Shown here: in pieces, positions 1 to 50,599 of the stretch | Numbering within the stretch: position 1 is the stretch's first letter | How the letters are laid out: each line of letters begins with the position of its first letter | DNA from: a virus | Taxonomy: Duplodnaviria; Caudoviricetes | Direction: 5' to 3' (one strand) | Virus record (IMG/VR): IMGVR_UViG_3300036979_000299 | Span: 1 to 50,599 of that record | Length of the DNA stretch: 50,599 nt | Notes under the pieces: model-generated | Databases searched by the model: none | Seen by the model: only the letters and a program-made list of their open reading frames with translations | What the model was told of the DNA's origin: nothing | Position numbers and translations under genes: made by a program

Positions 1-91
1 CCCCCCAATTCACCAGCTTTCTCTTCTCGAACAACTGTCTCCCCCACGACATTTTGTCTTGGCTGTTCTCTGCGGCGTATGTCGCGTCCCA
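1..91. repeat. 91-bp terminal direct repeat, left copy (circular assembly overlap)
   Basis: Identical to 50509-50599; lies inside a gene that reads through the join. Confidence 0.97.
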
Positions 92-895
92 TGGCATTCC
101 TCCCACTGAGTAGTGATTGTGTTTGAAAGTCAGGTGTGTCCCGTCGATGACTACTCCAGCCGCCAAAGCCCGGTGCATGTAGTCATTGTCCGCGTACATG
201 CTCTTGTACTCCGGGTAGTAGATGTACCCCCACCGATCATAGTACCGCTTGGACATGACGGCTTGCGTCTGGAGATCCTTCTGGTTTCCGTCGCTGATGA
301 ACAAGGCGAACTCCCGATCCGCATTGAACAGCACCGCATCCTGGATCGCCGTGTCCCAACAGAGGGGTGGCTCCACATCGTCCGACACGTAGATGAGAAC
401 CTTGCCTGTCGCCAACCGCGCCCCCACGTTCAACGCCTCCACGACGTTGGTGTTCGGATTGATCGCCAGCTTGAGATTCAGTTTACCAAAACCCAACTCC
501 ACCTCATGCAGGTAACTGGCGGCATCATCCGTGTCCAGCGACAGGATGTACTCGATGTCGTTGTGGCTGGAGCACCGCGTTACCCACGTCTTCATGGCGG
601 ACACCGCCTGCTGTGGCCTCCCCCTGGAGGGATGAACCAGACTGAACTTCCACCGGGTGTACCGGGTGTCCTGCATGAGCGAGAACATCCTGACTTCCGC
701 CCACACGAAGTCGGACGCATCGGGAGCCACGGGGACATGTGTTCCGTCCCCGTGGAGAATTGATCCATTCCGCGTTACGTTCGGTCTGGCCACCCTGGAT
801 CGCTCGAACATACCAATCCTTTCCTCCGCGTGTTTCTTGAAGTCGGCAGTGGTCTTGAAGACAGTCTTCCCTCCGATTCGAGAGATCTGCTTCAT
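1..895 (-). CDS. Glycosyltransferase, GT2/GT-A-like, ~300 aa; crosses the contig join and ends at 50501
   Basis: Translated by hand: MKQISRIGG...KFSLVHPSRGRP...IEYILSLDTDD...LIYVSDD...YYPEYKSMYADNDY...NWGVK*; ATGA overlaps with neighbours at both ends. Confidence 0.85.
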   Translation of the reverse strand, partial: MKQISRIGGKTVFKTTADFKKHAEERIGMFERSRVARPNVTRNGSILHGDGTHVPVAPDASDFVWAEVRMFSLMQDTRYTRWKFSLVHPSRGRPQQAVSAMKTWVTRCSSHNDIEYILSLDTDDAASYLHEVELGFGKLNLKLAINPNTNVVEALNVGARLATGKVLIYVSDDVEPPLCWDTAIQDAVLFNADREFALFISDGNQKDLQTQAVMSKRYYDRWGYIYYPEYKSMYADNDYMHRALAAGVVIDGTHLTFKHNHYSVGGMPWDATYAAENSQDKMSWGRQLFEKRKLVNWG

Positions 896-1161
896 TCTCT
901 GTCCAATGCTTCTGAGGTTTTTGTCAACCATGAAAGCAAATTGTCCGCGTGAACCATCCCGCTGTCGGTGACAAAATTAGCCTCCCGAACGTGATTCACA
1001 CCCTCGCTCAACAAGGCAACAAGCTCCTCACGAGACACACGACCTTCACGATAACAAGAGAAGTCGTTACACATGCTCCCATCATTCATACACAGTGGTC
1101 TCGGATGAACACTGAAGAATTTACAACCCGTACACGGAGTATTTCCCAATTGCTTGCTCAT
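892..1161 (-). CDS. Small Cys-rich hypothetical protein
   Basis: MSKQLGNTPCTGCKFF...C...C...C; ATGA-coupled at both ends, GAGG upstream. Confidence 0.7.
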   Translation of the reverse strand: MSKQLGNTPCTGCKFFSVHPRPLCMNDGSMCNDFSCYREGRVSREELVALLSEGVNHVREANFVTDSGMVHADNLLSWLTKTSEALDRE

Positions 1162-2279
1162 CGAAGCACCTCTTTCACTTTGTTCACGATGGTCTCCGGT
1201 TGAATGGACGCCAAGGCGTGACACCACTTGATCTGCTCCTTGGGCAGCTTCCACGCATCCTTGCACTGCTCGGTCGGGAGATGGAAGTTGTGGTCCCGGC
1301 ACGGACTGTGCGGACACGTCCCCCGGAGCGGCGTGTTATTCGGGTAGTACAACATCCGGTCATTCGGGTGGAAGAGACCCCACAGCGAAACAACCGGCGT
1401 GTCCGGGAAGCAAGCGGCCAAGTGCATAATGCTGCTGTCCGGGCAGATGATCACGCTGGCGAACTCAACAAACGGAATCAGATCCCGGAACGATTTGGTC
1501 TGGTCCACGAGCGACACCACCCGCTTCTCCCACGTCACCATGGAATCAACCGCGCTCTTGAACTCGGAGTTCAGATTCGTTCCCACCAGAACGATCTTCC
1601 ACGACTCGTCGAACTCCGCACACAACTCCGCGACCAACTCCTTCGTCTCACCAGGGGGGTAAGCCCGGTTCAGGTTGTTGGGGCACAGGTGAATCAGGAT
1701 GAACTTGTCCTCGGGATGGAATCCCAGTTCGTTGAATCGGATGTAGTCATCCGGCATCGGCTTGATGTATGGGCGCTTGAACTGCCGGGGCACATCCCAG
1801 AACCCGATGAAGTTGAACATATCATCGTAGCAATTATGTTGGTCCGGCTCGCTGTTCGACTCCAGCATCCCCTCAAAGAAGATGTGGTAATCATAGGCGG
1901 ACAGAATCTCCGAGTGCATAGGAAGAGGGAGGGCGCACCCCTCCACGAACTCATTACCCAGCCACAGGTCCATCACGTTTTTGTGGCAGTACATGTGAAC
2001 CGTGGCATCCGGGTACAGGGTCTTGATATATCGAGGCACCGCCGAAGCGATGAGTTGGTCTCCGCAAGCGTTGTGCCGATAGATCACCACCCGTTTCCCA
2101 TTCAAGTCCTGACCGCTGTACCGTCGCTCATACGAGTTCAAGGATGACCACCTGAACTGAGTGGCCGGACTCTGATTGATGAGTTCATCCAGCTCGTAAT
2201 CACTGACGATGTACCGGACGTAGGGATGGAAGAACGAGTCCGGAGTCTTAAGGAGCCTATTTGAAGTAACCAGTCTCAT
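1158..2279 (-). CDS. Glycosyltransferase family 9 (heptosyltransferase-like, GT-B)
   Basis: RHNACGDQLIAS, IICPDSSIMHLAA, PVVSLWG, CPHSPC motifs typical of WaaF/RfaF-like proteins. Confidence 0.9.
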   Translation of the reverse strand: MRLVTSNRLLKTPDSFFHPYVRYIVSDYELDELINQSPATQFRWSSLNSYERRYSGQDLNGKRVVIYRHNACGDQLIASAVPRYIKTLYPDATVHMYCHKNVMDLWLGNEFVEGCALPLPMHSEILSAYDYHIFFEGMLESNSEPDQHNCYDDMFNFIGFWDVPRQFKRPYIKPMPDDYIRFNELGFHPEDKFILIHLCPNNLNRAYPPGETKELVAELCAEFDESWKIVLVGTNLNSEFKSAVDSMVTWEKRVVSLVDQTKSFRDLIPFVEFASVIICPDSSIMHLAACFPDTPVVSLWGLFHPNDRMLYYPNNTPLRGTCPHSPCRDHNFHLPTEQCKDAWKLPKEQIKWCHALASIQPETIVNKVKEVLR

Positions 2280-2536
2280 TTCTTTTCCTCCGGTTTCACT
2301 CCATCGAATACGAACTTGAACACGTTCTCTATCGTCATGGCCATGGCCAGCGTAGACACCAAGCAGTTCGCTTTCGCATCGTCCATCACTTTGTGGACAC
2401 CCTGAATCAGAGGAAGCACCTGAGCCATTCGCTCCTTCGTGATGAGGGCTTGGACCAACTGCTTGTTCATGTCCCGATAGACCGACAGGATCTCTCCAAG
2501 TTCGTCCGGCTGACTGGGGGTAGGTTCATTACTCAT
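2276..2536 (-). CDS. Hypothetical protein
   Basis: 86-aa ORF, AAGGAG RBS, coupled to the GT9 gene. Confidence 0.75.
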   Translation of the reverse strand: MSNEPTPSQPDELGEILSVYRDMNKQLVQALITKERMAQVLPLIQGVHKVMDDAKANCLVSTLAMAMTIENVFKFVFDGVKPEEKK

Positions 2537-3347
2537 TGCTTGACTCCTTTTCTGTAGGCTCGGGTTCTATATCGACACTTGTACCGACTCCAAAACGTTC
2601 CCTGTACATTTCCCTCTTTTTCTTGATCTCTTCTATCGTGAGCTGCGCGTCTACGTTTCGCTTTTGCTGCTCGCCGACAAGCTTCAAAGAATCTAAGTGC
2701 AGCTTCCTCCGACGGGAAGCTATCCGGTCCGCCATCTCGGTTTCTTTCGTTATGCTTCCCGAGACTCCGTCGTACAAAACTTTTTGATCCATCATCGTAA
2801 CGATAGCTTCGTTGAAATTTCTTTTTTGCTCGGTGATTAGCTTCTGTGGCACGGAGAGGACTATGGATACGTCCACGTTCAGTTTTTCGGCAATCTCGCC
2901 AGGGAGATATCCCGCCGCCCTTAAGCAGGCGATGACGTTTTCCACACCACTTGCAGGGACGAATCGAAACTGCGTAGCACCAATGTCCTCCCAATGCTTT
3001 TGTGCGAGCGCGACGCTGGATTGCTCGACTAACTTCGCGGTTTCGTTGTCCTGCATATTTCTCAGGGCCAGCTTCTCTAAGCCCTCCTGGTACAAAACGC
3101 GCTTTTTCCGCATAGTAATCTGTCGCTTCTCGGCCCTCCGGAGAGCAAGGACTTTCTCCCGACTCCCAGCCTGGAGTGCTTCGAGATGCGCCAATACCTG
3201 TCGGCGTCGGCCATCGCTCAATTGTGACCAGAGGAAGTTTCTCACCCCACTTCCATTCGGAGCGAGGTACGGGGTAACGGAGGTAATGCGGCGGAGCCAT
3301 CGTCCGAAGCCCAAACCTCGAAAGAATTTCGCGTGTCCCCTCAGCAT
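2529..3347 (-). CDS. HTH-containing protein, candidate terminase small subunit
   Basis: CLRAAGYLPGEIAEKLNVDVSIV HTH-like segment, helical C-terminal half, GGAG RBS; start could be 3113. Confidence 0.55.
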   Translation of the reverse strand: MLRGHAKFFRGLGFGRWLRRITSVTPYLAPNGSGVRNFLWSQLSDGRRRQVLAHLEALQAGSREKVLALRRAEKRQITMRKKRVLYQEGLEKLALRNMQDNETAKLVEQSSVALAQKHWEDIGATQFRFVPASGVENVIACLRAAGYLPGEIAEKLNVDVSIVLSVPQKLITEQKRNFNEAIVTMMDQKVLYDGVSGSITKETEMADRIASRRRKLHLDSLKLVGEQQKRNVDAQLTIEEIKKKREMYRERFGVGTSVDIEPEPTEKESSNE

Positions 3348-3606
3348 ACTTCTCTCCTTTCAACTTCATCACGTAGATCTGAAACCGGACCTGAGGCGTC
3401 CCCCTGTCCGTAACCTTTGACATGAAGTGCAAGGTCTTGATAATCCCAAGCTGATATGCGAAACAGTACAGCTTCAGTTTGAAACGCTTGTACCGGCTCA
3501 CCCGCTTCGTGAAGTGCAGAATGTCCCCCGGCTTCAGACTCCACAACGCATCCCGGAGTCTTCTGGACATCGGACCGCACCAGAATTTGGCTCCCCTCTT
3601 GCCCAT
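2533..3606 (-). CDS. Basic hypothetical protein overlapping 2529-3347 in another frame
   Basis: First ~85 codons show the G/C-ending codon bias of this genome; frame stays open for 357 aa. Confidence 0.5.
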   Translation of the reverse strand: MGKRGAKFWCGPMSRRLRDALWSLKPGDILHFTKRVSRYKRFKLKLYCFAYQLGIIKTLHFMSKVTDRGTPQVRFQIYVMKLKGEKYAEGTREILSRFGLRTMAPPHYLRYPVPRSEWKWGEKLPLVTIERWPTPTGIGASRSTPGWESGESPCSPEGREATDYYAEKARFVPGGLREAGPEKYAGQRNREVSRAIQRRARTKALGGHWCYAVSIRPCKWCGKRHRLLKGGGISPWRDCRKTERGRIHSPLRATEANHRAKKKFQRSYRYDDGSKSFVRRSLGKHNERNRDGGPDSFPSEEAALRFFEACRRAAKAKRRRAAHDRRDQEKEGNVQGTFWSRYKCRYRTRAYRKGVKQ

Positions 3607-3668
3607 GGTTCATTGTCCTCTCCCCATATGAGATCGGAAGAAGTCATCGTTGTAGATGTGCTCGTTCA

Positions 3669-4019
3669 TCAGCAAGATCTCATTTCCCACTTCTTGATTT
3701 CACACACTCGGTGCATGAACTCTCGCAAGTGATCCGTGTTCATCCAGGTTTTACCAGCCAGATGTTTTACCCAGAACAACAAGTTCATGTGAGTCTTGAT
3801 TCGATCCAGATCCACTTCATAGGGATATTGAATCGAAATGGTCAACGTATTCATTTTCTTGTCGTATGTGAAGTGGGCATCCATCATCTTATCATGCTCT
3901 ATCCCCCACTTCCTGAGCGTACCCAAGGTCCACCTTGATCCACAAACCTTCCCCTTGATCTTGAATTCGGCAGCCGCTTCCAGTTTCTTCATCTTCGTAT
4001 CATCAAACTTCTTCTTCAT
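3669..4019 (-). CDS. Hypothetical protein
   Basis: MKKKFDDTK...YPYEVDLDRI...WVKHLAGKTW; purine-rich RBS upstream. Confidence 0.7.
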   Translation of the reverse strand: MKKKFDDTKMKKLEAAAEFKIKGKVCGSRWTLGTLRKWGIEHDKMMDAHFTYDKKMNTLTISIQYPYEVDLDRIKTHMNLLFWVKHLAGKTWMNTDHLREFMHRVCEIKKWEMRSC

Positions 4020-4111
4020 TTGCTTCCCCTGTTTTTTAAGGATCGGCAGGTTGGACAAACCTCCAACAGAGGCCCGGAGCCTTGCGTACCATCCGGCAGC
4101 CTGCCGACCCA

Positions 4112-5206
4112 TTAAACCAACGAGATCACGGCATTGCGTCCCACCCCTGTCTGGATGAACGTCTTCGATTGTAACAGATCCGCGATCAGTTCACGGACCT
4201 TGCCCTCTGACAATTTCTTGAGGAACAACGGACAATCCGGATCGTCCTGCATCTTTCTCCTCGGGGGAAGAGCGTGATCCGGTTTTTTTCTGGCGAAATC
4301 AACCATAGCCGCTCTGGTATCCGTACCGTCCACAACTCGGGGATTAAACTCAACCGGCTTCCAGTACGGCAGCTTCCTGTCCCCCGACTGTTCGATGTAG
4401 AACTCCGACAACTCGTTTCCCTTCTCGTCCACACCCAAGGCGTCGTTGGGTTTCGGGCATGAGAACCGATAAGCCCTCAAGTGACCCGTTTGTTTTTTCT
4501 TGTTGGATTCCGGGGACAACACGGAGATCACCCTGAGCCAGTTCGTCATTCTCGCCGTCCCTGCGATCATGTACTGCTCCAGATAATTGTCATCGTTCCG
4601 CATCTTCAACTTGTTCGTGTGGTTCAGCAGGAACAGGGAGAAGTTGTACTTCTCCATGAACGCATCCATCTGATTGGTCCACTCCTTGCACACCTTGTCG
4701 TCCGAGATTCCGCCTTCCGGCATGAAACTCTGATACGGGTCCACGATCAGAACTTCCGGACCGTAGCTGTCGGAGAACTCTTCCACGGCTTTGTAGAACT
4801 CATCACCCATGACACCCCGCAACCAGTGAGCGTGAAACGTATCCGATGGAACTTTGTCCAAGGACAGGTAGTGCTTGATTCCCTCGTGGTTCTTTTTCAT
4901 CACGCGGTATGAGTTCTCAGCCTGCAACAGCAGCACCCGACACTTCTGCTTCACCTGAATTCGTCCTAGCAGGGGGGAGCCCACAGCGAGGCTGATCGCC
5001 ACCTGTTGAGCCAGGACGGACTTGCCCATGCTGGAACCGGCAACCAGGCTTGTGGGGAGACCGCGCTCCAGGAAGTACTCTCCTGCCAGGTTGTCTTTTT
5101 TGTTGGGGGTGTATTCCCTGAGGAACTTATCCGTTATCGGGGGGAATCTTTCGAGGAAGGTTTTTTTGGGGGGGTTCTGTTCGGACTGCTGGGTTTTGTC
5201 GTTCAT
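4112..5206 (-). CDS. RepA-like (AAA_25, RecA-fold) helicase/ATPase
   Basis: Walker A AGSSMGKS, LLLQAEN, Walker B LIVDP, LLNHTNK. Confidence 0.85.
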   Translation of the reverse strand: MNDKTQQSEQNPPKKTFLERFPPITDKFLREYTPNKKDNLAGEYFLERGLPTSLVAGSSMGKSVLAQQVAISLAVGSPLLGRIQVKQKCRVLLLQAENSYRVMKKNHEGIKHYLSLDKVPSDTFHAHWLRGVMGDEFYKAVEEFSDSYGPEVLIVDPYQSFMPEGGISDDKVCKEWTNQMDAFMEKYNFSLFLLNHTNKLKMRNDDNYLEQYMIAGTARMTNWLRVISVLSPESNKKKQTGHLRAYRFSCPKPNDALGVDEKGNELSEFYIEQSGDRKLPYWKPVEFNPRVVDGTDTRAAMVDFARKKPDHALPPRRKMQDDPDCPLFLKKLSEGKVRELIADLLQSKTFIQTGVGRNAVISLV

Positions 5207-5292
5207 CTCACTCACTCGCTTTCTCGTCGCGGTCACGTGTTGGACTTTGTCAGAGTCTTGATCGTCGAACCTATTCGACTATCACGGCGGAC

Positions 5293-5321
5293 AGTCTGGA
5301 TTATTTTTCCGATTTTGTCAA
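5293..5321 (-). promoter_or_regulatory. Leftward sigma70-type promoter
   Basis: TTGACA-17 bp-CAGACT on the minus strand with an upstream A-tract (T run at 5327-5337). Confidence 0.65.
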
Positions 5322-5378
5322 CACGCTTTTTTTTTTCTTCAACCCAAAGTCGATCTTGTCGGACTGGGAAAAAATCGT

Positions 5379-5508
5379 ATTGGGTTATTGGGCGGATTGG
5401 GTGCCCTAAGAGGGCATCCTAACGGCAAACCCAATATCCGCCCAAAGATTACACCCATTGGGTTTGGGATAAATCCCAATTTACCCAATGTTACCCAATC
5501 ACCCAATA
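5379..5508. repeat. Cluster of TTGGG/CCCAA direct and nested inverted repeats
   Basis: About a dozen CCCAA/TTGGG units; TTGGGCGGATTGGG pairs with CCCAATATCCGCCCAA and ATTGGGTTATTGGG with CCCAATCACCCAAT. Confidence 0.8.
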
Positions 5509-5686
5509 AGCTGTCAGAGGGGGGCTTGACAAGAGGCGAAATAATTTCAGAGTGATCTCCCCAAGAGAGAGGGTCCGATCTCCCTATAGCGCGAGTCACC
5601 GTTTGCGTCCCGGTTTTGGGTTCGGGGTGTGGTCAATTGATAGCATTGCAATGCTACTCTCTCTCCCTTCACCCCCTCACTCACTG

Positions 5687-5768
5687 TGTTACACATGATG
5701 TGATACATTGATGTTACACATGATGTGACACATTGAATTTGATGTGACACATTGAGGTGATACATTGG
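5687..5768. repeat. Six tandem 12-13 bp iteron-like repeats (TGTKAYACA(T)TGA)
   Basis: Units at 5687, 5699, 5712, 5724, 5743, 5756; 25-bp higher-order duplication 5687-5736. Confidence 0.9.
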
Positions 5769-5910
5769 TCAGAGTGTGCACTTCGGACTGCACCTTCTCT
5801 CTCCGCATCCTGGGATTGTAAACCATGCAAGACCGGGTAGGTTTACAATGGAGCCTATGTATCTACAATGTATATCCCTACCCGTACGTGATACCGTACG
5901 CGGTACACCT

Positions 5911-5931
5911 CAAGTAAAGTACACTTTACTT
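5911..5931. promoter_or_regulatory. Palindromic element copy 1
   Basis: CAAGTAAAG-TACA-CTTTACTT, 15 bp upstream of the -35 box. Confidence 0.8.
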
Positions 5932-5946
5932 TTCTCTTATAACCTA

Positions 5947-5975
5947 TTGACAATAACAACAGACTATGAGATACT
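5947..5975 (+). promoter_or_regulatory. Early rightward sigma70-type promoter
   Basis: TTGACA-17 bp-GATACT with TGn extension. Confidence 0.75.
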
Positions 5976-5999
5976 CTAATCATCGGTAAGAGAACCAAT

Positions 6000-6034
6000 G
6001 CCGGGCGACTGGCGGAAAGGTGGAGAGTATGAGA
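6000..6034 (+). repeat. Hairpin-RBS-start module copy 1
   Basis: GCCGG-GCGA-CTGGC GGAAAGGTGGAGAGTATGAGA; related copies at 6178 and 8055. Confidence 0.8.
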
Positions 6035-6178
6035 ATCATATGCGAACGGTGGACGCGGGACATTGACGGTATTAGGGGATTCGATTTTGGTATCTTGTGG
6101 TTCAAGAAAGACTTCCCAGGATTTCGGAGAGTGTTCTTGCGTTTTGTAGATGGCAGAGTCCGTCTACACACAGCATAG
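6029..6178 (+). CDS. Small early protein, 49 aa (not in ORF track)
   Basis: MRIICERWTRDIDGIRGFDFGILWFKK...RLHTA*; first ORF after the promoter, strong RBS. Confidence 0.6.
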   Translation: MRIICERWTRDIDGIRGFDFGILWFKKDFPGFRRVFLRFVDGRVRLHTA

Positions 6179-6215
6179 CCGGGCGAACCGGCAGAAAGGT
6201 GGGTGAAGTATGAGA
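6178..6215 (+). repeat. Hairpin-RBS-start module copy 2
   Basis: GCCGG-GCGAA-CCGGC AGAAAGGTGGGTGAAGTATGAGA. Confidence 0.8.
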
Positions 6216-6416
6216 AAGGATCTAGTACTTAGCTTTGCCTACAGAGATTTGAGACTACGGGTAATTGCCTACGATGACGCTTACCTGCTCATCATATCTC
6301 TGCTGGCCGATGGGCGGGAGATTGTACGGAAAGAGTTTATAGATCCTCTGTCAATCTTGGGATACTTGACAGAGACCTATTTGAGAAATCGGTTATCTTA
6401 TACCTATCTAGTCTAA
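6210..6416 (+). CDS. Small early hypothetical protein
   Basis: 68-aa ORF behind module copy 2. Confidence 0.65.
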   Translation: MRKDLVLSFAYRDLRLRVIAYDDAYLLIISLLADGREIVRKEFIDPLSILGYLTETYLRNRLSYTYLV

Positions 6417-6500
6417 CAACAAGGCGAAATATGGGGAACCGTCCCCATATCGTGGCGTTATGCGCCACCTGAAGATGCCTAGCATAACAGTTTGATTTTT

Positions 6501-6513
6501 GCTCATTGAAAAC
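6501..6513 (+). promoter_or_regulatory. boxA-like antitermination motif
   Basis: GCTCATTGAAAAC resembles rrn/nut boxA; second copy GTTCATTGACAAC at 7603-7615. Confidence 0.5.
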
Positions 6514-6532
6514 TAAATCGGGTAGCATGATC
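6510..6532. repeat. Left arm of 23-bp inverted repeat
   Basis: AAACTAAATCGGGTAGCATGATC; 21/23 match to reverse complement of 7368-7390, perfect 16-bp core. Confidence 0.92.
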
Positions 6533-6552
6533 GAATCCTACAAAGGAATATC

Positions 6553-7320
6553 ATGCAAACAGATACCAATACAGAAGAGACCGAAATCACGTTGTCTGAG
6601 ACCACAAGCAAGGCGCTAATCGGGGCATTGGACGCCACGATCAAGACTTCCCTGGGTGTAGCTAAAGCGCTCCGTGATTGTTTCACGGAGTTGCTTCCAG
6701 CCCTTCCTTGGAAGGACGGAAAGTGCACTCTCACGGGAGCCAAGGCAACGAAAGCCTTGCCGGAAGTACAGTCCGCCACAAAGGTAATTAACGATATGCT
6801 CCTCAAGCATGATCGTTTTACCGTGGAAGGCGAGAAAGCGGATACCGTCAAGTTGTCGGATTCTATCCGAAATCAGATCGGTCAAGCTAAGAACGCGCTA
6901 GGATTGCCTAAGCGCAAGATTGACCGATCAGCAGGTGCAGCGGCACGGAAAGCCGAGAAGGCGCGACTGGAAGCCGAAGCAAAGGCCAAGGCTAACGGCG
7001 GCGACGCCACAATGTCAGCAGAAGCCGCAAGTGTCATACTGACAACAGCAGCTCAGATGGAACGTGCATCCTGGTCGCCGGATATCATCCGGCATGAGCT
7101 GGCGCAGTGCCTGATTGCGTTGGCTAGCCTGCAAGCGGGACATGACGCGGTAATCGAACACGTCAATCGCGCTCTGCAAGAGGCAGGGTGCGGTGAGTTG
7201 GCAATCGTTGCCAAGCCGAAAGCGGCTCCTGAGAAAGCGGTGAATAAGGAGGACCGAAAGGAAATGATGCGGCGCTTGAACGAGATGAAGGATCTCGAAG
7301 ATAGGCTTGCCGCAGGCTGA
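6553..7320 (+). CDS. Ala/Lys-rich early protein of unknown function
   Basis: 255-aa ORF, AAAGGA RBS, followed by its own terminator. Confidence 0.85.
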   Translation: MQTDTNTEETEITLSETTSKALIGALDATIKTSLGVAKALRDCFTELLPALPWKDGKCTLTGAKATKALPEVQSATKVINDMLLKHDRFTVEGEKADTVKLSDSIRNQIGQAKNALGLPKRKIDRSAGAAARKAEKARLEAEAKAKANGGDATMSAEAASVILTTAAQMERASWSPDIIRHELAQCLIALASLQAGHDAVIEHVNRALQEAGCGELAIVAKPKAAPEKAVNKEDRKEMMRRLNEMKDLEDRLAAG

Positions 7321-7367
7321 ATACCGAGAGATACGATACGATACTGAACAAAACAGAATAAGACCAG

Positions 7368-7390
7368 GATCATGCTACCCGATGAAGTTT
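7368..7390. repeat. Right arm of 23-bp inverted repeat
   Basis: GATCATGCTACCCGATGAAGTTT, complementary to 6510-6532. Confidence 0.92.
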
Positions 7391-7421
7391 AACCCGTGGG
7401 AAAGTTTCCACGGGTTTTTTA
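7391..7421 (+). terminator. Rho-independent terminator
   Basis: AACCCGTGGGAA-loop-TTTCCACGGGTT stem followed by a T run. Confidence 0.85.
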
Positions 7422-7482
7422 TTTCCCCCTCACCGTGATTTTCCCGTGGGAACGATTTATTGCCCCTCAAGAAAAAAATCCT

Positions 7483-7510
7483 TTGTCTCATAGAACCTAT
7501 ATGTTATAGT
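7483..7510 (+). promoter_or_regulatory. Second early promoter (extended -10)
   Basis: TTGTCT-16 bp-TATAGT with TGn and an upstream A-tract. Confidence 0.6.
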
Positions 7511-7578
7511 ATGTATAGTGGTAGATGGAGACAGTCGCTCACTTATGGGATGAGGCAAAACGGCTCCTGCATCGCCGA

Positions 7579-7600
7579 CAAGTAAAGGCGACTTTACTTG
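7579..7600. promoter_or_regulatory. Palindromic element copy 2
   Basis: CAAGTAAAG-GCGA-CTTTACTTG. Confidence 0.8.
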
Positions 7601-7785
7601 GCGTTCATTGACAACATAGTGCGGAATGCCGATGACAAGGCTACCGCCATGTGACGCATGATAGCGTCAACGAGTGAAATGGATTGCCCATTCCGTCCTG
7701 GCATAGCACCCAAGGGTGCAACGTGCGGAGTGAAGGGGCGATTCAGCAGGGGGGCGGTAACACGCCCCCCTGATTAGGGCAGGGT

Positions 7786-7807
7786 CAAGTAAAGTCGGCT
7801 TTACTTG
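7786..7807. promoter_or_regulatory. Palindromic element copy 3
   Basis: CAAGTAAAG-TCGG-CTTTACTTG. Confidence 0.8.
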
Positions 7808-7845
7808 CTCCTGCTCTGAGAAGCGAATACAGAAAGGGGTGAGAC

Positions 7846-8052
7846 ATGCTCTTGAAGCATACCATAGACTCTCTAAGGCTTGTCGGATTCTGCCAAAAAC
7901 ATCCTGGATGGCATTCATTTGCCACGGACAAGAAAACCCGAAAGGCGCTGGAGCGTACGTCTATTTTGGGACAAGTGGAAGTCAATCGCTTCGGACAATT
8001 CCGGAGCAGGACACCTGATATTGACGTGGCAACAGGTATTGCAAAGCGATAA
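7846..8052 (+). CDS. Hypothetical protein
   Basis: 68 aa, GAAAGGGGTG RBS. Confidence 0.7.
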   Translation: MLLKHTIDSLRLVGFCQKHPGWHSFATDKKTRKALERTSILGQVEVNRFGQFRSRTPDIDVATGIAKR

Positions 8053-8054
8053 CA

Positions 8055-8092
8055 GCCGGATCAACTGGCGGAAAGGCGGGTGAAGTATGAGA
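8055..8092 (+). repeat. Hairpin-RBS-start module copy 3
   Basis: GCCGG-ATCAA-CTGGC GGAAAGGCGGGTGAAGTATGAGA. Confidence 0.8.
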
Positions 8093-8173
8093 GATTGGTT
8101 GTTAGTTGTCCTGCTGGCCGTGGGCTACGTTTGGGGAATCATGGCAATCCTTTTGCCGTTCATGGTGAGGTGA
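8087..8173 (+). CDS. 28-aa hydrophobic membrane peptide (not in ORF track)
   Basis: MRDWLLVVLLAVGYVWGIMAILLPFMVR*; uses the ATG conserved in all three modules. Confidence 0.6.
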   Translation: MRDWLLVVLLAVGYVWGIMAILLPFMVR

Positions 8174-8175
8174 AC

Positions 8176-8307
8176 ATGATACTGGGATGGATAATACAAG
8201 CGGGCGATCTGATTATGATCCGCCTAGCACAAGGAACGCTGAGCACAGAGAACGCGGAAAACGCCCTACTGGAACTGTGGGCGCTGGACAATGAAAGGAA
8301 GGCATAA
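8176..8307 (+). CDS. Small hypothetical protein, 43 aa
   Basis: GAGGTG RBS; TAATG overlap with next gene. Confidence 0.55.
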   Translation: MILGWIIQAGDLIMIRLAQGTLSTENAENALLELWALDNERKA

Positions 8308-8990
8308 TGAAAAAGAACCATCGAAAAGATTTGGCTAATGGCGATGTGATTATCGCCACGGTTCGGTTCGATGACCAATGTAACAACGGCCATAACACTC
8401 TGTCGGTAACGGGGGAACTGTACGACCGGCATCATTCTTGTCGTGAACCATCGGTAGAGAACTCGAAAGGAAAGAAGCGGTGGATGGGTACTTGTGGGTG
8501 CATCCACGAGGAATTGATCGAGCACTTCCCCATCTTGTGTGAGGCCATCCTATTCCACTTGTGCACGACGGACGGCCCCTTGCACTACCTCGAAAACACG
8601 CTGTACCATGCCTCAGAGAACAAACCAACTCATGCGTGGGTTTACTACCTGGGCAAGAAAGCCTCCGACCCGTTGGGGTTGGGCGATGACGGCGAAAAGA
8701 AAAGGCTTCTGGGATACTTCACGGATTTTGCCATAAAGGCGGTGGGCGCGTGTGACACTCCCGGCTACAGTGTGGAATGGGACATGAAAACGATCAAGGT
8801 AAGAAACCTGGATCATGCCAGATTGACGGCAATCTGGCCAGAAGCGACGGACGAGGAATTGTCCGTCCCAGGGGAAGAACTCAAGGCAGTTCTCCTGGCG
8901 CGATTGCCAGCCCTGATGGAACGCTTCAAGAAGTGCATCGAATCCCTTGGCTTCACGTACACGGAGACACCGATCAGGGGGGACAAGTAA
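8307..8990 (+). CDS. Phage hypothetical protein
   Basis: 227 aa; DDQCNNGHNTLSVTGE...GCIHEE...HLCTTDGPLHYLEN. Confidence 0.8.
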   Translation: MKKNHRKDLANGDVIIATVRFDDQCNNGHNTLSVTGELYDRHHSCREPSVENSKGKKRWMGTCGCIHEELIEHFPILCEAILFHLCTTDGPLHYLENTLYHASENKPTHAWVYYLGKKASDPLGLGDDGEKKRLLGYFTDFAIKAVGACDTPGYSVEWDMKTIKVRNLDHARLTAIWPEATDEELSVPGEELKAVLLARLPALMERFKKCIESLGFTYTETPIRGDK

Positions 8991-8994
8991 GACC

Positions 8995-9168
8995 ATGAAA
9001 ATTACAATCACACTCAGCACGGATAATGCCGCATTCGAGGATGACAATGAGGTGAGTAGGATTCTTCGGGAACTGGCAAGAAACTGGGAAGACTACCGGA
9101 ACGGGAATCGAAGCAATCTTATGGATGTAAATGGCAATGCCGTGGGAACGGTGGATATTGAGGAGTAA
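8995..9168 (+). CDS. Small phage hypothetical protein
   Basis: MKITITLSTDNAAFED...DVNGNAVG. Confidence 0.75.
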   Translation: MKITITLSTDNAAFEDDNEVSRILRELARNWEDYRNGNRSNLMDVNGNAVGTVDIEE

Positions 9169-9170
9169 GT

Positions 9171-9368
9171 GTGACTACCCACAAAGCAGAACAACGTCTA
9201 CGGAAGAAAGTACGCAAAGCCATGAAAATGCACGACCGATCAATCCGGTTAATGCAGAGTGCCATGGAAAGCAAGGATGCCAAGTTCAGTTGTGGTATGT
9301 CCGCTGATCTGGCAATCGATCAGTGTACAGAGGACTGGATAGTGAAGGGATTGCTCGGAACACGTTGA
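9171..9368 (+). CDS. Hypothetical protein
   Basis: 65 aa, GAGGAG RBS, GTG start. Confidence 0.6.
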   Translation: MTTHKAEQRLRKKVRKAMKMHDRSIRLMQSAMESKDAKFSCGMSADLAIDQCTEDWIVKGLLGTR

Positions 9369-9404
9369 ACCAAAGGAGGCATGAACGAGACAATTATGGG
9401 CGAC

Positions 9405-9425
9405 CAAGTAAAGTGGACTTTACTT
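9405..9425. promoter_or_regulatory. Palindromic element copy 4
   Basis: CAAGTAAAG-TGGA-CTTTACTT just before the RBS for ATG 9441. Confidence 0.8.
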
Positions 9426-9440
9426 AACAAGAGGAACACT

Positions 9441-10118
9441 ATGAAAAGGATATGGACACCGAAAGTTGGAGACACCGTCAAGCTGAAGGCATTCTGGAAC
9501 TACTCCGATCTCCCAAACGACGTAGATGGAAACCCGCCCCCAAATACATGGTCACATTTGGTTGTGGTGTGCGATGACGGAGCTGGGCACATTCATGTGA
9601 CAGAGCATGAAGAGTCCCGCCCACTGGATAGGCAAGGCAAGCCTCTGTGGGCACACACAATCGCCCTGAACACCATTCAGCCCCCCTTGGGCTGGGAGTC
9701 TGTCTACACGATCACGGCCAAGTGCAAGGGCATGGCCGAACATGTGGTGAACGATTGGTTCCAGCGTGGAATCGTCGTGTGGCAATCTCACGACCTGGGC
9801 AGCAACATGGGGAAATCGTTTACCCCGGTATCTGTGGAGCACCCTCCGCAATCCCCTCAATGGCAATACACCGCCAATCCCTTGGAGATAATCCCCGCCG
9901 AGGATTGTCCCCGTGTGTTCAATGTGGAGTACGAGGAAGAGGGCAAGTTCAATCTTCCTTCATTCTACAAGGCCGATGAACAGAAGGAGTACGGCAAGAA
10001 ACACAAGGCTGAAGTTGCTCGCCTACGCAAAGAGGGTTGGACAGTGAAATACTGTCGCCACACCTACTGCTGGGACATCTACCGAGTGGTGAAGTTGTTC
10101 ACAGCAAGGGAGGAGTAA
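9441..10118 (+). CDS. Hypothetical protein
   Basis: GAGG RBS before ATG 9441; in-frame alternative start at 9381. Confidence 0.75.
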   Translation: MKRIWTPKVGDTVKLKAFWNYSDLPNDVDGNPPPNTWSHLVVVCDDGAGHIHVTEHEESRPLDRQGKPLWAHTIALNTIQPPLGWESVYTITAKCKGMAEHVVNDWFQRGIVVWQSHDLGSNMGKSFTPVSVEHPPQSPQWQYTANPLEIIPAEDCPRVFNVEYEEEGKFNLPSFYKADEQKEYGKKHKAEVARLRKEGWTVKYCRHTYCWDIYRVVKLFTAREE

Positions 10119-10468
10119 TGAGCAGGATAATCCAGCAATACAATGAGTGGCACAGAAAAGGAATGGAGTTATCCTTCGAGTTCACAAAGGAATCGGAGGA
10201 GCTGTTGGAGGAAATACTCACCATCTATCAGGGGTCTAGCGACCTGGAAATCAGGTGTCTGTCGAAAGTTGATTTCGTGGATGATTGTAGTTTTGTGTCT
10301 GCTTGGCTGGATGACCTGAATAGACCTTGTTGTCTAGCCGCTATTGATGGGGCGGACCCAATGGCATGGAGAGTCGAGTTTTTGGATCTGAATCACAAGA
10401 AACACTTACACAGCTTGCTTCTGGGTATCCGGAACGAGTTGACTGGAAAAGCAGGAGGACTGACATGA
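10118..10468 (+). CDS. Hypothetical protein
   Basis: GGAGG RBS, TAATG overlap. Confidence 0.7.
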   Translation: MSRIIQQYNEWHRKGMELSFEFTKESEELLEEILTIYQGSSDLEIRCLSKVDFVDDCSFVSAWLDDLNRPCCLAAIDGADPMAWRVEFLDLNHKKHLHSLLLGIRNELTGKAGGLT

Positions 10469-10662
10469 GAAGGTACTTTATCCCCAGGAGCAAGACAATC
10501 GGAAATACTGGTTTGCCTACCATGGTTCACCACTGGGAGTATGGGCGGAAGTTGAAGTGTTTCTTTAAGGATGGTATCAGTTGGAAATCGGAGTATACGC
10601 TGAGAGAACTGCTGAAGATCGAAAAGCCCATCGAGGTAAAGATGGATGGAGGTGTGAAGTAG
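10465..10662 (+). CDS. Hypothetical protein
   Basis: AGGAGG RBS, ATGA overlap. Confidence 0.65.
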   Translation: MRRYFIPRSKTIGNTGLPTMVHHWEYGRKLKCFFKDGISWKSEYTLRELLKIEKPIEVKMDGGVK

Positions 10663-10687
10663 TAATTATGGGAGTCCAAGTAATGAC

Positions 10688-10707
10688 CAAGTAAAGTAAC
10701 TTTACTT
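10688..10707. promoter_or_regulatory. Palindromic element copy 5
   Basis: CAAGTAAAG-TAA-CTTTACTT, intergenic. Confidence 0.8.
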
Positions 10708-10725
10708 AAAACACAAAAGGTAAAT

Positions 10726-11628
10726 ATGAGAACGAAACACGTATTCACGAATGCCGGACTGCCCCACATCTGGGCACACCAGTCCCAAAAGTCTGGGCGT
10801 GGCCACAACCTGTTCTTCGAGGACGGTACGATCTACAGCTACGGGAAGCACTTCCCTATTGCCACACACACGACGGATGCACATGGAGAACACTGCATCC
10901 TGTTCACCACAAGAACGTTCAGAAACACCACGAACAAACACTTGTCCCACACGAGGAGGGCAATACCGCAAGATGTCCCCGTGTACCATGTTGTGGACCC
11001 CACCCGTCCGGTGAGTGAGTTCACCTTGGATAACTACCGGGACATGGTTGCCCACGAGGTGAACAAGTGTCGCGCCTCCAAGGGGGCACAAAACATCGGA
11101 CATGTCCACAACCTGATCGCGGAGATGAGACTGTTCAAGGCTGCATTCAACCTCAAGGGTGGTGTGCCGAATCCTGATCTGGAACGGGAAATCGTGAAGC
11201 ATCACCAATGGTATGAGCAGCGGACAGAGCGTCAACGCCTGGCTGATGCTGCCCGGTTCCACAGGTTCGAGAAGTACGAGATCGAACGCGTGGAGAAATT
11301 CCTGGGCATCTCACCCCTGCCATTCGAGGTGAAGCCTGGCATGGCGTATCTCCGAAGAGCGTGCGTAGTAAATAAATCTAAAGACAACGTGTCCGAATAT
11401 GTGCAGACCACCCAAGGAGCAGAAGTTCCCTTGGAGCACGTCCTACGGGTGGCTCCGATTGTCCTCGCCCTCATCAGGGGGGGCAAGACCTACAAGAAGA
11501 ACGGACACACCATTCATCTGGGCACGTTCACGCTGGACGAAATCACGGAAGACGGCACGGTCATCGCCGGGTGCCACAAGTTCAGCCGCGAGGAAGTGGA
11601 ACGCTTCGCAAAAGAGATAGGGGTGTAA
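10726..11628 (+). CDS. Phage hypothetical protein
   Basis: 300 aa; IYSYGKHFPIA...TTNKH...VQTTQGAEVP...IAGCHKF. Confidence 0.85.
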   Translation: MRTKHVFTNAGLPHIWAHQSQKSGRGHNLFFEDGTIYSYGKHFPIATHTTDAHGEHCILFTTRTFRNTTNKHLSHTRRAIPQDVPVYHVVDPTRPVSEFTLDNYRDMVAHEVNKCRASKGAQNIGHVHNLIAEMRLFKAAFNLKGGVPNPDLEREIVKHHQWYEQRTERQRLADAARFHRFEKYEIERVEKFLGISPLPFEVKPGMAYLRRACVVNKSKDNVSEYVQTTQGAEVPLEHVLRVAPIVLALIRGGKTYKKNGHTIHLGTFTLDEITEDGTVIAGCHKFSREEVERFAKEIGV

Positions 11629-11629
11629 C

Positions 11630-11833
11630 ATGAATCAGTCATCATGCGACGGAGTCCTGGATTTCTCTACATTCAAAGGTAGAGTTTGGGACAGTGAGTT
11701 GAAATGTAGTGTGGGAGAATCCAAGTGTCCAAAATGTGGGGAGACGAGAAGGCTCTGTATCCGGTGGCATGGATCAATCCCACCGGGAGGAGTCAGGTGC
11801 GGTATTGAAGTGGAAAAGGAGGTGGAAGTATGA
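11630..11833 (+). CDS. Small Cys-containing hypothetical protein
   Basis: 67 aa with CPKCG. Confidence 0.55.
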   Translation: MNQSSCDGVLDFSTFKGRVWDSELKCSVGESKCPKCGETRRLCIRWHGSIPPGGVRCGIEVEKEVEV

Positions 11834-12126
11834 GCGATGAAAAAACATACCCAGATTGTTACCTTCACGTTCGAGAGGCGGTGAGTGGCGAAGAGTGGAT
11901 TCGACCACTCACCGGCAACACCAAGTTGGATCTGAAACGTCTGGTCAAGCGGTGGATCAAGGAGGAGTTTTGTGGAGAGAGATTCCTTGATGGTGAGCTG
12001 ATGCCGAGATTGGATGGACAGTTCTACGCACAGATTATAACTGACAACAGACCCCCTGACAGTCATGTGTGCTGGGAAAGTGGTGGGTTCTACATTAAAG
12101 ACGATCCGCAACCAACAAGGAGATAA
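11830..12126 (+). CDS. Hypothetical protein
   Basis: AAGGAGGT RBS, ATGA overlap. Confidence 0.7.
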   Translation: MSDEKTYPDCYLHVREAVSGEEWIRPLTGNTKLDLKRLVKRWIKEEFCGERFLDGELMPRLDGQFYAQIITDNRPPDSHVCWESGGFYIKDDPQPTRR

Positions 12127-12129
12127 ACC

Positions 12130-12327
12130 ATGAGTCTTAAAGACTGCTCACAAGAACGATTTGATGAACTAATTGAGGAACAGGCATGGAAAGCTGGTGT
12201 TTCTGTTCTGCTTTCCCTGCCGGGGGTATGGGAAGCTGCGGCAGAGCACTTCAATAATGCTGTGTGTGAACTTTTGGAATCTGGAGACGATAATGAAGAG
12301 GCGAAGGAGGTGGAAGATGAGTCCTAA
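12130..12327 (+). CDS. Small acidic hypothetical protein
   Basis: AAGGAG RBS. Confidence 0.7.
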   Translation: MSLKDCSQERFDELIEEQAWKAGVSVLLSLPGVWEAAAEHFNNAVCELLESGDDNEEAKEVEDES

Positions 12328-13054
12328 AATCATAGAGAAGATAGTCTACACGTTCGATGAGTTGAGCGACGAAGCCAAGGAGCGAGCCCGGTCTTGGTGG
12401 AGAGAGGATTGCATGGATCACAATTGGTGGGATTCCACCTACGATGATGCCGAGGCAATAGCCAACATCCTGGGCATCACGTTCGATCAGAAAGCTGTGC
12501 CCCGCATGGATGGGAAGTTCAACAACCACCCGAAGATCTACTTCTCCGGGTTCAACAACCAAGGCGATGGGGCCTGCTTCGAGGGAACGTACAGGTACGC
12601 TCCAGATTGGAAGAAAGCGTTGCTGGCACATGCCCCCACGGATGGGACGTTGCTGAAGATCGGGGAGGATCTGCAATCTGCCCAAGCCTCAGCATTCTAT
12701 CAGTGTGTGGCACGGACGAAGCACCGAGGGCACTACAATCACTCCAAGCGCATGGAGGTGGAGTTACCAGAGAGTGATGAAATCGAAGAGCGTGTTATCA
12801 CTGCCATTGAGAAGATTATGGATGAAGGACTTGACCCAATCTCTGCATCGAAGCGGATCTCTGAAATCAAGAAGGAGATCTGGGGGCCGTACACTGAAGC
12901 GGAAGAGGGAATCACTCAGGCTCTCCGCGACTTCGCGGACTGGATCTACGATAGCCTGAGAAATGAGTACGAATACCAGATGAGCGATGAGTGTGTGGAT
13001 GAGAACATCAAGTGCAACGAGTTTGACTTCGATGTGAATGGGAGGATCGTATGA
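12317..13054 (+). CDS. Acidic phage/plasmid conserved hypothetical protein
   Basis: VYTFDELSDEAKERAR...IYFSGF..QGDGACFEG...EYEYQMSDE...NEFDFDVNG; AAGGAGGT RBS. Confidence 0.8.
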   Translation: MSPKIIEKIVYTFDELSDEAKERARSWWREDCMDHNWWDSTYDDAEAIANILGITFDQKAVPRMDGKFNNHPKIYFSGFNNQGDGACFEGTYRYAPDWKKALLAHAPTDGTLLKIGEDLQSAQASAFYQCVARTKHRGHYNHSKRMEVELPESDEIEERVITAIEKIMDEGLDPISASKRISEIKKEIWGPYTEAEEGITQALRDFADWIYDSLRNEYEYQMSDECVDENIKCNEFDFDVNGRIV

Positions 13055-13311
13055 GTCTGTTCTCAAATTGCACTCTGGACGAAGTCAGCCACATGTTCAA
13101 GTGGGGGCAGATAAATCGGGAGACAGCCTTGGAGTATGTCCGGGAGTGGAACGGCTCTCGAAAGCATTTCACTGTGGCCGTAGTCTACTCGTTCTCAATC
13201 GGACTGATTGACCCGGACGTGCCGGGAAAGTTGGAACAGATTCGAGGACACGCTGAAGCGAATGGGTTCACCCATCTCTATGAGAACAACAAGAAGGAGG
13301 TATCAACATGA
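13051..13311 (+). CDS. Hypothetical protein
   Basis: GGAGG RBS, ATGA overlaps at both ends. Confidence 0.7.
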   Translation: MSLFSNCTLDEVSHMFKWGQINRETALEYVREWNGSRKHFTVAVVYSFSIGLIDPDVPGKLEQIRGHAEANGFTHLYENNKKEVST

Positions 13312-13814
13312 ACCTGCTATCCGTAGATCCGGGGACTCACTACACAGGCTATGCCTTGTGGGACAAGACGCATACCACCATGCGCCTGCTTCAATATGGG
13401 CTGGTTCGCGCCAACCAATTCTCGTGGGTGGAGCGTGTTCAGCACATCCGGTTCGAGATCCACGAGCGGCTGTCAATGACGGCTGATGTCACAACGTGGG
13501 AAGAACTGGTGATCGAGTTCCCGGAACTCCAGACCGGGGAACGGGGCACGAATGCGTCCCGTCAGGGGGACACCCTGAAGCTGGCGTTTCTGTGTGGTGC
13601 ACTGATGCGAGGAGCCACCCGCCTCTTCACCCCGAGCCAGTGGAAAGGGCAACTGTCCAAGCAGATTACGGCAATACGGATGCTACAGTACTGGCCCATG
13701 CTCCAGATCGTTCAGAAGATCGACTACAACTGGGCGGATGCCGTCATGCTGGGCTTAATGACAAGCAACAGGGAAGTGGACAAGTCAACCCCCCCTGTCC
13801 GGGTGGATCTGTAA
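13308..13814 (+). CDS. RuvC-like Holliday junction resolvase
   Basis: LLSVDPGTHYTGYA, LVIEFP, PSQWK, NWADAV acidic triad. Confidence 0.8.
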   Translation: MNLLSVDPGTHYTGYALWDKTHTTMRLLQYGLVRANQFSWVERVQHIRFEIHERLSMTADVTTWEELVIEFPELQTGERGTNASRQGDTLKLAFLCGALMRGATRLFTPSQWKGQLSKQITAIRMLQYWPMLQIVQKIDYNWADAVMLGLMTSNREVDKSTPPVRVDL

Positions 13815-13835
13815 CACAACAAGAAGGAGTCCGAT

Positions 13836-14171
13836 ATGAAACAGATAGACATAGCATTCGTGTGGAAACTGCGTCTCAAGCTGTGGGCTGAAGGCGACAA
13901 GCTGCGGGCTGAAGGCAGCAAGCTGCGGGCTGAAGGCAGCAAGCTGTATGCTGAAGGCAGCAAGCTGTGGGCTGAAGGCGACAAGTTGTATGCTGAAGGC
14001 AGCAAGCTGTGGGCTGTAGGCAGCAAGCTGTGGGCTGTAGGCAGCAAGCTGCGGGCTGAAGGCGACAAGCTGTGGGCTGAAGCTGTGATTGAAGCCTACG
14101 GCAATGTCACAATCGAGTGGAAGAATGACACACACTGCATCGTAGACGGTAAGGACGTGTTCAAGGATTGA
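13836..14171 (+). CDS. Heptad-repeat protein (KLxAEGS/D), paralog of 16051-16497
   Basis: Nine complete and one partial 7-aa repeats between short unique ends. Confidence 0.85.
   Translation: MKQIDIAFVWKLRLKLWAEGDKLRAEGSKLRAEGSKLYAEGSKLWAEGDKLYAEGSKLWAVGSKLWAVGSKLRAEGDKLWAEAVIEAYGNVTIEWKNDTHCIVDGKDVFKD
13878..14082 (+). repeat. 21-bp coding tandem repeat, ~9.7 copies
   Basis: AAGCTG(TGG/CGG/TAT)GCTG(A/T)AGGC(GAC/AGC). Confidence 0.97.
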
Positions 14172-14180
14172 GAACCTACC

Positions 14181-14252
14181 GGGGTGGGGCGCGGCACATG
14201 GTTTCCTCCCCGCTTTGGTCGGCGGGTTCTTCCGTTGCCGTGACCCCACCCC
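14181..14252 (+). other. Long intergenic GC-rich stem-loop
   Basis: GGGGTGGGGCGCGGCA pairs with TGCCGTGACCCCACCCC; inner CCCGC/GCGGG hairpin. Confidence 0.65.
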
Positions 14253-14271
14253 TTAACCCAAGGAGAACTGT

Positions 14272-14700
14272 ATGCGAATCCTGATTGCCTGCGAAGAGAG
14301 TGGTGTAGTCAGAGAAGCATTCACAAAGCTGGGGCATAAGGCTTTCAGTTGTGATCTGCTTCCATCCCGGATACCGGGACGGCATCTACAGTGTGATGTC
14401 AGGTGGGTGCTGGACAGGGGGTGGGGCGGAAGGTGGGACATGATGATTGTCTTCCCTCCATGCACTCATCTGTGTGTGAGTGGAGCCCGATGGTTCAAGA
14501 ATAAAAAGAAAGAACAGAAACTCTCAATCGAGTTCTTCATGCGGTTGGCGAATGCACCCACACTGCCCAAGTGTGGGTACTGGGAGAATCAAACACCCAG
14601 TGGACAGAACAAACTGGGTCCATCAGAGGATAGAGCCAGGATCAGAGCCACAACATACAAGGGCTTGGCAAAAGCGATAGCCGAACAATGGGGAGGATGA
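14272..14700 (+). pseudogene. Phage-type C5 cytosine methyltransferase with in-frame internal deletion
   Basis: LIACEESG, SCDLLP, FPPCTHL and AKAIAEQWG present; the ENP-containing central block expected after LANAP is absent. Confidence 0.6.
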
Positions 14701-14701
14701 C

Positions 14702-16027
14702 ATGATCTTCACACAGCTTCTTGCTCACCAGAAGACAGCCCTGGACTGGCTCACGGGCAAGCCAAGGGCCGGTCTCTTCATGGGACTGGGTTCAGGCAAG
14801 TCCTTGGTTGCACTGGCAAGGGCAAGTGCCCTGCTCGCCCGTAGGATTCTCATAACGTGCGACAAGAACGGAGCCATCAATGTGTGGCCGGACCAGATCA
14901 ACAGGCACACGGATTTCAAGTACGTGGTCAGACCAATAGACTTGAGCAAGATCAAGTTCGATGTGCCCACCTGCGTCATCACGAACTATGACATGCTGGC
15001 GGCGAACCCCGAACGGTACAGGCAGCACTGGGATCTGTGGATAGGGGATGAGTCATCCGAGTTCAAGGATCAGCGCACACTCAAGCACAAGCGCCTGTTG
15101 TCCATCATCCAAGCTGCCGACAATCGCCTCATCTTGAATGGCAAGCTGATGACCGAACGCTTGGAAGACATCTGGCCACAGATGAGCCTGCTCGGGTACA
15201 CCGCCCCCCTGGGGAGGACGATGACGCAATTCAAGATGCGGTACATGCGCCCCGATGACATGGGATATGGCTGGATACCCCAACGATCAGCGTTCACCCG
15301 TGTTCAGCGTGACATGGATGGGCTGGGTTACTTCCTGGACGATGTTCCGAACATGCCTGAGAAAAACTACATCAACGTGCCCGTCAAGATGACAGACCAA
15401 CAGAGGAGATTGGACGATGACCTTAGATCTGCGTTCGCTGCAAGCATGGGAAAAATCCAAGTCGAAACACAGTTTGCCGCCGCGTGTTTTATCAAAAGAC
15501 TTCAGCTCTCGGGCGGAGTATTCCGGGGTGACGATGGGCAGTGGTGCCCTGTCCCGACTCGGAAACTGGAAGCACTGGTTCAGATTGTTGGTGACAATCC
15601 TACCCACAAGATTGTGGTGTGGCACAGTTACATCCCGGAGACCGAGATCATTAGCCAGCATCTTACAGCCAGGGGGGTGCCTCACCTTGTCTTCCGATCT
15701 CCAACGGATACGCACGTACTCGAAGCGTTCGCGAAGGGAGAGGCGAATGTCATTCTTGTCCGATCTTCTATGTGTCGGGGTCTTAACCATCTTGTTGGGG
15801 CTGATATTGCTGTGTTCTATGGCAATCCACTGGCATACGCACGAAGAGCCCAAGCTGAAGGGAGATCTTGTCGGATCACGTCCGAGTACGAAGACACTCA
15901 CTACTTCGATCTTACCACGGAAGGAGGAGCCGACGAAGTAGTCCACCGTCTGTTGCAAAACAAACACAGTTGCAGCTTGACGTTCTCCAAGATGTATGAG
16001 ATTCTACAAAACGAAAAGCAAATATGA
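14702..16027 (+). CDS. SNF2-like superfamily 2 helicase
   Basis: HQ motif, MGLGSGKS, IGDESS, LILNGK, RGLN, QAEGRSCR. Confidence 0.88.
   Translation: MIFTQLLAHQKTALDWLTGKPRAGLFMGLGSGKSLVALARASALLARRILITCDKNGAINVWPDQINRHTDFKYVVRPIDLSKIKFDVPTCVITNYDMLAANPERYRQHWDLWIGDESSEFKDQRTLKHKRLLSIIQAADNRLILNGKLMTERLEDIWPQMSLLGYTAPLGRTMTQFKMRYMRPDDMGYGWIPQRSAFTRVQRDMDGLGYFLDDVPNMPEKNYINVPVKMTDQQRRLDDDLRSAFAASMGKIQVETQFAAACFIKRLQLSGGVFRGDDGQWCPVPTRKLEALVQIVGDNPTHKIVVWHSYIPETEIISQHLTARGVPHLVFRSPTDTHVLEAFAKGEANVILVRSSMCRGLNHLVGADIAVFYGNPLAYARRAQAEGRSCRITSEYEDTHYFDLTTEGGADEVVHRLLQNKHSCSLTFSKMYEILQNEKQI
15977..16005 (+). promoter_or_regulatory. Candidate internal promoter
   Basis: TTGACG-17 bp-GATTCT; shares TATGAGATWCT with the 5947 promoter. 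Confidence 0.5.
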
Positions 16028-16050
16028 TATGATATGATGGGAGAGCAGAC

Positions 16051-16497
16051 ATGAACAAGAATATGATTAAAATGAAACCCGTTTGGGAGGCCAGATATAG
16101 GTTGCGGGTTAAGGCACAGGCTCTAGATGATATGAGTACCGAACTTCATACTAAGGGGTGTGAGTGGTTCACCAAAGGTGCCAAGTTTTACGGGGTTGGA
16201 AGTGATGCGTATGAGAAGGGTCAGGCACTATATCTCGGAGACAACAAGATGTCGGCTGAGGGGGACAAGTGGTGTTGCATGGGCGACACAGCATACGCCA
16301 AGAGTTATACGTTGAATGCCAAGGGGGCAAAACTTCACGCTGAAAGCGACAGGCTGTCCGCCAAGGTGAGTTCCTTGTTGGCTGAGGGAGATATGTTGTG
16401 GATTGAAGCTGTCCTCCGAGTTTATGGAAACGTCCCTATTGAGTGGGATGTCCACAGAACATCCTGTATTGTAGACGGAAAGGACAGGTATGAGTAG
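16051..16497 (+). CDS. Degenerate heptad-repeat protein, paralog of 13836-14171
   Basis: Shares VW..R.RL start and W.EAV...YGNV.IEW.....CIVDGKD end; Gly recurs about every 7 aa. Confidence 0.8.
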   Translation: MNKNMIKMKPVWEARYRLRVKAQALDDMSTELHTKGCEWFTKGAKFYGVGSDAYEKGQALYLGDNKMSAEGDKWCCMGDTAYAKSYTLNAKGAKLHAESDRLSAKVSSLLAEGDMLWIEAVLRVYGNVPIEWDVHRTSCIVDGKDRYE

Positions 16498-16762
16498 AAT
16501 CACAAAACATCGAGAGGGGGTGATTACCGTGGCCAAAACAGCAGCGAAAACGAATCGAGTTGCGACGGGCAGGACTTACACGTTCTACGTGCCCGAGGAA
16601 ATGCAGCCCACAATGGATCGGGTGGTGAGACTAGGAAAGGACTACCACTTGAGTGTCGGTCTGATGATCAACATGATGATCGACTCGTGCATCGAGACGT
16701 TGGAGAAAGAAATTCCAGAACACAGAAAGTTCCTACTGAACGGAAAAGAGATCAGACTATGA
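16490..16762 (+). CDS. Putative ribbon-helix-helix DNA-binding protein
   Basis: RTYTFYVPEE strand followed by two predicted helices; start may be GTG 16529. Confidence 0.5.
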   Translation: MSRITKHREGVITVAKTAAKTNRVATGRTYTFYVPEEMQPTMDRVVRLGKDYHLSVGLMINMMIDSCIETLEKEIPEHRKFLLNGKEIRL

Positions 16763-17808
16763 GTGACACAAAAACGAACGAGACGAAAGAGCTGTCGTAT
16801 TCCAGACTAATGACACACATGACGTGTCCACGGCTGGAGTACTACAAGTACAGGGTGGGTGGTGTTGGCCTCAAGACTACCGCTCCGTATCTCCCATTCA
16901 TCGAGGGGGAAGTGGGACACTACGCTTTGAAGTTCTTCTACAAGAGCGGACTCATGCTCCGGGAGAACATGACCAAGCGGGTGACGAAACTGATCGACGA
17001 AGCTGGCGTGTTGGACCCGGAAGCGGATGACGATCTCCGGACCAGCCTGGCGGCGATGATCGGGATCTGCCTGGCCTACAAGGAGAAGTACTACACGGAT
17101 ATTGACCACACATCGGAAGGCAAGATCACATCCAAGGGGATCTGGGACATCCTCATAGTGGAGCAGCCCTTCGAGTTCGAGTTCAATGGGTACACGTTCC
17201 GGGGCATGATCGACCTGCTTGTGCGGGATAGGAAGACGGGGAAGACCACCCTGGTGGAGCACAAGTTCACATCCAGTCAGCTCGCCGGACGCCTTCAGCA
17301 GTTGCCCATGGACTTGCAGGAGATGGTCTACTGCGAAGCCGTGAAGCAAACGACCGGGAAGTATCCGGACTTCAAGATGTGGAACTTCATCAAGAAGTCA
17401 CAGCTCCGCCGGAAGAAGATGGGGGACACCGGACGTGAACCCCTGACTTCGTTCGAGGCACGGGTCCAGCAACAGTACAAGGACGAGCCGGACAAGATGT
17501 TCATGCGCTCGAACCCGATCCCGGTAGAGCCCAAGATGATCGAGTCGGTCAAGGCTCAACTCGTCAAGGTGCTTCGGGACTTCGAGTCCACCGACCCAAC
17601 CATGCGGTTCTCCTCATGCCTGGGTCTGTACGGTCGGGTATGTGAGTTCATCCAAGCTTGCACTGCCAAGCTGATGGAACACGCGGATGGGTGGAATGCT
17701 CCTGAATGTCAGGGGCTCTACAAGATGAAGACGCAACAGCACGAGGAACTGAAGGAGGATGACGATGGCAAAGCCAAAGACAAGCAGCCAACCAAAGCCC
17801 GAAAGTGA
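16759..17808 (+). CDS. PD-(D/E)XK exonuclease (Cas4/AddB-like)
   Basis: LSYSRL...CPR, VEQPF, RGMIDLL, LVEHK, C-terminal Cys cluster. Confidence 0.85.
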   Translation: MSDTKTNETKELSYSRLMTHMTCPRLEYYKYRVGGVGLKTTAPYLPFIEGEVGHYALKFFYKSGLMLRENMTKRVTKLIDEAGVLDPEADDDLRTSLAAMIGICLAYKEKYYTDIDHTSEGKITSKGIWDILIVEQPFEFEFNGYTFRGMIDLLVRDRKTGKTTLVEHKFTSSQLAGRLQQLPMDLQEMVYCEAVKQTTGKYPDFKMWNFIKKSQLRRKKMGDTGREPLTSFEARVQQQYKDEPDKMFMRSNPIPVEPKMIESVKAQLVKVLRDFESTDPTMRFSSCLGLYGRVCEFIQACTAKLMEHADGWNAPECQGLYKMKTQQHEELKEDDDGKAKDKQPTKARK

Positions 17809-18625
17809 TGTGGGTCCGGATGGCACAGAGGTAACAGCCATGCCTGCATCCTATGACTTCTTGCGCTCTGTTCAGATCTGGCAGGGTGCTCCGAAGACGG
17901 GGAAGACCAGCACCGCTGCCGCCCTGGGTCCGGTGGCCAAGCGGCTGGGCATCCCCGAGATAAAGCCGTTCTTCATGCTGTTCGAGCCTGGTTCCGGTGG
18001 CGTGGAGATCTCGGGCACCAGCGAGAAGTGCGGGTGCGGTGGGAAGAAAGGATGCGTGGACTGTGAAGGAGTCGGGATCAAGCGGAAGATCCTGACTACC
18101 CTGGAGGACATGACGAAGTGGTTCACTTGGGCGGGCAAGTCCAAGTTCAACCCCATCGTCTTGGATACCGGGGACGGAATGTTCCAAGTCGTATCGGACT
18201 GTGTTTGCTTGAAGATGGGGATTACCAACCCAACCCAAGCGGATCATGGTGCGGCATGGCTGGACATCTTCGATGAGATGCGGGAAAAGATATCCATCCT
18301 GACCGGGGCGGGCAAGTCAGTCGTGATGCTGATGCACGTCTACATGATGGAGAAACGAGTGAAAGGAGGTTCAATCCAAGTGGCAACCTTCAACGTGTCG
18401 GGGAAGAGCCGTCAATTCCTGGCGGGATTGGCGAATCAGATCCTTCACTTCGAGGTAGTGCCGGATGGAGAAGGAGACAAGCACATCATATCGACCCGGG
18501 CGAAGTCTGGGGTGGAAGCCGGGGATCACTGGGGGGTTATGCCCGAAGAACTGGACCGAGGGGACAGTCCTGAAGCGGCAGCCGAAGCGATCCTCAAGTG
18601 TTTCTATGAGGTGCAACATGGATGA
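17765..18625 (+). CDS. AAA_24 / Sak4-like ATPase
   Basis: GAPKTGKTS, IVLDT, VMLMH; located between exonuclease and SSB. Confidence 0.8.
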   Translation: MAKPKTSSQPKPESDVGPDGTEVTAMPASYDFLRSVQIWQGAPKTGKTSTAAALGPVAKRLGIPEIKPFFMLFEPGSGGVEISGTSEKCGCGGKKGCVDCEGVGIKRKILTTLEDMTKWFTWAGKSKFNPIVLDTGDGMFQVVSDCVCLKMGITNPTQADHGAAWLDIFDEMREKISILTGAGKSVVMLMHVYMMEKRVKGGSIQVATFNVSGKSRQFLAGLANQILHFEVVPDGEGDKHIISTRAKSGVEAGDHWGVMPEELDRGDSPEAAAEAILKCFYEVQHG

Positions 18626-18785
18626 GTCAGAGATGATGCAAGCCATTATGACGCTTGGAGACAAAGCCATTTGGGTGTTTGTCGCTTGGCGTGTACTGAA
18701 GGTGTTGGAGTTAGCGATACTGTTGGCGTTCTTCTGGTGGTTGTTCAAGCCACTACTCAAGTGGATACTAAAGAACAACGAATAA
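18618..18785 (+). CDS. Small membrane protein
   Basis: GAGGT RBS; hydrophobic LAILLAFFWWLF segment. Confidence 0.6.
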   Translation: MDESEMMQAIMTLGDKAIWVFVAWRVLKVLELAILLAFFWWLFKPLLKWILKNNE

Positions 18786-18797
18786 GGGGAGCACAAC

Positions 18798-18866
18798 ATG
18801 ATGACAGTATTAGTGACGGTTCTCGTGGCAATGTTCGCGGTTGAAATCGCAAGGAGATACGTATGA
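18798..18866 (+). CDS. 22-aa hydrophobic peptide (not in ORF track)
   Basis: MMTVLVTVLVAMFAVEIARRYV*; GGAG RBS, ATGA overlap with next gene. Confidence 0.4.
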   Translation: MMTVLVTVLVAMFAVEIARRYV

Positions 18867-19459
18867 ACAAGGCATTGATGGCAGCGCGAGCTGCGTTTCG
18901 TGGTCAGACAGCGAAGGTGAACGGCAAGCAGTACGACAACAGCCCATTCTCGGAGGGGATCTACACCATGAAGGTGACGGACTCCAAGATCGTGGAGAGT
19001 CCGGAGGGAGCGCCCAAGCACAAGATGACAATGGAAGTGGTGTCCGGTGACATGGCTGGCCGCAAGGCATGGCCGTACTCACCCGACATCTCCACCATGG
19101 ATGGAGTCATCTCCATGGTCAAGAACGTCCGGGCAATCCTGGGCGATGTGGTGCCCGGTGACACCACGAGCGATGGGCAGTTCGAGGTGAAGGCCGATGA
19201 GTTTGTCGGCAACGCCGAGGAGTACGCCTCCCGCCTGATCGGCGAGGTGGTGGAAGCCAAGTGCATGAACCAGAAGGCCCGTGCCGACGGCTCGCACCTC
19301 AAGGATGACGGCACCCCCTGGCAGAACTGGTACATCAACCGTGGCCTGGGCGAGGACGGCAAGGCAGCGGCAGCTCCCAAGGGTGAGCCCCGCAAGAACA
19401 CAGTCAGGAAGCCGGACGCTTCCATGTCGGTGGGAAAGCGCAAGCCCATCAAGCGGTAG
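18863..19459 (+). CDS. Putative ssDNA-binding protein (DUF669-like)
   Basis: EGIYTMKVTD...EVVSGDMAGRK; third gene of the exonuclease-ATPase-SSB trio. Confidence 0.65.
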   Translation: MNKALMAARAAFRGQTAKVNGKQYDNSPFSEGIYTMKVTDSKIVESPEGAPKHKMTMEVVSGDMAGRKAWPYSPDISTMDGVISMVKNVRAILGDVVPGDTTSDGQFEVKADEFVGNAEEYASRLIGEVVEAKCMNQKARADGSHLKDDGTPWQNWYINRGLGEDGKAAAAPKGEPRKNTVRKPDASMSVGKRKPIKR

Positions 19460-19471
19460 ACCAACAGCACA

Positions 19472-19502
19472 GCCTCCCCCGAACTAATCACTCGGGGGAG
19501 GC
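19472..19502 (+). terminator. 11-bp GC hairpin without U-tract (terminator or RNA stabiliser)
   Basis: GCCTCCCCCGA-9 nt-TCGGGGGAGGC. Confidence 0.5.
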
Positions 19503-19514
19503 ATGGAGGATTGA

Positions 19515-19703
19515 ATGACAAACATCTGTTCTCTCGAAAAAAGCATAGCCATAGAAATTAGAGAGTTCGAGAAAGACACTGGACTGGCTGTCAGGACTTT
19601 GGAAATCCACCGAACAGGAGCAAGTGACAACCCACCTGATGAGATATGCAGGATACATATAACACTGTCCACCAAGTACAATCTCAATGAGAAACCAGTC
19701 TAA
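19515..19703 (+). CDS. Hypothetical protein
   Basis: GGAGG RBS, 62 aa. Confidence 0.6.
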   Translation: MTNICSLEKSIAIEIREFEKDTGLAVRTLEIHRTGASDNPPDEICRIHITLSTKYNLNEKPV

Positions 19704-19747
19704 CTAGATGGAGTATCTGATCCCTGACAGAACAAACAGGAGAGACC

Positions 19748-20305
19748 ATGAAAACCAAACTGACAGACTTGCCTAAGAGCTTCTTCCGCTGCATCGTGGC
19801 TGACCCGCCGTGGAAGTACGGGGCATGGGGAAAACCATCGAATGACCGCTTCCGTAAGTCCATGCACAAGGTTTTCGAGATGCCTTACGTCACCATGACC
19901 GTGCATGAAATCGCCGCGCTTCCAGTTGCCAGATGCGCCGCCGATGACTGCGACCTGTACCTGTGGACAACGCAGAAATACCTGCCGGACGCCTTCGGAG
20001 TGTTGGAGGCTTGGGGCTTCTGCTACTGCCAAACACTGACATGGTGCAAGACTCCGCGTGGCACAGGGCAAGGTGGACTCTACTGCCCGACAACTGAGTT
20101 CCTGCTTCTAGGTCGCAAGGGCAGGATGCCAGCGAAGAAGCGTGTGGATACAACGTGGTGGAATGTGACGCGACCAAACAACGCGCACAGTAAGAAACCA
20201 GAGTTCTTCCAAGACATCATCGAATCGCAAAGTGATTCACCACGGCTTGAACTATTCGCCCGTCGCCCGCGTGAAGGCTGGATAGTATGGGGGAATGAAG
20301 TATGA
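19748..20305 (+). CDS. MT-A70 family adenine methyltransferase
   Basis: IVADPPW, LYLWTT, TEFLLLG, HSKKP, LELFAR...WGNEV. Confidence 0.93.
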   Translation: MKTKLTDLPKSFFRCIVADPPWKYGAWGKPSNDRFRKSMHKVFEMPYVTMTVHEIAALPVARCAADDCDLYLWTTQKYLPDAFGVLEAWGFCYCQTLTWCKTPRGTGQGGLYCPTTEFLLLGRKGRMPAKKRVDTTWWNVTRPNNAHSKKPEFFQDIIESQSDSPRLELFARRPREGWIVWGNEV

Positions 20306-21264
20306 AAACCAAACGACTTCTCGATCCGATGACCGGGTTCATCCTGCTCCATGCCGACATCCCAGCCATCATCGGTTCCCTATTCCCGGACTGGATGGAC
20401 GTGGCCAACAACGTCATGTGTCCGTGGCACGATGACAAGAGCCCCAGCCTGAAGATCTACCCGGACGGTGGAGGCAAGTGCTTCGGGTGCGGACTGGTCA
20501 TCAAGGATGTGGTTGACCTGTACGCCAAGTGCATGGGCATCGACTACAACGAATCCCAGCGTGTGTTGTACTCCGACTTGGTTGACCCAATTCCATCCAG
20601 CCAGATCCAGCAGTTCAAAAAGCTGCTCACGGGCAAGCCGTTGGAATGGCTGACTATCGAACGGAACATCCTTCCGGCCACCATCGCCCGGTATGACATC
20701 GGGTATGACCCGCACGACAACCGGGTGGTGATCCCCATCTACGATCAGTTCAAGTTCTGTCGGAACATGCGGCGTGTGGCATGGGCGAAGGGAGCCAAGT
20801 TCAAGGTAACAAACACGAACGGACATGGAGATTGCCGGATCTACCCCGAGATCACACTGGCCCTGAACAAAAAGGTTCTGCTTTGCGAGGGCGAACTGGA
20901 TTGCCTGGTCGCCCAATCGTTCGGACTCCCGGCGATCACTTGGACAGGGGGGGCTGGATCGTGGAGCGAGGAGCAGCTTCCCCTGTTCAGGGGGAAGTAC
21001 GTGTGGGTGATGTACGACAACGACGATGCCGGTCGGGCTGGGTCTGAGAAGATTACAGCCATCCTCAAGCGGTACGCGGAGTGGGTGGAAGATATAAACA
21101 TACCATTCGTCAAGGGGGGCAAGGACATTACGGATCTTTCATTCGTGTGCCCCGATGAGTTGACCTATCTGGCCGACACGATCAAGAAAGTCGTGACCAA
21201 GAAGACTGAACCAAAACCAAGGGTGTGCCCTTGTTGCCACCAAGAAATAAAGGTGAGAGCATGA
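20302..21264 (+). CDS. DNA primase (CHC2 zinc finger plus TOPRIM, no helicase domain)
   Basis: CPWHDD...CFGC, LCEGELD, YDNDDAG, KDITD. Confidence 0.9.
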   Translation: MKTKRLLDPMTGFILLHADIPAIIGSLFPDWMDVANNVMCPWHDDKSPSLKIYPDGGGKCFGCGLVIKDVVDLYAKCMGIDYNESQRVLYSDLVDPIPSSQIQQFKKLLTGKPLEWLTIERNILPATIARYDIGYDPHDNRVVIPIYDQFKFCRNMRRVAWAKGAKFKVTNTNGHGDCRIYPEITLALNKKVLLCEGELDCLVAQSFGLPAITWTGGAGSWSEEQLPLFRGKYVWVMYDNDDAGRAGSEKITAILKRYAEWVEDINIPFVKGGKDITDLSFVCPDELTYLADTIKKVVTKKTEPKPRVCPCCHQEIKVRA

Positions 21265-21899
21265 ACTGTACAGCCTGCCCACTACACGTTAGCTGCCGAA
21301 CCCCCTGCATGAGCGGGACCGGGAACCCCAACGCCAAGCTGGTGCTGATTGGTGAGTGCCCCGGATTCAACGAAGACTTGGATGGTCATCCTTTCGTGGG
21401 TGAGTCGGGCAAGCTGCTTGACTTCATCCTGAACAAGCTGGGAATCAGCCGAAGCGATCTGTGGATAACCAATCTCATCAAGTGCCATCCCAACAAGAAC
21501 GAACTGCCCAAGGGCGAAGAACTGAAACAAGTAGTTGAGGCTTGCATGAAACATTTGCGCCCCGAACTATCTCAGGTCCACCCGAAAGTGGTTGTCTTGT
21601 TGGGTGGCACTGTTACCCACTGGCTGTCCGGACACAGGCTGATAACCAAGGTGGAGGGAACGGAAGTTGAACTGACTCGGTTCGAGCCTGAGAATCAGAA
21701 GCAGCTCACCTTGTGGAAAATATATGGACCCAAGTTCAAAGCAGTTGCTTGCTACCACCCGGCCTATGTGCTTCGGTCTCCAAGCAAGGAGCCCAACCTG
21801 GCACGGTCAATCGCCAAGGCAGCGAAGATGGCAGGCATGAAGATCAAACCCAAGGGTTACGACACGACAGGAATATACGAATATGAGGTGAGAACATGA
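21261..21899 (+). CDS. Uracil-DNA glycosylase family 4
   Basis: CTACPL, IGECPGFNED..G.PFVGESG, TNLIKC, YHPAYVLR. Confidence 0.93.
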   Translation: MNCTACPLHVSCRTPCMSGTGNPNAKLVLIGECPGFNEDLDGHPFVGESGKLLDFILNKLGISRSDLWITNLIKCHPNKNELPKGEELKQVVEACMKHLRPELSQVHPKVVVLLGGTVTHWLSGHRLITKVEGTEVELTRFEPENQKQLTLWKIYGPKFKAVACYHPAYVLRSPSKEPNLARSIAKAAKMAGMKIKPKGYDTTGIYEYEVRT

Positions 21900-22117
21900 G
21901 TGATCCAACAATGATTCGATACCGTCTTTACCGCTGGCTGATGAAGCTGGCACATCGACACGGATGGCACCACATGACAACGTGCTACCCGGACGGAGAC
22001 ACGATGCTGGTTTGCCACTGGTGCGGAATCCGCATCGTGACGCACAGGTCCAATTTGGCGCGGGGTATTCTATCGAACACAGCTGGCACAGCGACACACA
22101 AGGAGGGAAAGACATGA
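21896..22117 (+). CDS. Small hypothetical protein ending in ATHKEGKT
   Basis: GAGGTG RBS, CHWCG motif. Confidence 0.7.
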   Translation: MSDPTMIRYRLYRWLMKLAHRHGWHHMTTCYPDGDTMLVCHWCGIRIVTHRSNLARGILSNTAGTATHKEGKT

Positions 22118-22553
22118 ACCCGATGACCGAAGTGATACGATACCGCAAGATCAAAGCGCAAGACGATGCTGCACAAGAGACCCAGCGACTCATTGACGGG
22201 GCACTTCACACGCTGTCGTTAAACAGCAATGTTCGAGTGACTCACGTTGTTGCGAAATCCATTTTTCTCGGAAGTCCGTGGATGTGGAAAGGGCAATCAC
22301 TCACCGTGAACGGAAAATACGTTGGGTGTGGCGTGTGGGAATTGCGAAGAGAAGAGGCCGCGACACACAAGGAGGGGTGAGTGAACATGGTCGAACTAAG
22401 TAATGCGGTTCGAGAACTGTTGTCAGTCATTGACGCCCACGACATGGACACGCTTGACTGCGACAGAAGCGGGAGGCGGTGCTGCGACTGCCTAGAACGG
22501 GCCAGGAAAAAGGTTGAAGCATTGCTGGCCGCCACCGCGACACACAAGGAGGG
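22091..22553 (+). repeat. Three identical 17-bp gene-junction repeats GCGACACACAAGGAGGG
   Basis: Copies at 22091-22107, 22360-22376, 22537-22553. Confidence 0.95.
22114..22380 (+). CDS. Small hypothetical protein ending in ATHKEG
   Basis: RBS supplied by repeat copy 1. Confidence 0.7.
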   Translation: MNPMTEVIRYRKIKAQDDAAQETQRLIDGALHTLSLNSNVRVTHVVAKSIFLGSPWMWKGQSLTVNGKYVGCGVWELRREEAATHKEG

Positions 22554-22563
22554 TGAGGTATGA
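22387..22563 (+). CDS. Small hypothetical protein ending in ATHKEGEV
   Basis: RBS supplied by repeat copy 2; alternative GTG start at 22381. Confidence 0.7.
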   Translation: MVELSNAVRELLSVIDAHDMDTLDCDRSGRRCCDCLERARKKVEALLAATATHKEGEV

Positions 22564-22751
22564 AGCTAGACTGGGGAGTAGTAGAAAGTGGATTGAACCG
22601 GGCATCTATCCCCGGTGGGTGGCTGGTGCGACAGTATGAGAGCAGATACGACACCGAAATAAAACGCTGGGATGAATGTATTGTGTCAACCTGCTTCGTG
22701 CCTGACCCCGATCACGTCTGGGATGTATCTGGAGAAGACGGTGAGGAGTGA
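22560..22751 (+). CDS. Small phage hypothetical protein
   Basis: RASIPGGWLV...FVPDPDHVW; RBS from repeat copy 3. Confidence 0.75.
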   Translation: MKLDWGVVESGLNRASIPGGWLVRQYESRYDTEIKRWDECIVSTCFVPDPDHVWDVSGEDGEE

Positions 22752-22873
22752 AAAGGAAAATCAAGACCCAGTGTGGGGGGACAAACGCCAACGGAAACAA
22801 AGCCCGACAGCACTCATGGCTGTTCGGCACATGCGAGTGGTGCGGTAAATCGAAGAAGGAGATCAAGCGATGA
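22748..22873 (+). CDS. Small Zn-ribbon-like peptide (not in ORF track)
   Basis: GTGA-coupled; C...HSW...CEWCG. Confidence 0.5.
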   Translation: MKRKIKTQCGGTNANGNKARQHSWLFGTCEWCGKSKKEIKR

Positions 22874-23037
22874 CAGCCGATGAACTAATAGAACGGGTGA
22901 GAGAACTGGTTGGATTCTCGGGAAGTATACCCAGCTTCACGATAGTAGAAAAGATCGAAGAAGCCCTGAACGAATACGATTACAACAAGGAGCAGACACA
23001 CAATGAAAGAGAAGAAATGGATCTCTCTGGATTTTGA
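22870..23037 (+). CDS. Small hypothetical protein (not in ORF track)
   Basis: AAGGAG RBS, ATGA overlap; MTADELIERVRELVG. Confidence 0.5.
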   Translation: MTADELIERVRELVGFSGSIPSFTIVEKIEEALNEYDYNKEQTHNEREEMDLSGF

Positions 23038-24751
23038 GACCAACACGGCCAACAAGTACAACGCGAACATCGTGTGCTTGGGCTGGTGCGAGTTCGATCT
23101 GTCCGGACACATTTACGACAAGGGCATCCTCGGGTTCGGCCCGGTCAACAAGAAGAAGCTGCCCCCCCTGAAAGAGCGCAACGTGGTCATGCACGGATCG
23201 GACTTCGATCTGTTCCTGCTGAACCGGGAGGAACATCAACTGGACAAGGCGCATGACACGCTGCTGATGGCGAAGCATTGGCGGAACGACCTGCCAAGTT
23301 ACAGCCTGAAGGCGCTGTCGTGGTACCTGTTCGGCGAGTTGTACCTGGAGTTGTCCACGTTGGAGCAGTGGTTTCGAGACAGGGGGGAGTCCACCGATGA
23401 CGAATCGAACTTCGATATGTCCGCTCCGCCTCCAGACTTGGTGGGTAGGTACTGCTTGAAGGATGTGGAGATGACAGCCAAGCTGGCATGTTGGTTGTAC
23501 CCCAAAGTGGCAGACAACTACGCCTACCAACAGGACATCGAATTCAATCCGATCAACATTGAGATCCAAAGCAACGGGATTACAGTGGACAAGAAGTTCC
23601 TGAGACGGTTCGTGAAGAACGGGAAGCAGAGAATCAAACGGAGGACAAGCGATGCCGACACGAGGATGCGGGAAGCGGGTGTGCTCGAAGGAAAGAAGAA
23701 ACCTACAGGAGATGCTGTCCGCACATATTTGGGCGGCCTCGGAGAGACTAGACGTACTCTTAAGAGCCGCAAGATCCTCGCCAATGAAGTCGTGTTCAGA
23801 GGTTACGAGAAGGACAAGATCATTCAGGACATCTCAATCATCAAGTCAGTCCAGAAAGAGGTAAACACCTATGCGAAGAATCTCCTCACAGCCTGTGGAA
23901 AAACTGATCGCTTCCACCCCAATTTGGTCATGTCTGCTGCCATCACTAGGCGGTTCCGCTCATGGAGCCTGTACGGTGATACCGGACAGATCACTCGTGG
24001 TCAAGTTCAGAACTTTCCAAGAGGACACGGTATCCGTGACAGTATCGTTACCCCACCTGGATTCGTGTTTGGAAAGCTTGATCTCGCTTCCATCGAAGCC
24101 AGGCTCGGTGCTCACCTTATGGCTGTGTTCCTCAAAGAATTCTGGTTCTGCAACCAGTACAAAGCGAACGATTCGTTCAACATCTACCTCCACGTTGTCA
24201 AGACCTGCACCGGGAACGGGGAGATCACGAAGAAGGATCACCTCTACCAAGCGTACAAGCACGGGTGCCTAGGCATCCAGTACGGGGTCGGGAGCAAGAC
24301 GTTCTATGTCACGATGCACGACAAGTTCAACCTGCCGGTCACGGAGAACGAATGCTCCCAGATCTACGCGAACATCAATCGGAGGTTCCCGGTCTTCAAA
24401 GCACTACAGCGTGTTGTCTCCGCGCTCGTGGAGAAACAGGGCTTCCTCCTGGATGACTTCGGGGCGATCTACTACGTCCCCAAGGAGGAGCGGTACAAGG
24501 GGGTCAACTACCTCTGCCAAGGATGTGCCGGGAACATCCTGAAATGGTGGGGCTTGGAGATCCACAAGCGTCTTGTCGGAAAAGACTACATCTTCTGCGA
24601 GGTGCATGACGAATTCGACATGGCCCTTGAGAAGAAAGGCGCTGGGAAGCGGGCACAGATGTACTGCGACACACTCAAGTCCTTGGATCTGTTCAGCTTA
24701 CCCATTCGGGCTGAGTGGTCTATCGGTAGAACTTGGGCTGACGTTGGATAA
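23003..24751 (+). CDS. polA: DNA polymerase family A with 3'-5' exonuclease domain
   Basis: Exo DFET / SDFDL / YCLKD; motif A DLASIEAR, motif B K...LG..YG, motif C VHDE. Confidence 0.93.
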   Translation: MKEKKWISLDFETNTANKYNANIVCLGWCEFDLSGHIYDKGILGFGPVNKKKLPPLKERNVVMHGSDFDLFLLNREEHQLDKAHDTLLMAKHWRNDLPSYSLKALSWYLFGELYLELSTLEQWFRDRGESTDDESNFDMSAPPPDLVGRYCLKDVEMTAKLACWLYPKVADNYAYQQDIEFNPINIEIQSNGITVDKKFLRRFVKNGKQRIKRRTSDADTRMREAGVLEGKKKPTGDAVRTYLGGLGETRRTLKSRKILANEVVFRGYEKDKIIQDISIIKSVQKEVNTYAKNLLTACGKTDRFHPNLVMSAAITRRFRSWSLYGDTGQITRGQVQNFPRGHGIRDSIVTPPGFVFGKLDLASIEARLGAHLMAVFLKEFWFCNQYKANDSFNIYLHVVKTCTGNGEITKKDHLYQAYKHGCLGIQYGVGSKTFYVTMHDKFNLPVTENECSQIYANINRRFPVFKALQRVVSALVEKQGFLLDDFGAIYYVPKEERYKGVNYLCQGCAGNILKWWGLEIHKRLVGKDYIFCEVHDEFDMALEKKGAGKRAQMYCDTLKSLDLFSLPIRAEWSIGRTWADVG

Positions 24752-24792
24752 CCGGCCCACCAGGATGCCCCAGGAAGCCCGATCTCACCCAC

Positions 24793-24822
24793 CCCCCATC
24801 TCCTCACACGGGGAGGTGGGGG
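24793..24822. terminator. Hairpin between the convergent arms
   Basis: CCCCCATCTCCTC-loop-GGGGAGGTGGGGG; no clear U-tract. Confidence 0.5.
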
Positions 24823-24823
24823 A

Positions 24824-27800
24824 TCAGGGCTGCCTGCCTACCGGCAGCAAGCGCTTCATGCCTTTAATGCCCTTGGCGTACTCACGATTGGCTGCATCCA
24901 GAGCGGCCTGGTGTTCCTCTTCGCTGCCGATGATCGTGGTTCCGGCAGATTGGTACGCTCCATTGATGGCGGACAGGAGTTGGTTCACATAAGTCACCAC
25001 CGGACTGGCATTCATTATCCCACTGAATGGTCCAGCCAAAGTCCACCCAAAGATCCGCTTCGCCGGCACACCCATGGATGCCATGAGTGATCCAGCGATC
25101 AGCCACATCCCAGCCACTTGCAGGCTGCGGTTCAAGTTCGCCCCACCTTTACCCTGCATTGCCGCTCCCCACGATCTACGTGCGGCGATGGAGGCGTAGT
25201 CCGCGTAGTTCATGGTCCAGCTCTTGTACATCCCCACGGCTTTGGCCGCCACGTTGTCGAAGATCAGGGGTTGACCACCTGCTCCATACCGCCACTGGCT
25301 GAAGTTCACATTCCACTGAACCCACTGCCGCTTGGCTTCATCCACCCTGCCCTCCCGGATCTTCTCCAGGATCTCCATGGACAGAGGCTTGCTCATGTGT
25401 CCATTGAACACTCTCTTGGCCAGGGGGGATGGCCCATTCCCGACAGCCACGGATGTTGCCTTGTCGAATGAGGTGATCCCCCCCAGCAATCCGAGCACCT
25501 GCTCGTCGTTCATGTTGGGGATGTGTTCATCCTTGATCGCTTTCTCCACCGAGCGCCACCGCTCCATGGCACCCGCCGCCGTGCCGTACACAGCAATGGT
25601 GTCACTCAAGGAGAACGGAAGCATCATCAGCTTGTACATTCGATTCACCGCACCCCGAATAGCGGAGTCCGACATCCGGGGGGTCTCCATCATTCCCAGA
25701 TCGGGGCGAAGATCAATGGACCGAAGGTACGAGATCACTTCCGGATCTGCGTTCATCACCTTGTGGATTCCAGAGAACAACGCATCCGCCCCCAGCGATT
25801 GAGCGGCCATGGGAAGCTGGCCCATAATGTTTCCAATCGGAGCCAGTACGTTGTTGGGCAGTCCCAGTGTTGAAGCGTACAGGAACGAGAACACATCGTG
25901 AGTAGCACTGCTGAGTGGCAGACTGTGCGATGTGCTGTGCTCCTTGACCACCCAGTTCAGTCCGGGCAACGCCTTGAACAGCGGATTGTCCCGGAGAGAT
26001 TCAGTCATCGTGTTCATCTTCTCGGACAAGATGTTGATGGGATGGAACAAGTTCTTGCTTCGAGCCCACCGATCCAACGATCCTGGGATACCCAGTGTGG
26101 AGTTGATGTACTTACTGACCACGGTATCCACTGTATCCTGGGTGCGTCCATCCCAGCTCTTCGATTGTTTGGCCAACTCACCCGTCATCCAGTTCATGTA
26201 CGGGACCATGTCCTGAAAGATCAGCTTCCGGATGGCACGGCGAGCGTAGATCTCCATCAGCTTCCGGGTGTCCTTGATCGTGACCATGTCATCCAGGAAA
26301 GCGTTGTTCAATTCACGCTCCCGTTGCATGAACGGCGTGGCCTCCCCTGGTGTGGGAGCACCCGGCTTGTCGGTTGACGTGGTGAGACTGAGCATGTCCT
26401 CCAGAGTCTTGATCTCCTTGCCGGTCAGTCTGCTGACCAGTGGATGATTCTTGTTCTGGTACAGGAACTCGGTCATGTCGGTAACGGACTGACCCGACTT
26501 CTTCATCAGTCGAATCAGGGGGACGTACTTGTTCCTGAATTGCAGGGGAGTGATGATCCCCCATTCAGCGAAGTCATCGAACATCTTCCGGTCATTCTTC
26601 GCCACCCACTCAGCGTTGTGGAGAATCTTGGCTGCGTTCTCGCCGCCCGCCAGCGAATCGCTCACCCGCTTCACGAGCATGTCCTGAACTTGATCGGGAG
26701 TCTTACCGTGTCCGGGCTTGAGTCCGAGTTCATCGAACTCAACATGCGCTCTACCTTGCGCGTCGTTGATGAGCCACCCGGCCAGAGTAGCCAACCGATC
26801 ACCCGCCAACCCATCTCTCATCCTCCACGGAACTTGCTTCCAATACGCCATTACCTTGGCATCCACCGACATCCTGAGCCTGAGTTCGTTCCTGTGCCTG
26901 AGCTGCATTGCAGCATCAAGGTCATGGAAACGAATCCCTGTCAGCCGGGTCAACTGATCCAGCGATGGGAGCAGCGCCGCATATCGGCGAACCATGCTGG
27001 GGCTCTCGCCTGTCACCACCTCATCGGGGATGGAATTGGGATCGAACACACGTCCATCGTGGAGCGTGATCTTCTGGAGGGGGACCGACTCCAACTTAAC
27101 TTCCTGATTCCTGGCCATCTCAGTGCCCCAGAAAGCGCGGGTCGCATTGATGGCTTGGCCCCGGAGATTCCGAACGTACTGGTTGTACTGAGTGCGGGTC
27201 AGAACTTCACTCAGCTTCCTGCCTTCTCGAATTAGACAATCCGCCAGCGTGTCACCTATCCCCGAAACAGGGGAGAGTGCAGAATGGATCAGATCCCGCT
27301 TCTCCGTGGCGGCAGCTTCCTTGGAGATGGTCAGCGGCATGTCCGTGTAGCCGCTCAAGTCGTTGGCCTTTATCCGCACCACGGATTCAGCCACTTGCTC
27401 GGGTGTGATACCCAGAGCCTTGGCTTCCTCCTCGATAGCCGGGAACTCCTCGGGCTTGTTCTTCCGGACTGCCAACGCCAGCTTATCGAACCACGTCTTG
27501 TGGGCGGACGGAACAGCGGATGCCAGCTTGTTGGCGTAGGACTCGACGGCTCTCCCCCTGGCCACGTCTTGCATTTTGGGTTTGTCCAGAACCGGGCGGT
27601 ACTCGACCGATGGAAGCGCGGCGATCTCATCTCTCATTTCTTGCGGTGTTTTGAGTGTGGACTTCTCGGTTTGCTTCGCCCGTTCGGATTGGATCTTGCT
27701 CACCCACTCCTTCGGTGAAGCAGTTTCCGATATGATGTGTGTGCCTCCAGTATCCTTCAGAGTGAACTGCCAAGTTGGTTCTTTCCCACCCTCCGTGGTT

Positions 27801-29422
27801 CGAGCATCCAATCGAACATTCATCCTGTCAGCCAGAACCTTTATCCACTCAGGCACAACCCCACCGGCCTGACGTTCCCCAGTCATCATGTCTACGAACT
27901 CGATCTCTTTTGGAGACACGACAACGGGCTGTTTCTTCTCTTCTGTCTTACGCCATGACAGCCCCTCTTCCTTGGCGATAGATGTCAGGGTCGGTTCATC
28001 CGGGGACATCTTGTTCGTCTTGGAGTATGGAACTTTGTTGATGTCCAAGTAAGCGTATTTCCCCGTGGATGGGACTGGACCTTCTTGCAGAACACCAGCT
28101 GCCAGCTTGATCTGTGTGCGGAGATCTCCCTCCGAGACGTTTAGGTTGATCTTCGGTCCTTTGGTCTGCTTGTTGATGGACTCAGCGATGTCGATCAGTC
28201 CGCTCTGATCCTTGGGGACTTTCATTACTTCACCGTTGGACAGTCCGACCAACTCTCCCTCTGCTACGTACAGAGGAGCATCGTCCACCTTGCGAATTAG
28301 CTCTTCGTTCGAGAGTGGTTTGTACTGATCCCTCTCCACCGCTGCATCACCAACTCTTCTTGGTATGGGAGATGGAGACATACTCTGAATTATTCCTCTG
28401 GCTGTTACCTCTTCCGTCAAAGCTTGTTTGTTGATCTTCCTTATCGTCCGAATGTTGTCGCCGATTATGACTGAGCGATGCACAGCACGAGACAGCCCGG
28501 TAATAGCCGCGAAGGACTCCCCACCTTCCAGCATGTCCTTCTTGATCTGATCCAATCCGATTGAATCCAGCGGGGCAAGACCCTGCTCCGCCCGACGTTG
28601 ATTCTCGGACCCGATAGCCACATTGGATGCCACATCCGAGGCTCCCGCCATCCCAGCCCCAGCCGCTCCACCACCAGCAATGGCGGCTGGACCACGAAGC
28701 AGGGTCTTTATGAAAGACTCACCTGCTCGTTCAGTCGCCTGCTTTGCGGCAGACTTCCACGGACTCAAGACATTGAGGAGTCCACCCGTCATCAGAGCAC
28801 CCTCGATGGGTCCGGACACAGCCGCCACGTCTCGGGATATGTCGGGCGAAATACCACGGGATTCCAACTCACCCAGCTTGGATCCGGAACTCACCGTGCT
28901 CATTGCGGCGAACTCACCGGCTGGCCCAATCGGCTTCTTAAGCGCGACCATCGCCGCAAGAATAGGCAACACAGAACCTATCTCAGTCCCCCACTTGCTA
29001 GCCATGCCTTCCCCAAGCCAAGGTTTTGCTCTGGCTTCTTCCACACGTTCCAATCCGGATACTTGAGAGAGCCTATCCAGTGCCCCCGCCACGGTGTTGA
29101 AAGGCTGCTCCAATCTGGACATGACTGGGTTCCGAATGGAATCCGGAATCAAATTCACACCCATCAGTGGATTAACTGCACCGGGTAGCAAAGCTTTCTC
29201 CATCAACCCAGGAACACCCCGGATGAGTCCAGCCAACATATTCACCCCACCATGAGCGAAAGCCTCTATGGGAATTGTCCACGGATGGGGAGTTGAACCG
29301 GACTGCTCACTAACCAGGGGGGGCTGACCCTGTGTGGGGACCATGTCTTCCGGGCGGAAGAAGGAACCAGCCGTAGGCTGTGGGGAGATTATGTCCTCGG
29401 GTCTGAAGAAATTGTCAGCCAT
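24824..29422 (-). CDS. Large internal virion / DNA ejection protein
   Basis: 1532 aa, last gene of the structural arm, Gly/Ala-rich hydrophobic segments near both ends; call from position and composition. Confidence 0.7.
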   Translation of the reverse strand: MADNFFRPEDIISPQPTAGSFFRPEDMVPTQGQPPLVSEQSGSTPHPWTIPIEAFAHGGVNMLAGLIRGVPGLMEKALLPGAVNPLMGVNLIPDSIRNPVMSRLEQPFNTVAGALDRLSQVSGLERVEEARAKPWLGEGMASKWGTEIGSVLPILAAMVALKKPIGPAGEFAAMSTVSSGSKLGELESRGISPDISRDVAAVSGPIEGALMTGGLLNVLSPWKSAAKQATERAGESFIKTLLRGPAAIAGGGAAGAGMAGASDVASNVAIGSENQRRAEQGLAPLDSIGLDQIKKDMLEGGESFAAITGLSRAVHRSVIIGDNIRTIRKINKQALTEEVTARGIIQSMSPSPIPRRVGDAAVERDQYKPLSNEELIRKVDDAPLYVAEGELVGLSNGEVMKVPKDQSGLIDIAESINKQTKGPKINLNVSEGDLRTQIKLAAGVLQEGPVPSTGKYAYLDINKVPYSKTNKMSPDEPTLTSIAKEEGLSWRKTEEKKQPVVVSPKEIEFVDMMTGERQAGGVVPEWIKVLADRMNVRLDARTTEGGKEPTWQFTLKDTGGTHIISETASPKEWVSKIQSERAKQTEKSTLKTPQEMRDEIAALPSVEYRPVLDKPKMQDVARGRAVESYANKLASAVPSAHKTWFDKLALAVRKNKPEEFPAIEEEAKALGITPEQVAESVVRIKANDLSGYTDMPLTISKEAAATEKRDLIHSALSPVSGIGDTLADCLIREGRKLSEVLTRTQYNQYVRNLRGQAINATRAFWGTEMARNQEVKLESVPLQKITLHDGRVFDPNSIPDEVVTGESPSMVRRYAALLPSLDQLTRLTGIRFHDLDAAMQLRHRNELRLRMSVDAKVMAYWKQVPWRMRDGLAGDRLATLAGWLINDAQGRAHVEFDELGLKPGHGKTPDQVQDMLVKRVSDSLAGGENAAKILHNAEWVAKNDRKMFDDFAEWGIITPLQFRNKYVPLIRLMKKSGQSVTDMTEFLYQNKNHPLVSRLTGKEIKTLEDMLSLTTSTDKPGAPTPGEATPFMQRERELNNAFLDDMVTIKDTRKLMEIYARRAIRKLIFQDMVPYMNWMTGELAKQSKSWDGRTQDTVDTVVSKYINSTLGIPGSLDRWARSKNLFHPINILSEKMNTMTESLRDNPLFKALPGLNWVVKEHSTSHSLPLSSATHDVFSFLYASTLGLPNNVLAPIGNIMGQLPMAAQSLGADALFSGIHKVMNADPEVISYLRSIDLRPDLGMMETPRMSDSAIRGAVNRMYKLMMLPFSLSDTIAVYGTAAGAMERWRSVEKAIKDEHIPNMNDEQVLGLLGGITSFDKATSVAVGNGPSPLAKRVFNGHMSKPLSMEILEKIREGRVDEAKRQWVQWNVNFSQWRYGAGGQPLIFDNVAAKAVGMYKSWTMNYADYASIAARRSWGAAMQGKGGANLNRSLQVAGMWLIAGSLMASMGVPAKRIFGWTLAGPFSGIMNASPVVTYVNQLLSAINGAYQSAGTTIIGSEEEHQAALDAANREYAKGIKGMKRLLPVGRQP

Positions 29423-29436
29423 TTTACCACCACCTT

Positions 29437-31029
29437 CTACGGTACGATGACCCCACCCTTGCTTGTGTAATGACCTGCCGAACTAGCTGGAACAGTTTGC
29501 ACAACTCCCTCGGGGGATTTGATTTTCACTGTCCCCGTATCCGGTGGAGGTTGGTTCCCCTGTACCATCATAAACTGAGCCACCTTCACGGGATCAATCG
29601 TGTACGGGTTGTTGAGCCACGATGTCGGGGAGAATACCGATCTCGGTCCTTGTCCTTGTGCGGCTGCCGGATACTGCTGCGCGTACATGTTGATCGCGTC
29701 TTGGTTTATGCCGCCTGTCTTCGTTGTGATGTTGGACTGAACCATCCTCAACAGATTGTTGAACATCGTGTTGTCGGCTACGTCTCCACGAGTGGCTGCA
29801 TTGGCTCTGGCTGCTTCTGCCAGCGCGTTGTTGTAGTCGATCTGGGACTGCTGATATGGCTGGTTGTATTGCTGTTGAGCCTGCGTGTTGGCCAACTGGT
29901 TCTGACCTGCAAGCTGCGTGTTCTGCAACTGACCCATATTCCCCATGGCCGTGTTCTGCAACTGCCCCTGGTTTCGGAGCATCTGTTCCAGGTAAGCGTT
30001 CTGTCCTTGCATCCCCTGAATGCCCATCTGGTTCTGACCGGCGAGTGCGGTGTTCTGGAGCTGGCCCTGATTCGCCATCTGCTGTCTCAGGAGATCCCCA
30101 CTCTGACCCATCTGTGCCAACTGCATCTTGGCAGCGATGTCAGCTTGAGACATTCCCTGATTGGCTTCGATCTGCTTCATTCCCAACTGGTATTGGAGCA
30201 TGGCTTTCTGGTAGTCCGAATCCATGGCCGCTTGCTGTTGCTGATACTGCATCTGTGCCTGCTGTGCGGCTTGCGCCAACTTCGCCCGTTCGATGGCTGC
30301 GTCTGCGGCCAACTTCTCACGACCCAGGTAGTCCGTCTGTTGCGATCCGGCCACACCCTTCAGGTAGGGAGCCGTGACGTTGGCCATCATGCTGGCATAG
30401 TCCGTAGCCAGGCCCTGCTGTGCCTGCTGATTGGCGATGGGGACATCAGCCTGCTGTGCGCGAAGGGCTGCCTGCTGTGGATAGAATTGCTGAAGCAACT
30501 GTTGCACGGCATTTCCTGACAACTGGTTCGCTTCCAGGGGAGTGAGCCCCGAGTTCAATGCAGCCTGCCCTTGGGCCTGTCCTGCACCGCTGGCTTGAGA
30601 CTGGTACGTATTGGCCAGAGATCGGATCACGTCATCGAACGTGGACTGCTTGCCTTGGAACGCCTGTTGATATCCTGTCGATAAAGCGTTCAGCTTGTCG
30701 ATGTAGGTCTGGACCTGTCCTTCCAGTTCCGGAGAGCGATTGGCTTTCTGCGTCAGGGTTGGACCCCTTCCACTCGTGTAAGGCGTAGGCAAACCCGATC
30801 CCCCCTGGGTGGTCCTGGTCGTTGAAGAGTTACCACGATTCCCCACGCCCGTAGGCATGGGCATGGCCACGCGGGGAGCGGACGAGTTCATTGCCGCCGC
30901 ATAGTTGGCGGCGTTCTGCATCTGCCTATCCAGTGCCGACCAATCCCGAGTGGGAACGCCGAATCCCGGATCGTACCCCTGAAGAGCACCCGACCCACCG
31001 AACTGACCCAAGAACGTATTGTTTGCCAT
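29437..31029 (-). CDS. Gln-rich internal virion / DNA pilot-like protein
   Basis: 530 aa, Q/A/N/G-rich, three GQLQNT repeats. Confidence 0.65.
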   Translation of the reverse strand: MANNTFLGQFGGSGALQGYDPGFGVPTRDWSALDRQMQNAANYAAAMNSSAPRVAMPMPTGVGNRGNSSTTRTTQGGSGLPTPYTSGRGPTLTQKANRSPELEGQVQTYIDKLNALSTGYQQAFQGKQSTFDDVIRSLANTYQSQASGAGQAQGQAALNSGLTPLEANQLSGNAVQQLLQQFYPQQAALRAQQADVPIANQQAQQGLATDYASMMANVTAPYLKGVAGSQQTDYLGREKLAADAAIERAKLAQAAQQAQMQYQQQQAAMDSDYQKAMLQYQLGMKQIEANQGMSQADIAAKMQLAQMGQSGDLLRQQMANQGQLQNTALAGQNQMGIQGMQGQNAYLEQMLRNQGQLQNTAMGNMGQLQNTQLAGQNQLANTQAQQQYNQPYQQSQIDYNNALAEAARANAATRGDVADNTMFNNLLRMVQSNITTKTGGINQDAINMYAQQYPAAAQGQGPRSVFSPTSWLNNPYTIDPVKVAQFMMVQGNQPPPDTGTVKIKSPEGVVQTVPASSAGHYTSKGGVIVP

Positions 31030-31080
31030 CGCCCGTCTCCTATGCCTTGTTGTTACCTTGATTCTCCCATGATGACTTGC

Positions 31081-31563
31081 TCATGGCTTATTTCCCTCCA
31101 GCTTCAGTTCGTCAAGAATTGTTCGAGCAATAGCAAGGGCCTGCTTTCTCACGTACACTTCTTGGCTCTCCTTCACGCTGTTCACGTCTGCCGCGATAGC
31201 CTTGGTCTCCCACCGCTGGTACGCCGCCAATCCAAGAATGAGCGCCAAGATAATCGCCGGTATCCCCGCCGCCCTCCAATTCCCAACCTTCAGCCAGTCT
31301 CCGCCCCCACCTCTCAACAGCTTATTCAGCGCGGACCATTGCCTTTCGGCATTGGTCTTCAGATTCTCGATTTCCACTCGATGCCCCTCACATCGGTTGA
31401 AACCATTTGTCTTCAGGTCATCCCAACGCGCATTAGAAACCTCAATAAACGCATCCACCCTCTGCATAAAGTCCCTGGCACCATGCAACCGCCCAATCGC
31501 CTCATCCTCAATATCGCGCTGTTGTTGAAGTTGTATCCTCTGCGTTTTGCTGAGTTCGCTCAT
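31081..31563 (-). CDS. Coiled-coil single-TM membrane protein (possible lysis protein)
   Basis: AAGIPAIILALILGLAAY transmembrane segment; GAGGTG RBS. Confidence 0.6.
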   Translation of the reverse strand: MSELSKTQRIQLQQQRDIEDEAIGRLHGARDFMQRVDAFIEVSNARWDDLKTNGFNRCEGHRVEIENLKTNAERQWSALNKLLRGGGGDWLKVGNWRAAGIPAIILALILGLAAYQRWETKAIAADVNSVKESQEVYVRKQALAIARTILDELKLEGNKP

Positions 31564-31571
31564 AGTTCACC

Positions 31572-32084
31572 TCACGGCCACTTCACCCAACACACCTCGG
31601 TCAGCTGCTGTGGACTCATGCCCCCGCCCATTCGGCAAAACCCAGACAGCGCGATGCCCACAGTCTCTCCCGAGACTGGCACGTACAGGCGGGTGTCGCC
31701 GTCCGGTACGCAACAATCCTTGCGCTCCTTGTCCGATCCCTTACCAGGGGGTCTCAGCTTGTCGCATGGTCCACCATGCCAGCAGCCCCCCCTGTTGAGG
31801 AAGGTCCACAGATTGCCCACGGTCGGTTTGTCGCCCTTGACAACTGGCCACAGCTCCGGGTGCTCCAAGGTGTACGTGAACCGGCTGCCTGCCATTTTGA
31901 TGGTCATCCGATCCACCACGGGCCAGGTGCGGATGGATTCGGGCGCGGTGTGGAACTTGGCGTCATCCCAACCAACTCGTGAATACGTGGATGGCTGCGG
32001 TTGAGGCTCCGGTGTCGGAATCGGTGTCGGCTTCGGTTGCTTCTTCGCGAACAAACTCTTGATCCAGTTCCATATCCAGTTCAT
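31572..32084 (-). CDS. Hypothetical protein with amphipathic N-terminus, Pro-rich linker and Cys-rich domain
   Basis: MNWIWNWIKSLF, PKPTPIPTPEPQPQP, six Cys. Confidence 0.7.
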   Translation of the reverse strand: MNWIWNWIKSLFAKKQPKPTPIPTPEPQPQPSTYSRVGWDDAKFHTAPESIRTWPVVDRMTIKMAGSRFTYTLEHPELWPVVKGDKPTVGNLWTFLNRGGCWHGGPCDKLRPPGKGSDKERKDCCVPDGDTRLYVPVSGETVGIALSGFCRMGGGMSPQQLTEVCWVKWP

Positions 32085-32120
32085 ATCATTCCTCCATCCT
32101 GTTGTGTTTGGTCAGCGGCT

Positions 32121-34127
32121 TCATGGTTGGTTTGTCCAGTTGGGATACAGGTAATCATATTGAGCCTGTGCATCGCGCATGTAGACGGGCATCTTGTTGG
32201 GCACGTGGTAGAGCTTCGGCCTGTCGCCTTCTCGCTGGTCGGGTGGCAACGCATTCCACGCCGCACGGGCCGCAACGCTGTTTGACAACTGCTGATACTG
32301 CCACAAGCGCCAGTCGTTTGTGGCTATTGGCGTAACCTCGATGATCTTGGTCGCCCACTTGCCAAGCACCGGGTAAGCGTTGCTGTGGATTTCGCATAAC
32401 TTTTCAACGGCCTTCGCCATTTTCTCAAGGTGAATCATTGTGCTGATGCCACGGAAATTATCTTCGGACGTGGCAATGTGCTCGTTATCTGCCGGGCTGT
32501 GGGAGGATATCTGTGTGCGCGTTCCTGACCCACCGTCCCACACGTACACCGATGAGTTGCTGGCAGCAATATAACCAGAGCCTGTATTTATTAGCGGGGG
32601 ATGGTCCATGTTATACATACGCAGTGATCGGTCGGCCTGTATTGACAACGCCGAAACAGCAGACGCCGTATTTGTTGGCGTGACGTTGATTACAAATCCC
32701 ATGCCCTGATCGGTATCGGTCCAGTTTTCAAAACAGTTTGCGAACATGGAAGAACGAGACCCCGAAGAAAACCCGGTCGCCCCGTAACCACGAAACGCTA
32801 ATCCGCCAACCTGGTCTCCGTTCTGCAATGCCGATGGAGCGGCGTATGTCCCTTTGGCTCGTCGTTGCAGTATGTAGCCCAACTGTGAATCCGAGTAGGT
32901 TTCATTTACGATGTTGAAATTAAGATATGACGCATGGGCATTTGGAGTTGATACTACGTGTAGAGCGTTCAGGGGTAAGTTGGTTCCAATGCCCAGCAAC
33001 ATGGCCGATGAATTCGTCTTTCCAGACAACGTCGCCGCCCCCGACACGTTGAGCGTGCCCATCGCCACGATGTTCGTCCCGTGGATGGTCCCGGCGTTGG
33101 TCGCCGACTGGCCCCCAAGATTGACAGCAGCCGTCGCGCCCGTGTAGGGAACAAACGTGGCTGATGCGTGACTGGCTTGCTCAAGGCCGTTTGTAACAGC
33201 AGAAGTCACGAGACCGTTCGTAACGGACGGATAAGCCAGCCCATTCGTGATGGCTGACGTGACAAGCCCATTGGTCACGCTCGGAGTCGCCAGGCCATTG
33301 GTGATGGCTGCCGTCACCAGGCCATTAGTGATGCTGGCCCCCACCCAGTTGCTTGGATTGTTCCGTGGGTAGTACGTGGAGTCCACCCAGTTGGTTCCTT
33401 CCGTGCGATTCCATAGGCCATTAGTAGATGGAACGCTCGACGCCTGTGCCAATCCCTGTGTCATCACATTGACCACATTCGTCACATCGGGAAAAGTTGT
33501 GAACCCATTCGTGGACGGAATGCTCGATGCTTGAGCAAGACCCTGAGTCATCACGTTCACGATATTCGTCACGTCCGGGAATGTCGTGAACCCATTCGTG
33601 GTGGGGATGGCAATTACGACCCACACACCATTACTCTGAGCCCACACATCTGTTGACCCAAACCCAACATTGGTGGCTGCATTCGCTGCAATACTGTCCC
33701 AAACATTGGTTCTTCCCACCATGTACTGTACCGCATTCGAGTACAATGCCACCCACGATGAAACCGAATCCCAAGTACCCGTCTGCCCGAACACATAGGA
33801 CACTCCCCCTGAATTGGAATTGACCCAAGCCCAAGCGGAATTCCAATACCCAGTCTGCCCGATCATGTACTGCACCGCGTTGCTGTTCGCTGTCACCCAC
33901 GCGGAGGCGTTCGTACTTGAAGGTGACAGGACAACCCACGTACCATTCGACCGGGCATACACACTGGTATTGTGCGGAGCATCACCCAGTACATTCGTCC
34001 AGTTGGACACGTAGCCGGGTGTGTACCCGTCCAGCGCACCCGTGGTTGTCCGGATACCCAGCGGCCTGAACGTCTGACCCCAAGCCAGCGCGGGAACGAC
34101 CAACAAAGCCAGCAGCATCTTTTTCAT
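32121..34127 (-). CDS. Tail-fibre-like protein with N-terminal signal peptide
   Basis: MKKMLLALLVVPALAWG|Q, foldon-like motif, internal repeats, LGIGTNLP..ALHV fibre motif; ATGA-coupled start. Confidence 0.75.
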   Translation of the reverse strand: MKKMLLALLVVPALAWGQTFRPLGIRTTTGALDGYTPGYVSNWTNVLGDAPHNTSVYARSNGTWVVLSPSSTNASAWVTANSNAVQYMIGQTGYWNSAWAWVNSNSGGVSYVFGQTGTWDSVSSWVALYSNAVQYMVGRTNVWDSIAANAATNVGFGSTDVWAQSNGVWVVIAIPTTNGFTTFPDVTNIVNVMTQGLAQASSIPSTNGFTTFPDVTNVVNVMTQGLAQASSVPSTNGLWNRTEGTNWVDSTYYPRNNPSNWVGASITNGLVTAAITNGLATPSVTNGLVTSAITNGLAYPSVTNGLVTSAVTNGLEQASHASATFVPYTGATAAVNLGGQSATNAGTIHGTNIVAMGTLNVSGAATLSGKTNSSAMLLGIGTNLPLNALHVVSTPNAHASYLNFNIVNETYSDSQLGYILQRRAKGTYAAPSALQNGDQVGGLAFRGYGATGFSSGSRSSMFANCFENWTDTDQGMGFVINVTPTNTASAVSALSIQADRSLRMYNMDHPPLINTGSGYIAASNSSVYVWDGGSGTRTQISSHSPADNEHIATSEDNFRGISTMIHLEKMAKAVEKLCEIHSNAYPVLGKWATKIIEVTPIATNDWRLWQYQQLSNSVAARAAWNALPPDQREGDRPKLYHVPNKMPVYMRDAQAQYDYLYPNWTNQP

Positions 34128-34516
34128 GTGAGTGTCAACTTTCCATCTCGTATATAATACCCATTCGCCCCGCCACCCTCCAACAACAGTGACACTTTGT
34201 CCGTGGTCAAATTCGCCCCGACAGGGGGGGTCGCAGCGGCTTGGGGAGGCGGGAGTCCGAGGATCATCCAGTGGTCCATTCCGTCCGTGCCGCGCCACAC
34301 GGCGATGTCCCCCAACTTGGCTCCTTCCGTGAGCGCCTTCCCCTCATCGGTGGCTGGGTCGGCGAAGTACACATCGGGTTGAGCCCGGAGCTGGTCAATC
34401 ATCATCACCCGGAAGTTCTCCAAGCGCACAACGAGTTCCGTGACGAGGGCTCTCATCTTGTCATCCATCTCCTCGCTCAAGACATCGTTGAAAGATATGA
34501 GATCCGAGATGTTCAC
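34124..34516 (-). CDS. Hypothetical tail-region protein
   Basis: 130 aa, coupled at both ends. Confidence 0.7.
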   Translation of the reverse strand: MNISDLISFNDVLSEEMDDKMRALVTELVVRLENFRVMMIDQLRAQPDVYFADPATDEGKALTEGAKLGDIAVWRGTDGMDHWMILGLPPPQAAATPPVGANLTTDKVSLLLEGGGANGYYIRDGKLTLT

Positions 34517-36642
34517 GCCTGCTTGCCTTTCGCCTGAACACGATTGAATACCACGGTCAAGGAATGAAACTCGGTCGGCCCATACGACCTGTCGATGATC
34601 GACATTCCCCAGCGGGGAACGGCTTCAAGCTTGTGATCCACCTTGTTCACCAAGGTCTGTGCCTGTGTCCGATCCAAGTACCGGGTCTCGCCCATCTTCA
34701 ACTGAGAGGTGTAGCCGTACTCGAACCCACGATAGATCCGGACGAACGGTGGATCGTCTTCATTGTGGTCCACACAGCAAGCCAACACTTCCCACACCTT
34801 CTTGGGCACATCGCTGTCGCCCCAATCGAATCGCTTCGGACCCCATCGCATTTCGATGAGACCCAGGTAGAACTTGTACCCGGCTCCTGGAACGGGGTTG
34901 AAAGCCAGCGGATCGGTCCCACCCACAACGGTCTGAATCGTGATGGTATCAGCCGTGTTGGATCGGATGTAAGCCACTTGGGCGTACTCCCCGTTCGCAT
35001 CCGACACGAGCACCCACCGTCCGGACAAGTCGCCCACCAGAGGCCCCCCTGATAAGTCGATGGTCAGGGTGGTACTGGTCCCGGCAGTAAGCACCCCGGA
35101 CAACACACTCTCCGTGGGTATCCACTCGCTGTAGAGTCCGGGCGTCCAGATCCTACCCCACACCCCACCGTAACCTTGACCGATTCCCTCAGTTCCACCC
35201 AGGGTCATGCTCTCCCCAGTTGCATCGTCAATGTACCCGGAGTAGGAGCACAGGAGATCCTTCTCGAAGTTGAAGAACCAACCCCCGGTCAGCGTGTTCT
35301 GGCCGATGGCGAAGTCAATGATACGATGCGAGCCCCGGAACGTGACGAATGCGCTGAAGAGACTCTGGGTCTGATCGTAGGCACAATGCCACAGCTTGAT
35401 CAGATTCTCGTCAGTCGATAAGTGTTCCCAGATTCGGGGCACGGATTGTCCGCTGATATCAACCAGTCTCGTGCCGTCCGATTCCAGGATACATTGCCGC
35501 CGAGCATCTATGCCTCTCACCAAACTGTCCACCGCCACCAAGCTATAGTGTGACGTGACCGAATTGGTTGTGGAGATCGCCCGACGCCGGGTCTTGAACG
35601 TGTCCGTCCCAATGAGCGTGAGATCCAGGGCGTAGCACGAGGGGCTGTCCGTGAACACGAGCAGGATCGGTTGGTTGGGAACTTGCGCGATCCCCGTGAT
35701 GTCACCCTCGAACTGAATCAAGTTGAGAGCCGGGTAGGACTCAGGCTCTCCCCGCTTGCTCCATCGAAGCACGTTGCCGGGGATGTAGCACATGAACTGC
35801 TGGCCCGCGCCCGATGCTGTCCCACTGTAGTTCATGGGCACACCGGAAGCACCCAACAGTCGGAGCGTGTGAGCGTCCACGTACTCACAGTAGTACGTCC
35901 CCGAGTTCCCAATACCTCCAGTCGAATCACCCAACAGCTTGAACGTCCACGAGTCGATGCCATCGTAGAAGATGTCAGCCCCCGCACTCACCAGGGGGGA
36001 GCCCGGTGTGACCGAGCATGTCACCCCTGACCCGATGGAGAAGTTGCCGCCGATGAAGATGTAGCTGCTGGCGGAAATGGCGTAGCGGTAGGCGGGCGGC
36101 TCGTAGTTGTCCTGCTCCACAGCCAGCCCGAGAAGATTGTCCGACGTGGTATCGCTCACCGTGACTGTCGCTGCCCCGGAGAAGTCCGCTTGGCCCGAGT
36201 AGTAGAATGGACCCACCACAGCCTCAGCCTGAGTGGATGCCCCCAGCGAGCGATAGATCAGCGCGGTCGTGATCCCATCTTGATTCGGATTGGTGACTAC
36301 AATCTGTCTCCCTGTTCCCACCTGCAATGTGGAAACGGATGTGGAAGGATTCCCCCGGATCATGTCCGATGATCCATCTGTCGCCGGGGTGGGACGGTTG
36401 TACAGAGTGGAAGCGTACACGGCCACCCACGCATACCACTTGCCCGTGGTGAGCCCTCCCGCGATCACTCCACCCAACGTGGGCACGGTGGCTTGCGGAA
36501 TCCCCAGCAGTTCCATCTGGAGATTCGAGTTGATTCGACGCGGTTTGTTGAGACCATTGAAGACCACATAGCGGTTCATCAGACGATCACCCGCCACACA
36601 GTCTTTCGTCACACCCTGCATTGTTCCGACAAAGATTTCCAT
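34513..36642 (-). CDS. Tail nozzle / head-closure-like beta-propeller protein, apparently lacking the usual N-terminus
   Basis: LRWSKRGEPESYP, GDITGI, C-terminal KRFDWGDSDVPKK; position downstream of the adaptor. Confidence 0.65.
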   Translation of the reverse strand: MEIFVGTMQGVTKDCVAGDRLMNRYVVFNGLNKPRRINSNLQMELLGIPQATVPTLGGVIAGGLTTGKWYAWVAVYASTLYNRPTPATDGSSDMIRGNPSTSVSTLQVGTGRQIVVTNPNQDGITTALIYRSLGASTQAEAVVGPFYYSGQADFSGAATVTVSDTTSDNLLGLAVEQDNYEPPAYRYAISASSYIFIGGNFSIGSGVTCSVTPGSPLVSAGADIFYDGIDSWTFKLLGDSTGGIGNSGTYYCEYVDAHTLRLLGASGVPMNYSGTASGAGQQFMCYIPGNVLRWSKRGEPESYPALNLIQFEGDITGIAQVPNQPILLVFTDSPSCYALDLTLIGTDTFKTRRRAISTTNSVTSHYSLVAVDSLVRGIDARRQCILESDGTRLVDISGQSVPRIWEHLSTDENLIKLWHCAYDQTQSLFSAFVTFRGSHRIIDFAIGQNTLTGGWFFNFEKDLLCSYSGYIDDATGESMTLGGTEGIGQGYGGVWGRIWTPGLYSEWIPTESVLSGVLTAGTSTTLTIDLSGGPLVGDLSGRWVLVSDANGEYAQVAYIRSNTADTITIQTVVGGTDPLAFNPVPGAGYKFYLGLIEMRWGPKRFDWGDSDVPKKVWEVLACCVDHNEDDPPFVRIYRGFEYGYTSQLKMGETRYLDRTQAQTLVNKVDHKLEAVPRWGMSIIDRSYGPTEFHSLTVVFNRVQAKGKQA

Positions 36643-36651
36643 TGTTCCTCC

Positions 36652-37653
36652 TTACCAAACACTGGGACCAAATGTGAACGTGATGGTTGTTCCGCCCTGT
36701 GAAACAGACACCGGCCCTCCGCTTGGATACCCGATGGAATTTACTGTCGCTGTCACAGGTACGACCGGACCATTGACTCCGATACTGTTGGACATGAATG
36801 CCGTATAATGCCCGTCGTAATACCGATAGAGGAAAACCTTTCCCGACAATGGAGCCCACGTGTAACTCCACTTATCATAGTTCGGTCCGCCACCGCCAGA
36901 GTTGTAACTCATGGTTTGATTGCCGATTCCATTATCGGCCACCATCTTCACAGTCCCGGTATACTTGGGTGAAACCAGTACGGATACCGGGAGCGTTTTT
37001 GGTGTGACACCTCCAACAATCGTTTCATCAACTTGAATCACTCCGCTGTACGAATCCGCCACTACCCCTGTTGGATCAAGTGTCACCACTGCATTGTCAG
37101 TGGCACCATACGCCAATATTCCCGTGGCTGGAGCGAGCGAGAACTTCGAGGTGATATCACCTCCGACAGGTCCAGTAACAGAAAACGCTTTTGCCCAAGT
37201 CAATGTGGACAGAGCATCCCCCACGTTCTTCACAATCATGTTCGCCGTCTGAGGCAGCGTCGCTCCCACAGTCGTTGAGAAACTGAGCGTCCCGGTCAGG
37301 CTGATGATCGGCCTTCTCTGCAAGATATCGACCGTCAGATTCACGACATCGGAATCCACGGCCACACCACCTGTGGCATCCCGGTAGTACGTCAACCCGA
37401 TCACAGCCGTGTAGGGGGAAGATGCTGCTACCATATTCGTTGTGTCCACAGTCACGATAACGAGAGCGCCATCCGAGTTGGCTATTGGGCCTATCCTGAC
37501 TCCAGATATCACCGGATAAGTGAACCCATGCAGGGCGTATGTAAGCGCGGCGCTGGACCCGGCTGGCCACGCGGAAGGTCCGGCTATGCTCACAGAAACA
37601 TAAGCATTAATCCCACCCACATTCGTCAGAGTCGTATATGCGGAAGCGATCAT
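36652..37653 (-). CDS. Ig-like (BACON-type) beta-rich virion protein
   Basis: LSF...VKNVG...TLTW...YSGVIQV...TLPVSV pattern. Confidence 0.6.
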   Translation of the reverse strand: MIASAYTTLTNVGGINAYVSVSIAGPSAWPAGSSAALTYALHGFTYPVISGVRIGPIANSDGALVIVTVDTTNMVAASSPYTAVIGLTYYRDATGGVAVDSDVVNLTVDILQRRPIISLTGTLSFSTTVGATLPQTANMIVKNVGDALSTLTWAKAFSVTGPVGGDITSKFSLAPATGILAYGATDNAVVTLDPTGVVADSYSGVIQVDETIVGGVTPKTLPVSVLVSPKYTGTVKMVADNGIGNQTMSYNSGGGGPNYDKWSYTWAPLSGKVFLYRYYDGHYTAFMSNSIGVNGPVVPVTATVNSIGYPSGGPVSVSQGGTTITFTFGPSVW

Positions 37654-38909
37654 TCACCCTCATACGCTGTAATGGTTAGTGCCAACGGAACGACTGTGAT
37701 GTCCAACTCACCCAACTTCAACGACACGTTCAGAGACGCTGTGATCGGCAACCCATTCGGATTCTTCACGACATTCCCGTACACGTCCACCACAGTGAAC
37801 AGAATAGTGCCGGACACCAAAACCACACCGCTTAACCCGGTGGAATCGAACGCCAAGTCCAGAGGCATGTGGATACCATTCCACATGCCTCCAAAGAAAG
37901 TGTCCCCACTGTCCAGCCTAATTCCCTGTGGCACGATATTCACGTCTCCAGTAATCACCTTCAACCACGAGGCGGAGAAAGATACCCGGATGTTGTAGAG
38001 AATGTTCCCACCCAACCCCAGATCGTTTGTCCAAACCTCGATCCGCTTCATCGTGATCTGCGACTGATCGGGAGGACTGTTGAACTCGGTGTTCGGAGAA
38101 GCGAACAACGCCATGACCACGGGTTCTCCCCCGGTCTGTCCTTGTGGACCTACGGGATCAGGTGGCGGATACGGAGGCGGTGGCCACCACTTGGGATCTT
38201 TCGGTGGGTCCAACGGCGGAGGCGGCGGAGGCGGTGGAGGCGGCGGTGGTGGAGGCGGAGGAGGAGGCGGAGGACCAGGATCAAGTATGAATATCCACTC
38301 TCCCCCTGCGTCAGCTTCCACAACCTCACTCGGAACAGAAATCAAATTGACGGTGTATGCGGGTATGGTGGCTCTGACTTGCCATGTGTACGTTCCGGTA
38401 GTCAACCCAGTCACCAACCTAGATGTGCTGCTCCCAGTACTGATCCAACTCCCGCTCTTACCGGGACCGCTCAAGCTGTATTCATAAGTCGCCGGGATCT
38501 GAGTAGTGCCATCCAATCCACCCCACCGACAAAACGATTGCCACCTCAGAGTCACGTCCATGTTTGCGACCTTATACGTCGTGCTGTCAGGGGGGAATAT
38601 CTTCCCGAAGATGGCCATCCCCGGAAACATCAGTCCACTGGGAATCGGGTTTGGGTTTGGAGAGATGGTGATTCTTCCACCCGCCTGTCGGAAGATCCCA
38701 GCGCGATCACGAAAGCGGAGCCCGGTCAGCGTCCACACCGGCCCACCCAGACTCCCCGTGCAGCACAGCAGCTTCCCCGGAATGCGCTTGAGGATGGTTG
38801 CCGGATTGTCAGTGCAGCCGTGGATCTCATCGACAAGAGATCCCATCTTGCCGACTTCCTTCACGCCGCCGAAGACGTGATACAATTCAAGTTCTTCTTC
38901 TGTTCTCAT
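37650..38909 (-). CDS. Tail-associated protein: nozzle-like N-module, FN3/Ig-like segments, poly-Pro linker
   Basis: N-terminus paralogous to 38906-39256; GLTTGTYTWQVRA FN3-like motif; 20 consecutive Pro. Confidence 0.7.
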   Translation of the reverse strand: MRTEEELELYHVFGGVKEVGKMGSLVDEIHGCTDNPATILKRIPGKLLCCTGSLGGPVWTLTGLRFRDRAGIFRQAGGRITISPNPNPIPSGLMFPGMAIFGKIFPPDSTTYKVANMDVTLRWQSFCRWGGLDGTTQIPATYEYSLSGPGKSGSWISTGSSTSRLVTGLTTGTYTWQVRATIPAYTVNLISVPSEVVEADAGGEWIFILDPGPPPPPPPPPPPPPPPPPPPPLDPPKDPKWWPPPPYPPPDPVGPQGQTGGEPVVMALFASPNTEFNSPPDQSQITMKRIEVWTNDLGLGGNILYNIRVSFSASWLKVITGDVNIVPQGIRLDSGDTFFGGMWNGIHMPLDLAFDSTGLSGVVLVSGTILFTVVDVYGNVVKNPNGLPITASLNVSLKLGELDITVVPLALTITAYEGE

Positions 38910-39256
38910 TCCAGTATGAACCGATCCGTGGGTGGCAAAGTCTGATCGTAAGTCAGCGGGGCTCGAAGCACATCCGTCTCGGTCTCGCTCACCCAAGTTC
39001 CACAGCGATTGAGAACCACATGGGAGATCCCCCTGAAAGAGAGCTGAGTCAGCGTGAGCACCGTGCCCCCTAGCGAGCCCGTGGAGGCCATGACCTTTCC
39101 GGGGATGCGTCTGATGTTTCCACGATCCGAAGGCTGTCCACCGTGTAACCAGGGTACCAGGGTAGAGTCCAAGTTGAGTTCGTCCACGGCTTGATTGACA
39201 CCGCGAAAGAACCCTACTTCGTATGGAGATTCCTCGACACGCCTTTGGTTACTCAT
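38906..39256 (-). CDS. Small tail protein resembling a nozzle N-terminal module
   Basis: FFRGVN...GNIRRIPGK; ATGA-coupled at both ends. Confidence 0.65.
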   Translation of the reverse strand: MSNQRRVEESPYEVGFFRGVNQAVDELNLDSTLVPWLHGGQPSDRGNIRRIPGKVMASTGSLGGTVLTLTQLSFRGISHVVLNRCGTWVSETETDVLRAPLTYDQTLPPTDRFILE

Positions 39257-40233
39257 CTGAAACGACCGACACCCGAGCGAGAGCCACGGGTGATGAATAT
39301 GCCTCTCACACCCGTCTGTCTGCCAGACACGGAACCAATCGTCAGGTCACTTACCAGGGTCTGACTCTTGTTCCGTCGCTTCTGAATACCTTCAGCTCTC
39401 GACATGGCCCTGCCCCAGAACTGCCGGGCAACATCCATGTTGTGATGCCACTCCAAAGCCACGGACCCCGCCATGTAGGCGATGGCCTCGCCCATGTTGG
39501 GCAGCTCAGGGACATCGGTGTCGTTGTAGAGTCGTTTCGGTTTCGCTGAGTAGCGAATAGAGAAAGCGGATGCGTCCGTGGCAGGGGGGATGCCATACAC
39601 GATGAACTGTTGAGTCTCGGACGGACGCACCCGCATGGTGAAGGAGCCCGATGGCCCTCGATACTCGGTCAGCAAATTGAACCCCACACCCGGAACGAAC
39701 GACCCGGCTTCGATCTGGTATCCGTAGTCACCAGGATCGACCATGTCGTTCAGGTCATGCGCGGAGTTGTTGGAATCGGAATAAGGATCGAACCTGACCC
39801 AATAGTCCTGAGATAGGACCGTATCAACGGATGACGTCTGAGCGGCTTTAAGGCCGTTTGTCAGAACCACGTTTTGAATTTGGGTCAGGTCCGCTCCCAC
39901 GATTCCAGACCAGTCATAGAATCGTACAGTGCCAAGATTCCCTGTTCGTCTCTCATACTTAAGCCGCATGGTCTCGTCCGGAACAGGGTCCAACCGGCGA
40001 GTCCCATACATGAGTCCAATCTCCGTGCCGTTGTAGTCATAGGGCAAGGGATAGAACTGCTGGTTAGCCACCGCACCGATAGTCACGGTCTTGGTGAGGG
40101 ATGGAAGGACATACGCTTCCGCGATCCGCTCCCACCCCTGGTTGATCCAGCGATCCCGGAGGGGAGTCATCTCGTCAAGGCGGGCGGTGCGGATCAGGTC
40201 ATCGAACTCTTGTCGGATTCGGTAAAGCTGCAT
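39253..40233 (-). CDS. Head-tail adaptor protein
   Basis: Helical N-terminus WINQGWERI, QFYPLPYD, C-terminal DVPELP...AIAYMA; position. Confidence 0.7.
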   Translation of the reverse strand: MQLYRIRQEFDDLIRTARLDEMTPLRDRWINQGWERIAEAYVLPSLTKTVTIGAVANQQFYPLPYDYNGTEIGLMYGTRRLDPVPDETMRLKYERRTGNLGTVRFYDWSGIVGADLTQIQNVVLTNGLKAAQTSSVDTVLSQDYWVRFDPYSDSNNSAHDLNDMVDPGDYGYQIEAGSFVPGVGFNLLTEYRGPSGSFTMRVRPSETQQFIVYGIPPATDASAFSIRYSAKPKRLYNDTDVPELPNMGEAIAYMAGSVALEWHHNMDVARQFWGRAMSRAEGIQKRRNKSQTLVSDLTIGSVSGRQTGVRGIFITRGSRSGVGRFR

Positions 40234-40240
40234 GTGCTCC

Positions 40241-40471
40241 TCAAGGAACCATCGGTCCCATGTTAGCCAGCAAGGCTTGAAGCTGCTGGTCTACGTTGTC
40301 CAACATCGGTTCGAGAATTTCGTCCCCGTAGTTTTTCCTCGCCTCGTGCAGATAGCAGCCCTTGCACAGCCTCTCCCCCCGATAGTAGACGCCGGGAGGA
40401 ACCATCACGATGTCACTGCATCGGTCGCATGTTCCCCGCTGCTTCTCGTAACCGAAGGGAGGGCGCGGCAT
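40241..40471 (-). CDS. Small zinc-finger protein
   Basis: CDRC...CKGC; AGGAG RBS. Confidence 0.7.
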   Translation of the reverse strand: MPRPPFGYEKQRGTCDRCSDIVMVPPGVYYRGERLCKGCYLHEARKNYGDEILEPMLDNVDQQLQALLANMGPMVP

Positions 40472-40480
40472 GTCGGACTC

Positions 40481-40708
40481 CTATCGCTTGAGACTGGCCA
40501 GCTTGGTCTTGCTCCCATACGTGGACTCGAACGTATGCTTCAGCTTGCGACCCGAGGCCGCGTGACCGCGAGACTTGGCCGGTGTGGCCCAGCCCTTCTG
40601 ACTTGAACCTGATCCTGATTTCACTGGAGCCTCCTGATGCCTGTTGTTGAGTGTGCCCGTTACGCCCTTCTCTCCCATCGCCGTCCGAAGAATCGGTGTG
40701 ATCGCCAT
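40481..40708 (-). CDS. Small basic protein
   Basis: GGAG RBS before MAITPIL; K/R/S/G-rich. Confidence 0.6.
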   Translation of the reverse strand: MAITPILRTAMGEKGVTGTLNNRHQEAPVKSGSGSSQKGWATPAKSRGHAASGRKLKHTFESTYGSKTKLASLKR

Positions 40709-40766
40709 GTGATTCTCCCCCATCAGGGGGAGGCCCGGTCATCTCTGACCGAGCCTCCTCGATTGA

Positions 40767-41264
40767 TTACGGATTGTTGCCACGACTCAGTTCGATCCAC
40801 TTCGAGCTGGTTACGGCGTACAGACTCAGCACATCGTTGGTGTTACCCAACCACGTAGCCGACAGCACGACGTTGGCGGCAGCGACAATGGACACCAGGT
40901 TTGTGCTACTGGAATCCACGATCAAGTCAACCGTCTGACCAGCCGCAATCGGCGTAGGCAGCGTGACCGTATTCGTCCCGGCAGCGGCGGACCCGATGCC
41001 GGTCAGAACGATCTTGGACCCATTGCACACCACAGCCTGAGCGTTCGTCACGTCTTGCGCTCTGGGGGTGGCAAAAATGTTGTACAGAAGGGTGGTGTCC
41101 CGCAACGTGGGAGTCACGAAAGCCGCATCAATCAGATTGCCGTAGGTGGCATCCAGATACGCCTGCATCCGAACCCAATCCCGAAGGATAGGTTCGGGGG
41201 TCTGACTCATCGCAACAGCGGACATCGACAGAACAGCCAACACCAACACAATGAACTTCTTCAT
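40767..41264 (-). CDS. Signal-peptide-bearing protein next to major capsid (decoration / head-fibre-like)
   Basis: MKKFIVLVLAVLSMSAVAMS|Q; C-terminal TVTLPT...GQTV.LI...WIE motif seen in fibre/decoration domains. Confidence 0.75.
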   Translation of the reverse strand: MKKFIVLVLAVLSMSAVAMSQTPEPILRDWVRMQAYLDATYGNLIDAAFVTPTLRDTTLLYNIFATPRAQDVTNAQAVVCNGSKIVLTGIGSAAAGTNTVTLPTPIAAGQTVDLIVDSSSTNLVSIVAAANVVLSATWLGNTNDVLSLYAVTSSKWIELSRGNNP

Positions 41265-41280
41265 CAGTTTCTCCTCATCA

Positions 41281-41309
41281 GGGGGGAGTGGAATCGTACC
41301 ACTCCCCCC
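41281..41309 (-). terminator. 11-bp hairpin after the major capsid gene
   Basis: GGGGGGAGTGG-7 nt-CCACTCCCCCC; no U-tract. Confidence 0.5.
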
Positions 41310-41322
41310 GTGGATTGTTCGA

Positions 41323-42507
41323 TTACACGCCCGCCGGGATCAGATCCCACTGTGTTTCGGGAATGCCGTTGAAGGTCGGAGGAGTTGTCCCATCGAGGGA
41401 GTACGCGCCCGCGACCCAGTTGCGCCAGTTGCGAACCAGGAAACCCCAGCTCTCTTCGTAGGAGCAGAAGTACGCCCGGTTGTCTTCGTCCCGGTAGTAA
41501 GCCCACGGATCTTCCGTCTTGCTCACATCCAGAACATTGATGCCGCCCGACTTCGCCTTGCCCAGGAACCACGTATGCGGAACCAGGAACGGGCTGTCCA
41601 CGAGCTGCACGTTGAACCCTTCGACGTTCACGAAGATGTTCTCCCGGTTGGAGACCAACTGGAAGGCGCGTTGCTGCTCGATGAACCGGGACTTCAGAAT
41701 TTCGTTCCAACGGGGAACGTCATAGCTGGAGACAAGGAGGGTGTCGGGCTTCTGGAAGAAGCGGACATCGTTCTCGTCGAATGCCATGTTCATGCAGTAG
41801 TGCGTCCACACGCGCTTCAGCGCCCAGTAGCTAGGAGCCAGACTGAATGCGTTGAAGTAACCGCCCGTGTCCGGAACCGCCGCCGCCATGTCCGTGCAGG
41901 TGCCGACAGCCATGCTGCCGGGACCAGCCACAGCGCCCGCAGAATAGGACGGGTGGGGGGCTCCAGGAGCCGCGAACAGCGCCACGCCGTCATACTGCAA
42001 CCCGGTCGCCGGAAGATCCGCCAACCCACCGGAACGAAGCCGATGGTTGAAGAACGGATTACCAGCCGCGATGCCGCCCAGGTTGAAGATGTCAGCCGAC
42101 AGCTTCTGCCACTTGGTCTTTTTGCGCGAGAGGAACGCCCGACCGATGGTGTCGGCCAAGTACCCGGCGAACCGGGCCTCATCCACGCCATCCGCCGTGC
42201 GGAACTCACGGGACCGCTGCTCCATCTCTTTCGAGATGTTGACCTTGCCGGACGCTTCGATGGCCTGACTGCCATAGCAAACGTAGCCGGTGGTCATGTT
42301 CTTTTGCACGATGGGTGCGGCTTCCTGCCGACCCGACAGTTCGCCCATGGGCACCAGGGAGTATTCCTTCGTCCACAGACCGTCGATGGGCTTGCGGGAG
42401 AGAATGTCCTCGATGACATTGTCGAACTCCCGGTTATCGTTTAGGGCCAGGTTGACTGCGTACAGTTCCTCACGGAACAGTTCAGGGAATTGAACACTGA
42501 GTAACAT
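41323..42507 (-). CDS. Major capsid protein (HK97 fold, Mu gpT-like)
   Basis: 394 aa, YDGVALF...HP, KPDTLLV, VDSPFL...WFL, G..VRNWR; strongest codon bias, position after scaffold. Confidence 0.85.
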   Translation of the reverse strand: MLLSVQFPELFREELYAVNLALNDNREFDNVIEDILSRKPIDGLWTKEYSLVPMGELSGRQEAAPIVQKNMTTGYVCYGSQAIEASGKVNISKEMEQRSREFRTADGVDEARFAGYLADTIGRAFLSRKKTKWQKLSADIFNLGGIAAGNPFFNHRLRSGGLADLPATGLQYDGVALFAAPGAPHPSYSAGAVAGPGSMAVGTCTDMAAAVPDTGGYFNAFSLAPSYWALKRVWTHYCMNMAFDENDVRFFQKPDTLLVSSYDVPRWNEILKSRFIEQQRAFQLVSNRENIFVNVEGFNVQLVDSPFLVPHTWFLGKAKSGGINVLDVSKTEDPWAYYRDEDNRAYFCSYEESWGFLVRNWRNWVAGAYSLDGTTPPTFNGIPETQWDLIPAGV

Positions 42508-42540
42508 GATCGTCTCCTAATGTTGACGTTGTTGTTCGGC

Positions 42541-43050
42541 CTACCGATTTCCGTACCGGAGATCCGGGGGAACCATGCAAGCCACCCACATAGCGTCACG
42601 AGTGACGATCTGGGATATTCGGAGGACACCCTTGGTTGACGCGCCAAGATTCACGTATTGAATCCCGGTTGCATCCACGTAGATGTCGTAATCTTTCCCG
42701 ATGTCAGCCGTTACCGCTGCCCGGCCAGTCGTGGGGAACACGAACGCCTTTTCCAGCGAGTGGTTGACGGGGAGTTCATCGCCCGCGCTCACGGAGACGG
42801 GCTTACCAGTTGTCGCTACTCCAACTTCCTCCACCTCAGCGAAACCCGCGAGGTTGGACGAAGCCGCTGTAGCAGCCTGGTAGTAGTGGTGTTTGTCCAC
42901 GGCCTTACCACCCCGACGACGGAAGATCGTCCCAGCGGCAAAGGCGTTCCACAGAATCCGATCCGGCCCCGTGTGAGCAGAGACGTTCGGATCATTTTCA
43001 GTCGGCATCAACTCTGGCATAATGCTCCTGTCAGCCCAGGAGCATGACAC
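42541..43050 (-). CDS. Capsid-associated (cement/decoration-like) protein
   Basis: Between scaffold and MCP; LAGFA, VTADIGKDYDI; start may be 43020. Confidence 0.6.
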   Translation of the reverse strand: MSCSWADRSIMPELMPTENDPNVSAHTGPDRILWNAFAAGTIFRRRGGKAVDKHHYYQAATAASSNLAGFAEVEEVGVATTGKPVSVSAGDELPVNHSLEKAFVFPTTGRAAVTADIGKDYDIYVDATGIQYVNLGASTKGVLRISQIVTRDAMWVACMVPPDLRYGNR

Positions 43051-43880
43051 TACCGTGCGGTGTAGGCTTCTTTCTTAGCCAACGCCCGACGATACAAGTC
43101 CACGCGGTCAAGCGGTATCCTGAGGGCTCTCATGCCCTTGATCTCATCAGCCGTTGCCGGTTTCGTTTCAGATGCTTTGCCCGAGCCCACGGAGTAATCC
43201 CCGGCTCCGACCCCACCGCGTGACTTCACTTGAGAAGCCGCCGCCGCATCAGCCGAACCGTTTCCACCTGAACTCTGAGCCGTTCGGAACTTCTCAAGGT
43301 TCTCACCCATGTAGGTATGAGTCACGACCTTGATCGTTTCCGGATTCGCTCTATCCAGGGGGGACATCCCCGACATCTTCGCTCGGATCGCCGACCTGTC
43401 CGAATCGTCCAACGACTTGAAACCAGACACCACTTCGTTGAAGACCTTGTCACCATCTGCTTGTGCTCGGGCAGTCTGTTCCATCTTGAGAACATCGACT
43501 TGGTACAACCTGGAGACTTCCATCTGAACCAACTTATTGTTGGAATCAGAGATTCCCACAGCTTGCATGGCTCGAACGTTCAACTGGTCCAGGTAAGCCT
43601 GAGCCTGAGCATTGCGATCTCCGGTAGTCTGCGGGGTCTGAGTGGCGGCTGACTCGGTGTGGGTCCGCTCTTTTTCCTTGGACAACTCTTCAATCACTCC
43701 CTTAGCCATCTTCAACGTACCACGAAGACTGTGCCACGCTCTCGCAGCTTTCCTCTTCGATTCTTCGTCCTGGGTGCCCTGATCCTGTGCCTCGACAAAG
43801 TCGGGGGTGGTTTCAGAGTCCAGGTCCATTTCAGACAACTGTTTCAGAATTTCCTTCGGATCGCCCACAGGGTTTGGCAT
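43050..43880 (-). CDS. Capsid scaffolding protein
   Basis: Charged helical protein upstream of MCP; AGGAG RBS before MPNPVG. Confidence 0.7.
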   Translation of the reverse strand: MPNPVGDPKEILKQLSEMDLDSETTPDFVEAQDQGTQDEESKRKAARAWHSLRGTLKMAKGVIEELSKEKERTHTESAATQTPQTTGDRNAQAQAYLDQLNVRAMQAVGISDSNNKLVQMEVSRLYQVDVLKMEQTARAQADGDKVFNEVVSGFKSLDDSDRSAIRAKMSGMSPLDRANPETIKVVTHTYMGENLEKFRTAQSSGGNGSADAAAASQVKSRGGVGAGDYSVGSGKASETKPATADEIKGMRALRIPLDRVDLYRRALAKKEAYTAR

Positions 43881-43976
43881 GACTGCTCCTGCTACTTGTA
43901 CGCTTTCGCGTCGTTGTGTGTTTCTCGTTCCCCACAATGGGTCACTCAAACACCAGTATCATACGGGATTCGATAT

Positions 43977-44396
43977 CTACTCCGCAACCTTTATTTCACT
44001 TGACTTCTTCTTCTCAGTCCACCCCTTTTTCTGCTCTGCTGATCCTATCATTTTTTCATACTCTTCCAGGGTCTTCTTCAGCCTGTCTGGATCGCACTTA
44101 ATCTGCAACCACACACGCTTCTCACCCTTGACCGTAGCCAGATACTCCGCTGCCGATGCCGGGTCCATGCCTAGTTCGTGCGATGTCATGGACAGCGTTC
44201 GGTCGCATCGGGCGATCATGGGGTCCACCAGCTTGAGCACGATCTGACCTTGCTCGGTCTGGAGGTAGTCCCGGTATCGGTTGTACTGATCCTGAATGTT
44301 GCTGCGGTGGATGAACAGGGTGTCATCCTTTTTCGCCGCCACATCCAATGGACTCTGAAGCATGGACGGATTGACGTTCGTTCCTCGGAGTATCAT
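43977..44396 (-). CDS. Hypothetical protein downstream of portal
   Basis: GGAGGTG RBS, 139 aa. Confidence 0.7.
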   Translation of the reverse strand: MILRGTNVNPSMLQSPLDVAAKKDDTLFIHRSNIQDQYNRYRDYLQTEQGQIVLKLVDPMIARCDRTLSMTSHELGMDPASAAEYLATVKGEKRVWLQIKCDPDRLKKTLEEYEKMIGSAEQKKGWTEKKKSSEIKVAE

Positions 44397-46624
44397 CCTT
44401 CACCTCCCATGACTTGCTGAAGCGTCTCCGCTTCCTGTTGTGCCTCGGGGTTGGGTTGAGCCTGTTCTCCCCCCTGACCCTGCTCGGACATGACTTCCGG
44501 AGCCTGTCCACTCCGGAGGGATGTCATCATGTTCTGCGTCATCCCCTGCATCTGCTCCGGATTCATGGCCACCATCTCAGCTTCGGACGGGATCAGGTAT
44601 CGGAAGCCCCGGATATCCATGACCTGAGCGGCCAGCCGCATCCACCGGAAGAAGTACTTCTTGTAGAGTTCCGGATTGAACTGAGCAATACCCTGAAGCA
44701 TGGGCGTGAAGAACTGGAGCTGCCTCATAAACGTCTCTTCCCGAACCTGAGCGTTGATGTACTGAGACGCCGCCTGTGACTTCCACTTGAGCGGCTTCGC
44801 CAGTTCTTCCAATGTGATCCGATTGACCTGTTCCAACTCGGGCTGTGTTCCGGGAAAGATGATCTTGTTCAGAATCTCCATCTCTTCATTGTAGACCGCC
44901 ATCTCGTAGAACCCCTGCCACACCCAGTTGGCCAGCCGTTCCCATGAACGATTCCAATCGTCGATCATTCCCTCGATACCAATGTTGGCCTGCTGTAGCA
45001 ACAGTCCGGTCTTGGCAGCCGGGGACCGGGGATCGGTTGAGTCCGTGTTCCCCTGCATGAGCGACGTGATACTGGTTCGATTGGCCGCTCTCTGTTGAGT
45101 CAGGGGGAGCAGCACGTTCAAGAGCATGGGGCTGGGTGGAGGAACCTCCAGGGCCTTCACGTCGTTGATCGTCTTCACGTACCCGACCTTGAATGGACCG
45201 ATGCCATCCTTGAACGGAACGTACCCACCGTCATCCGGATGAACGGACAGCAGCGGACGGAAGCAAGCCATCGCCGCTGAGTCCAGGGTCAAGTCCACCG
45301 CGTTGGACTCCAGGAAGTCCTCGTTGATTAGCCGGGCTCCGAATCCGAATCCCCAATAACTCTTCGGCTTCACACCCATCTTGAAGTGGAAGTAGCAGGG
45401 AGTCTCCGTGAAATGCGGATAGGTCTTGGCCCGGAGGATCTTCCTGCTCTCGGGCTCGATGTCGATCATCACGTACTTGGGAATCAGTCCCCTGGGATCG
45501 CTCTTCGTCTTGTACCCGTACTTGCACAGCACCCGGTACACCGCGAACGTGTTCTTGTACGGAGCGTTCTTCACATCTCCACCCAAGCTGTCCGATTCGG
45601 ACTGCCAATCGTAGCAGAGATCCCAGACGTTCTGTAGCGACACCTCGTCCTTGGCGGCATCCTCTCCGGTGCTCACACCACTCTGGGAAAGGCTTCGGTT
45701 CAACCGGCGCATGGTCCGCTTGTTCAGAACTTCTTCGATGTCCTTGCGCTCATACCAGCCCACGCCCCTGGATGACAGGAGCATGAGATCGTTTTCCGTC
45801 AGGTACATCCGACGGGCGCGGAACTTGATGTCCCGATCTTCGAGAACATTCGGTGGAATCAAGTGGTCAATCTTGTCCACCTTGAAGAACTGCATTCCGT
45901 TCTTCGTGACCACGTCCGCTTCCACCAACATCCGGGCGGGTCGCCCATCCGCGATGGTCTGCTGCGCGGCGATGTAGTCCGCGTCATCCAAACACTTGTC
46001 CTGATCCTCCGCCAACTTTTCGGCGGTCAGGTACGTCCGGATCACCCGCTGGGGAACCTTTTCGTACATCGTGTCCGCTTCCAGAATGAGCGATCCATCC
46101 AGGATGAACTCGAACAGACCGTCCGTCCCGATCACATCCCGGAGATCCAGATCGTTCTCCAGAATCGTCTGCATGAACCATTCCGCCCGGTGGATGAACT
46201 CGATCTCAGACACGTTGGAGATCTTCTCGTTCACACAGAACCACGGCTGGGGCGCGAACAGACCCAAGCGCAATCGGTCAATCCCCTCAACCACCCGCTC
46301 GAACAAGAGACCGGAAGTGAAGTTAGCTCCCAATCCCATGCTGGGGTAAAACTTCTCCACGTACTCCAAAGCGTACACCGCCCGGTACAACGCCCACTGG
46401 TTACGAATCGAATCCACGTTCTGAACACACGCCTTGAGATCCCGGATCAACCAGGTGGCGATATCTTCCTTCGCCGAATCGGTCAGATCCAACGAGGGAA
46501 AGAAGTCCTCGAACATCTTATCCCTGCCAGGGGGGGCTGACTGGGGCTGTTCGGTCTCCGGAGCGAACGACTCGGGTGTTGGGGTGGGTGTTTCTTCCAT
46601 GGCATCCTGGGGCATCGTAGGCAT
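44393..46624 (-). CDS. Portal protein
   Basis: 743 aa directly after TerL; YWGFGFG...L, ITSLMQG, Q/M-rich C-terminus like podoviral portals. Confidence 0.85.
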   Translation of the reverse strand: MPTMPQDAMEETPTPTPESFAPETEQPQSAPPGRDKMFEDFFPSLDLTDSAKEDIATWLIRDLKACVQNVDSIRNQWALYRAVYALEYVEKFYPSMGLGANFTSGLLFERVVEGIDRLRLGLFAPQPWFCVNEKISNVSEIEFIHRAEWFMQTILENDLDLRDVIGTDGLFEFILDGSLILEADTMYEKVPQRVIRTYLTAEKLAEDQDKCLDDADYIAAQQTIADGRPARMLVEADVVTKNGMQFFKVDKIDHLIPPNVLEDRDIKFRARRMYLTENDLMLLSSRGVGWYERKDIEEVLNKRTMRRLNRSLSQSGVSTGEDAAKDEVSLQNVWDLCYDWQSESDSLGGDVKNAPYKNTFAVYRVLCKYGYKTKSDPRGLIPKYVMIDIEPESRKILRAKTYPHFTETPCYFHFKMGVKPKSYWGFGFGARLINEDFLESNAVDLTLDSAAMACFRPLLSVHPDDGGYVPFKDGIGPFKVGYVKTINDVKALEVPPPSPMLLNVLLPLTQQRAANRTSITSLMQGNTDSTDPRSPAAKTGLLLQQANIGIEGMIDDWNRSWERLANWVWQGFYEMAVYNEEMEILNKIIFPGTQPELEQVNRITLEELAKPLKWKSQAASQYINAQVREETFMRQLQFFTPMLQGIAQFNPELYKKYFFRWMRLAAQVMDIRGFRYLIPSEAEMVAMNPEQMQGMTQNMMTSLRSGQAPEVMSEQGQGGEQAQPNPEAQQEAETLQQVMGGEG

Positions 46625-48594
46625 TACCTGTACCTCCTAAGGGCTTCGTCTTTCGACAGCGGGTTGTACCGGGTGGGGGAAGCCGAGGGCTTTGCGCCCC
46701 GGTACTCTTCCATCACCTGCATCTCGTGAGCCACCCGCTTCTTGTTCAGCGGTTCATGGAACACGGGGGTCTCAGCAACTATCTTGGTGGCAATGCTGGC
46801 TGCCATCACGCGGTCATCGGTGTGTCCGGGTAGAGCAATCAATCGGCCCCGGCTGTCGATGAAGTGCATCATCTCGTTCAGCAAGTCAATGCTGTGAACC
46901 AGGCACTTCCCATTCTTGAAATCCTGTCTAAGCTGGCCGCACACATCCTTCTTGTTCCCCACAGTGGTCTGCCAACCGTACTCCCGCTTGATCTGCTGGT
47001 TGGCGATCTTGCTTCGGGTGTAGATGTGAGTGTACCCAGCCTTCTCGATGTTGGCGCGGAGAAGTCCTCCGCACTTGTTGTTCATCTCGGGAGCCAGCAG
47101 CGCCTTGTTGTAGTAGATAGCAATCATCACGGCGTAGGAAGCCGCCATCTCTTCGTCGAACAAGCCGCCCCACTCCGCCACTTGCTCCAGCCGATAGGGA
47201 TCGAACACCTCGACGATGGAGTTGTCGCTCGTGTACTCGGTGGACTTGATTCCTTCAGCCACATCCACGACCACCAGGTACTTCCTACCCGGCTGTGGAC
47301 TCCGGTAGATCTCCAGCGCACCCTCGCTCATCTTGGCCGTGTCATCCTGCGAGAAAGTGATGCTATCCCGGGTGGCACTCAAAAATCCCCGGATCGGCAT
47401 TACGTTGTCCTGTTCCAGAGCGACCCAGGCTTCGCGAGCACCACGCGGGTGATTGACAATGGACTGAATGTGCTTGGGATACATCTTCTTAACGGCGTCC
47501 AGCGCCAGCTTCTTGAAGTCCCGGTAGAACTTGATCGTCTCCATCCTGTCCTGAACGGCCTCGACGTTGAAGTAGTTCGTGCCTGTGGTCAGGAACGGTT
47601 CGGAACTGTTCAAGGGGAAATCCTGCCGGAACGCGGACTCAGATCCCAACATGTCGATCTGCTTCCGACGAAACTTTATGTGGCCCGATCTGAGTTCGTA
47701 AGTCTCCAGCAGCTTCTTCTCGTCCAGTGTGTACTCCAACTCCTCCCCTGTTCCCAAAGACTCTTCGCAGTCAGGGGAGTCCTTCCACGAGATGAAGATG
47801 AACTCCCACTTCCCATCGCCCTTCTCCGCTTCCCGGCAATCGTCCGCGAACTTGTTGAGACCGAACGCGGTGGATTCTTTGCACACAAACGCGAACCCGG
47901 TTCGTGGGACTGAGTTGAGCAGGGAAGTCTCCGCCGTGCGCTGCGCTCCCTCACGCCACTTCGAGTTCTCGGACATGTGCACGACATTGATCGTGCCTGA
48001 TGTTCCTGGGTTGGGATTCTCCCCGGAGTCCTGTTCAACCACGGAACCATTCGACAACTTGATTCCGGACTTCGCCTTGGGCATGGGAACGCGCTTGGGA
48101 GGCCAATGCGATTCGATGGGCGATCCAGCGCCACACAGATCCCGTTCCTGAAAGAGTTCGATCATCGACGTGATGTTGCTGGTGTGAGAACTCAGATCGG
48201 CAATGACGAACACGCCGATGTTGGCAACGAACCGGGCGAACCAATAATCGAATCCGGCGATCAGAGTGGAGATTCCGACCTTGCGATGCTTCAGGACAAG
48301 AACTTGAACTCGGGTCCACGGGTCCGGGACCAGATGAGCGCAAATCTTGTCGGCAATCTTGAGCTGGTTCGGATTCAGTTTGAACTGGACGATACCTACT
48401 CCGTCCGATCCACCGGACAACTCACCAGCCCGAATGTACCCGTAATTCTCCATCCAGTAGACCGGATGGATTTTCGAGATCTCAAACTCGGTCTGCTGCA
48501 CAGTCCATGATTTCGCTGCCTTGGACGCAAGGAGTCGTGACACCTTGCGATCCAGGGCCGCGAGATTGGGGTACTGCTTGACAGAGTAACTCAT
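46624..48594 (-). CDS. terL: Terminase large subunit
   Basis: LNPNQ, LKHRKVGIST Walker A, VHMSE, ESTA, VVDVAEG, APEMN, HTDDRVMA. Confidence 0.95.
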   Translation of the reverse strand: MSYSVKQYPNLAALDRKVSRLLASKAAKSWTVQQTEFEISKIHPVYWMENYGYIRAGELSGGSDGVGIVQFKLNPNQLKIADKICAHLVPDPWTRVQVLVLKHRKVGISTLIAGFDYWFARFVANIGVFVIADLSSHTSNITSMIELFQERDLCGAGSPIESHWPPKRVPMPKAKSGIKLSNGSVVEQDSGENPNPGTSGTINVVHMSENSKWREGAQRTAETSLLNSVPRTGFAFVCKESTAFGLNKFADDCREAEKGDGKWEFIFISWKDSPDCEESLGTGEELEYTLDEKKLLETYELRSGHIKFRRKQIDMLGSESAFRQDFPLNSSEPFLTTGTNYFNVEAVQDRMETIKFYRDFKKLALDAVKKMYPKHIQSIVNHPRGAREAWVALEQDNVMPIRGFLSATRDSITFSQDDTAKMSEGALEIYRSPQPGRKYLVVVDVAEGIKSTEYTSDNSIVEVFDPYRLEQVAEWGGLFDEEMAASYAVMIAIYYNKALLAPEMNNKCGGLLRANIEKAGYTHIYTRSKIANQQIKREYGWQTTVGNKKDVCGQLRQDFKNGKCLVHSIDLLNEMMHFIDSRGRLIALPGHTDDRVMAASIATKIVAETPVFHEPLNKKRVAHEMQVMEEYRGAKPSASPTRYNPLSKDEALRRYR

Positions 48595-48720
48595 CGACTC
48601 TTCTTCGGTTTGCTCGATCCAGCCAGAGGCTTGGTGTACGAGAAACAATTTGCCGCCATCGTCTTGATCGACTTGGCTTTCCCGGATTTGCTGTCAGTTT
48701 TTTTCTTCATGGTTGATCCC

Positions 48721-48882
48721 TTACGGAAGGACCGGCGGTGTGCCGGTCGTGAATACTTGTTCCAGCATGGCAGCCGTTTGGTCAAGGGTCAGATCCCCAT
48801 CTGCCACAGCCTGCTCCGTGGCTGCCCACTGCGTGTCCAACTCACTCGATGTCATTTGCGATACATCACTTGGTAGTGGCAT
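48721..48882 (-). CDS. Small acidic protein, 53 aa (not in ORF track)
   Basis: MPLPSDVSQM...PPVLP*; GGAGG RBS. Confidence 0.55.
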   Translation of the reverse strand: MPLPSDVSQMTSSELDTQWAATEQAVADGDLTLDQTAAMLEQVFTTGTPPVLP

Positions 48883-49276
48883 AACCGCCTCCATCTCGCA
48901 TATAAATTCCCCTTTGGGATGGTTTGACGCCTACGTTCGTACTGCTGTCATAGTGCAGCACATACATACTTCCAAACTTCCCACCCTCGTATTCGCTCAA
49001 GTCGCGCCACAGGGGGGAGTCTTCAATTCCCGTGAAAATAATCCAGCTCTTGTCGGCCAGCACCCCCTTGTCTCTTAGCAGCCAGAACTGGTAGATGGCA
49101 TCCTCTCGGTTTCTCAGCCATATTACCTTCGGCTTTCTGTTTTCATCGACTCTGACCAGGTTGTTGATCTCGGTATCGGATTCAGCCGTTCGGATAACGG
49201 ACACATCTATACCCAAGGCGATCTCAACCAATGATAACACCAACACTCGGTACTTGTCAACCTCTCTTTTGCTCAT
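48866..49276 (-). CDS. Hypothetical protein at the end of the glycosyltransferase cluster
   Basis: MSKREVDKY...; ATGA-coupled to the GT2 gene. Confidence 0.6.
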   Translation of the reverse strand: MSKREVDKYRVLVLSLVEIALGIDVSVIRTAESDTEINNLVRVDENRKPKVIWLRNREDAIYQFWLLRDKGVLADKSWIIFTGIEDSPLWRDLSEYEGGKFGSMYVLHYDSSTNVGVKPSQRGIYMRDGGGYATTK

Positions 49277-49851
49277 GTCCATGGCTCCGTATTGTGTGGC
49301 CTGTAGTGGTACAGGCATTTCTCTCCCAAGAACACTTCCCGCTTCAACAGTCTGGAGTCGGCCATTGCCCGAGTCCAGAAATGATCCTCGCTGATTGTGA
49401 TGTCCCGATATTTGATCCTCCTTGCCAAATCCGTCCGGACCGGATTCAAGTGGTTTGGCTGTCGGTAATATGTCGGCACCCCACACTTGTCCGCCCGCTC
49501 CGTCCACACCGGGCACATGAGCGAATGAATGAACCTCCGCTCCATTACCCCACCCCACACAGCCTTCCCCCAAAACCCAATGCAGTCCACGTACTGCGTT
49601 TGCAGAATCCGCAAGATATCCTGAACGTATGTGTCCGAGACCCAATCGTCATCGTCCACGAAGACGGAGTACGTCCCGGTCGCCCGCATGAGCAAGGTAT
49701 TCCGCTTGAACCCGGTCGTGTGCTCCTTGTTGTCCTCATCCAACAGAACCTCAACCGGACTGTCGCTAATCTGTCGCTTCAGCTCACTCAGCAGGGGGGC
49801 TCGAAGCCTCGCTCGATCTGCCAAGGTCGGGATGAGAATGCTGAGAATCAT
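49273..49851 (-). CDS. Glycosyltransferase family 2
   Basis: MILSILIPT, GFKRN.L...ATG.Y..FVDDDD, SEDHFW. Confidence 0.9.
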   Translation of the reverse strand: MILSILIPTLADRARLRAPLLSELKRQISDSPVEVLLDEDNKEHTTGFKRNTLLMRATGTYSVFVDDDDWVSDTYVQDILRILQTQYVDCIGFWGKAVWGGVMERRFIHSLMCPVWTERADKCGVPTYYRQPNHLNPVRTDLARRIKYRDITISEDHFWTRAMADSRLLKREVFLGEKCLYHYRPHNTEPWT

Positions 49852-50504
49852 GTGGGCTCCTTGGGTGCGAACTTGTGGAACAACTCCACTCGCTTGTCGT
49901 TGCCAATCCCGGTCAGGTGGCACAAGAAGTTTCCCGGAACCCACGGGTCGATGGACTTGGGCTGAACTTCTTTCGGGACAGCGTTGAGCACACCGTGCGG
50001 TACAACTCGAACGCAGTCCCGCCACTCACAACTGGAATTGTACACCGCCCGCATGGCACCTTGGTCCGTTGTGCAGTTGTATTCCCACTGTGAGTATTCA
50101 GTCTTGGTCAAAGCCTCGTCCAGGAACCGGAACGACCGGGGACAATGCTTGGCGATGAACACTCCCGCTGAGAACATGTCGGTGTGAGGAGCCCCATACT
50201 CCCAATCGAAAGCGAACGTCAACCCCTCGAAGTATTCCGAGATCTTCCGGAAGTCCACGAGCGGATTGGTGACAACCACATCCATGTCCATCCACAGGAC
50301 CAAGTCATAGCCCAACAGTTCTCTCCTGACCAGTCCGAGTTTCTGCCACGAAGGGTGAGTGTCCGACTCATACTTGCGATTACACTTGAACGAGAACCCA
50401 TGCCGAGAGGCGTACTTCGCCATCAGATCCGATGTCAGGTCTCCGATCTTTGCCCCGGCATCGTTGTACCCAGTCAGAACCAAACAGTCCTTGGAGCTAA
50501 TCAT
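49848..50504 (-). CDS. Glycosyltransferase, GT34 (GMA12/MNN10)-like
   Basis: YASRHGF, PSWQKL, LWMDMDVVVTN, SAGVF, DQGAM, PGNFLCHLTG. Confidence 0.85.
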   Translation of the reverse strand: MISSKDCLVLTGYNDAGAKIGDLTSDLMAKYASRHGFSFKCNRKYESDTHPSWQKLGLVRRELLGYDLVLWMDMDVVVTNPLVDFRKISEYFEGLTFAFDWEYGAPHTDMFSAGVFIAKHCPRSFRFLDEALTKTEYSQWEYNCTTDQGAMRAVYNSSCEWRDCVRVVPHGVLNAVPKEVQPKSIDPWVPGNFLCHLTGIGNDKRVELFHKFAPKEPT

Positions 50505-50508
50505 TTGA

Positions 50509-50599
50509 CCCCCCAATTCACCAGCTTTCTCTTCTCGAACAACTGTCTCCCCCACGACATTTTGTCTTGGCTGTTCTCTGCGGCGTATGTCGCGTCCCA
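50509..50599. repeat. 91-bp terminal direct repeat, right copy
   Basis: Identical to 1-91. Confidence 0.97.

Follow-up and report, generated by a model that had tools for sequence, protein, structure and literature searches.

A candidate 5′UTR–3′UTR RNA switch around a single early gene of a podovirus-like phage

The window analyzed here, which is the whole 50,599-nt stretch of the virus record IMGVR_UViG_3300036979_000299, is the complete 50.6-kb genome of a podovirus-like phage, in which one early gene is enclosed by the two arms of an inverted repeat. The left arm L (AAACTAAATCGGGTAGCATGATC) lies in the 5′ leader of this gene, and the right arm R (GATCATGCTACCCGATGAAGTTT) in its 3′UTR (Table 1). 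A preliminary description of this DNA stated that the arms are complementary at 21 of 23 positions, that they enclose one ribosome-binding site and one 255-aa ORF, and that an intrinsic terminator abuts the right arm. Direct alignment of the two arms gave the same count, the enclosed segment contains a Shine–Dalgarno-like AAAGGA ahead of the ORF, and the terminator hairpin with its T-run follows directly after R. Both arms are located inside one predicted transcription unit, and the end of R is the exact start of the terminator stem. The transcript carrying the arms is presumed to start at the nearest upstream sigma-70-like promoter, which is about 530 nt from L; the promoter scan reported no promoter-like site on the + strand between 5975 and 7483. 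A possible promoter right upstream of L (TTGATT-16-TAAATC) was rejected, because its −10 element matches at 3/6 positions and is without the final T, and because it is absent from the scan. An antiterminator role for R was also rejected, since the 5′ half of the terminator is without complementarity to R.

Table 1. Features of the locus, with positions given in the window
Feature	Position	Strand	Remark
Second upstream promoter-like site	5842–5869	+	Promoter scan
Sigma-70-like promoter, TTGACA-17-GATACT with TG	5947–5975	+	Nearest upstream; presumed start of the arm-carrying transcript
boxA-like motif GCTCATTGAAAAC	6501–6513	+	Overlaps L by 4 nt; probably not a boxA
Left arm L	6510–6532	+	5′ leader, 21–43 nt upstream of the start codon
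Inner half of L	6525–6531	+	Also pairs locally with S (7-bp hairpin, MFE)
Mini-helix UCCU/AGGA	6536–6547	+	Takes up part of AAAGGA, inside the L:S hairpin
Shine–Dalgarno-like AAAGGA	6542–6547	+	Between the arms, ahead of the ORF
Start-codon region S, AUCAUGC	6550–6556	+	Holds AUG 6553–6555; heptamer identical to 7369–7375 in R
255-aa ORF	6553–7320	+	Open reading frame, function unassigned
GATAC x3 microsatellite	7330–7344	+	3′UTR spacer, variable stretch between stop codon and R
Right arm R	7368–7390	+	Final 23 nt of the 3′UTR, flush against the terminator hairpin
Intrinsic terminator	7391–7426	+	Hairpin 7391–7416 (11 pairs, 6 G-C, 4-nt loop) and T-run
Next downstream promoter-like site	7483–7510	+	Past the terminator; marks the following transcription unit

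The product of the enclosed gene matched no Pfam or PHROG family. Its homologues share 87, 70, 65, 57, and 41% identity with it, the ESM Atlas returned unnamed viral clusters only, and an AlphaFold (AF2) model built from a 6-sequence alignment had a pLDDT of 51.7. Hence, the suggestion that this is a host-takeover protein found no backing in the family searches or in the model. Small ORFs that cover R (43 aa) and, in antisense, L (63 aa) retrieved from the protein database only the window's own ORF. Rfam gave no match at its gathering thresholds, with eight sub-threshold matches in 5200–8400, none of which was meaningful, and ARAGORN detected no tRNA or tmRNA gene, which indicates that the arm is not tRNA-like.

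The helix that L and R could form consists of a perfect 16-nt core, two adjacent mismatches (6515–6516 versus 7384–7385), and five further pairs. All 21 pairs are Watson–Crick, and because G-U pairs are absent the window alone gives no preference for RNA over DNA symmetry. Both arms are single-copy in this genome, and neither is dyad-symmetric by itself. An equal or better inverted repeat within 3 kb was obtained in 4 of 100 genomes shuffled by a first-order Markov model, so the repeat by itself is modestly beyond chance, at about P = 0.04 per genome, and the scan from which it originated took in many windows. RNAduplex energies of 80-nt flanks were non-discriminating (null mean −32.7 kcal/mol), and an ungapped helix score over 100-nt flanks was taken for the comparison of genes in their place. 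By this score the gene ranked first of 48, with a value of 17 against 10.5 for the runner-up, while 2256 non-cognate flank pairs had a mean of 7.88, a standard deviation of 1.35, and a maximum of 17.5. A gene-enclosing repeat of this kind is thus unique among the 48 genes of the phage.

When the region 6480–7425 was folded, as the preliminary description had proposed, the long-range stem was recovered in the minimum free energy (MFE) structure with per-pair probabilities of 0.70–1.00; in the longer transcript 5982–7425 these were 0.67–0.95. The overall predicted probability of the L:R helix was about 0.95, and its duplex energy was −35.1 kcal/mol. The folding also pointed to a local alternative partner of L, the start-codon region S, which was absent from the earlier reading. 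In all six model transcripts that start at 6417 and end between 6580 and 7360, and therefore are without R, the L:S hairpin had a probability of 0.94–0.98, and the probability that the AUG is unpaired was 0.00–0.02. In both transcripts that end at 7395 or 7425, and contain R, the L:S probability was 0.00, that of L:R was 0.96, and the AUG was unpaired with a probability of 0.51. Among 47 genes compared by local folds, the start codon of this gene was the most strongly sequestered (unpaired probability 0.00 versus a median of 0.39). The Shine–Dalgarno sequence had an unpaired probability of 0.36–0.38, alike in both states, which makes the translational effect uncertain. When 7321–7430 was folded alone, most of R was unpaired. 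The self-complementary CATG is common to L, R, and S, and four of the seven L:S pairs derive from the palindromic CAUG. These data are equilibrium predictions, and ribosomes or the kinetics of co-transcriptional folding may block a helix that spans 835 nt.

The L:S pairing shifts the likely logic of the locus from the release of a stabilized mRNA, as had been supposed, to a switch in RNA structure that would control the initiation of translation. We consider it about an even call that the arms are the 5′UTR and 3′UTR halves of a long-range helix in one early mRNA, which would switch the exposure of the start codon. The transcript would run from the promoter-like site at 5947–5975 to the terminator. 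During its synthesis the inner half of L would pair with S, so that the AUG is masked and the Shine–Dalgarno sequence enclosed in the hairpin. R would be made last, as the 23 nt before the terminator; it contains the S heptamer a second time and lengthens the complementarity to 21 pairs, and, if folding in vivo follows this order, it could capture L and free the AUG. Translation initiation would in this way be tied to transcript completion. At about 23 bp, the helix so formed beside the terminator hairpin would be long enough for RNase III, which accommodates helices of about 22 bp (PMC6212723), and cleavage of it is plausible from its predicted length. After such a cut the gene would no longer be linked to the terminator or to the two small upstream ORFs, and a short duplex would join the ends of the mRNA.

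Related loci were sought in several collections. Neither blastn nor tblastn found a match in the phage collection; the 255-aa protein and a 5-protein alignment found no related locus among viral, metagenome, and genome contigs, and the neighboring helicase-like gene and a 227-aa gene had no match among viral contigs. A pattern for the 16-nt arm core gave three single matches in viral contigs, and with a 20-nt arm pattern in which two positions were left free, six single matches were obtained in metagenome contigs and none in viral contigs; as neither blastn nor tblastn detected any similarity between these nine loci and the window, they were taken as chance matches. The 3′ end of the gene could be compared in two relatives, X2 and an X1 variant. 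In X2 the segment 7371–7407 is identical to the window, while the spacer 7321–7367 contains 14 gap letters and three substitutions, with the indels at 7322–7361. Among the changes listed, the one in the right arm of both X2 and the X1 variant is 7370 T>C. A variant contig aligns from 6419 on, and as the upstream ORF is less than 80% alike at its end, the leader is the better-conserved part.

The left arm was read in protein records, where N-terminal extensions preceding the initial Met are translated leaders. That of P0004 (VAWSKPKEEYHT) aligns after back-translation from window position 6522. That of P0003 (MVKVQRGNT) aligns from 6527 and more weakly (six mismatches and one gap over 30 positions), and GTG or TTG is possible as the start codon of P0003. 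At 6530, where the window has A, a G is fixed by a Trp codon in P0004 and by a Val codon in P0003; at 6551, where the window has T, a C is fixed in both by the Thr codon just before Met. The L:S pair 6530:6551 is thus A-U in the window and G-C in both readable homologues, each read in a single record. Position 7370, which is the other partner of 6530, is U in the window and C in both readable relatives (X2 and the X1 variant). Hence, of the covariation that the preliminary description wished to see, one arm position does appear to change together with its partners, while the L:R partners 6530 and 7370 were read in separate molecules (P0003 and P0004 for the former, the X1 variant and X2 for the latter), so those relatives may still carry an A-C mismatch there. 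Neither the X1 variant nor X2 is the same as any of P0002–P0005. In the homologue with 65% protein identity, the inner part of L is unchanged at eight of nine determinable positions, and the outermost L:S pair 6525:6556 is impossible in relatives whose second codon starts with A. As read from these sequences, the changes at 6530, 6551, and 7370 fit compensatory change at a single covarying position, and the change seen in P0003 and P0004 may have arisen once in a common ancestor.

The repeat could instead have no present function, being a chance match or the relic of an inverted duplication that arose when the cassette was acquired, with the hairpin a by-product of the shared CATG. This explanation agrees with the four shuffled genomes that equaled the repeat score and with the share of L:S pairs contributed by the palindrome. 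No other gene of the phage has such flanks, which also agrees with it and means that they are not a general strategy of this phage. Against it stand the exact placement of the arms in both UTRs of one gene, the preservation of R in two relatives beside an indel-rich spacer, and the preservation of the inner part of L, in which the sole difference is matched at both predicted partners. On balance, we regard an absence of function as unlikely.

Inverted repeats of 20–30 bp around about 0.8 kb are also the classic layout of invertible DNA segments of the Hin/Gin/Cin type. The arms, perhaps together with the start-codon heptamer, could be binding or crossover sites of a protein, either as the ends of such a segment, whose inversion would turn the gene relative to its promoter, or as paired operators that form a DNA loop around it. 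The purely Watson–Crick pairing (21/21) suits a DNA-level element, and a concerted change of sites would be expected as well from a shifted protein specificity or from recombinational homogenizing. The preliminary description had seen no recombinase, and this was borne out by a Pfam scan of 37 ORFs, about 12 smaller ones lying outside it, in which nothing matched a family of recombinases, integrases, or transposases; the enclosed protein itself belongs to no family. A host enzyme could still act on the arms. An inverted orientation, which the same description proposed to look for, was not seen: the three joints listed from the X1 and X2 contigs were all skips with no strand change, and contigs lose rare forms. 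Apart from their size and spacing, which resemble the repeats of about 20–30 bp around the segment of about 1 kb in the Hin/Gin/Cin systems, the arms are unlike those sites, as no recombinase gene, enhancer, or second orientation was found here and the arms have no internal symmetry. Their position, flush with the terminator and near the Shine–Dalgarno sequence and AUG, suits an RNA element and not a crossover site. These observations make a DNA-level role improbable. A transposable element (an IS, a MITE, or a mycobacteriophage MPME) was rejected, because each arm is single-copy, no transposase family was found, and the flanks TGCTCATTGA and AACCCGTGGG are without the direct repeat of a target-site duplication.

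Somewhat less probable still is that R and the terminator (about 7363–7426) constitute a 3′UTR-derived small RNA, which would regulate its own leader in trans in the manner of OppZ and CarZ. A single-stranded seed, a terminator hairpin, and a U-tail are the standard layout of small RNAs, R was mostly unpaired in the isolated fold of the 3′ end, and cases are documented in which a small RNA from a 3′UTR pairs with the transcript it came from (PMC7821165). The 21 pairs between L and R are far beyond a usual seed, however, and pairing in cis is kinetically favored over pairing in trans. The sole Rfam match there was sub-threshold and driven by the terminator (22 bits versus a gathering score of 49.5).

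In rrn leaders, the stem that encloses the product has a boxA motif shortly before its 5′ strand. By analogy with this layout, the preliminary description proposed that the boxA-like motif loads Nus factors and that RNase III frees a stabilized, end-paired, possibly circular mRNA. The locus resembles rRNA-operon processing stems in that a helix of at least about 20 bp is predicted between the flanks of a whole product, hundreds of nucleotides apart, and in that its length suits RNase III; it is unlike them in that it would give an mRNA, its boxA-like motif is of a quality expected by chance, and a terminator follows right after the 3′ strand. The motif matches GYTCTTTAANA at 9/11 positions, this consensus being the published gamma-proteobacterial one (PMC5725501), and it may not be that of the host. 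The genome contains 42 matches to it with up to two mismatches versus 38.8 expected, 11 versus 7.5 for an E. coli rrn consensus with up to three mismatches, and 2 versus 1.2 for a broader consensus. The two mismatches weigh further against a boxA, as single changes at five positions are reported to abolish the function of the E. coli element (PMC5725501). Because a polymerase modified by Nus factors should run past the strong terminator at which the proposed product ends, because nothing points to ligation of the ends into a circle, and because Rfam gave only sub-threshold noise around the locus, we consider this mimicry of an rRNA operon very improbable.

We therefore return to the helix of the two UTRs as a switch of the start codon. 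In rpoS, small RNAs of the DsrA type activate translation by anti-antisense pairing. The predicted switch is like this system in that an inhibitory leader hairpin opens once a further segment of RNA has captured the upstream strand of the hairpin, and unlike it in that the captor is encoded in cis, by the 3′UTR of the same mRNA. The preliminary description had compared the locus with hok and had proposed 5′–3′ pairing of the mRNA, and the high predicted probability of the helix and the retention of R in two relatives speak for that part of it. In hok mRNA of plasmid R1, a 5′ element pairs either in a metastable nascent hairpin or, as the tac/fbi stem, with the 3′ end, and the choice between the local and the 3′UTR partner controls translation (PMC9841398). 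The same trait, an element with mutually exclusive nascent and 3′UTR partners, is present in L in silico. In contrast to the locus analyzed here, where formation of the helix is predicted to expose the AUG, the 5′–3′ stem of hok is an untranslatable lock that is activated by 3′ trimming. The ORF here has 255 codons and is not a small membrane toxin, no antisense RNA partner was identified, and L, at its distance from the promoter-like site, is not a 5′-terminal element as in hok. Hence, the locus is not a member of the hok type and resembles it in mechanism only.

Pairing of 5′ and 3′UTRs is also known for hbs, RNAIII, and icaR (PMC7821165). In the icaR mRNA of Staphylococcus aureus this intramolecular duplex is an RNase III substrate, as the helix here may be, and translation is repressed by pairing of the 3′UTR with the ribosome-binding site (PMC7821165). 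Unlike the 3′UTR of icaR, R is predicted to pair upstream of the Shine–Dalgarno sequence and to displace the start-codon hairpin, and the duplex is much longer and nearly perfect. What the modeling points to is probably a 5′UTR–3′UTR RNA switch resembling hok and icaR, and hence of a kind already known.

A more specific and tentative possibility, which we hold to be rather doubtful, is that this dsDNA phage licenses translation of the early gene only after its 3′UTR has been made, and that RNase III then trims the transcript to an end-paired mRNA. A 3′ "activator" arm in cis would strip L off the start-codon hairpin, which would be the architecture of hok with the opposite logic. If so, the arms would serve one gene as an inbuilt timer or check on quality, and its translation would be uncoupled from transcription.

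To our knowledge, long-range 5′–3′ pairing of bacterial mRNAs is limited to a handful of cases (hok, icaR, hbs, and RNAIII). Keyword searches of the literature, which were non-exhaustive, found no example of 5′–3′ UTR pairing in an early gene of a tailed phage. The N-terminal extensions introduced by gene callers into protein databases could be mined for covariation in leaders wherever the DNA is out of reach. If the switch does not exist, what remains is an orphan gene with a fortuitous repeat around it, which is nothing unusual. If it does, it would be a natural part for the synthetic control of gene expression, and in the phage a leader of about 130 nt and a 3′ end of about 60 nt would couple translation to transcript completion, as a compact and testable example.

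The inverted arms reported in the preliminary description were found as described, with the left arm in the 5′ leader complementary at 21 of 23 positions to the right arm at the end of the 3′UTR (a perfect 16-nt core, two adjacent mismatches, and then five pairs). The arms enclose an AAAGGA sequence and the 255-aa ORF, and the terminator, an 11-pair hairpin and then a T-run, begins directly at the end of the right arm, also as described earlier. A second copy of the 5′ side of the terminator stem (CCCGTGGGAA, 7393-7407) lies 50 nt downstream, beyond the T-run, and a diverged version of this second stretch is present in the X2 relative introduced below. Of 100 Markov-shuffled versions of the genome, 4 contained an inverted repeat that scored as high within 3 kb, and the repeat by itself is statistically only modestly unusual, but its placement around one gene adds weight. 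Strong complementarity of the 100-nt flanks was unique to this gene among 48 (score 17 versus 10.5 for the next best), while 2256 noncognate pairs gave a mean of 7.88 (sd 1.35), with two pairs at 17.5. That the arms are a functionless chance match or relic is unlikely.

The virus record is complete, with 50,599 bp and direct terminal repeats. Pfam families in the phage include a family-A DNA polymerase, primase, helicase-like ATPases, PD-(D/E)XK nuclease, uracil-DNA glycosylase, MT-A70 methyltransferase, SU10-type adaptor, and two glycosyltransferases near the phage ends, which suggest that the host is Gram-negative and that its surface polysaccharide is modified; neither an RNA polymerase nor a recombinase was found by Pfam in the 37 ORFs scanned. 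Genes run leftward as far as 5236 and rightward from about 6000, and the ∼1.3 kb between these blocks contains little coding sequence, repeats, and sigma-70-like promoters. Because the arm-flanked ORF belongs to the first rightward unit, its designation as an early gene is plausible. The repeat arrays in the gap (CCCAAT-type repeats of 9-10 nt and TGTGACACATTGA-type repeats of 12-32 nt) lie at the sign change of GC skew, and look like replication-origin iterons or a cluster of regulatory sites. A 22-nt palindrome, CAAGTAAAG-N4-CTTTACTTG, occurs in four copies (0-1 mismatch) where chance predicts 0; one copy lies between two upstream promoter-like sites and one ∼70 nt downstream of another such site (7483-7510). 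At the DNA level they may be operators for a phage repressor; in a transcript, each would give a 9-bp hairpin closed by a tetraloop (GCGA in one copy) and thus be a nut/boxB-like candidate. Two small ORFs share near-identical upstream modules (GCCGGGCGA..GGC.GAAAGGTGG, then ATGAGAA), with a short hairpin preceding each ribosome-binding site, which look like paralogous translation-initiation regions.

Coordinates of the arm-flanked gene and of other features of the phage
Feature	Position	Strand	Remark
Family 9 heptosyltransferase-like	1158-2279	-	Pfam
Gap repeat arrays	5475-5507, 5685-5767		
22-nt palindromes	5911-5932, 7579-7600, 7786-7807, 9405-9426	+	
Upstream modules of the small ORFs	6000-6031, 6178-6212		ORFs of ∼50 and 68 aa
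Leader hairpin	6429-6450		9 bp, stable
G+C-rich leader segment	6451-6463		CGUGGCG...
boxA-like motif	6501-6513		
Left arm	6510-6532		
AAAGGA	6542-6547		
Start-codon region	6550-6556		AUCAUGC
ORF	6553-7320	+	255 aa
Right arm	7368-7390		
Terminator hairpin	7391-7416		
Repeated half of terminator stem	7443-7457		
Promoter-like site	7483-7510		
Family 34-like glycosyltransferase	49848-50555	-	Pfam

In the predicted fold of 6480-7425, the expected long-range helix was present in the minimum-energy structure. The per-pair probabilities of this helix were 0.67-1.00, both in this segment and in the presumed full transcript (5982-7425), with a predicted duplex energy of -35.1 kcal/mol. When the leader was folded alone, the left arm paired through its inner half (GCAUGAU, 6525-6531) with the AUCAUGC of the start-codon region, the start codon lying inside, a pairing overlooked earlier; within this local hairpin, a small UCCU/AGGA helix covers the Shine–Dalgarno sequence. 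The same heptamer recurs at 7369-7375, where it opens the right arm, and hence the left arm has two mutually exclusive partners. In all six model transcripts from 6417 ending at 6580-7360, the local pairing had a probability of 0.94-0.98 and the AUG was 0.00-0.02 unpaired, while in both transcripts containing the right arm the local pairing fell to 0.00, the long-range pairing was 0.96, and the AUG was 0.51 unpaired. The accessibility of the Shine–Dalgarno sequence was the same with or without the right arm (0.36-0.38). In equal-sized local folds, the start codon ranked first among 47 genes in sequestration (unpaired probability 0.00 versus a median of 0.39; next gene, 0.04). The leader also contains additional structure (z = -4.4 for 6417-6640): the G+C-rich segment makes no hairpin of its own in the local fold but pairs with ORF codons 25-29 (…CGCCACG, ∼6625-6639), and the 9-bp hairpin lies upstream of it.

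The 255-aa protein has no family in Pfam or PHROG; its few homologs are P0002 (87% identity; cluster mate P0007), P0003 (70%), P0004 (65%), P0005 (57%), and P0006 (41%, on a 97-kb contig). The gene-caller N-terminal extensions of P0004 and P0003 are translated leader, and they were back-translated to IUPAC letters and aligned to the window. That of P0004 aligns from 6522 (GTN GCN TGG WSN AAR CCN versus GTA GCA TGA TCG AAT CCT), and that of P0003, more weakly, from 6527 (ATG GTN versus ATG ATC). Because tryptophan has one codon and valine codons start with G, position 6530 is G in both homologs and A in the window. Both also have threonine immediately before methionine (ACN ATG versus ATC ATG), and hence C at 6551, where the window has T. 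In the predicted folds, 6530 has 6551 as its local partner and 7370 as its long-range one. The DNA of relatives was taken from Logan contigs of two sediment-metagenome runs and compared over 5800-8300; the phage was recovered from X1 together with a variant at lower depth, and a more distant relative from X2, both relatives being different from P0002-P0005. In both of them 7370 is C. Thus, A, U, and U in the window correspond to G and C in two of two readable homologs, within one record each, and to C in two of two readable relatives, with 6530 and 7370 read in different molecules. This pattern fits what is expected if both alternative pairings were maintained, at one position only, and the G and C of P0003 and P0004 may be one shared ancestral change.

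The concerted change alone does not prove RNA pairing, because the sites of one DNA-binding protein would change likewise, as in paired operators. Only in plus-strand RNA would a route via G-U intermediates be neutral. RNA is the simpler reading on account of the layout, with the start codon and Shine–Dalgarno sequence within the local hairpin and the right arm flush with the terminator. An inversion switch had also been considered; among the joints listed for the X1 and X2 contigs, all three were skips and none changed strand. A DNA-level site of either kind is quite improbable. A small RNA that derives from the 3′UTR and acts in trans is very improbable.

In X2, changes at the end of the coding sequence are mostly silent, and 14 gap letters and three substitutions fall in the 3′UTR spacer (7321-7367), while 7371-7407, a stretch with 20 of the 23 arm positions plus half of the terminator, shows no change; one G is missing at 7367/7368. 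In the X1 variant, one base is absent at 7391. A variant contig of X1 is alignable from 6419 on, the 255 letters before that being <80% alike, and hence conservation is higher in the leader than at the end of the upstream ORF. In this variant (contig depth 14 versus 86 for the main form), 109 nt at 7225-7335 (the terminal 31 codons together with the stop codon and 14 nt of the adjoining 3′UTR) are swapped for 106 unrelated letters, a mosaic exchange within the gene; the right arm and terminator are retained despite the swap.

The predicted folds, with comparative support from one position, give about an even chance that the locus is an RNA-level switch of three elements. In such a switch, the left arm would first shut the hairpin over the start codon, and the right arm, synthesized last, just ahead of termination, would capture the left arm and free the AUG. 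Whether translation would rise or fall is uncertain, as the accessibility of the Shine–Dalgarno sequence is constant. The resulting ∼23-bp helix would abut the terminator hairpin and could be a substrate of RNase III, which accommodates approximately 22 bp (PMC6212723), although actual cleavage is doubtful. A cut would part the gene from both small ORFs upstream of it and from the terminator, with its ends still paired.

The closest mechanistic parallel is hok mRNA, in which, as outlined in PMC9841398, a 5′ element pairs just downstream in nascent RNA and with the 3′UTR in full-length RNA; the local and 3′UTR partners are predicted here. Unlike hok, this locus has an internal 5′ element, a large ORF, a reversed predicted logic, and no known antisense partner, and it is not a hok-family member. 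Judged by its predicted pairing, it belongs to the known broader class of mRNAs with 5′UTR-3′UTR pairing, for which PMC7821165 describes icaR (with RNase III), hbs, and RNAIII. The earlier analogy to rRNA operons holds for the gene-enclosing helix but not for boxA: the boxA-like motif is present, but matches of its quality were equally frequent in shuffled sequence for three consensus versions (the published consensus, from PMC5725501, is gamma-proteobacterial and may not be that of the host). The complete scheme of Nus, boxA, RNase III, and circularization is the least probable explanation. If real, the locus would be a case of a near-perfect 21-pair UTR helix with an 835-nt range, coupled to a start-codon hairpin, in an early gene of a tailed phage.

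Follow-up and report, generated by a model that had tools for sequence, protein, structure and literature searches.

A complete phage genome with two leader-bearing late genes

The stretch of DNA analysed here (50,599 nucleotides, hereafter the window) is a complete, podovirus-like genome of ~50.5 kb. The features of its late module considered below are:

46624..48648, minus strand: terminase large subunit, with PHROG terminase matches; marks the start of the late module
41323..42507, minus strand: major-capsid-like gene, named by position and syntenic homologues (61-72% identity)
40767..41264, minus strand: small preprotein of 165 aa, with leader, helix (residues 25-41), linker and C-terminal knob (residues ~65-165)
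41205..41264, minus strand: leader of the small protein, codons 1-20, MKKFIVLVLAVLSMSAVAMS; predicted cleavage before Gln21
39253..40233, minus strand: head-to-tail adaptor of the SU10 type (Pfam PF24175, 42.1 bits against a cut-off of 27)
34513..36642, minus strand: nozzle-like tail gene, 709 aa, named only by position and synteny
34124..34516, minus strand: 130-aa gene after the nozzle-like gene, conserved in relatives
32121..34127, minus strand: fibre-type preprotein of 668 aa, with leader, conserved N-terminal domain, TNG[L/F] shaft and variable C-terminus
34077..34127, minus strand: leader of the fibre, codons 1-17, MKKMLLALLVVPALAWG; predicted cleavage before Gln18
33618..34076, minus strand: conserved mature N-terminal domain of the fibre (residues 18-170); homologues differ in their C-termini
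33183..33599, minus strand: TNG[L/F] repeat region of the fibre, nine motifs (residues 177-315)
31081..32084, minus strand: two genes (170 aa and 160 aa) after the fibre, with no family matches

The terminase and the SU10 adaptor were the only matches when 19 late proteins were compared with Pfam and PHROGs, and the adaptor domain in the tail module marks an SU10-type podovirus tail. The major-capsid-like gene matched neither Pfam nor PHROGs, so the name 'capsid' derives solely from synteny; it also gave zero tblastn matches in 50,697 phage records. The nozzle-like gene matched no family and no PDB entry, and Pfam and PHROGs identified no prohead protease among the window's proteins. A scan for sigma-70 promoters and terminators returned fewer sites than expected by chance.

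The major-capsid-like gene lies directly upstream of the 165-aa leader gene, with a gap of 58 bp. Farther along, the stop codon of the 130-aa gene overlaps the start codon of the fibre gene (ATGA). The fibre gene and the two genes after it, of which the 160-aa gene encodes a product with one membrane helix, form a three-gene insertion relative to two related phages, G001 and L007, which lack the fibre altogether. Genes adjoining the leader-bearing genes had no significant Pfam match even at E<=1, so to call them a 'lysis cassette' is still a guess. The tail module also holds leaderless appendage candidates (the 116-aa, 448-aa and 333-aa genes), so that a virion might do without the leader-bearing fibre.

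Both leaders have the conserved character of signal peptides

The fibre (34127 to 32121) begins with MKKMLLALLVVPALAWG followed by QTF, and the small post-capsid protein (41264 to 40767) with MKKFIVLVLAVLSMSAVAMS followed by QTP, in agreement with the original prediction that both genes open with a signal peptide and then Gln. Each leader consists of MKK and 13-16 hydrophobic residues, ending in A-W-G (fibre) or A-M-S (small protein) before the Gln. A type I signal peptide has a basic n-region, an h-region of ~10-16 hydrophobic residues and small residues at -3/-1; judged heuristically, both leaders fit this canonical Sec/signal peptidase I pattern. Gln at +1 leaves no lipobox Cys, and the KK of the n-region is no twin-arginine motif, which argues against lipoprotein and Tat leaders. 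The leaders were assigned by eye, from their conservation and with a heuristic that looks for an uncharged hydrophobic stretch followed by small residues at -3/-1. Applied to the 42 curated window genes, the heuristic flagged exactly the fibre and the small protein (2/42). Capsid, portal, adaptor and nozzle, which had been described as leaderless, were not flagged.

We then compared the leaders across homologues, a check proposed along with the prediction. A basic n-region, a hydrophobic core, small residues at -3/-1 and Gln at +1 were found in 7/7 sequences of the small-protein alignment (A1) and in 3/3 of the fibre alignment (A3), Gln21 and Gln18 being invariant in the respective sets. The fibre leader and its +1 Gln are kept in P0004, in P0005 and in the more distant P0029. 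While this character is retained, the sequence drifts. In the small protein, leader identity falls to as little as 5/19, with 39/60 and 66/85 in the mature part; in the fibre, it is 9/16 in the leader versus 50/59 in the mature part. A leader that diverges faster than the mature protein is the pattern expected of signal peptides. Because the leaders are real features that are conserved in homologues, export is the natural reading: Sec export of both proteins is very likely, presumably with cleavage at the predicted sites and folding in the periplasm.

A modular fibre with a TNG[L/F] shaft

Judged by its domain layout and weak similarity to fibre families, the 668-aa protein is a modular tail-fibre-type protein. 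Its homologues are P0004, P0005 and L029, the last found by a second metagenome scan with P0004 as query. Within A3, identity over the first 60 mature residues is 59/60 and 50/59, and ~50% over the remainder. Searches with the fibre itself drew a blank in viral contigs, in genome contigs and in the first metagenome scan, and tblastn gave zero matches in the 50,697 phage records. The TNG[L/F] repeat also occurs in 34 of its 36 database relatives; a nine-sequence repeat alignment was tried as a search query and dropped as too divergent.

The fibre shares a modular design with Peptidase_S74 tail fibres. It differs from them in having no S74 match in Pfam and in its Sec leader, a feature not known from classical tail fibres. 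Its closest homologue, P0004, comes near the S74 threshold (21.6 bits against a cut-off of 22), and P0025, with which the pre-chaperone segment is shared, contains a clear S74 domain. Both window proteins are modular, each combining a conserved mature N-terminus with an exchanged C-terminus. Since virion-anchored fibres are built in this way, the arrangement argues for a virion-type nature.

Both proteins had been described as rich in TN dipeptides, and the reported counts (23 TN and 12 N-x-S/T sequons in the fibre, 4 TN in the small protein) were reproduced. For the fibre, composition-preserving shuffles gave 6.3 +/- 2.2 TN dipeptides and 0/1000 reached 23; for the small protein, 1.2 were expected and 27/1000 shuffles reached 4. 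Nine of the 23 fibre TN dipeptides lie within TNG[L/F] motifs, six of these at a 9-residue period. The TN enrichment is thus real, much of it stems from the TNG[L/F] repeat, and it comes with no sequon signal: sequons numbered 12 versus 11.8 expected in the fibre and 1 versus 2.1 in the small protein.

These counts bear on the suggestion that host or phage glycosyltransferases (GTs) modify the exported proteins at N-x-S/T sites or T/N-rich repeats. The phage does carry a GT9-like gene (54% identity in G001, 51% in L007), a GT34-like gene, present also in L002, and a third GT-like gene; the junction GT is present in G001, and the fibre shaft is rich in Thr, Ser and Asn. However, sequons stand at chance level in both proteins and so leave glycosylation unsupported, and counts of the Bacteroidota O-glycosylation motif D-[ST]-[AILVMT] are 3 versus 1.9 expected in the fibre and 1 versus 0.8 in the small protein. 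Co-occurrence with GT genes, another proposed check, went the other way: the GT genes are retained in relatives without the TNG[L/F] fibre, and nothing links them to it. No solved relative of the GT9 protein came up at E<=0.01, which leaves no basis for guessing its acceptor. We consider glycosylation of the two proteins improbable.

The 165-aa protein is a predicted trimeric knob

An AF2 model of the 165-aa protein built from a 98-row alignment reached a pLDDT of 86.3, with blocks from about residue 70 onward above 90; an earlier run with a 7-row alignment (pLDDT 49.5) was unusable. The model draws the leader as a helix and the mature part as mostly beta-sandwich. Foldseek matched it to a phage tailspike (4.3e-6), the Pa223 capsid spike (4.2e-4), CBA120 TSP4 and T4 gp9, and in BFVD to tail fibres, minor tail proteins and collagen/C1q-knob proteins; the matches are modest, with E-values from 4e-6 to 6e-4 and TM scores by query of only 0.35-0.46. 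When modelled as a homotrimer the protein scored 0.92, and the best of three controls 0.00. In the calibration, that mark was reached by 20/30 proteins whose solved structure is a pair of one chain and by 1/23 with a single-chain structure; the trimer run departed from the calibration in its custom alignment and its three copies. The trimer runs agreed in at least 80% of contacts, with partner pLDDT of at least 81. The 165-aa protein is therefore predicted to form a trimeric knob resembling those found on phage receptor-binding proteins and on a capsid spike.

Among the closest described likenesses is gp52 of Pseudomonas phage Pa223 (PDB 9ny6), a homotrimeric capsid spike with a short N-terminal attachment segment and a C-terminal knob, which its authors propose to be an adsorption aid (bioRxiv 10.1101/2025.06.11.659172). 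The 165-aa protein matches gp52 by Foldseek and is likewise predicted to trimerise. Unlike it, gp52 has no leader, its model starting at residue 2, and includes a long triple beta-helix for which the 165-aa protein has no counterpart; the structural match is modest (E 4.2e-4, TM by query 0.43). Neither the fibre nor the 165-aa protein has a lipobox, an outer-membrane-type domain, a T9SS C-terminal domain (Por_Secre_tail) or any Pfam hit at E<=0.01. Spanins and lipoprotein blockers (Rz1, Llp, Cor) are marked by a lipobox with Cys at +1 or by an N-terminal membrane anchor with an alpha-helical periplasmic coiled coil; lacking a lipobox and having a mature part modelled as mostly beta-sandwich, the small protein does not resemble them.

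A knob family beside phage capsid genes

A profile search identified 128 representative proteins (clusters) that share the C-terminal knob domain at E<=1e-3. From these matches and their loci, the 165-aa protein is a member of what appears to be a large undescribed family beside phage capsid genes. Leaders were flagged in 102/128 family members versus 5/124 neighbouring ORFs. By a second measure, 98/128 have a hydrophobic N-terminus, preceded by K/R in 91 of the 98. The family leaders comprise an uncharged run (median 20 residues) with Ala, Gly or Ser at -1, and their sequence is not conserved. About one-fifth of the family is leaderless with charged coiled-coil N-termini, including at least one member in the same genomic niche (L033). 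Two members, P0066 and P0051, had zero tblastn matches in the 50,697 phage records.

The portal-protease-scaffold-capsid block contains the family gene in 15/17 viral loci, and these loci carry seven different major-head PHROGs. One branch (P0146 and L039; L039:4194-5381) combines a leader, a Phage_cement_2 domain (71 and 63 bits, cut-off 24) and the knob. Cement proteins (PF09956) are likewise encoded beside the capsid gene, and in this branch the cement domain sits between leader and knob; the window's 165-aa protein differs in having no match to the cement profile. To our knowledge, known cement proteins have no signal peptide. In the window, L002, G001 and L007, the slot between capsid and adaptor is occupied by a leader-bearing protein with a variable C-terminus; in G001 and L007 this protein is no homologue of the 165-aa protein. 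Non-homologous leader proteins in one slot would fit a cassette of accessory exported proteins as well.

A cultured precedent and the host

In Cellulophaga phage phi18:3 (GenBank KC821620.1), gp085-087 are labelled 'structural protein, experimental MS/MS proteomics', and each of the three opens with a leader and then Gln, as do gp079-083 of phi46:3 (KC821622.1). Like the window's proteins, these are late proteins with a leader and then Gln; they are 312-843 aa long and are encoded near lysis-type genes. They differ in belonging to siphovirus-type genomes of 71-73 kb that infect a marine flavobacterium, and sequence comparison detects no similarity between them and the two window proteins. Leader-bearing proteins recorded by MS/MS offer a cultured precedent for exported parts that reach the particle; their detection in a virion preparation can also reflect co-purification. 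We found no comment on the Cellulophaga leaders in the literature searched and, at the level of titles and abstracts, no description of Sec leaders on tailed-phage fibre or decoration proteins.

Gln directly after the leader is the 'Q-rule' of signal peptidase and glutaminyl cyclase in Bacteroidota-like hosts; high Q-values also occur in a few non-Bacteroidetes, such as Ignavibacterium album (77%) (PMC5837995). As in Bacteroidetes Q-rule substrates, every aligned sequence of both window lineages has Gln at +1, which by analogy would point to Q-rule hosts rather than to the PVC group, of which the TN-rich style had been seen as a weak hint. Shine-Dalgarno motifs precede 24/42 window genes. Such frequent motifs are atypical for Bacteroidota, and they argue against a typical Bacteroidota host. 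The related contig L007 lies within a T9SS-rich MAG of a 70-genome phylum; the leaders of that MAG mostly lack the +1 Gln, as does the L007 protein. A search of 70 genomes, those of MAG G003's phylum, yielded no match to the fibre or to the family profile.

Where the two leader-bearing proteins may act

By the textbook account, tailed-phage particles are assembled wholly in the cytoplasm. We propose, tentatively and at a little short of an even chance, that both proteins are Sec preproteins of trimeric, receptor-binding-type appendages that are exported and then attached to finished particles. Both genes would be co-expressed with the head and tail genes. The preproteins would be threaded across the inner membrane, where host signal peptidase I would cut them and expose the N-terminal Gln, and the cleaved proteins would fold and trimerise in the periplasm. 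They would meet DNA-filled particles only once holin lesions or lysis merge the compartments, and the conserved segments at their mature N-termini would be the points of attachment, the small knob protein sitting on the capsid as a mini capsid fibre and the 668-aa protein serving as an accessory fibre. Joining of the exported proteins to the virion is the reading we favour, their presence in the particle being putative. Of the earlier proposal, the export of outer-virion-type proteins is supported by their conserved leaders and by their fibre-like and knob-like character, and the idea that such parts reach the particle has the cultured precedent; the glycosylation part is unsupported.

The hydrophobic N-termini might instead not act as export signals in vivo, the proteins staying in the cytoplasm and assembling normally, with the helix helping in assembly or trimerisation, tethering the protein briefly to the membrane, or being cut off by a phage protease. 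The textbook site of assembly fits this account, as does the modelling of the leader as a helix by AF2, and removal by a prohead protease has been suggested for leader-like N-termini on P. gingivalis phage capsid proteins (PMC10367356). A structural contact element would conserve its sequence, however, whereas here the hallmarks of a leader are kept without sequence conservation; the invariant +1 Gln matches the host signal-peptidase/glutaminyl-cyclase rule (PMC5837995), and the window has no recognised prohead protease. We give this explanation little credence.

A more serious possibility, if still a somewhat unlikely one, is that both proteins are exported and never become part of the virion, acting in or on the envelope of the infected cell through receptor binding or masking (including on lysis debris), superinfection exclusion or exit through surface layers. 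T5 Llp, which masks receptor material on lysis debris, and Cor block receptors, and lambda Lom and Bor are late-operon morons; like the window proteins, these have export signals and genes among or next to virion genes. The genuine-looking, conserved leaders suit such a role as well. So do the swappable-cassette character of the capsid-adaptor slot, the leaderless appendage candidates of the tail module, and the small membrane or lipoprotein genes that adjoin the leader gene in each genome (170-aa and 160-aa in the window, 155-aa and 95-aa in G001, a lipoprotein gene in L007). The phi18:3 genome also encodes a GH108 endolysin five genes downstream. Known blockers such as Llp and Cor are nevertheless small lipoproteins and not fibre-like trimers; all four are lipoproteins or outer-membrane barrels rather than fibres or trimeric knobs, and none is known to be tied to head genes across lineages. 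In favour of an envelope role, prophages of P. gingivalis also carry Q-rule leader proteins of unknown function that the authors propose to be envelope modifiers (PMC10367356). Against an envelope role, the window proteins have no lipobox, T9SS C-terminal or outer-membrane-type domain for delivery to the cell surface, and share no binding domain with other window proteins, as would a decoy of the virion's own fibre. It also leaves unexplained the tie to head genes (15/17 loci, seven capsid lineages) and the cement-domain branch, and about one-fifth of the family is leaderless with charged coiled coils, at least one such member occurring in the same niche (L033).

Extended beyond the window, the favoured reading of attachment to the virion becomes more tentative: it is possible that many uncultured tailed phages (at least 128 clusters, seven capsid lineages) export their outer adornments through Sec, in a two-compartment assembly. 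The adornments concerned would be capsid mini-fibres, cement-knob fusions and accessory tail fibres, which would mature in the periplasm and be clipped onto completed particles once the compartments merge through holin lesions or lysis.

Implications

If the receptor-binding and decoration parts of virions are routinely exported and added at lysis, the prediction of virion proteomes and of host-range determinants would change, because leader-bearing genes are usually discarded as 'non-structural'. Such a route would also explain recurrent dark-matter genes beside capsid genes and would open periplasmic chemistry, for example pyroglutamate capping and disulfides, to phage parts. If the proteins are instead bound to the envelope, they would form a large new class of late envelope effectors made from fibre parts. 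The Cellulophaga phages provide a cultured test system, and the 128-cluster family merits a name whether or not its members are virion-bound.

Leaders on the fibre and the small protein

Two genes of the virion module encode predicted secretion leaders:

32121-34127, minus strand, 668-aa fibre preprotein
40767-41264, minus strand, 165-aa small protein beside the capsid-like gene

Both leaders were found where the original prediction had placed them, and its counts proved exact (for the fibre, 23 TN dipeptides and 12 sequons; for the small protein, 4 TN). Using a heuristic that stands in for SignalP and looks for an uncharged hydrophobic run with small residues at -3 and -1, we flagged only these two among the 42 curated genes of the window. 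The leader pattern is also kept in relatives of both proteins. The plain reading of these sequences is that both proteins would be exported by Sec and cleaved before Gln.

In the fibre homologues P0004 (620 aa) and P0005 (431 aa), the leader and QT[F/Y]RPLGIRT are retained and the C-terminal halves differ; contig L029 also encodes P0005, at the equivalent position and again with an ATGA overlap. For the small protein, a leader and an invariant Gln followed by PDPILRDWVRMKAYL are found in five database homologues and in the syntenic gene of contig L002. Leaders change in sequence more quickly than mature parts, and their physicochemical pattern stays constant: identity to the homologue P0044 is 5/19 in the leader versus 39/60 and 66/85 in the mature part, and to P0005 9/16 versus 50/59. 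In the related genomes G001 and L007, the capsid-adaptor slot is occupied by different leader-bearing proteins (316 and 441 aa); comparison detected no similarity between the G001 protein and the small protein.

The fibre

The 668-aa protein has, as judged from its sequence, the layout of a tail fibre, in which a conserved N-terminal domain is followed by a shaft of repeats and a distal part that can be exchanged. Its 23 TN dipeptides compare with 6.3 +/- 2.2 expected (reached in 0 of 1000 shuffles), and nine of them lie within TNG[L/F] motifs, six of which form a 9-residue repeat. At its C-terminus, P0004 has a Peptidase_S74 chaperone domain that scores near the threshold, and its pre-chaperone segment recurs in P0025. 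The heuristic flagged 25 of 36 database relatives, a set found mostly through the TNG[L/F] repeat, and several of the 11 unflagged ones appear N-terminally truncated or over-extended.

Residues 409-470 (32718-32903) resemble PDB 8ol4, a 'cell wall surface anchor family protein' (E 2.8e-6). Compared with G001 and L007, the fibre gene and its 170-aa and 160-aa neighbours (31081-34127) form a three-gene insertion; the 160-aa product has one membrane helix. In G001 and L007, a Q-rich internal protein directly follows the homologue of the 130-aa gene.

Fold and family of the small protein

TN is mildly enriched in the small protein (27 of 1000 shuffles reach 4). A model built from a 98-row alignment (pLDDT 86.3) consists of the leader helix, a second helix (residues 25-41), a linker and a beta-sandwich. 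Foldseek matched it, with modest TM-scores, to a phage tailspike, the capsid spike of Pa223, the N-terminal domains of CBA120 TSP4 and T4 gp9 in the PDB, and to tail fibres, minor tail proteins and collagen/C1q-knob proteins in BFVD. Folding three copies of residues 22-165 gave a score of 0.92 (best of three controls, 0.00), a mark reached by 20 of 30 same-chain-pair proteins and 1 of 23 single-chain proteins in a calibration set that, unlike this fold, did not use a custom alignment and three copies. Runs agreed in at least 80% of contacts, with partner pLDDT at least 81. Because of the fold matches and the three-copy score, we read the small protein as a putative trimeric mini-fibre with a knob.

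An exhaustive profile search from a 7-row alignment returned 128 representatives at E<=1e-3 (13 at <=1e-10, 2 at <=1e-30). In nearly all of them the match is confined to the C-terminal 100 residues and falls at the member's own C-terminal end, with the motif ...TNGQA...LTGIGGANDTTNTVTLA.P...STNLI.IADSGN..LS.AW.GD.ND...W.E.SRS.N. The heuristic flagged 102 of the 128 members versus 5 of 124 neighbouring ORFs, and these five look like true leaders themselves. A second, simpler measure gave 98 of 128; in 91 of these K/R precedes the hydrophobic stretch, and the uncharged run has a median length of 20 residues. The +1 residue among flagged members varies (D 17, Q 14, A 13, G 11, E 11, others), as expected if hosts differ. 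Roughly twenty members carry a charged coiled-coil N-terminus instead of a leader.

One leaderless sub-group (P0070, P0081, P0092, P0129, P0153, P0165, P0170, P0171 and L033:4467-5300) has a Lys/Glu-rich coiled coil often ending G.D(I/L)(D/N)GDGK; its L033 member lies two ORFs after the major head gene.

The family is new. It is absent from PHROGs, where 42 of the 44 members tested had no match, and two members searched against 50,697 phage records also had none. Protein-atlas neighbours are 97-100% viral, a lead only.

Genomic setting of the family

A scan of viral contigs identified 17 loci carrying a family gene, which lies inside the head block in 15, either immediately flanking a protease or major head gene or at a distance of one to three ORFs. 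Of the 124 neighbouring ORFs, 100 were searched against PHROGs; the remainder were 19 at the periphery or on the opposite strand and the five of L037, which nearly duplicates L036. Seven different PHROGs are represented among the major head genes (371, 1005, 4523, 1357, 10/617, 212, 267); neither L036 nor L037 has a recognised head gene near its family gene. In L039, L045 and P0146, a leader precedes a Phage_cement_2 domain (71.4 and 63 bits, cut-off 24) and the knob. The puzzle is at its sharpest here, where a secretion signal precedes a capsid cement domain.

It seems common for a head module to carry several leader-bearing genes. Further small leader-bearing ORFs in head modules are:

L033:5577-6047
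L034:5290-5757, with the family's mature N-terminal motif DYTPTSKE (at least this one)
L040:2714-3367
L044:5323-5799
L047:5382-5744

Genome, glycosyltransferases and host

The 50,599-bp window, which is the entire record, has a 91-bp terminal direct repeat and so represents a closed genome, about 50.5 kb long. On the minus strand, late genes occupy 48648 down to 24824; family matches among them were limited to the large terminase (PHROG) and the SU10-type adaptor (PF24175, 42.1 bits versus a cut-off of 27), and the names portal, capsid and nozzle rest on size and conserved order. The capsid gene recurs at 61-72% identity in four related contigs (L001, L002, G001, equivalent to L003-L006, and L007), and tail genes are common to L029 and the window. 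Genes for replication lie on the plus strand (family A polymerase, primase, helicase, UDG, MT-A70); no integrase or tRNA was seen in the window.

A 76-aa protein with two CxxC pairs (40241-40471), encoded immediately ahead of the adaptor gene, is conserved in that position in L029, L002, G001 and L007. The 116-aa and 448-aa proteins (37650-39256), likely leaderless tail appendages, have an N-terminal domain in common (45% identity over 53 residues); the latter contains a run of about 24 prolines that its 309-aa L029 homologue lacks.

Glycosylation of the two putatively exported proteins, also proposed originally, found no support: the fibre's 12 sequons match the 11.8 expected, and O-glycosylation-motif counts lent none either. 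Nor do glycosyltransferase genes track the fibre, being conserved in relatives with or without it. In the window they lie at:

1158-2279, glycosyltransferase gene
49848-50555, glycosyltransferase gene
1-931 with 50501-50508, glycosyltransferase gene across the genome junction

The cluster spanning the junction comprises a GT9-like gene, a GT34-like gene and a 312-aa GT-like ORF running over the terminal repeat. The GT9 product shares 54% identity with its G001 counterpart and 51% with that of L007, which makes the cluster a core feature of the group.

The Gln at +1 agrees with the Bacteroidetes Q-rule; PMC5837995 gives a mean Q-value of 71% in Bacteroidetes, <9% in most Chlorobi and 77% in Ignavibacterium album. 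AGGAG/GGAGG-type Shine-Dalgarno motifs precede 24 of the 42 window genes. Such frequent motifs are unusual for Bacteroidota, and this speaks against simply inferring a Bacteroidota host from the +1 Gln. The related contig L007 is binned in a 2.6-Mb, 61% GC MAG (G003), of a phylum represented by 70 genomes, that has 59 matches to T9SS C-terminal domains versus 0 in 14 control genomes. By eye, about 2 of 20 of its T9SS cargo leaders have +1 Gln, and the L007 phage protein's leader lacks it, like most leaders of this MAG: a single anecdote of phage leaders tracking host rules.

Probable export and possible fate

Cultured phages provide a precedent. In Cellulophaga phi18:3 (KC821620.1), gp085-087 are labelled structural 'based on experimental MS/MS proteomics analysis', and all three have a leader followed by Gln, as do gp079-083 of phi46:3 and both window proteins, to which the Cellulophaga proteins are not homologous. 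Co-purification may account for the MS/MS detection. In this part of the phi18:3 record (7113-9235), the three genes are followed by one for a 91-aa membrane protein; an endolysin with GH108 and PG_binding_3 domains lies five genes downstream.

We tentatively favour, at somewhat less than even confidence, a route in which the exported proteins would attach to the particle at or after holin action. Arguing for attachment are the genomic association of the family with head genes across lineages, the branch with a cement domain, the leaderless members in the same niche, the Cellulophaga precedent, and the 'conserved proximal, variable distal' design of virion-anchored fibres in both window proteins. 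The main rival, which we hold to be only a little less likely, has the proteins acting on the envelope without ever becoming part of the particle. It would suit the cassette-like behaviour of the capsid-adaptor slot, the small membrane or lipoprotein genes adjoining leader-bearing genes in every genome examined, the GH108 endolysin five genes downstream of such genes in phi18:3, and the leaderless appendage candidates in the tail module; but it leaves the link to head genes unexplained, and a Pfam search found no surface-targeting signal in either protein.

We class the window proteins as a variant of known phage fibres and capsid spikes. A literature search, largely of abstracts, found no description of Sec leaders on tailed-phage fibre or decoration proteins; the nearest published statement, in PMC10367356, concerns P. 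gingivalis prophage Q-rule proteins of unknown function. A two-compartment assembly route for tailed phages is a testable possibility.
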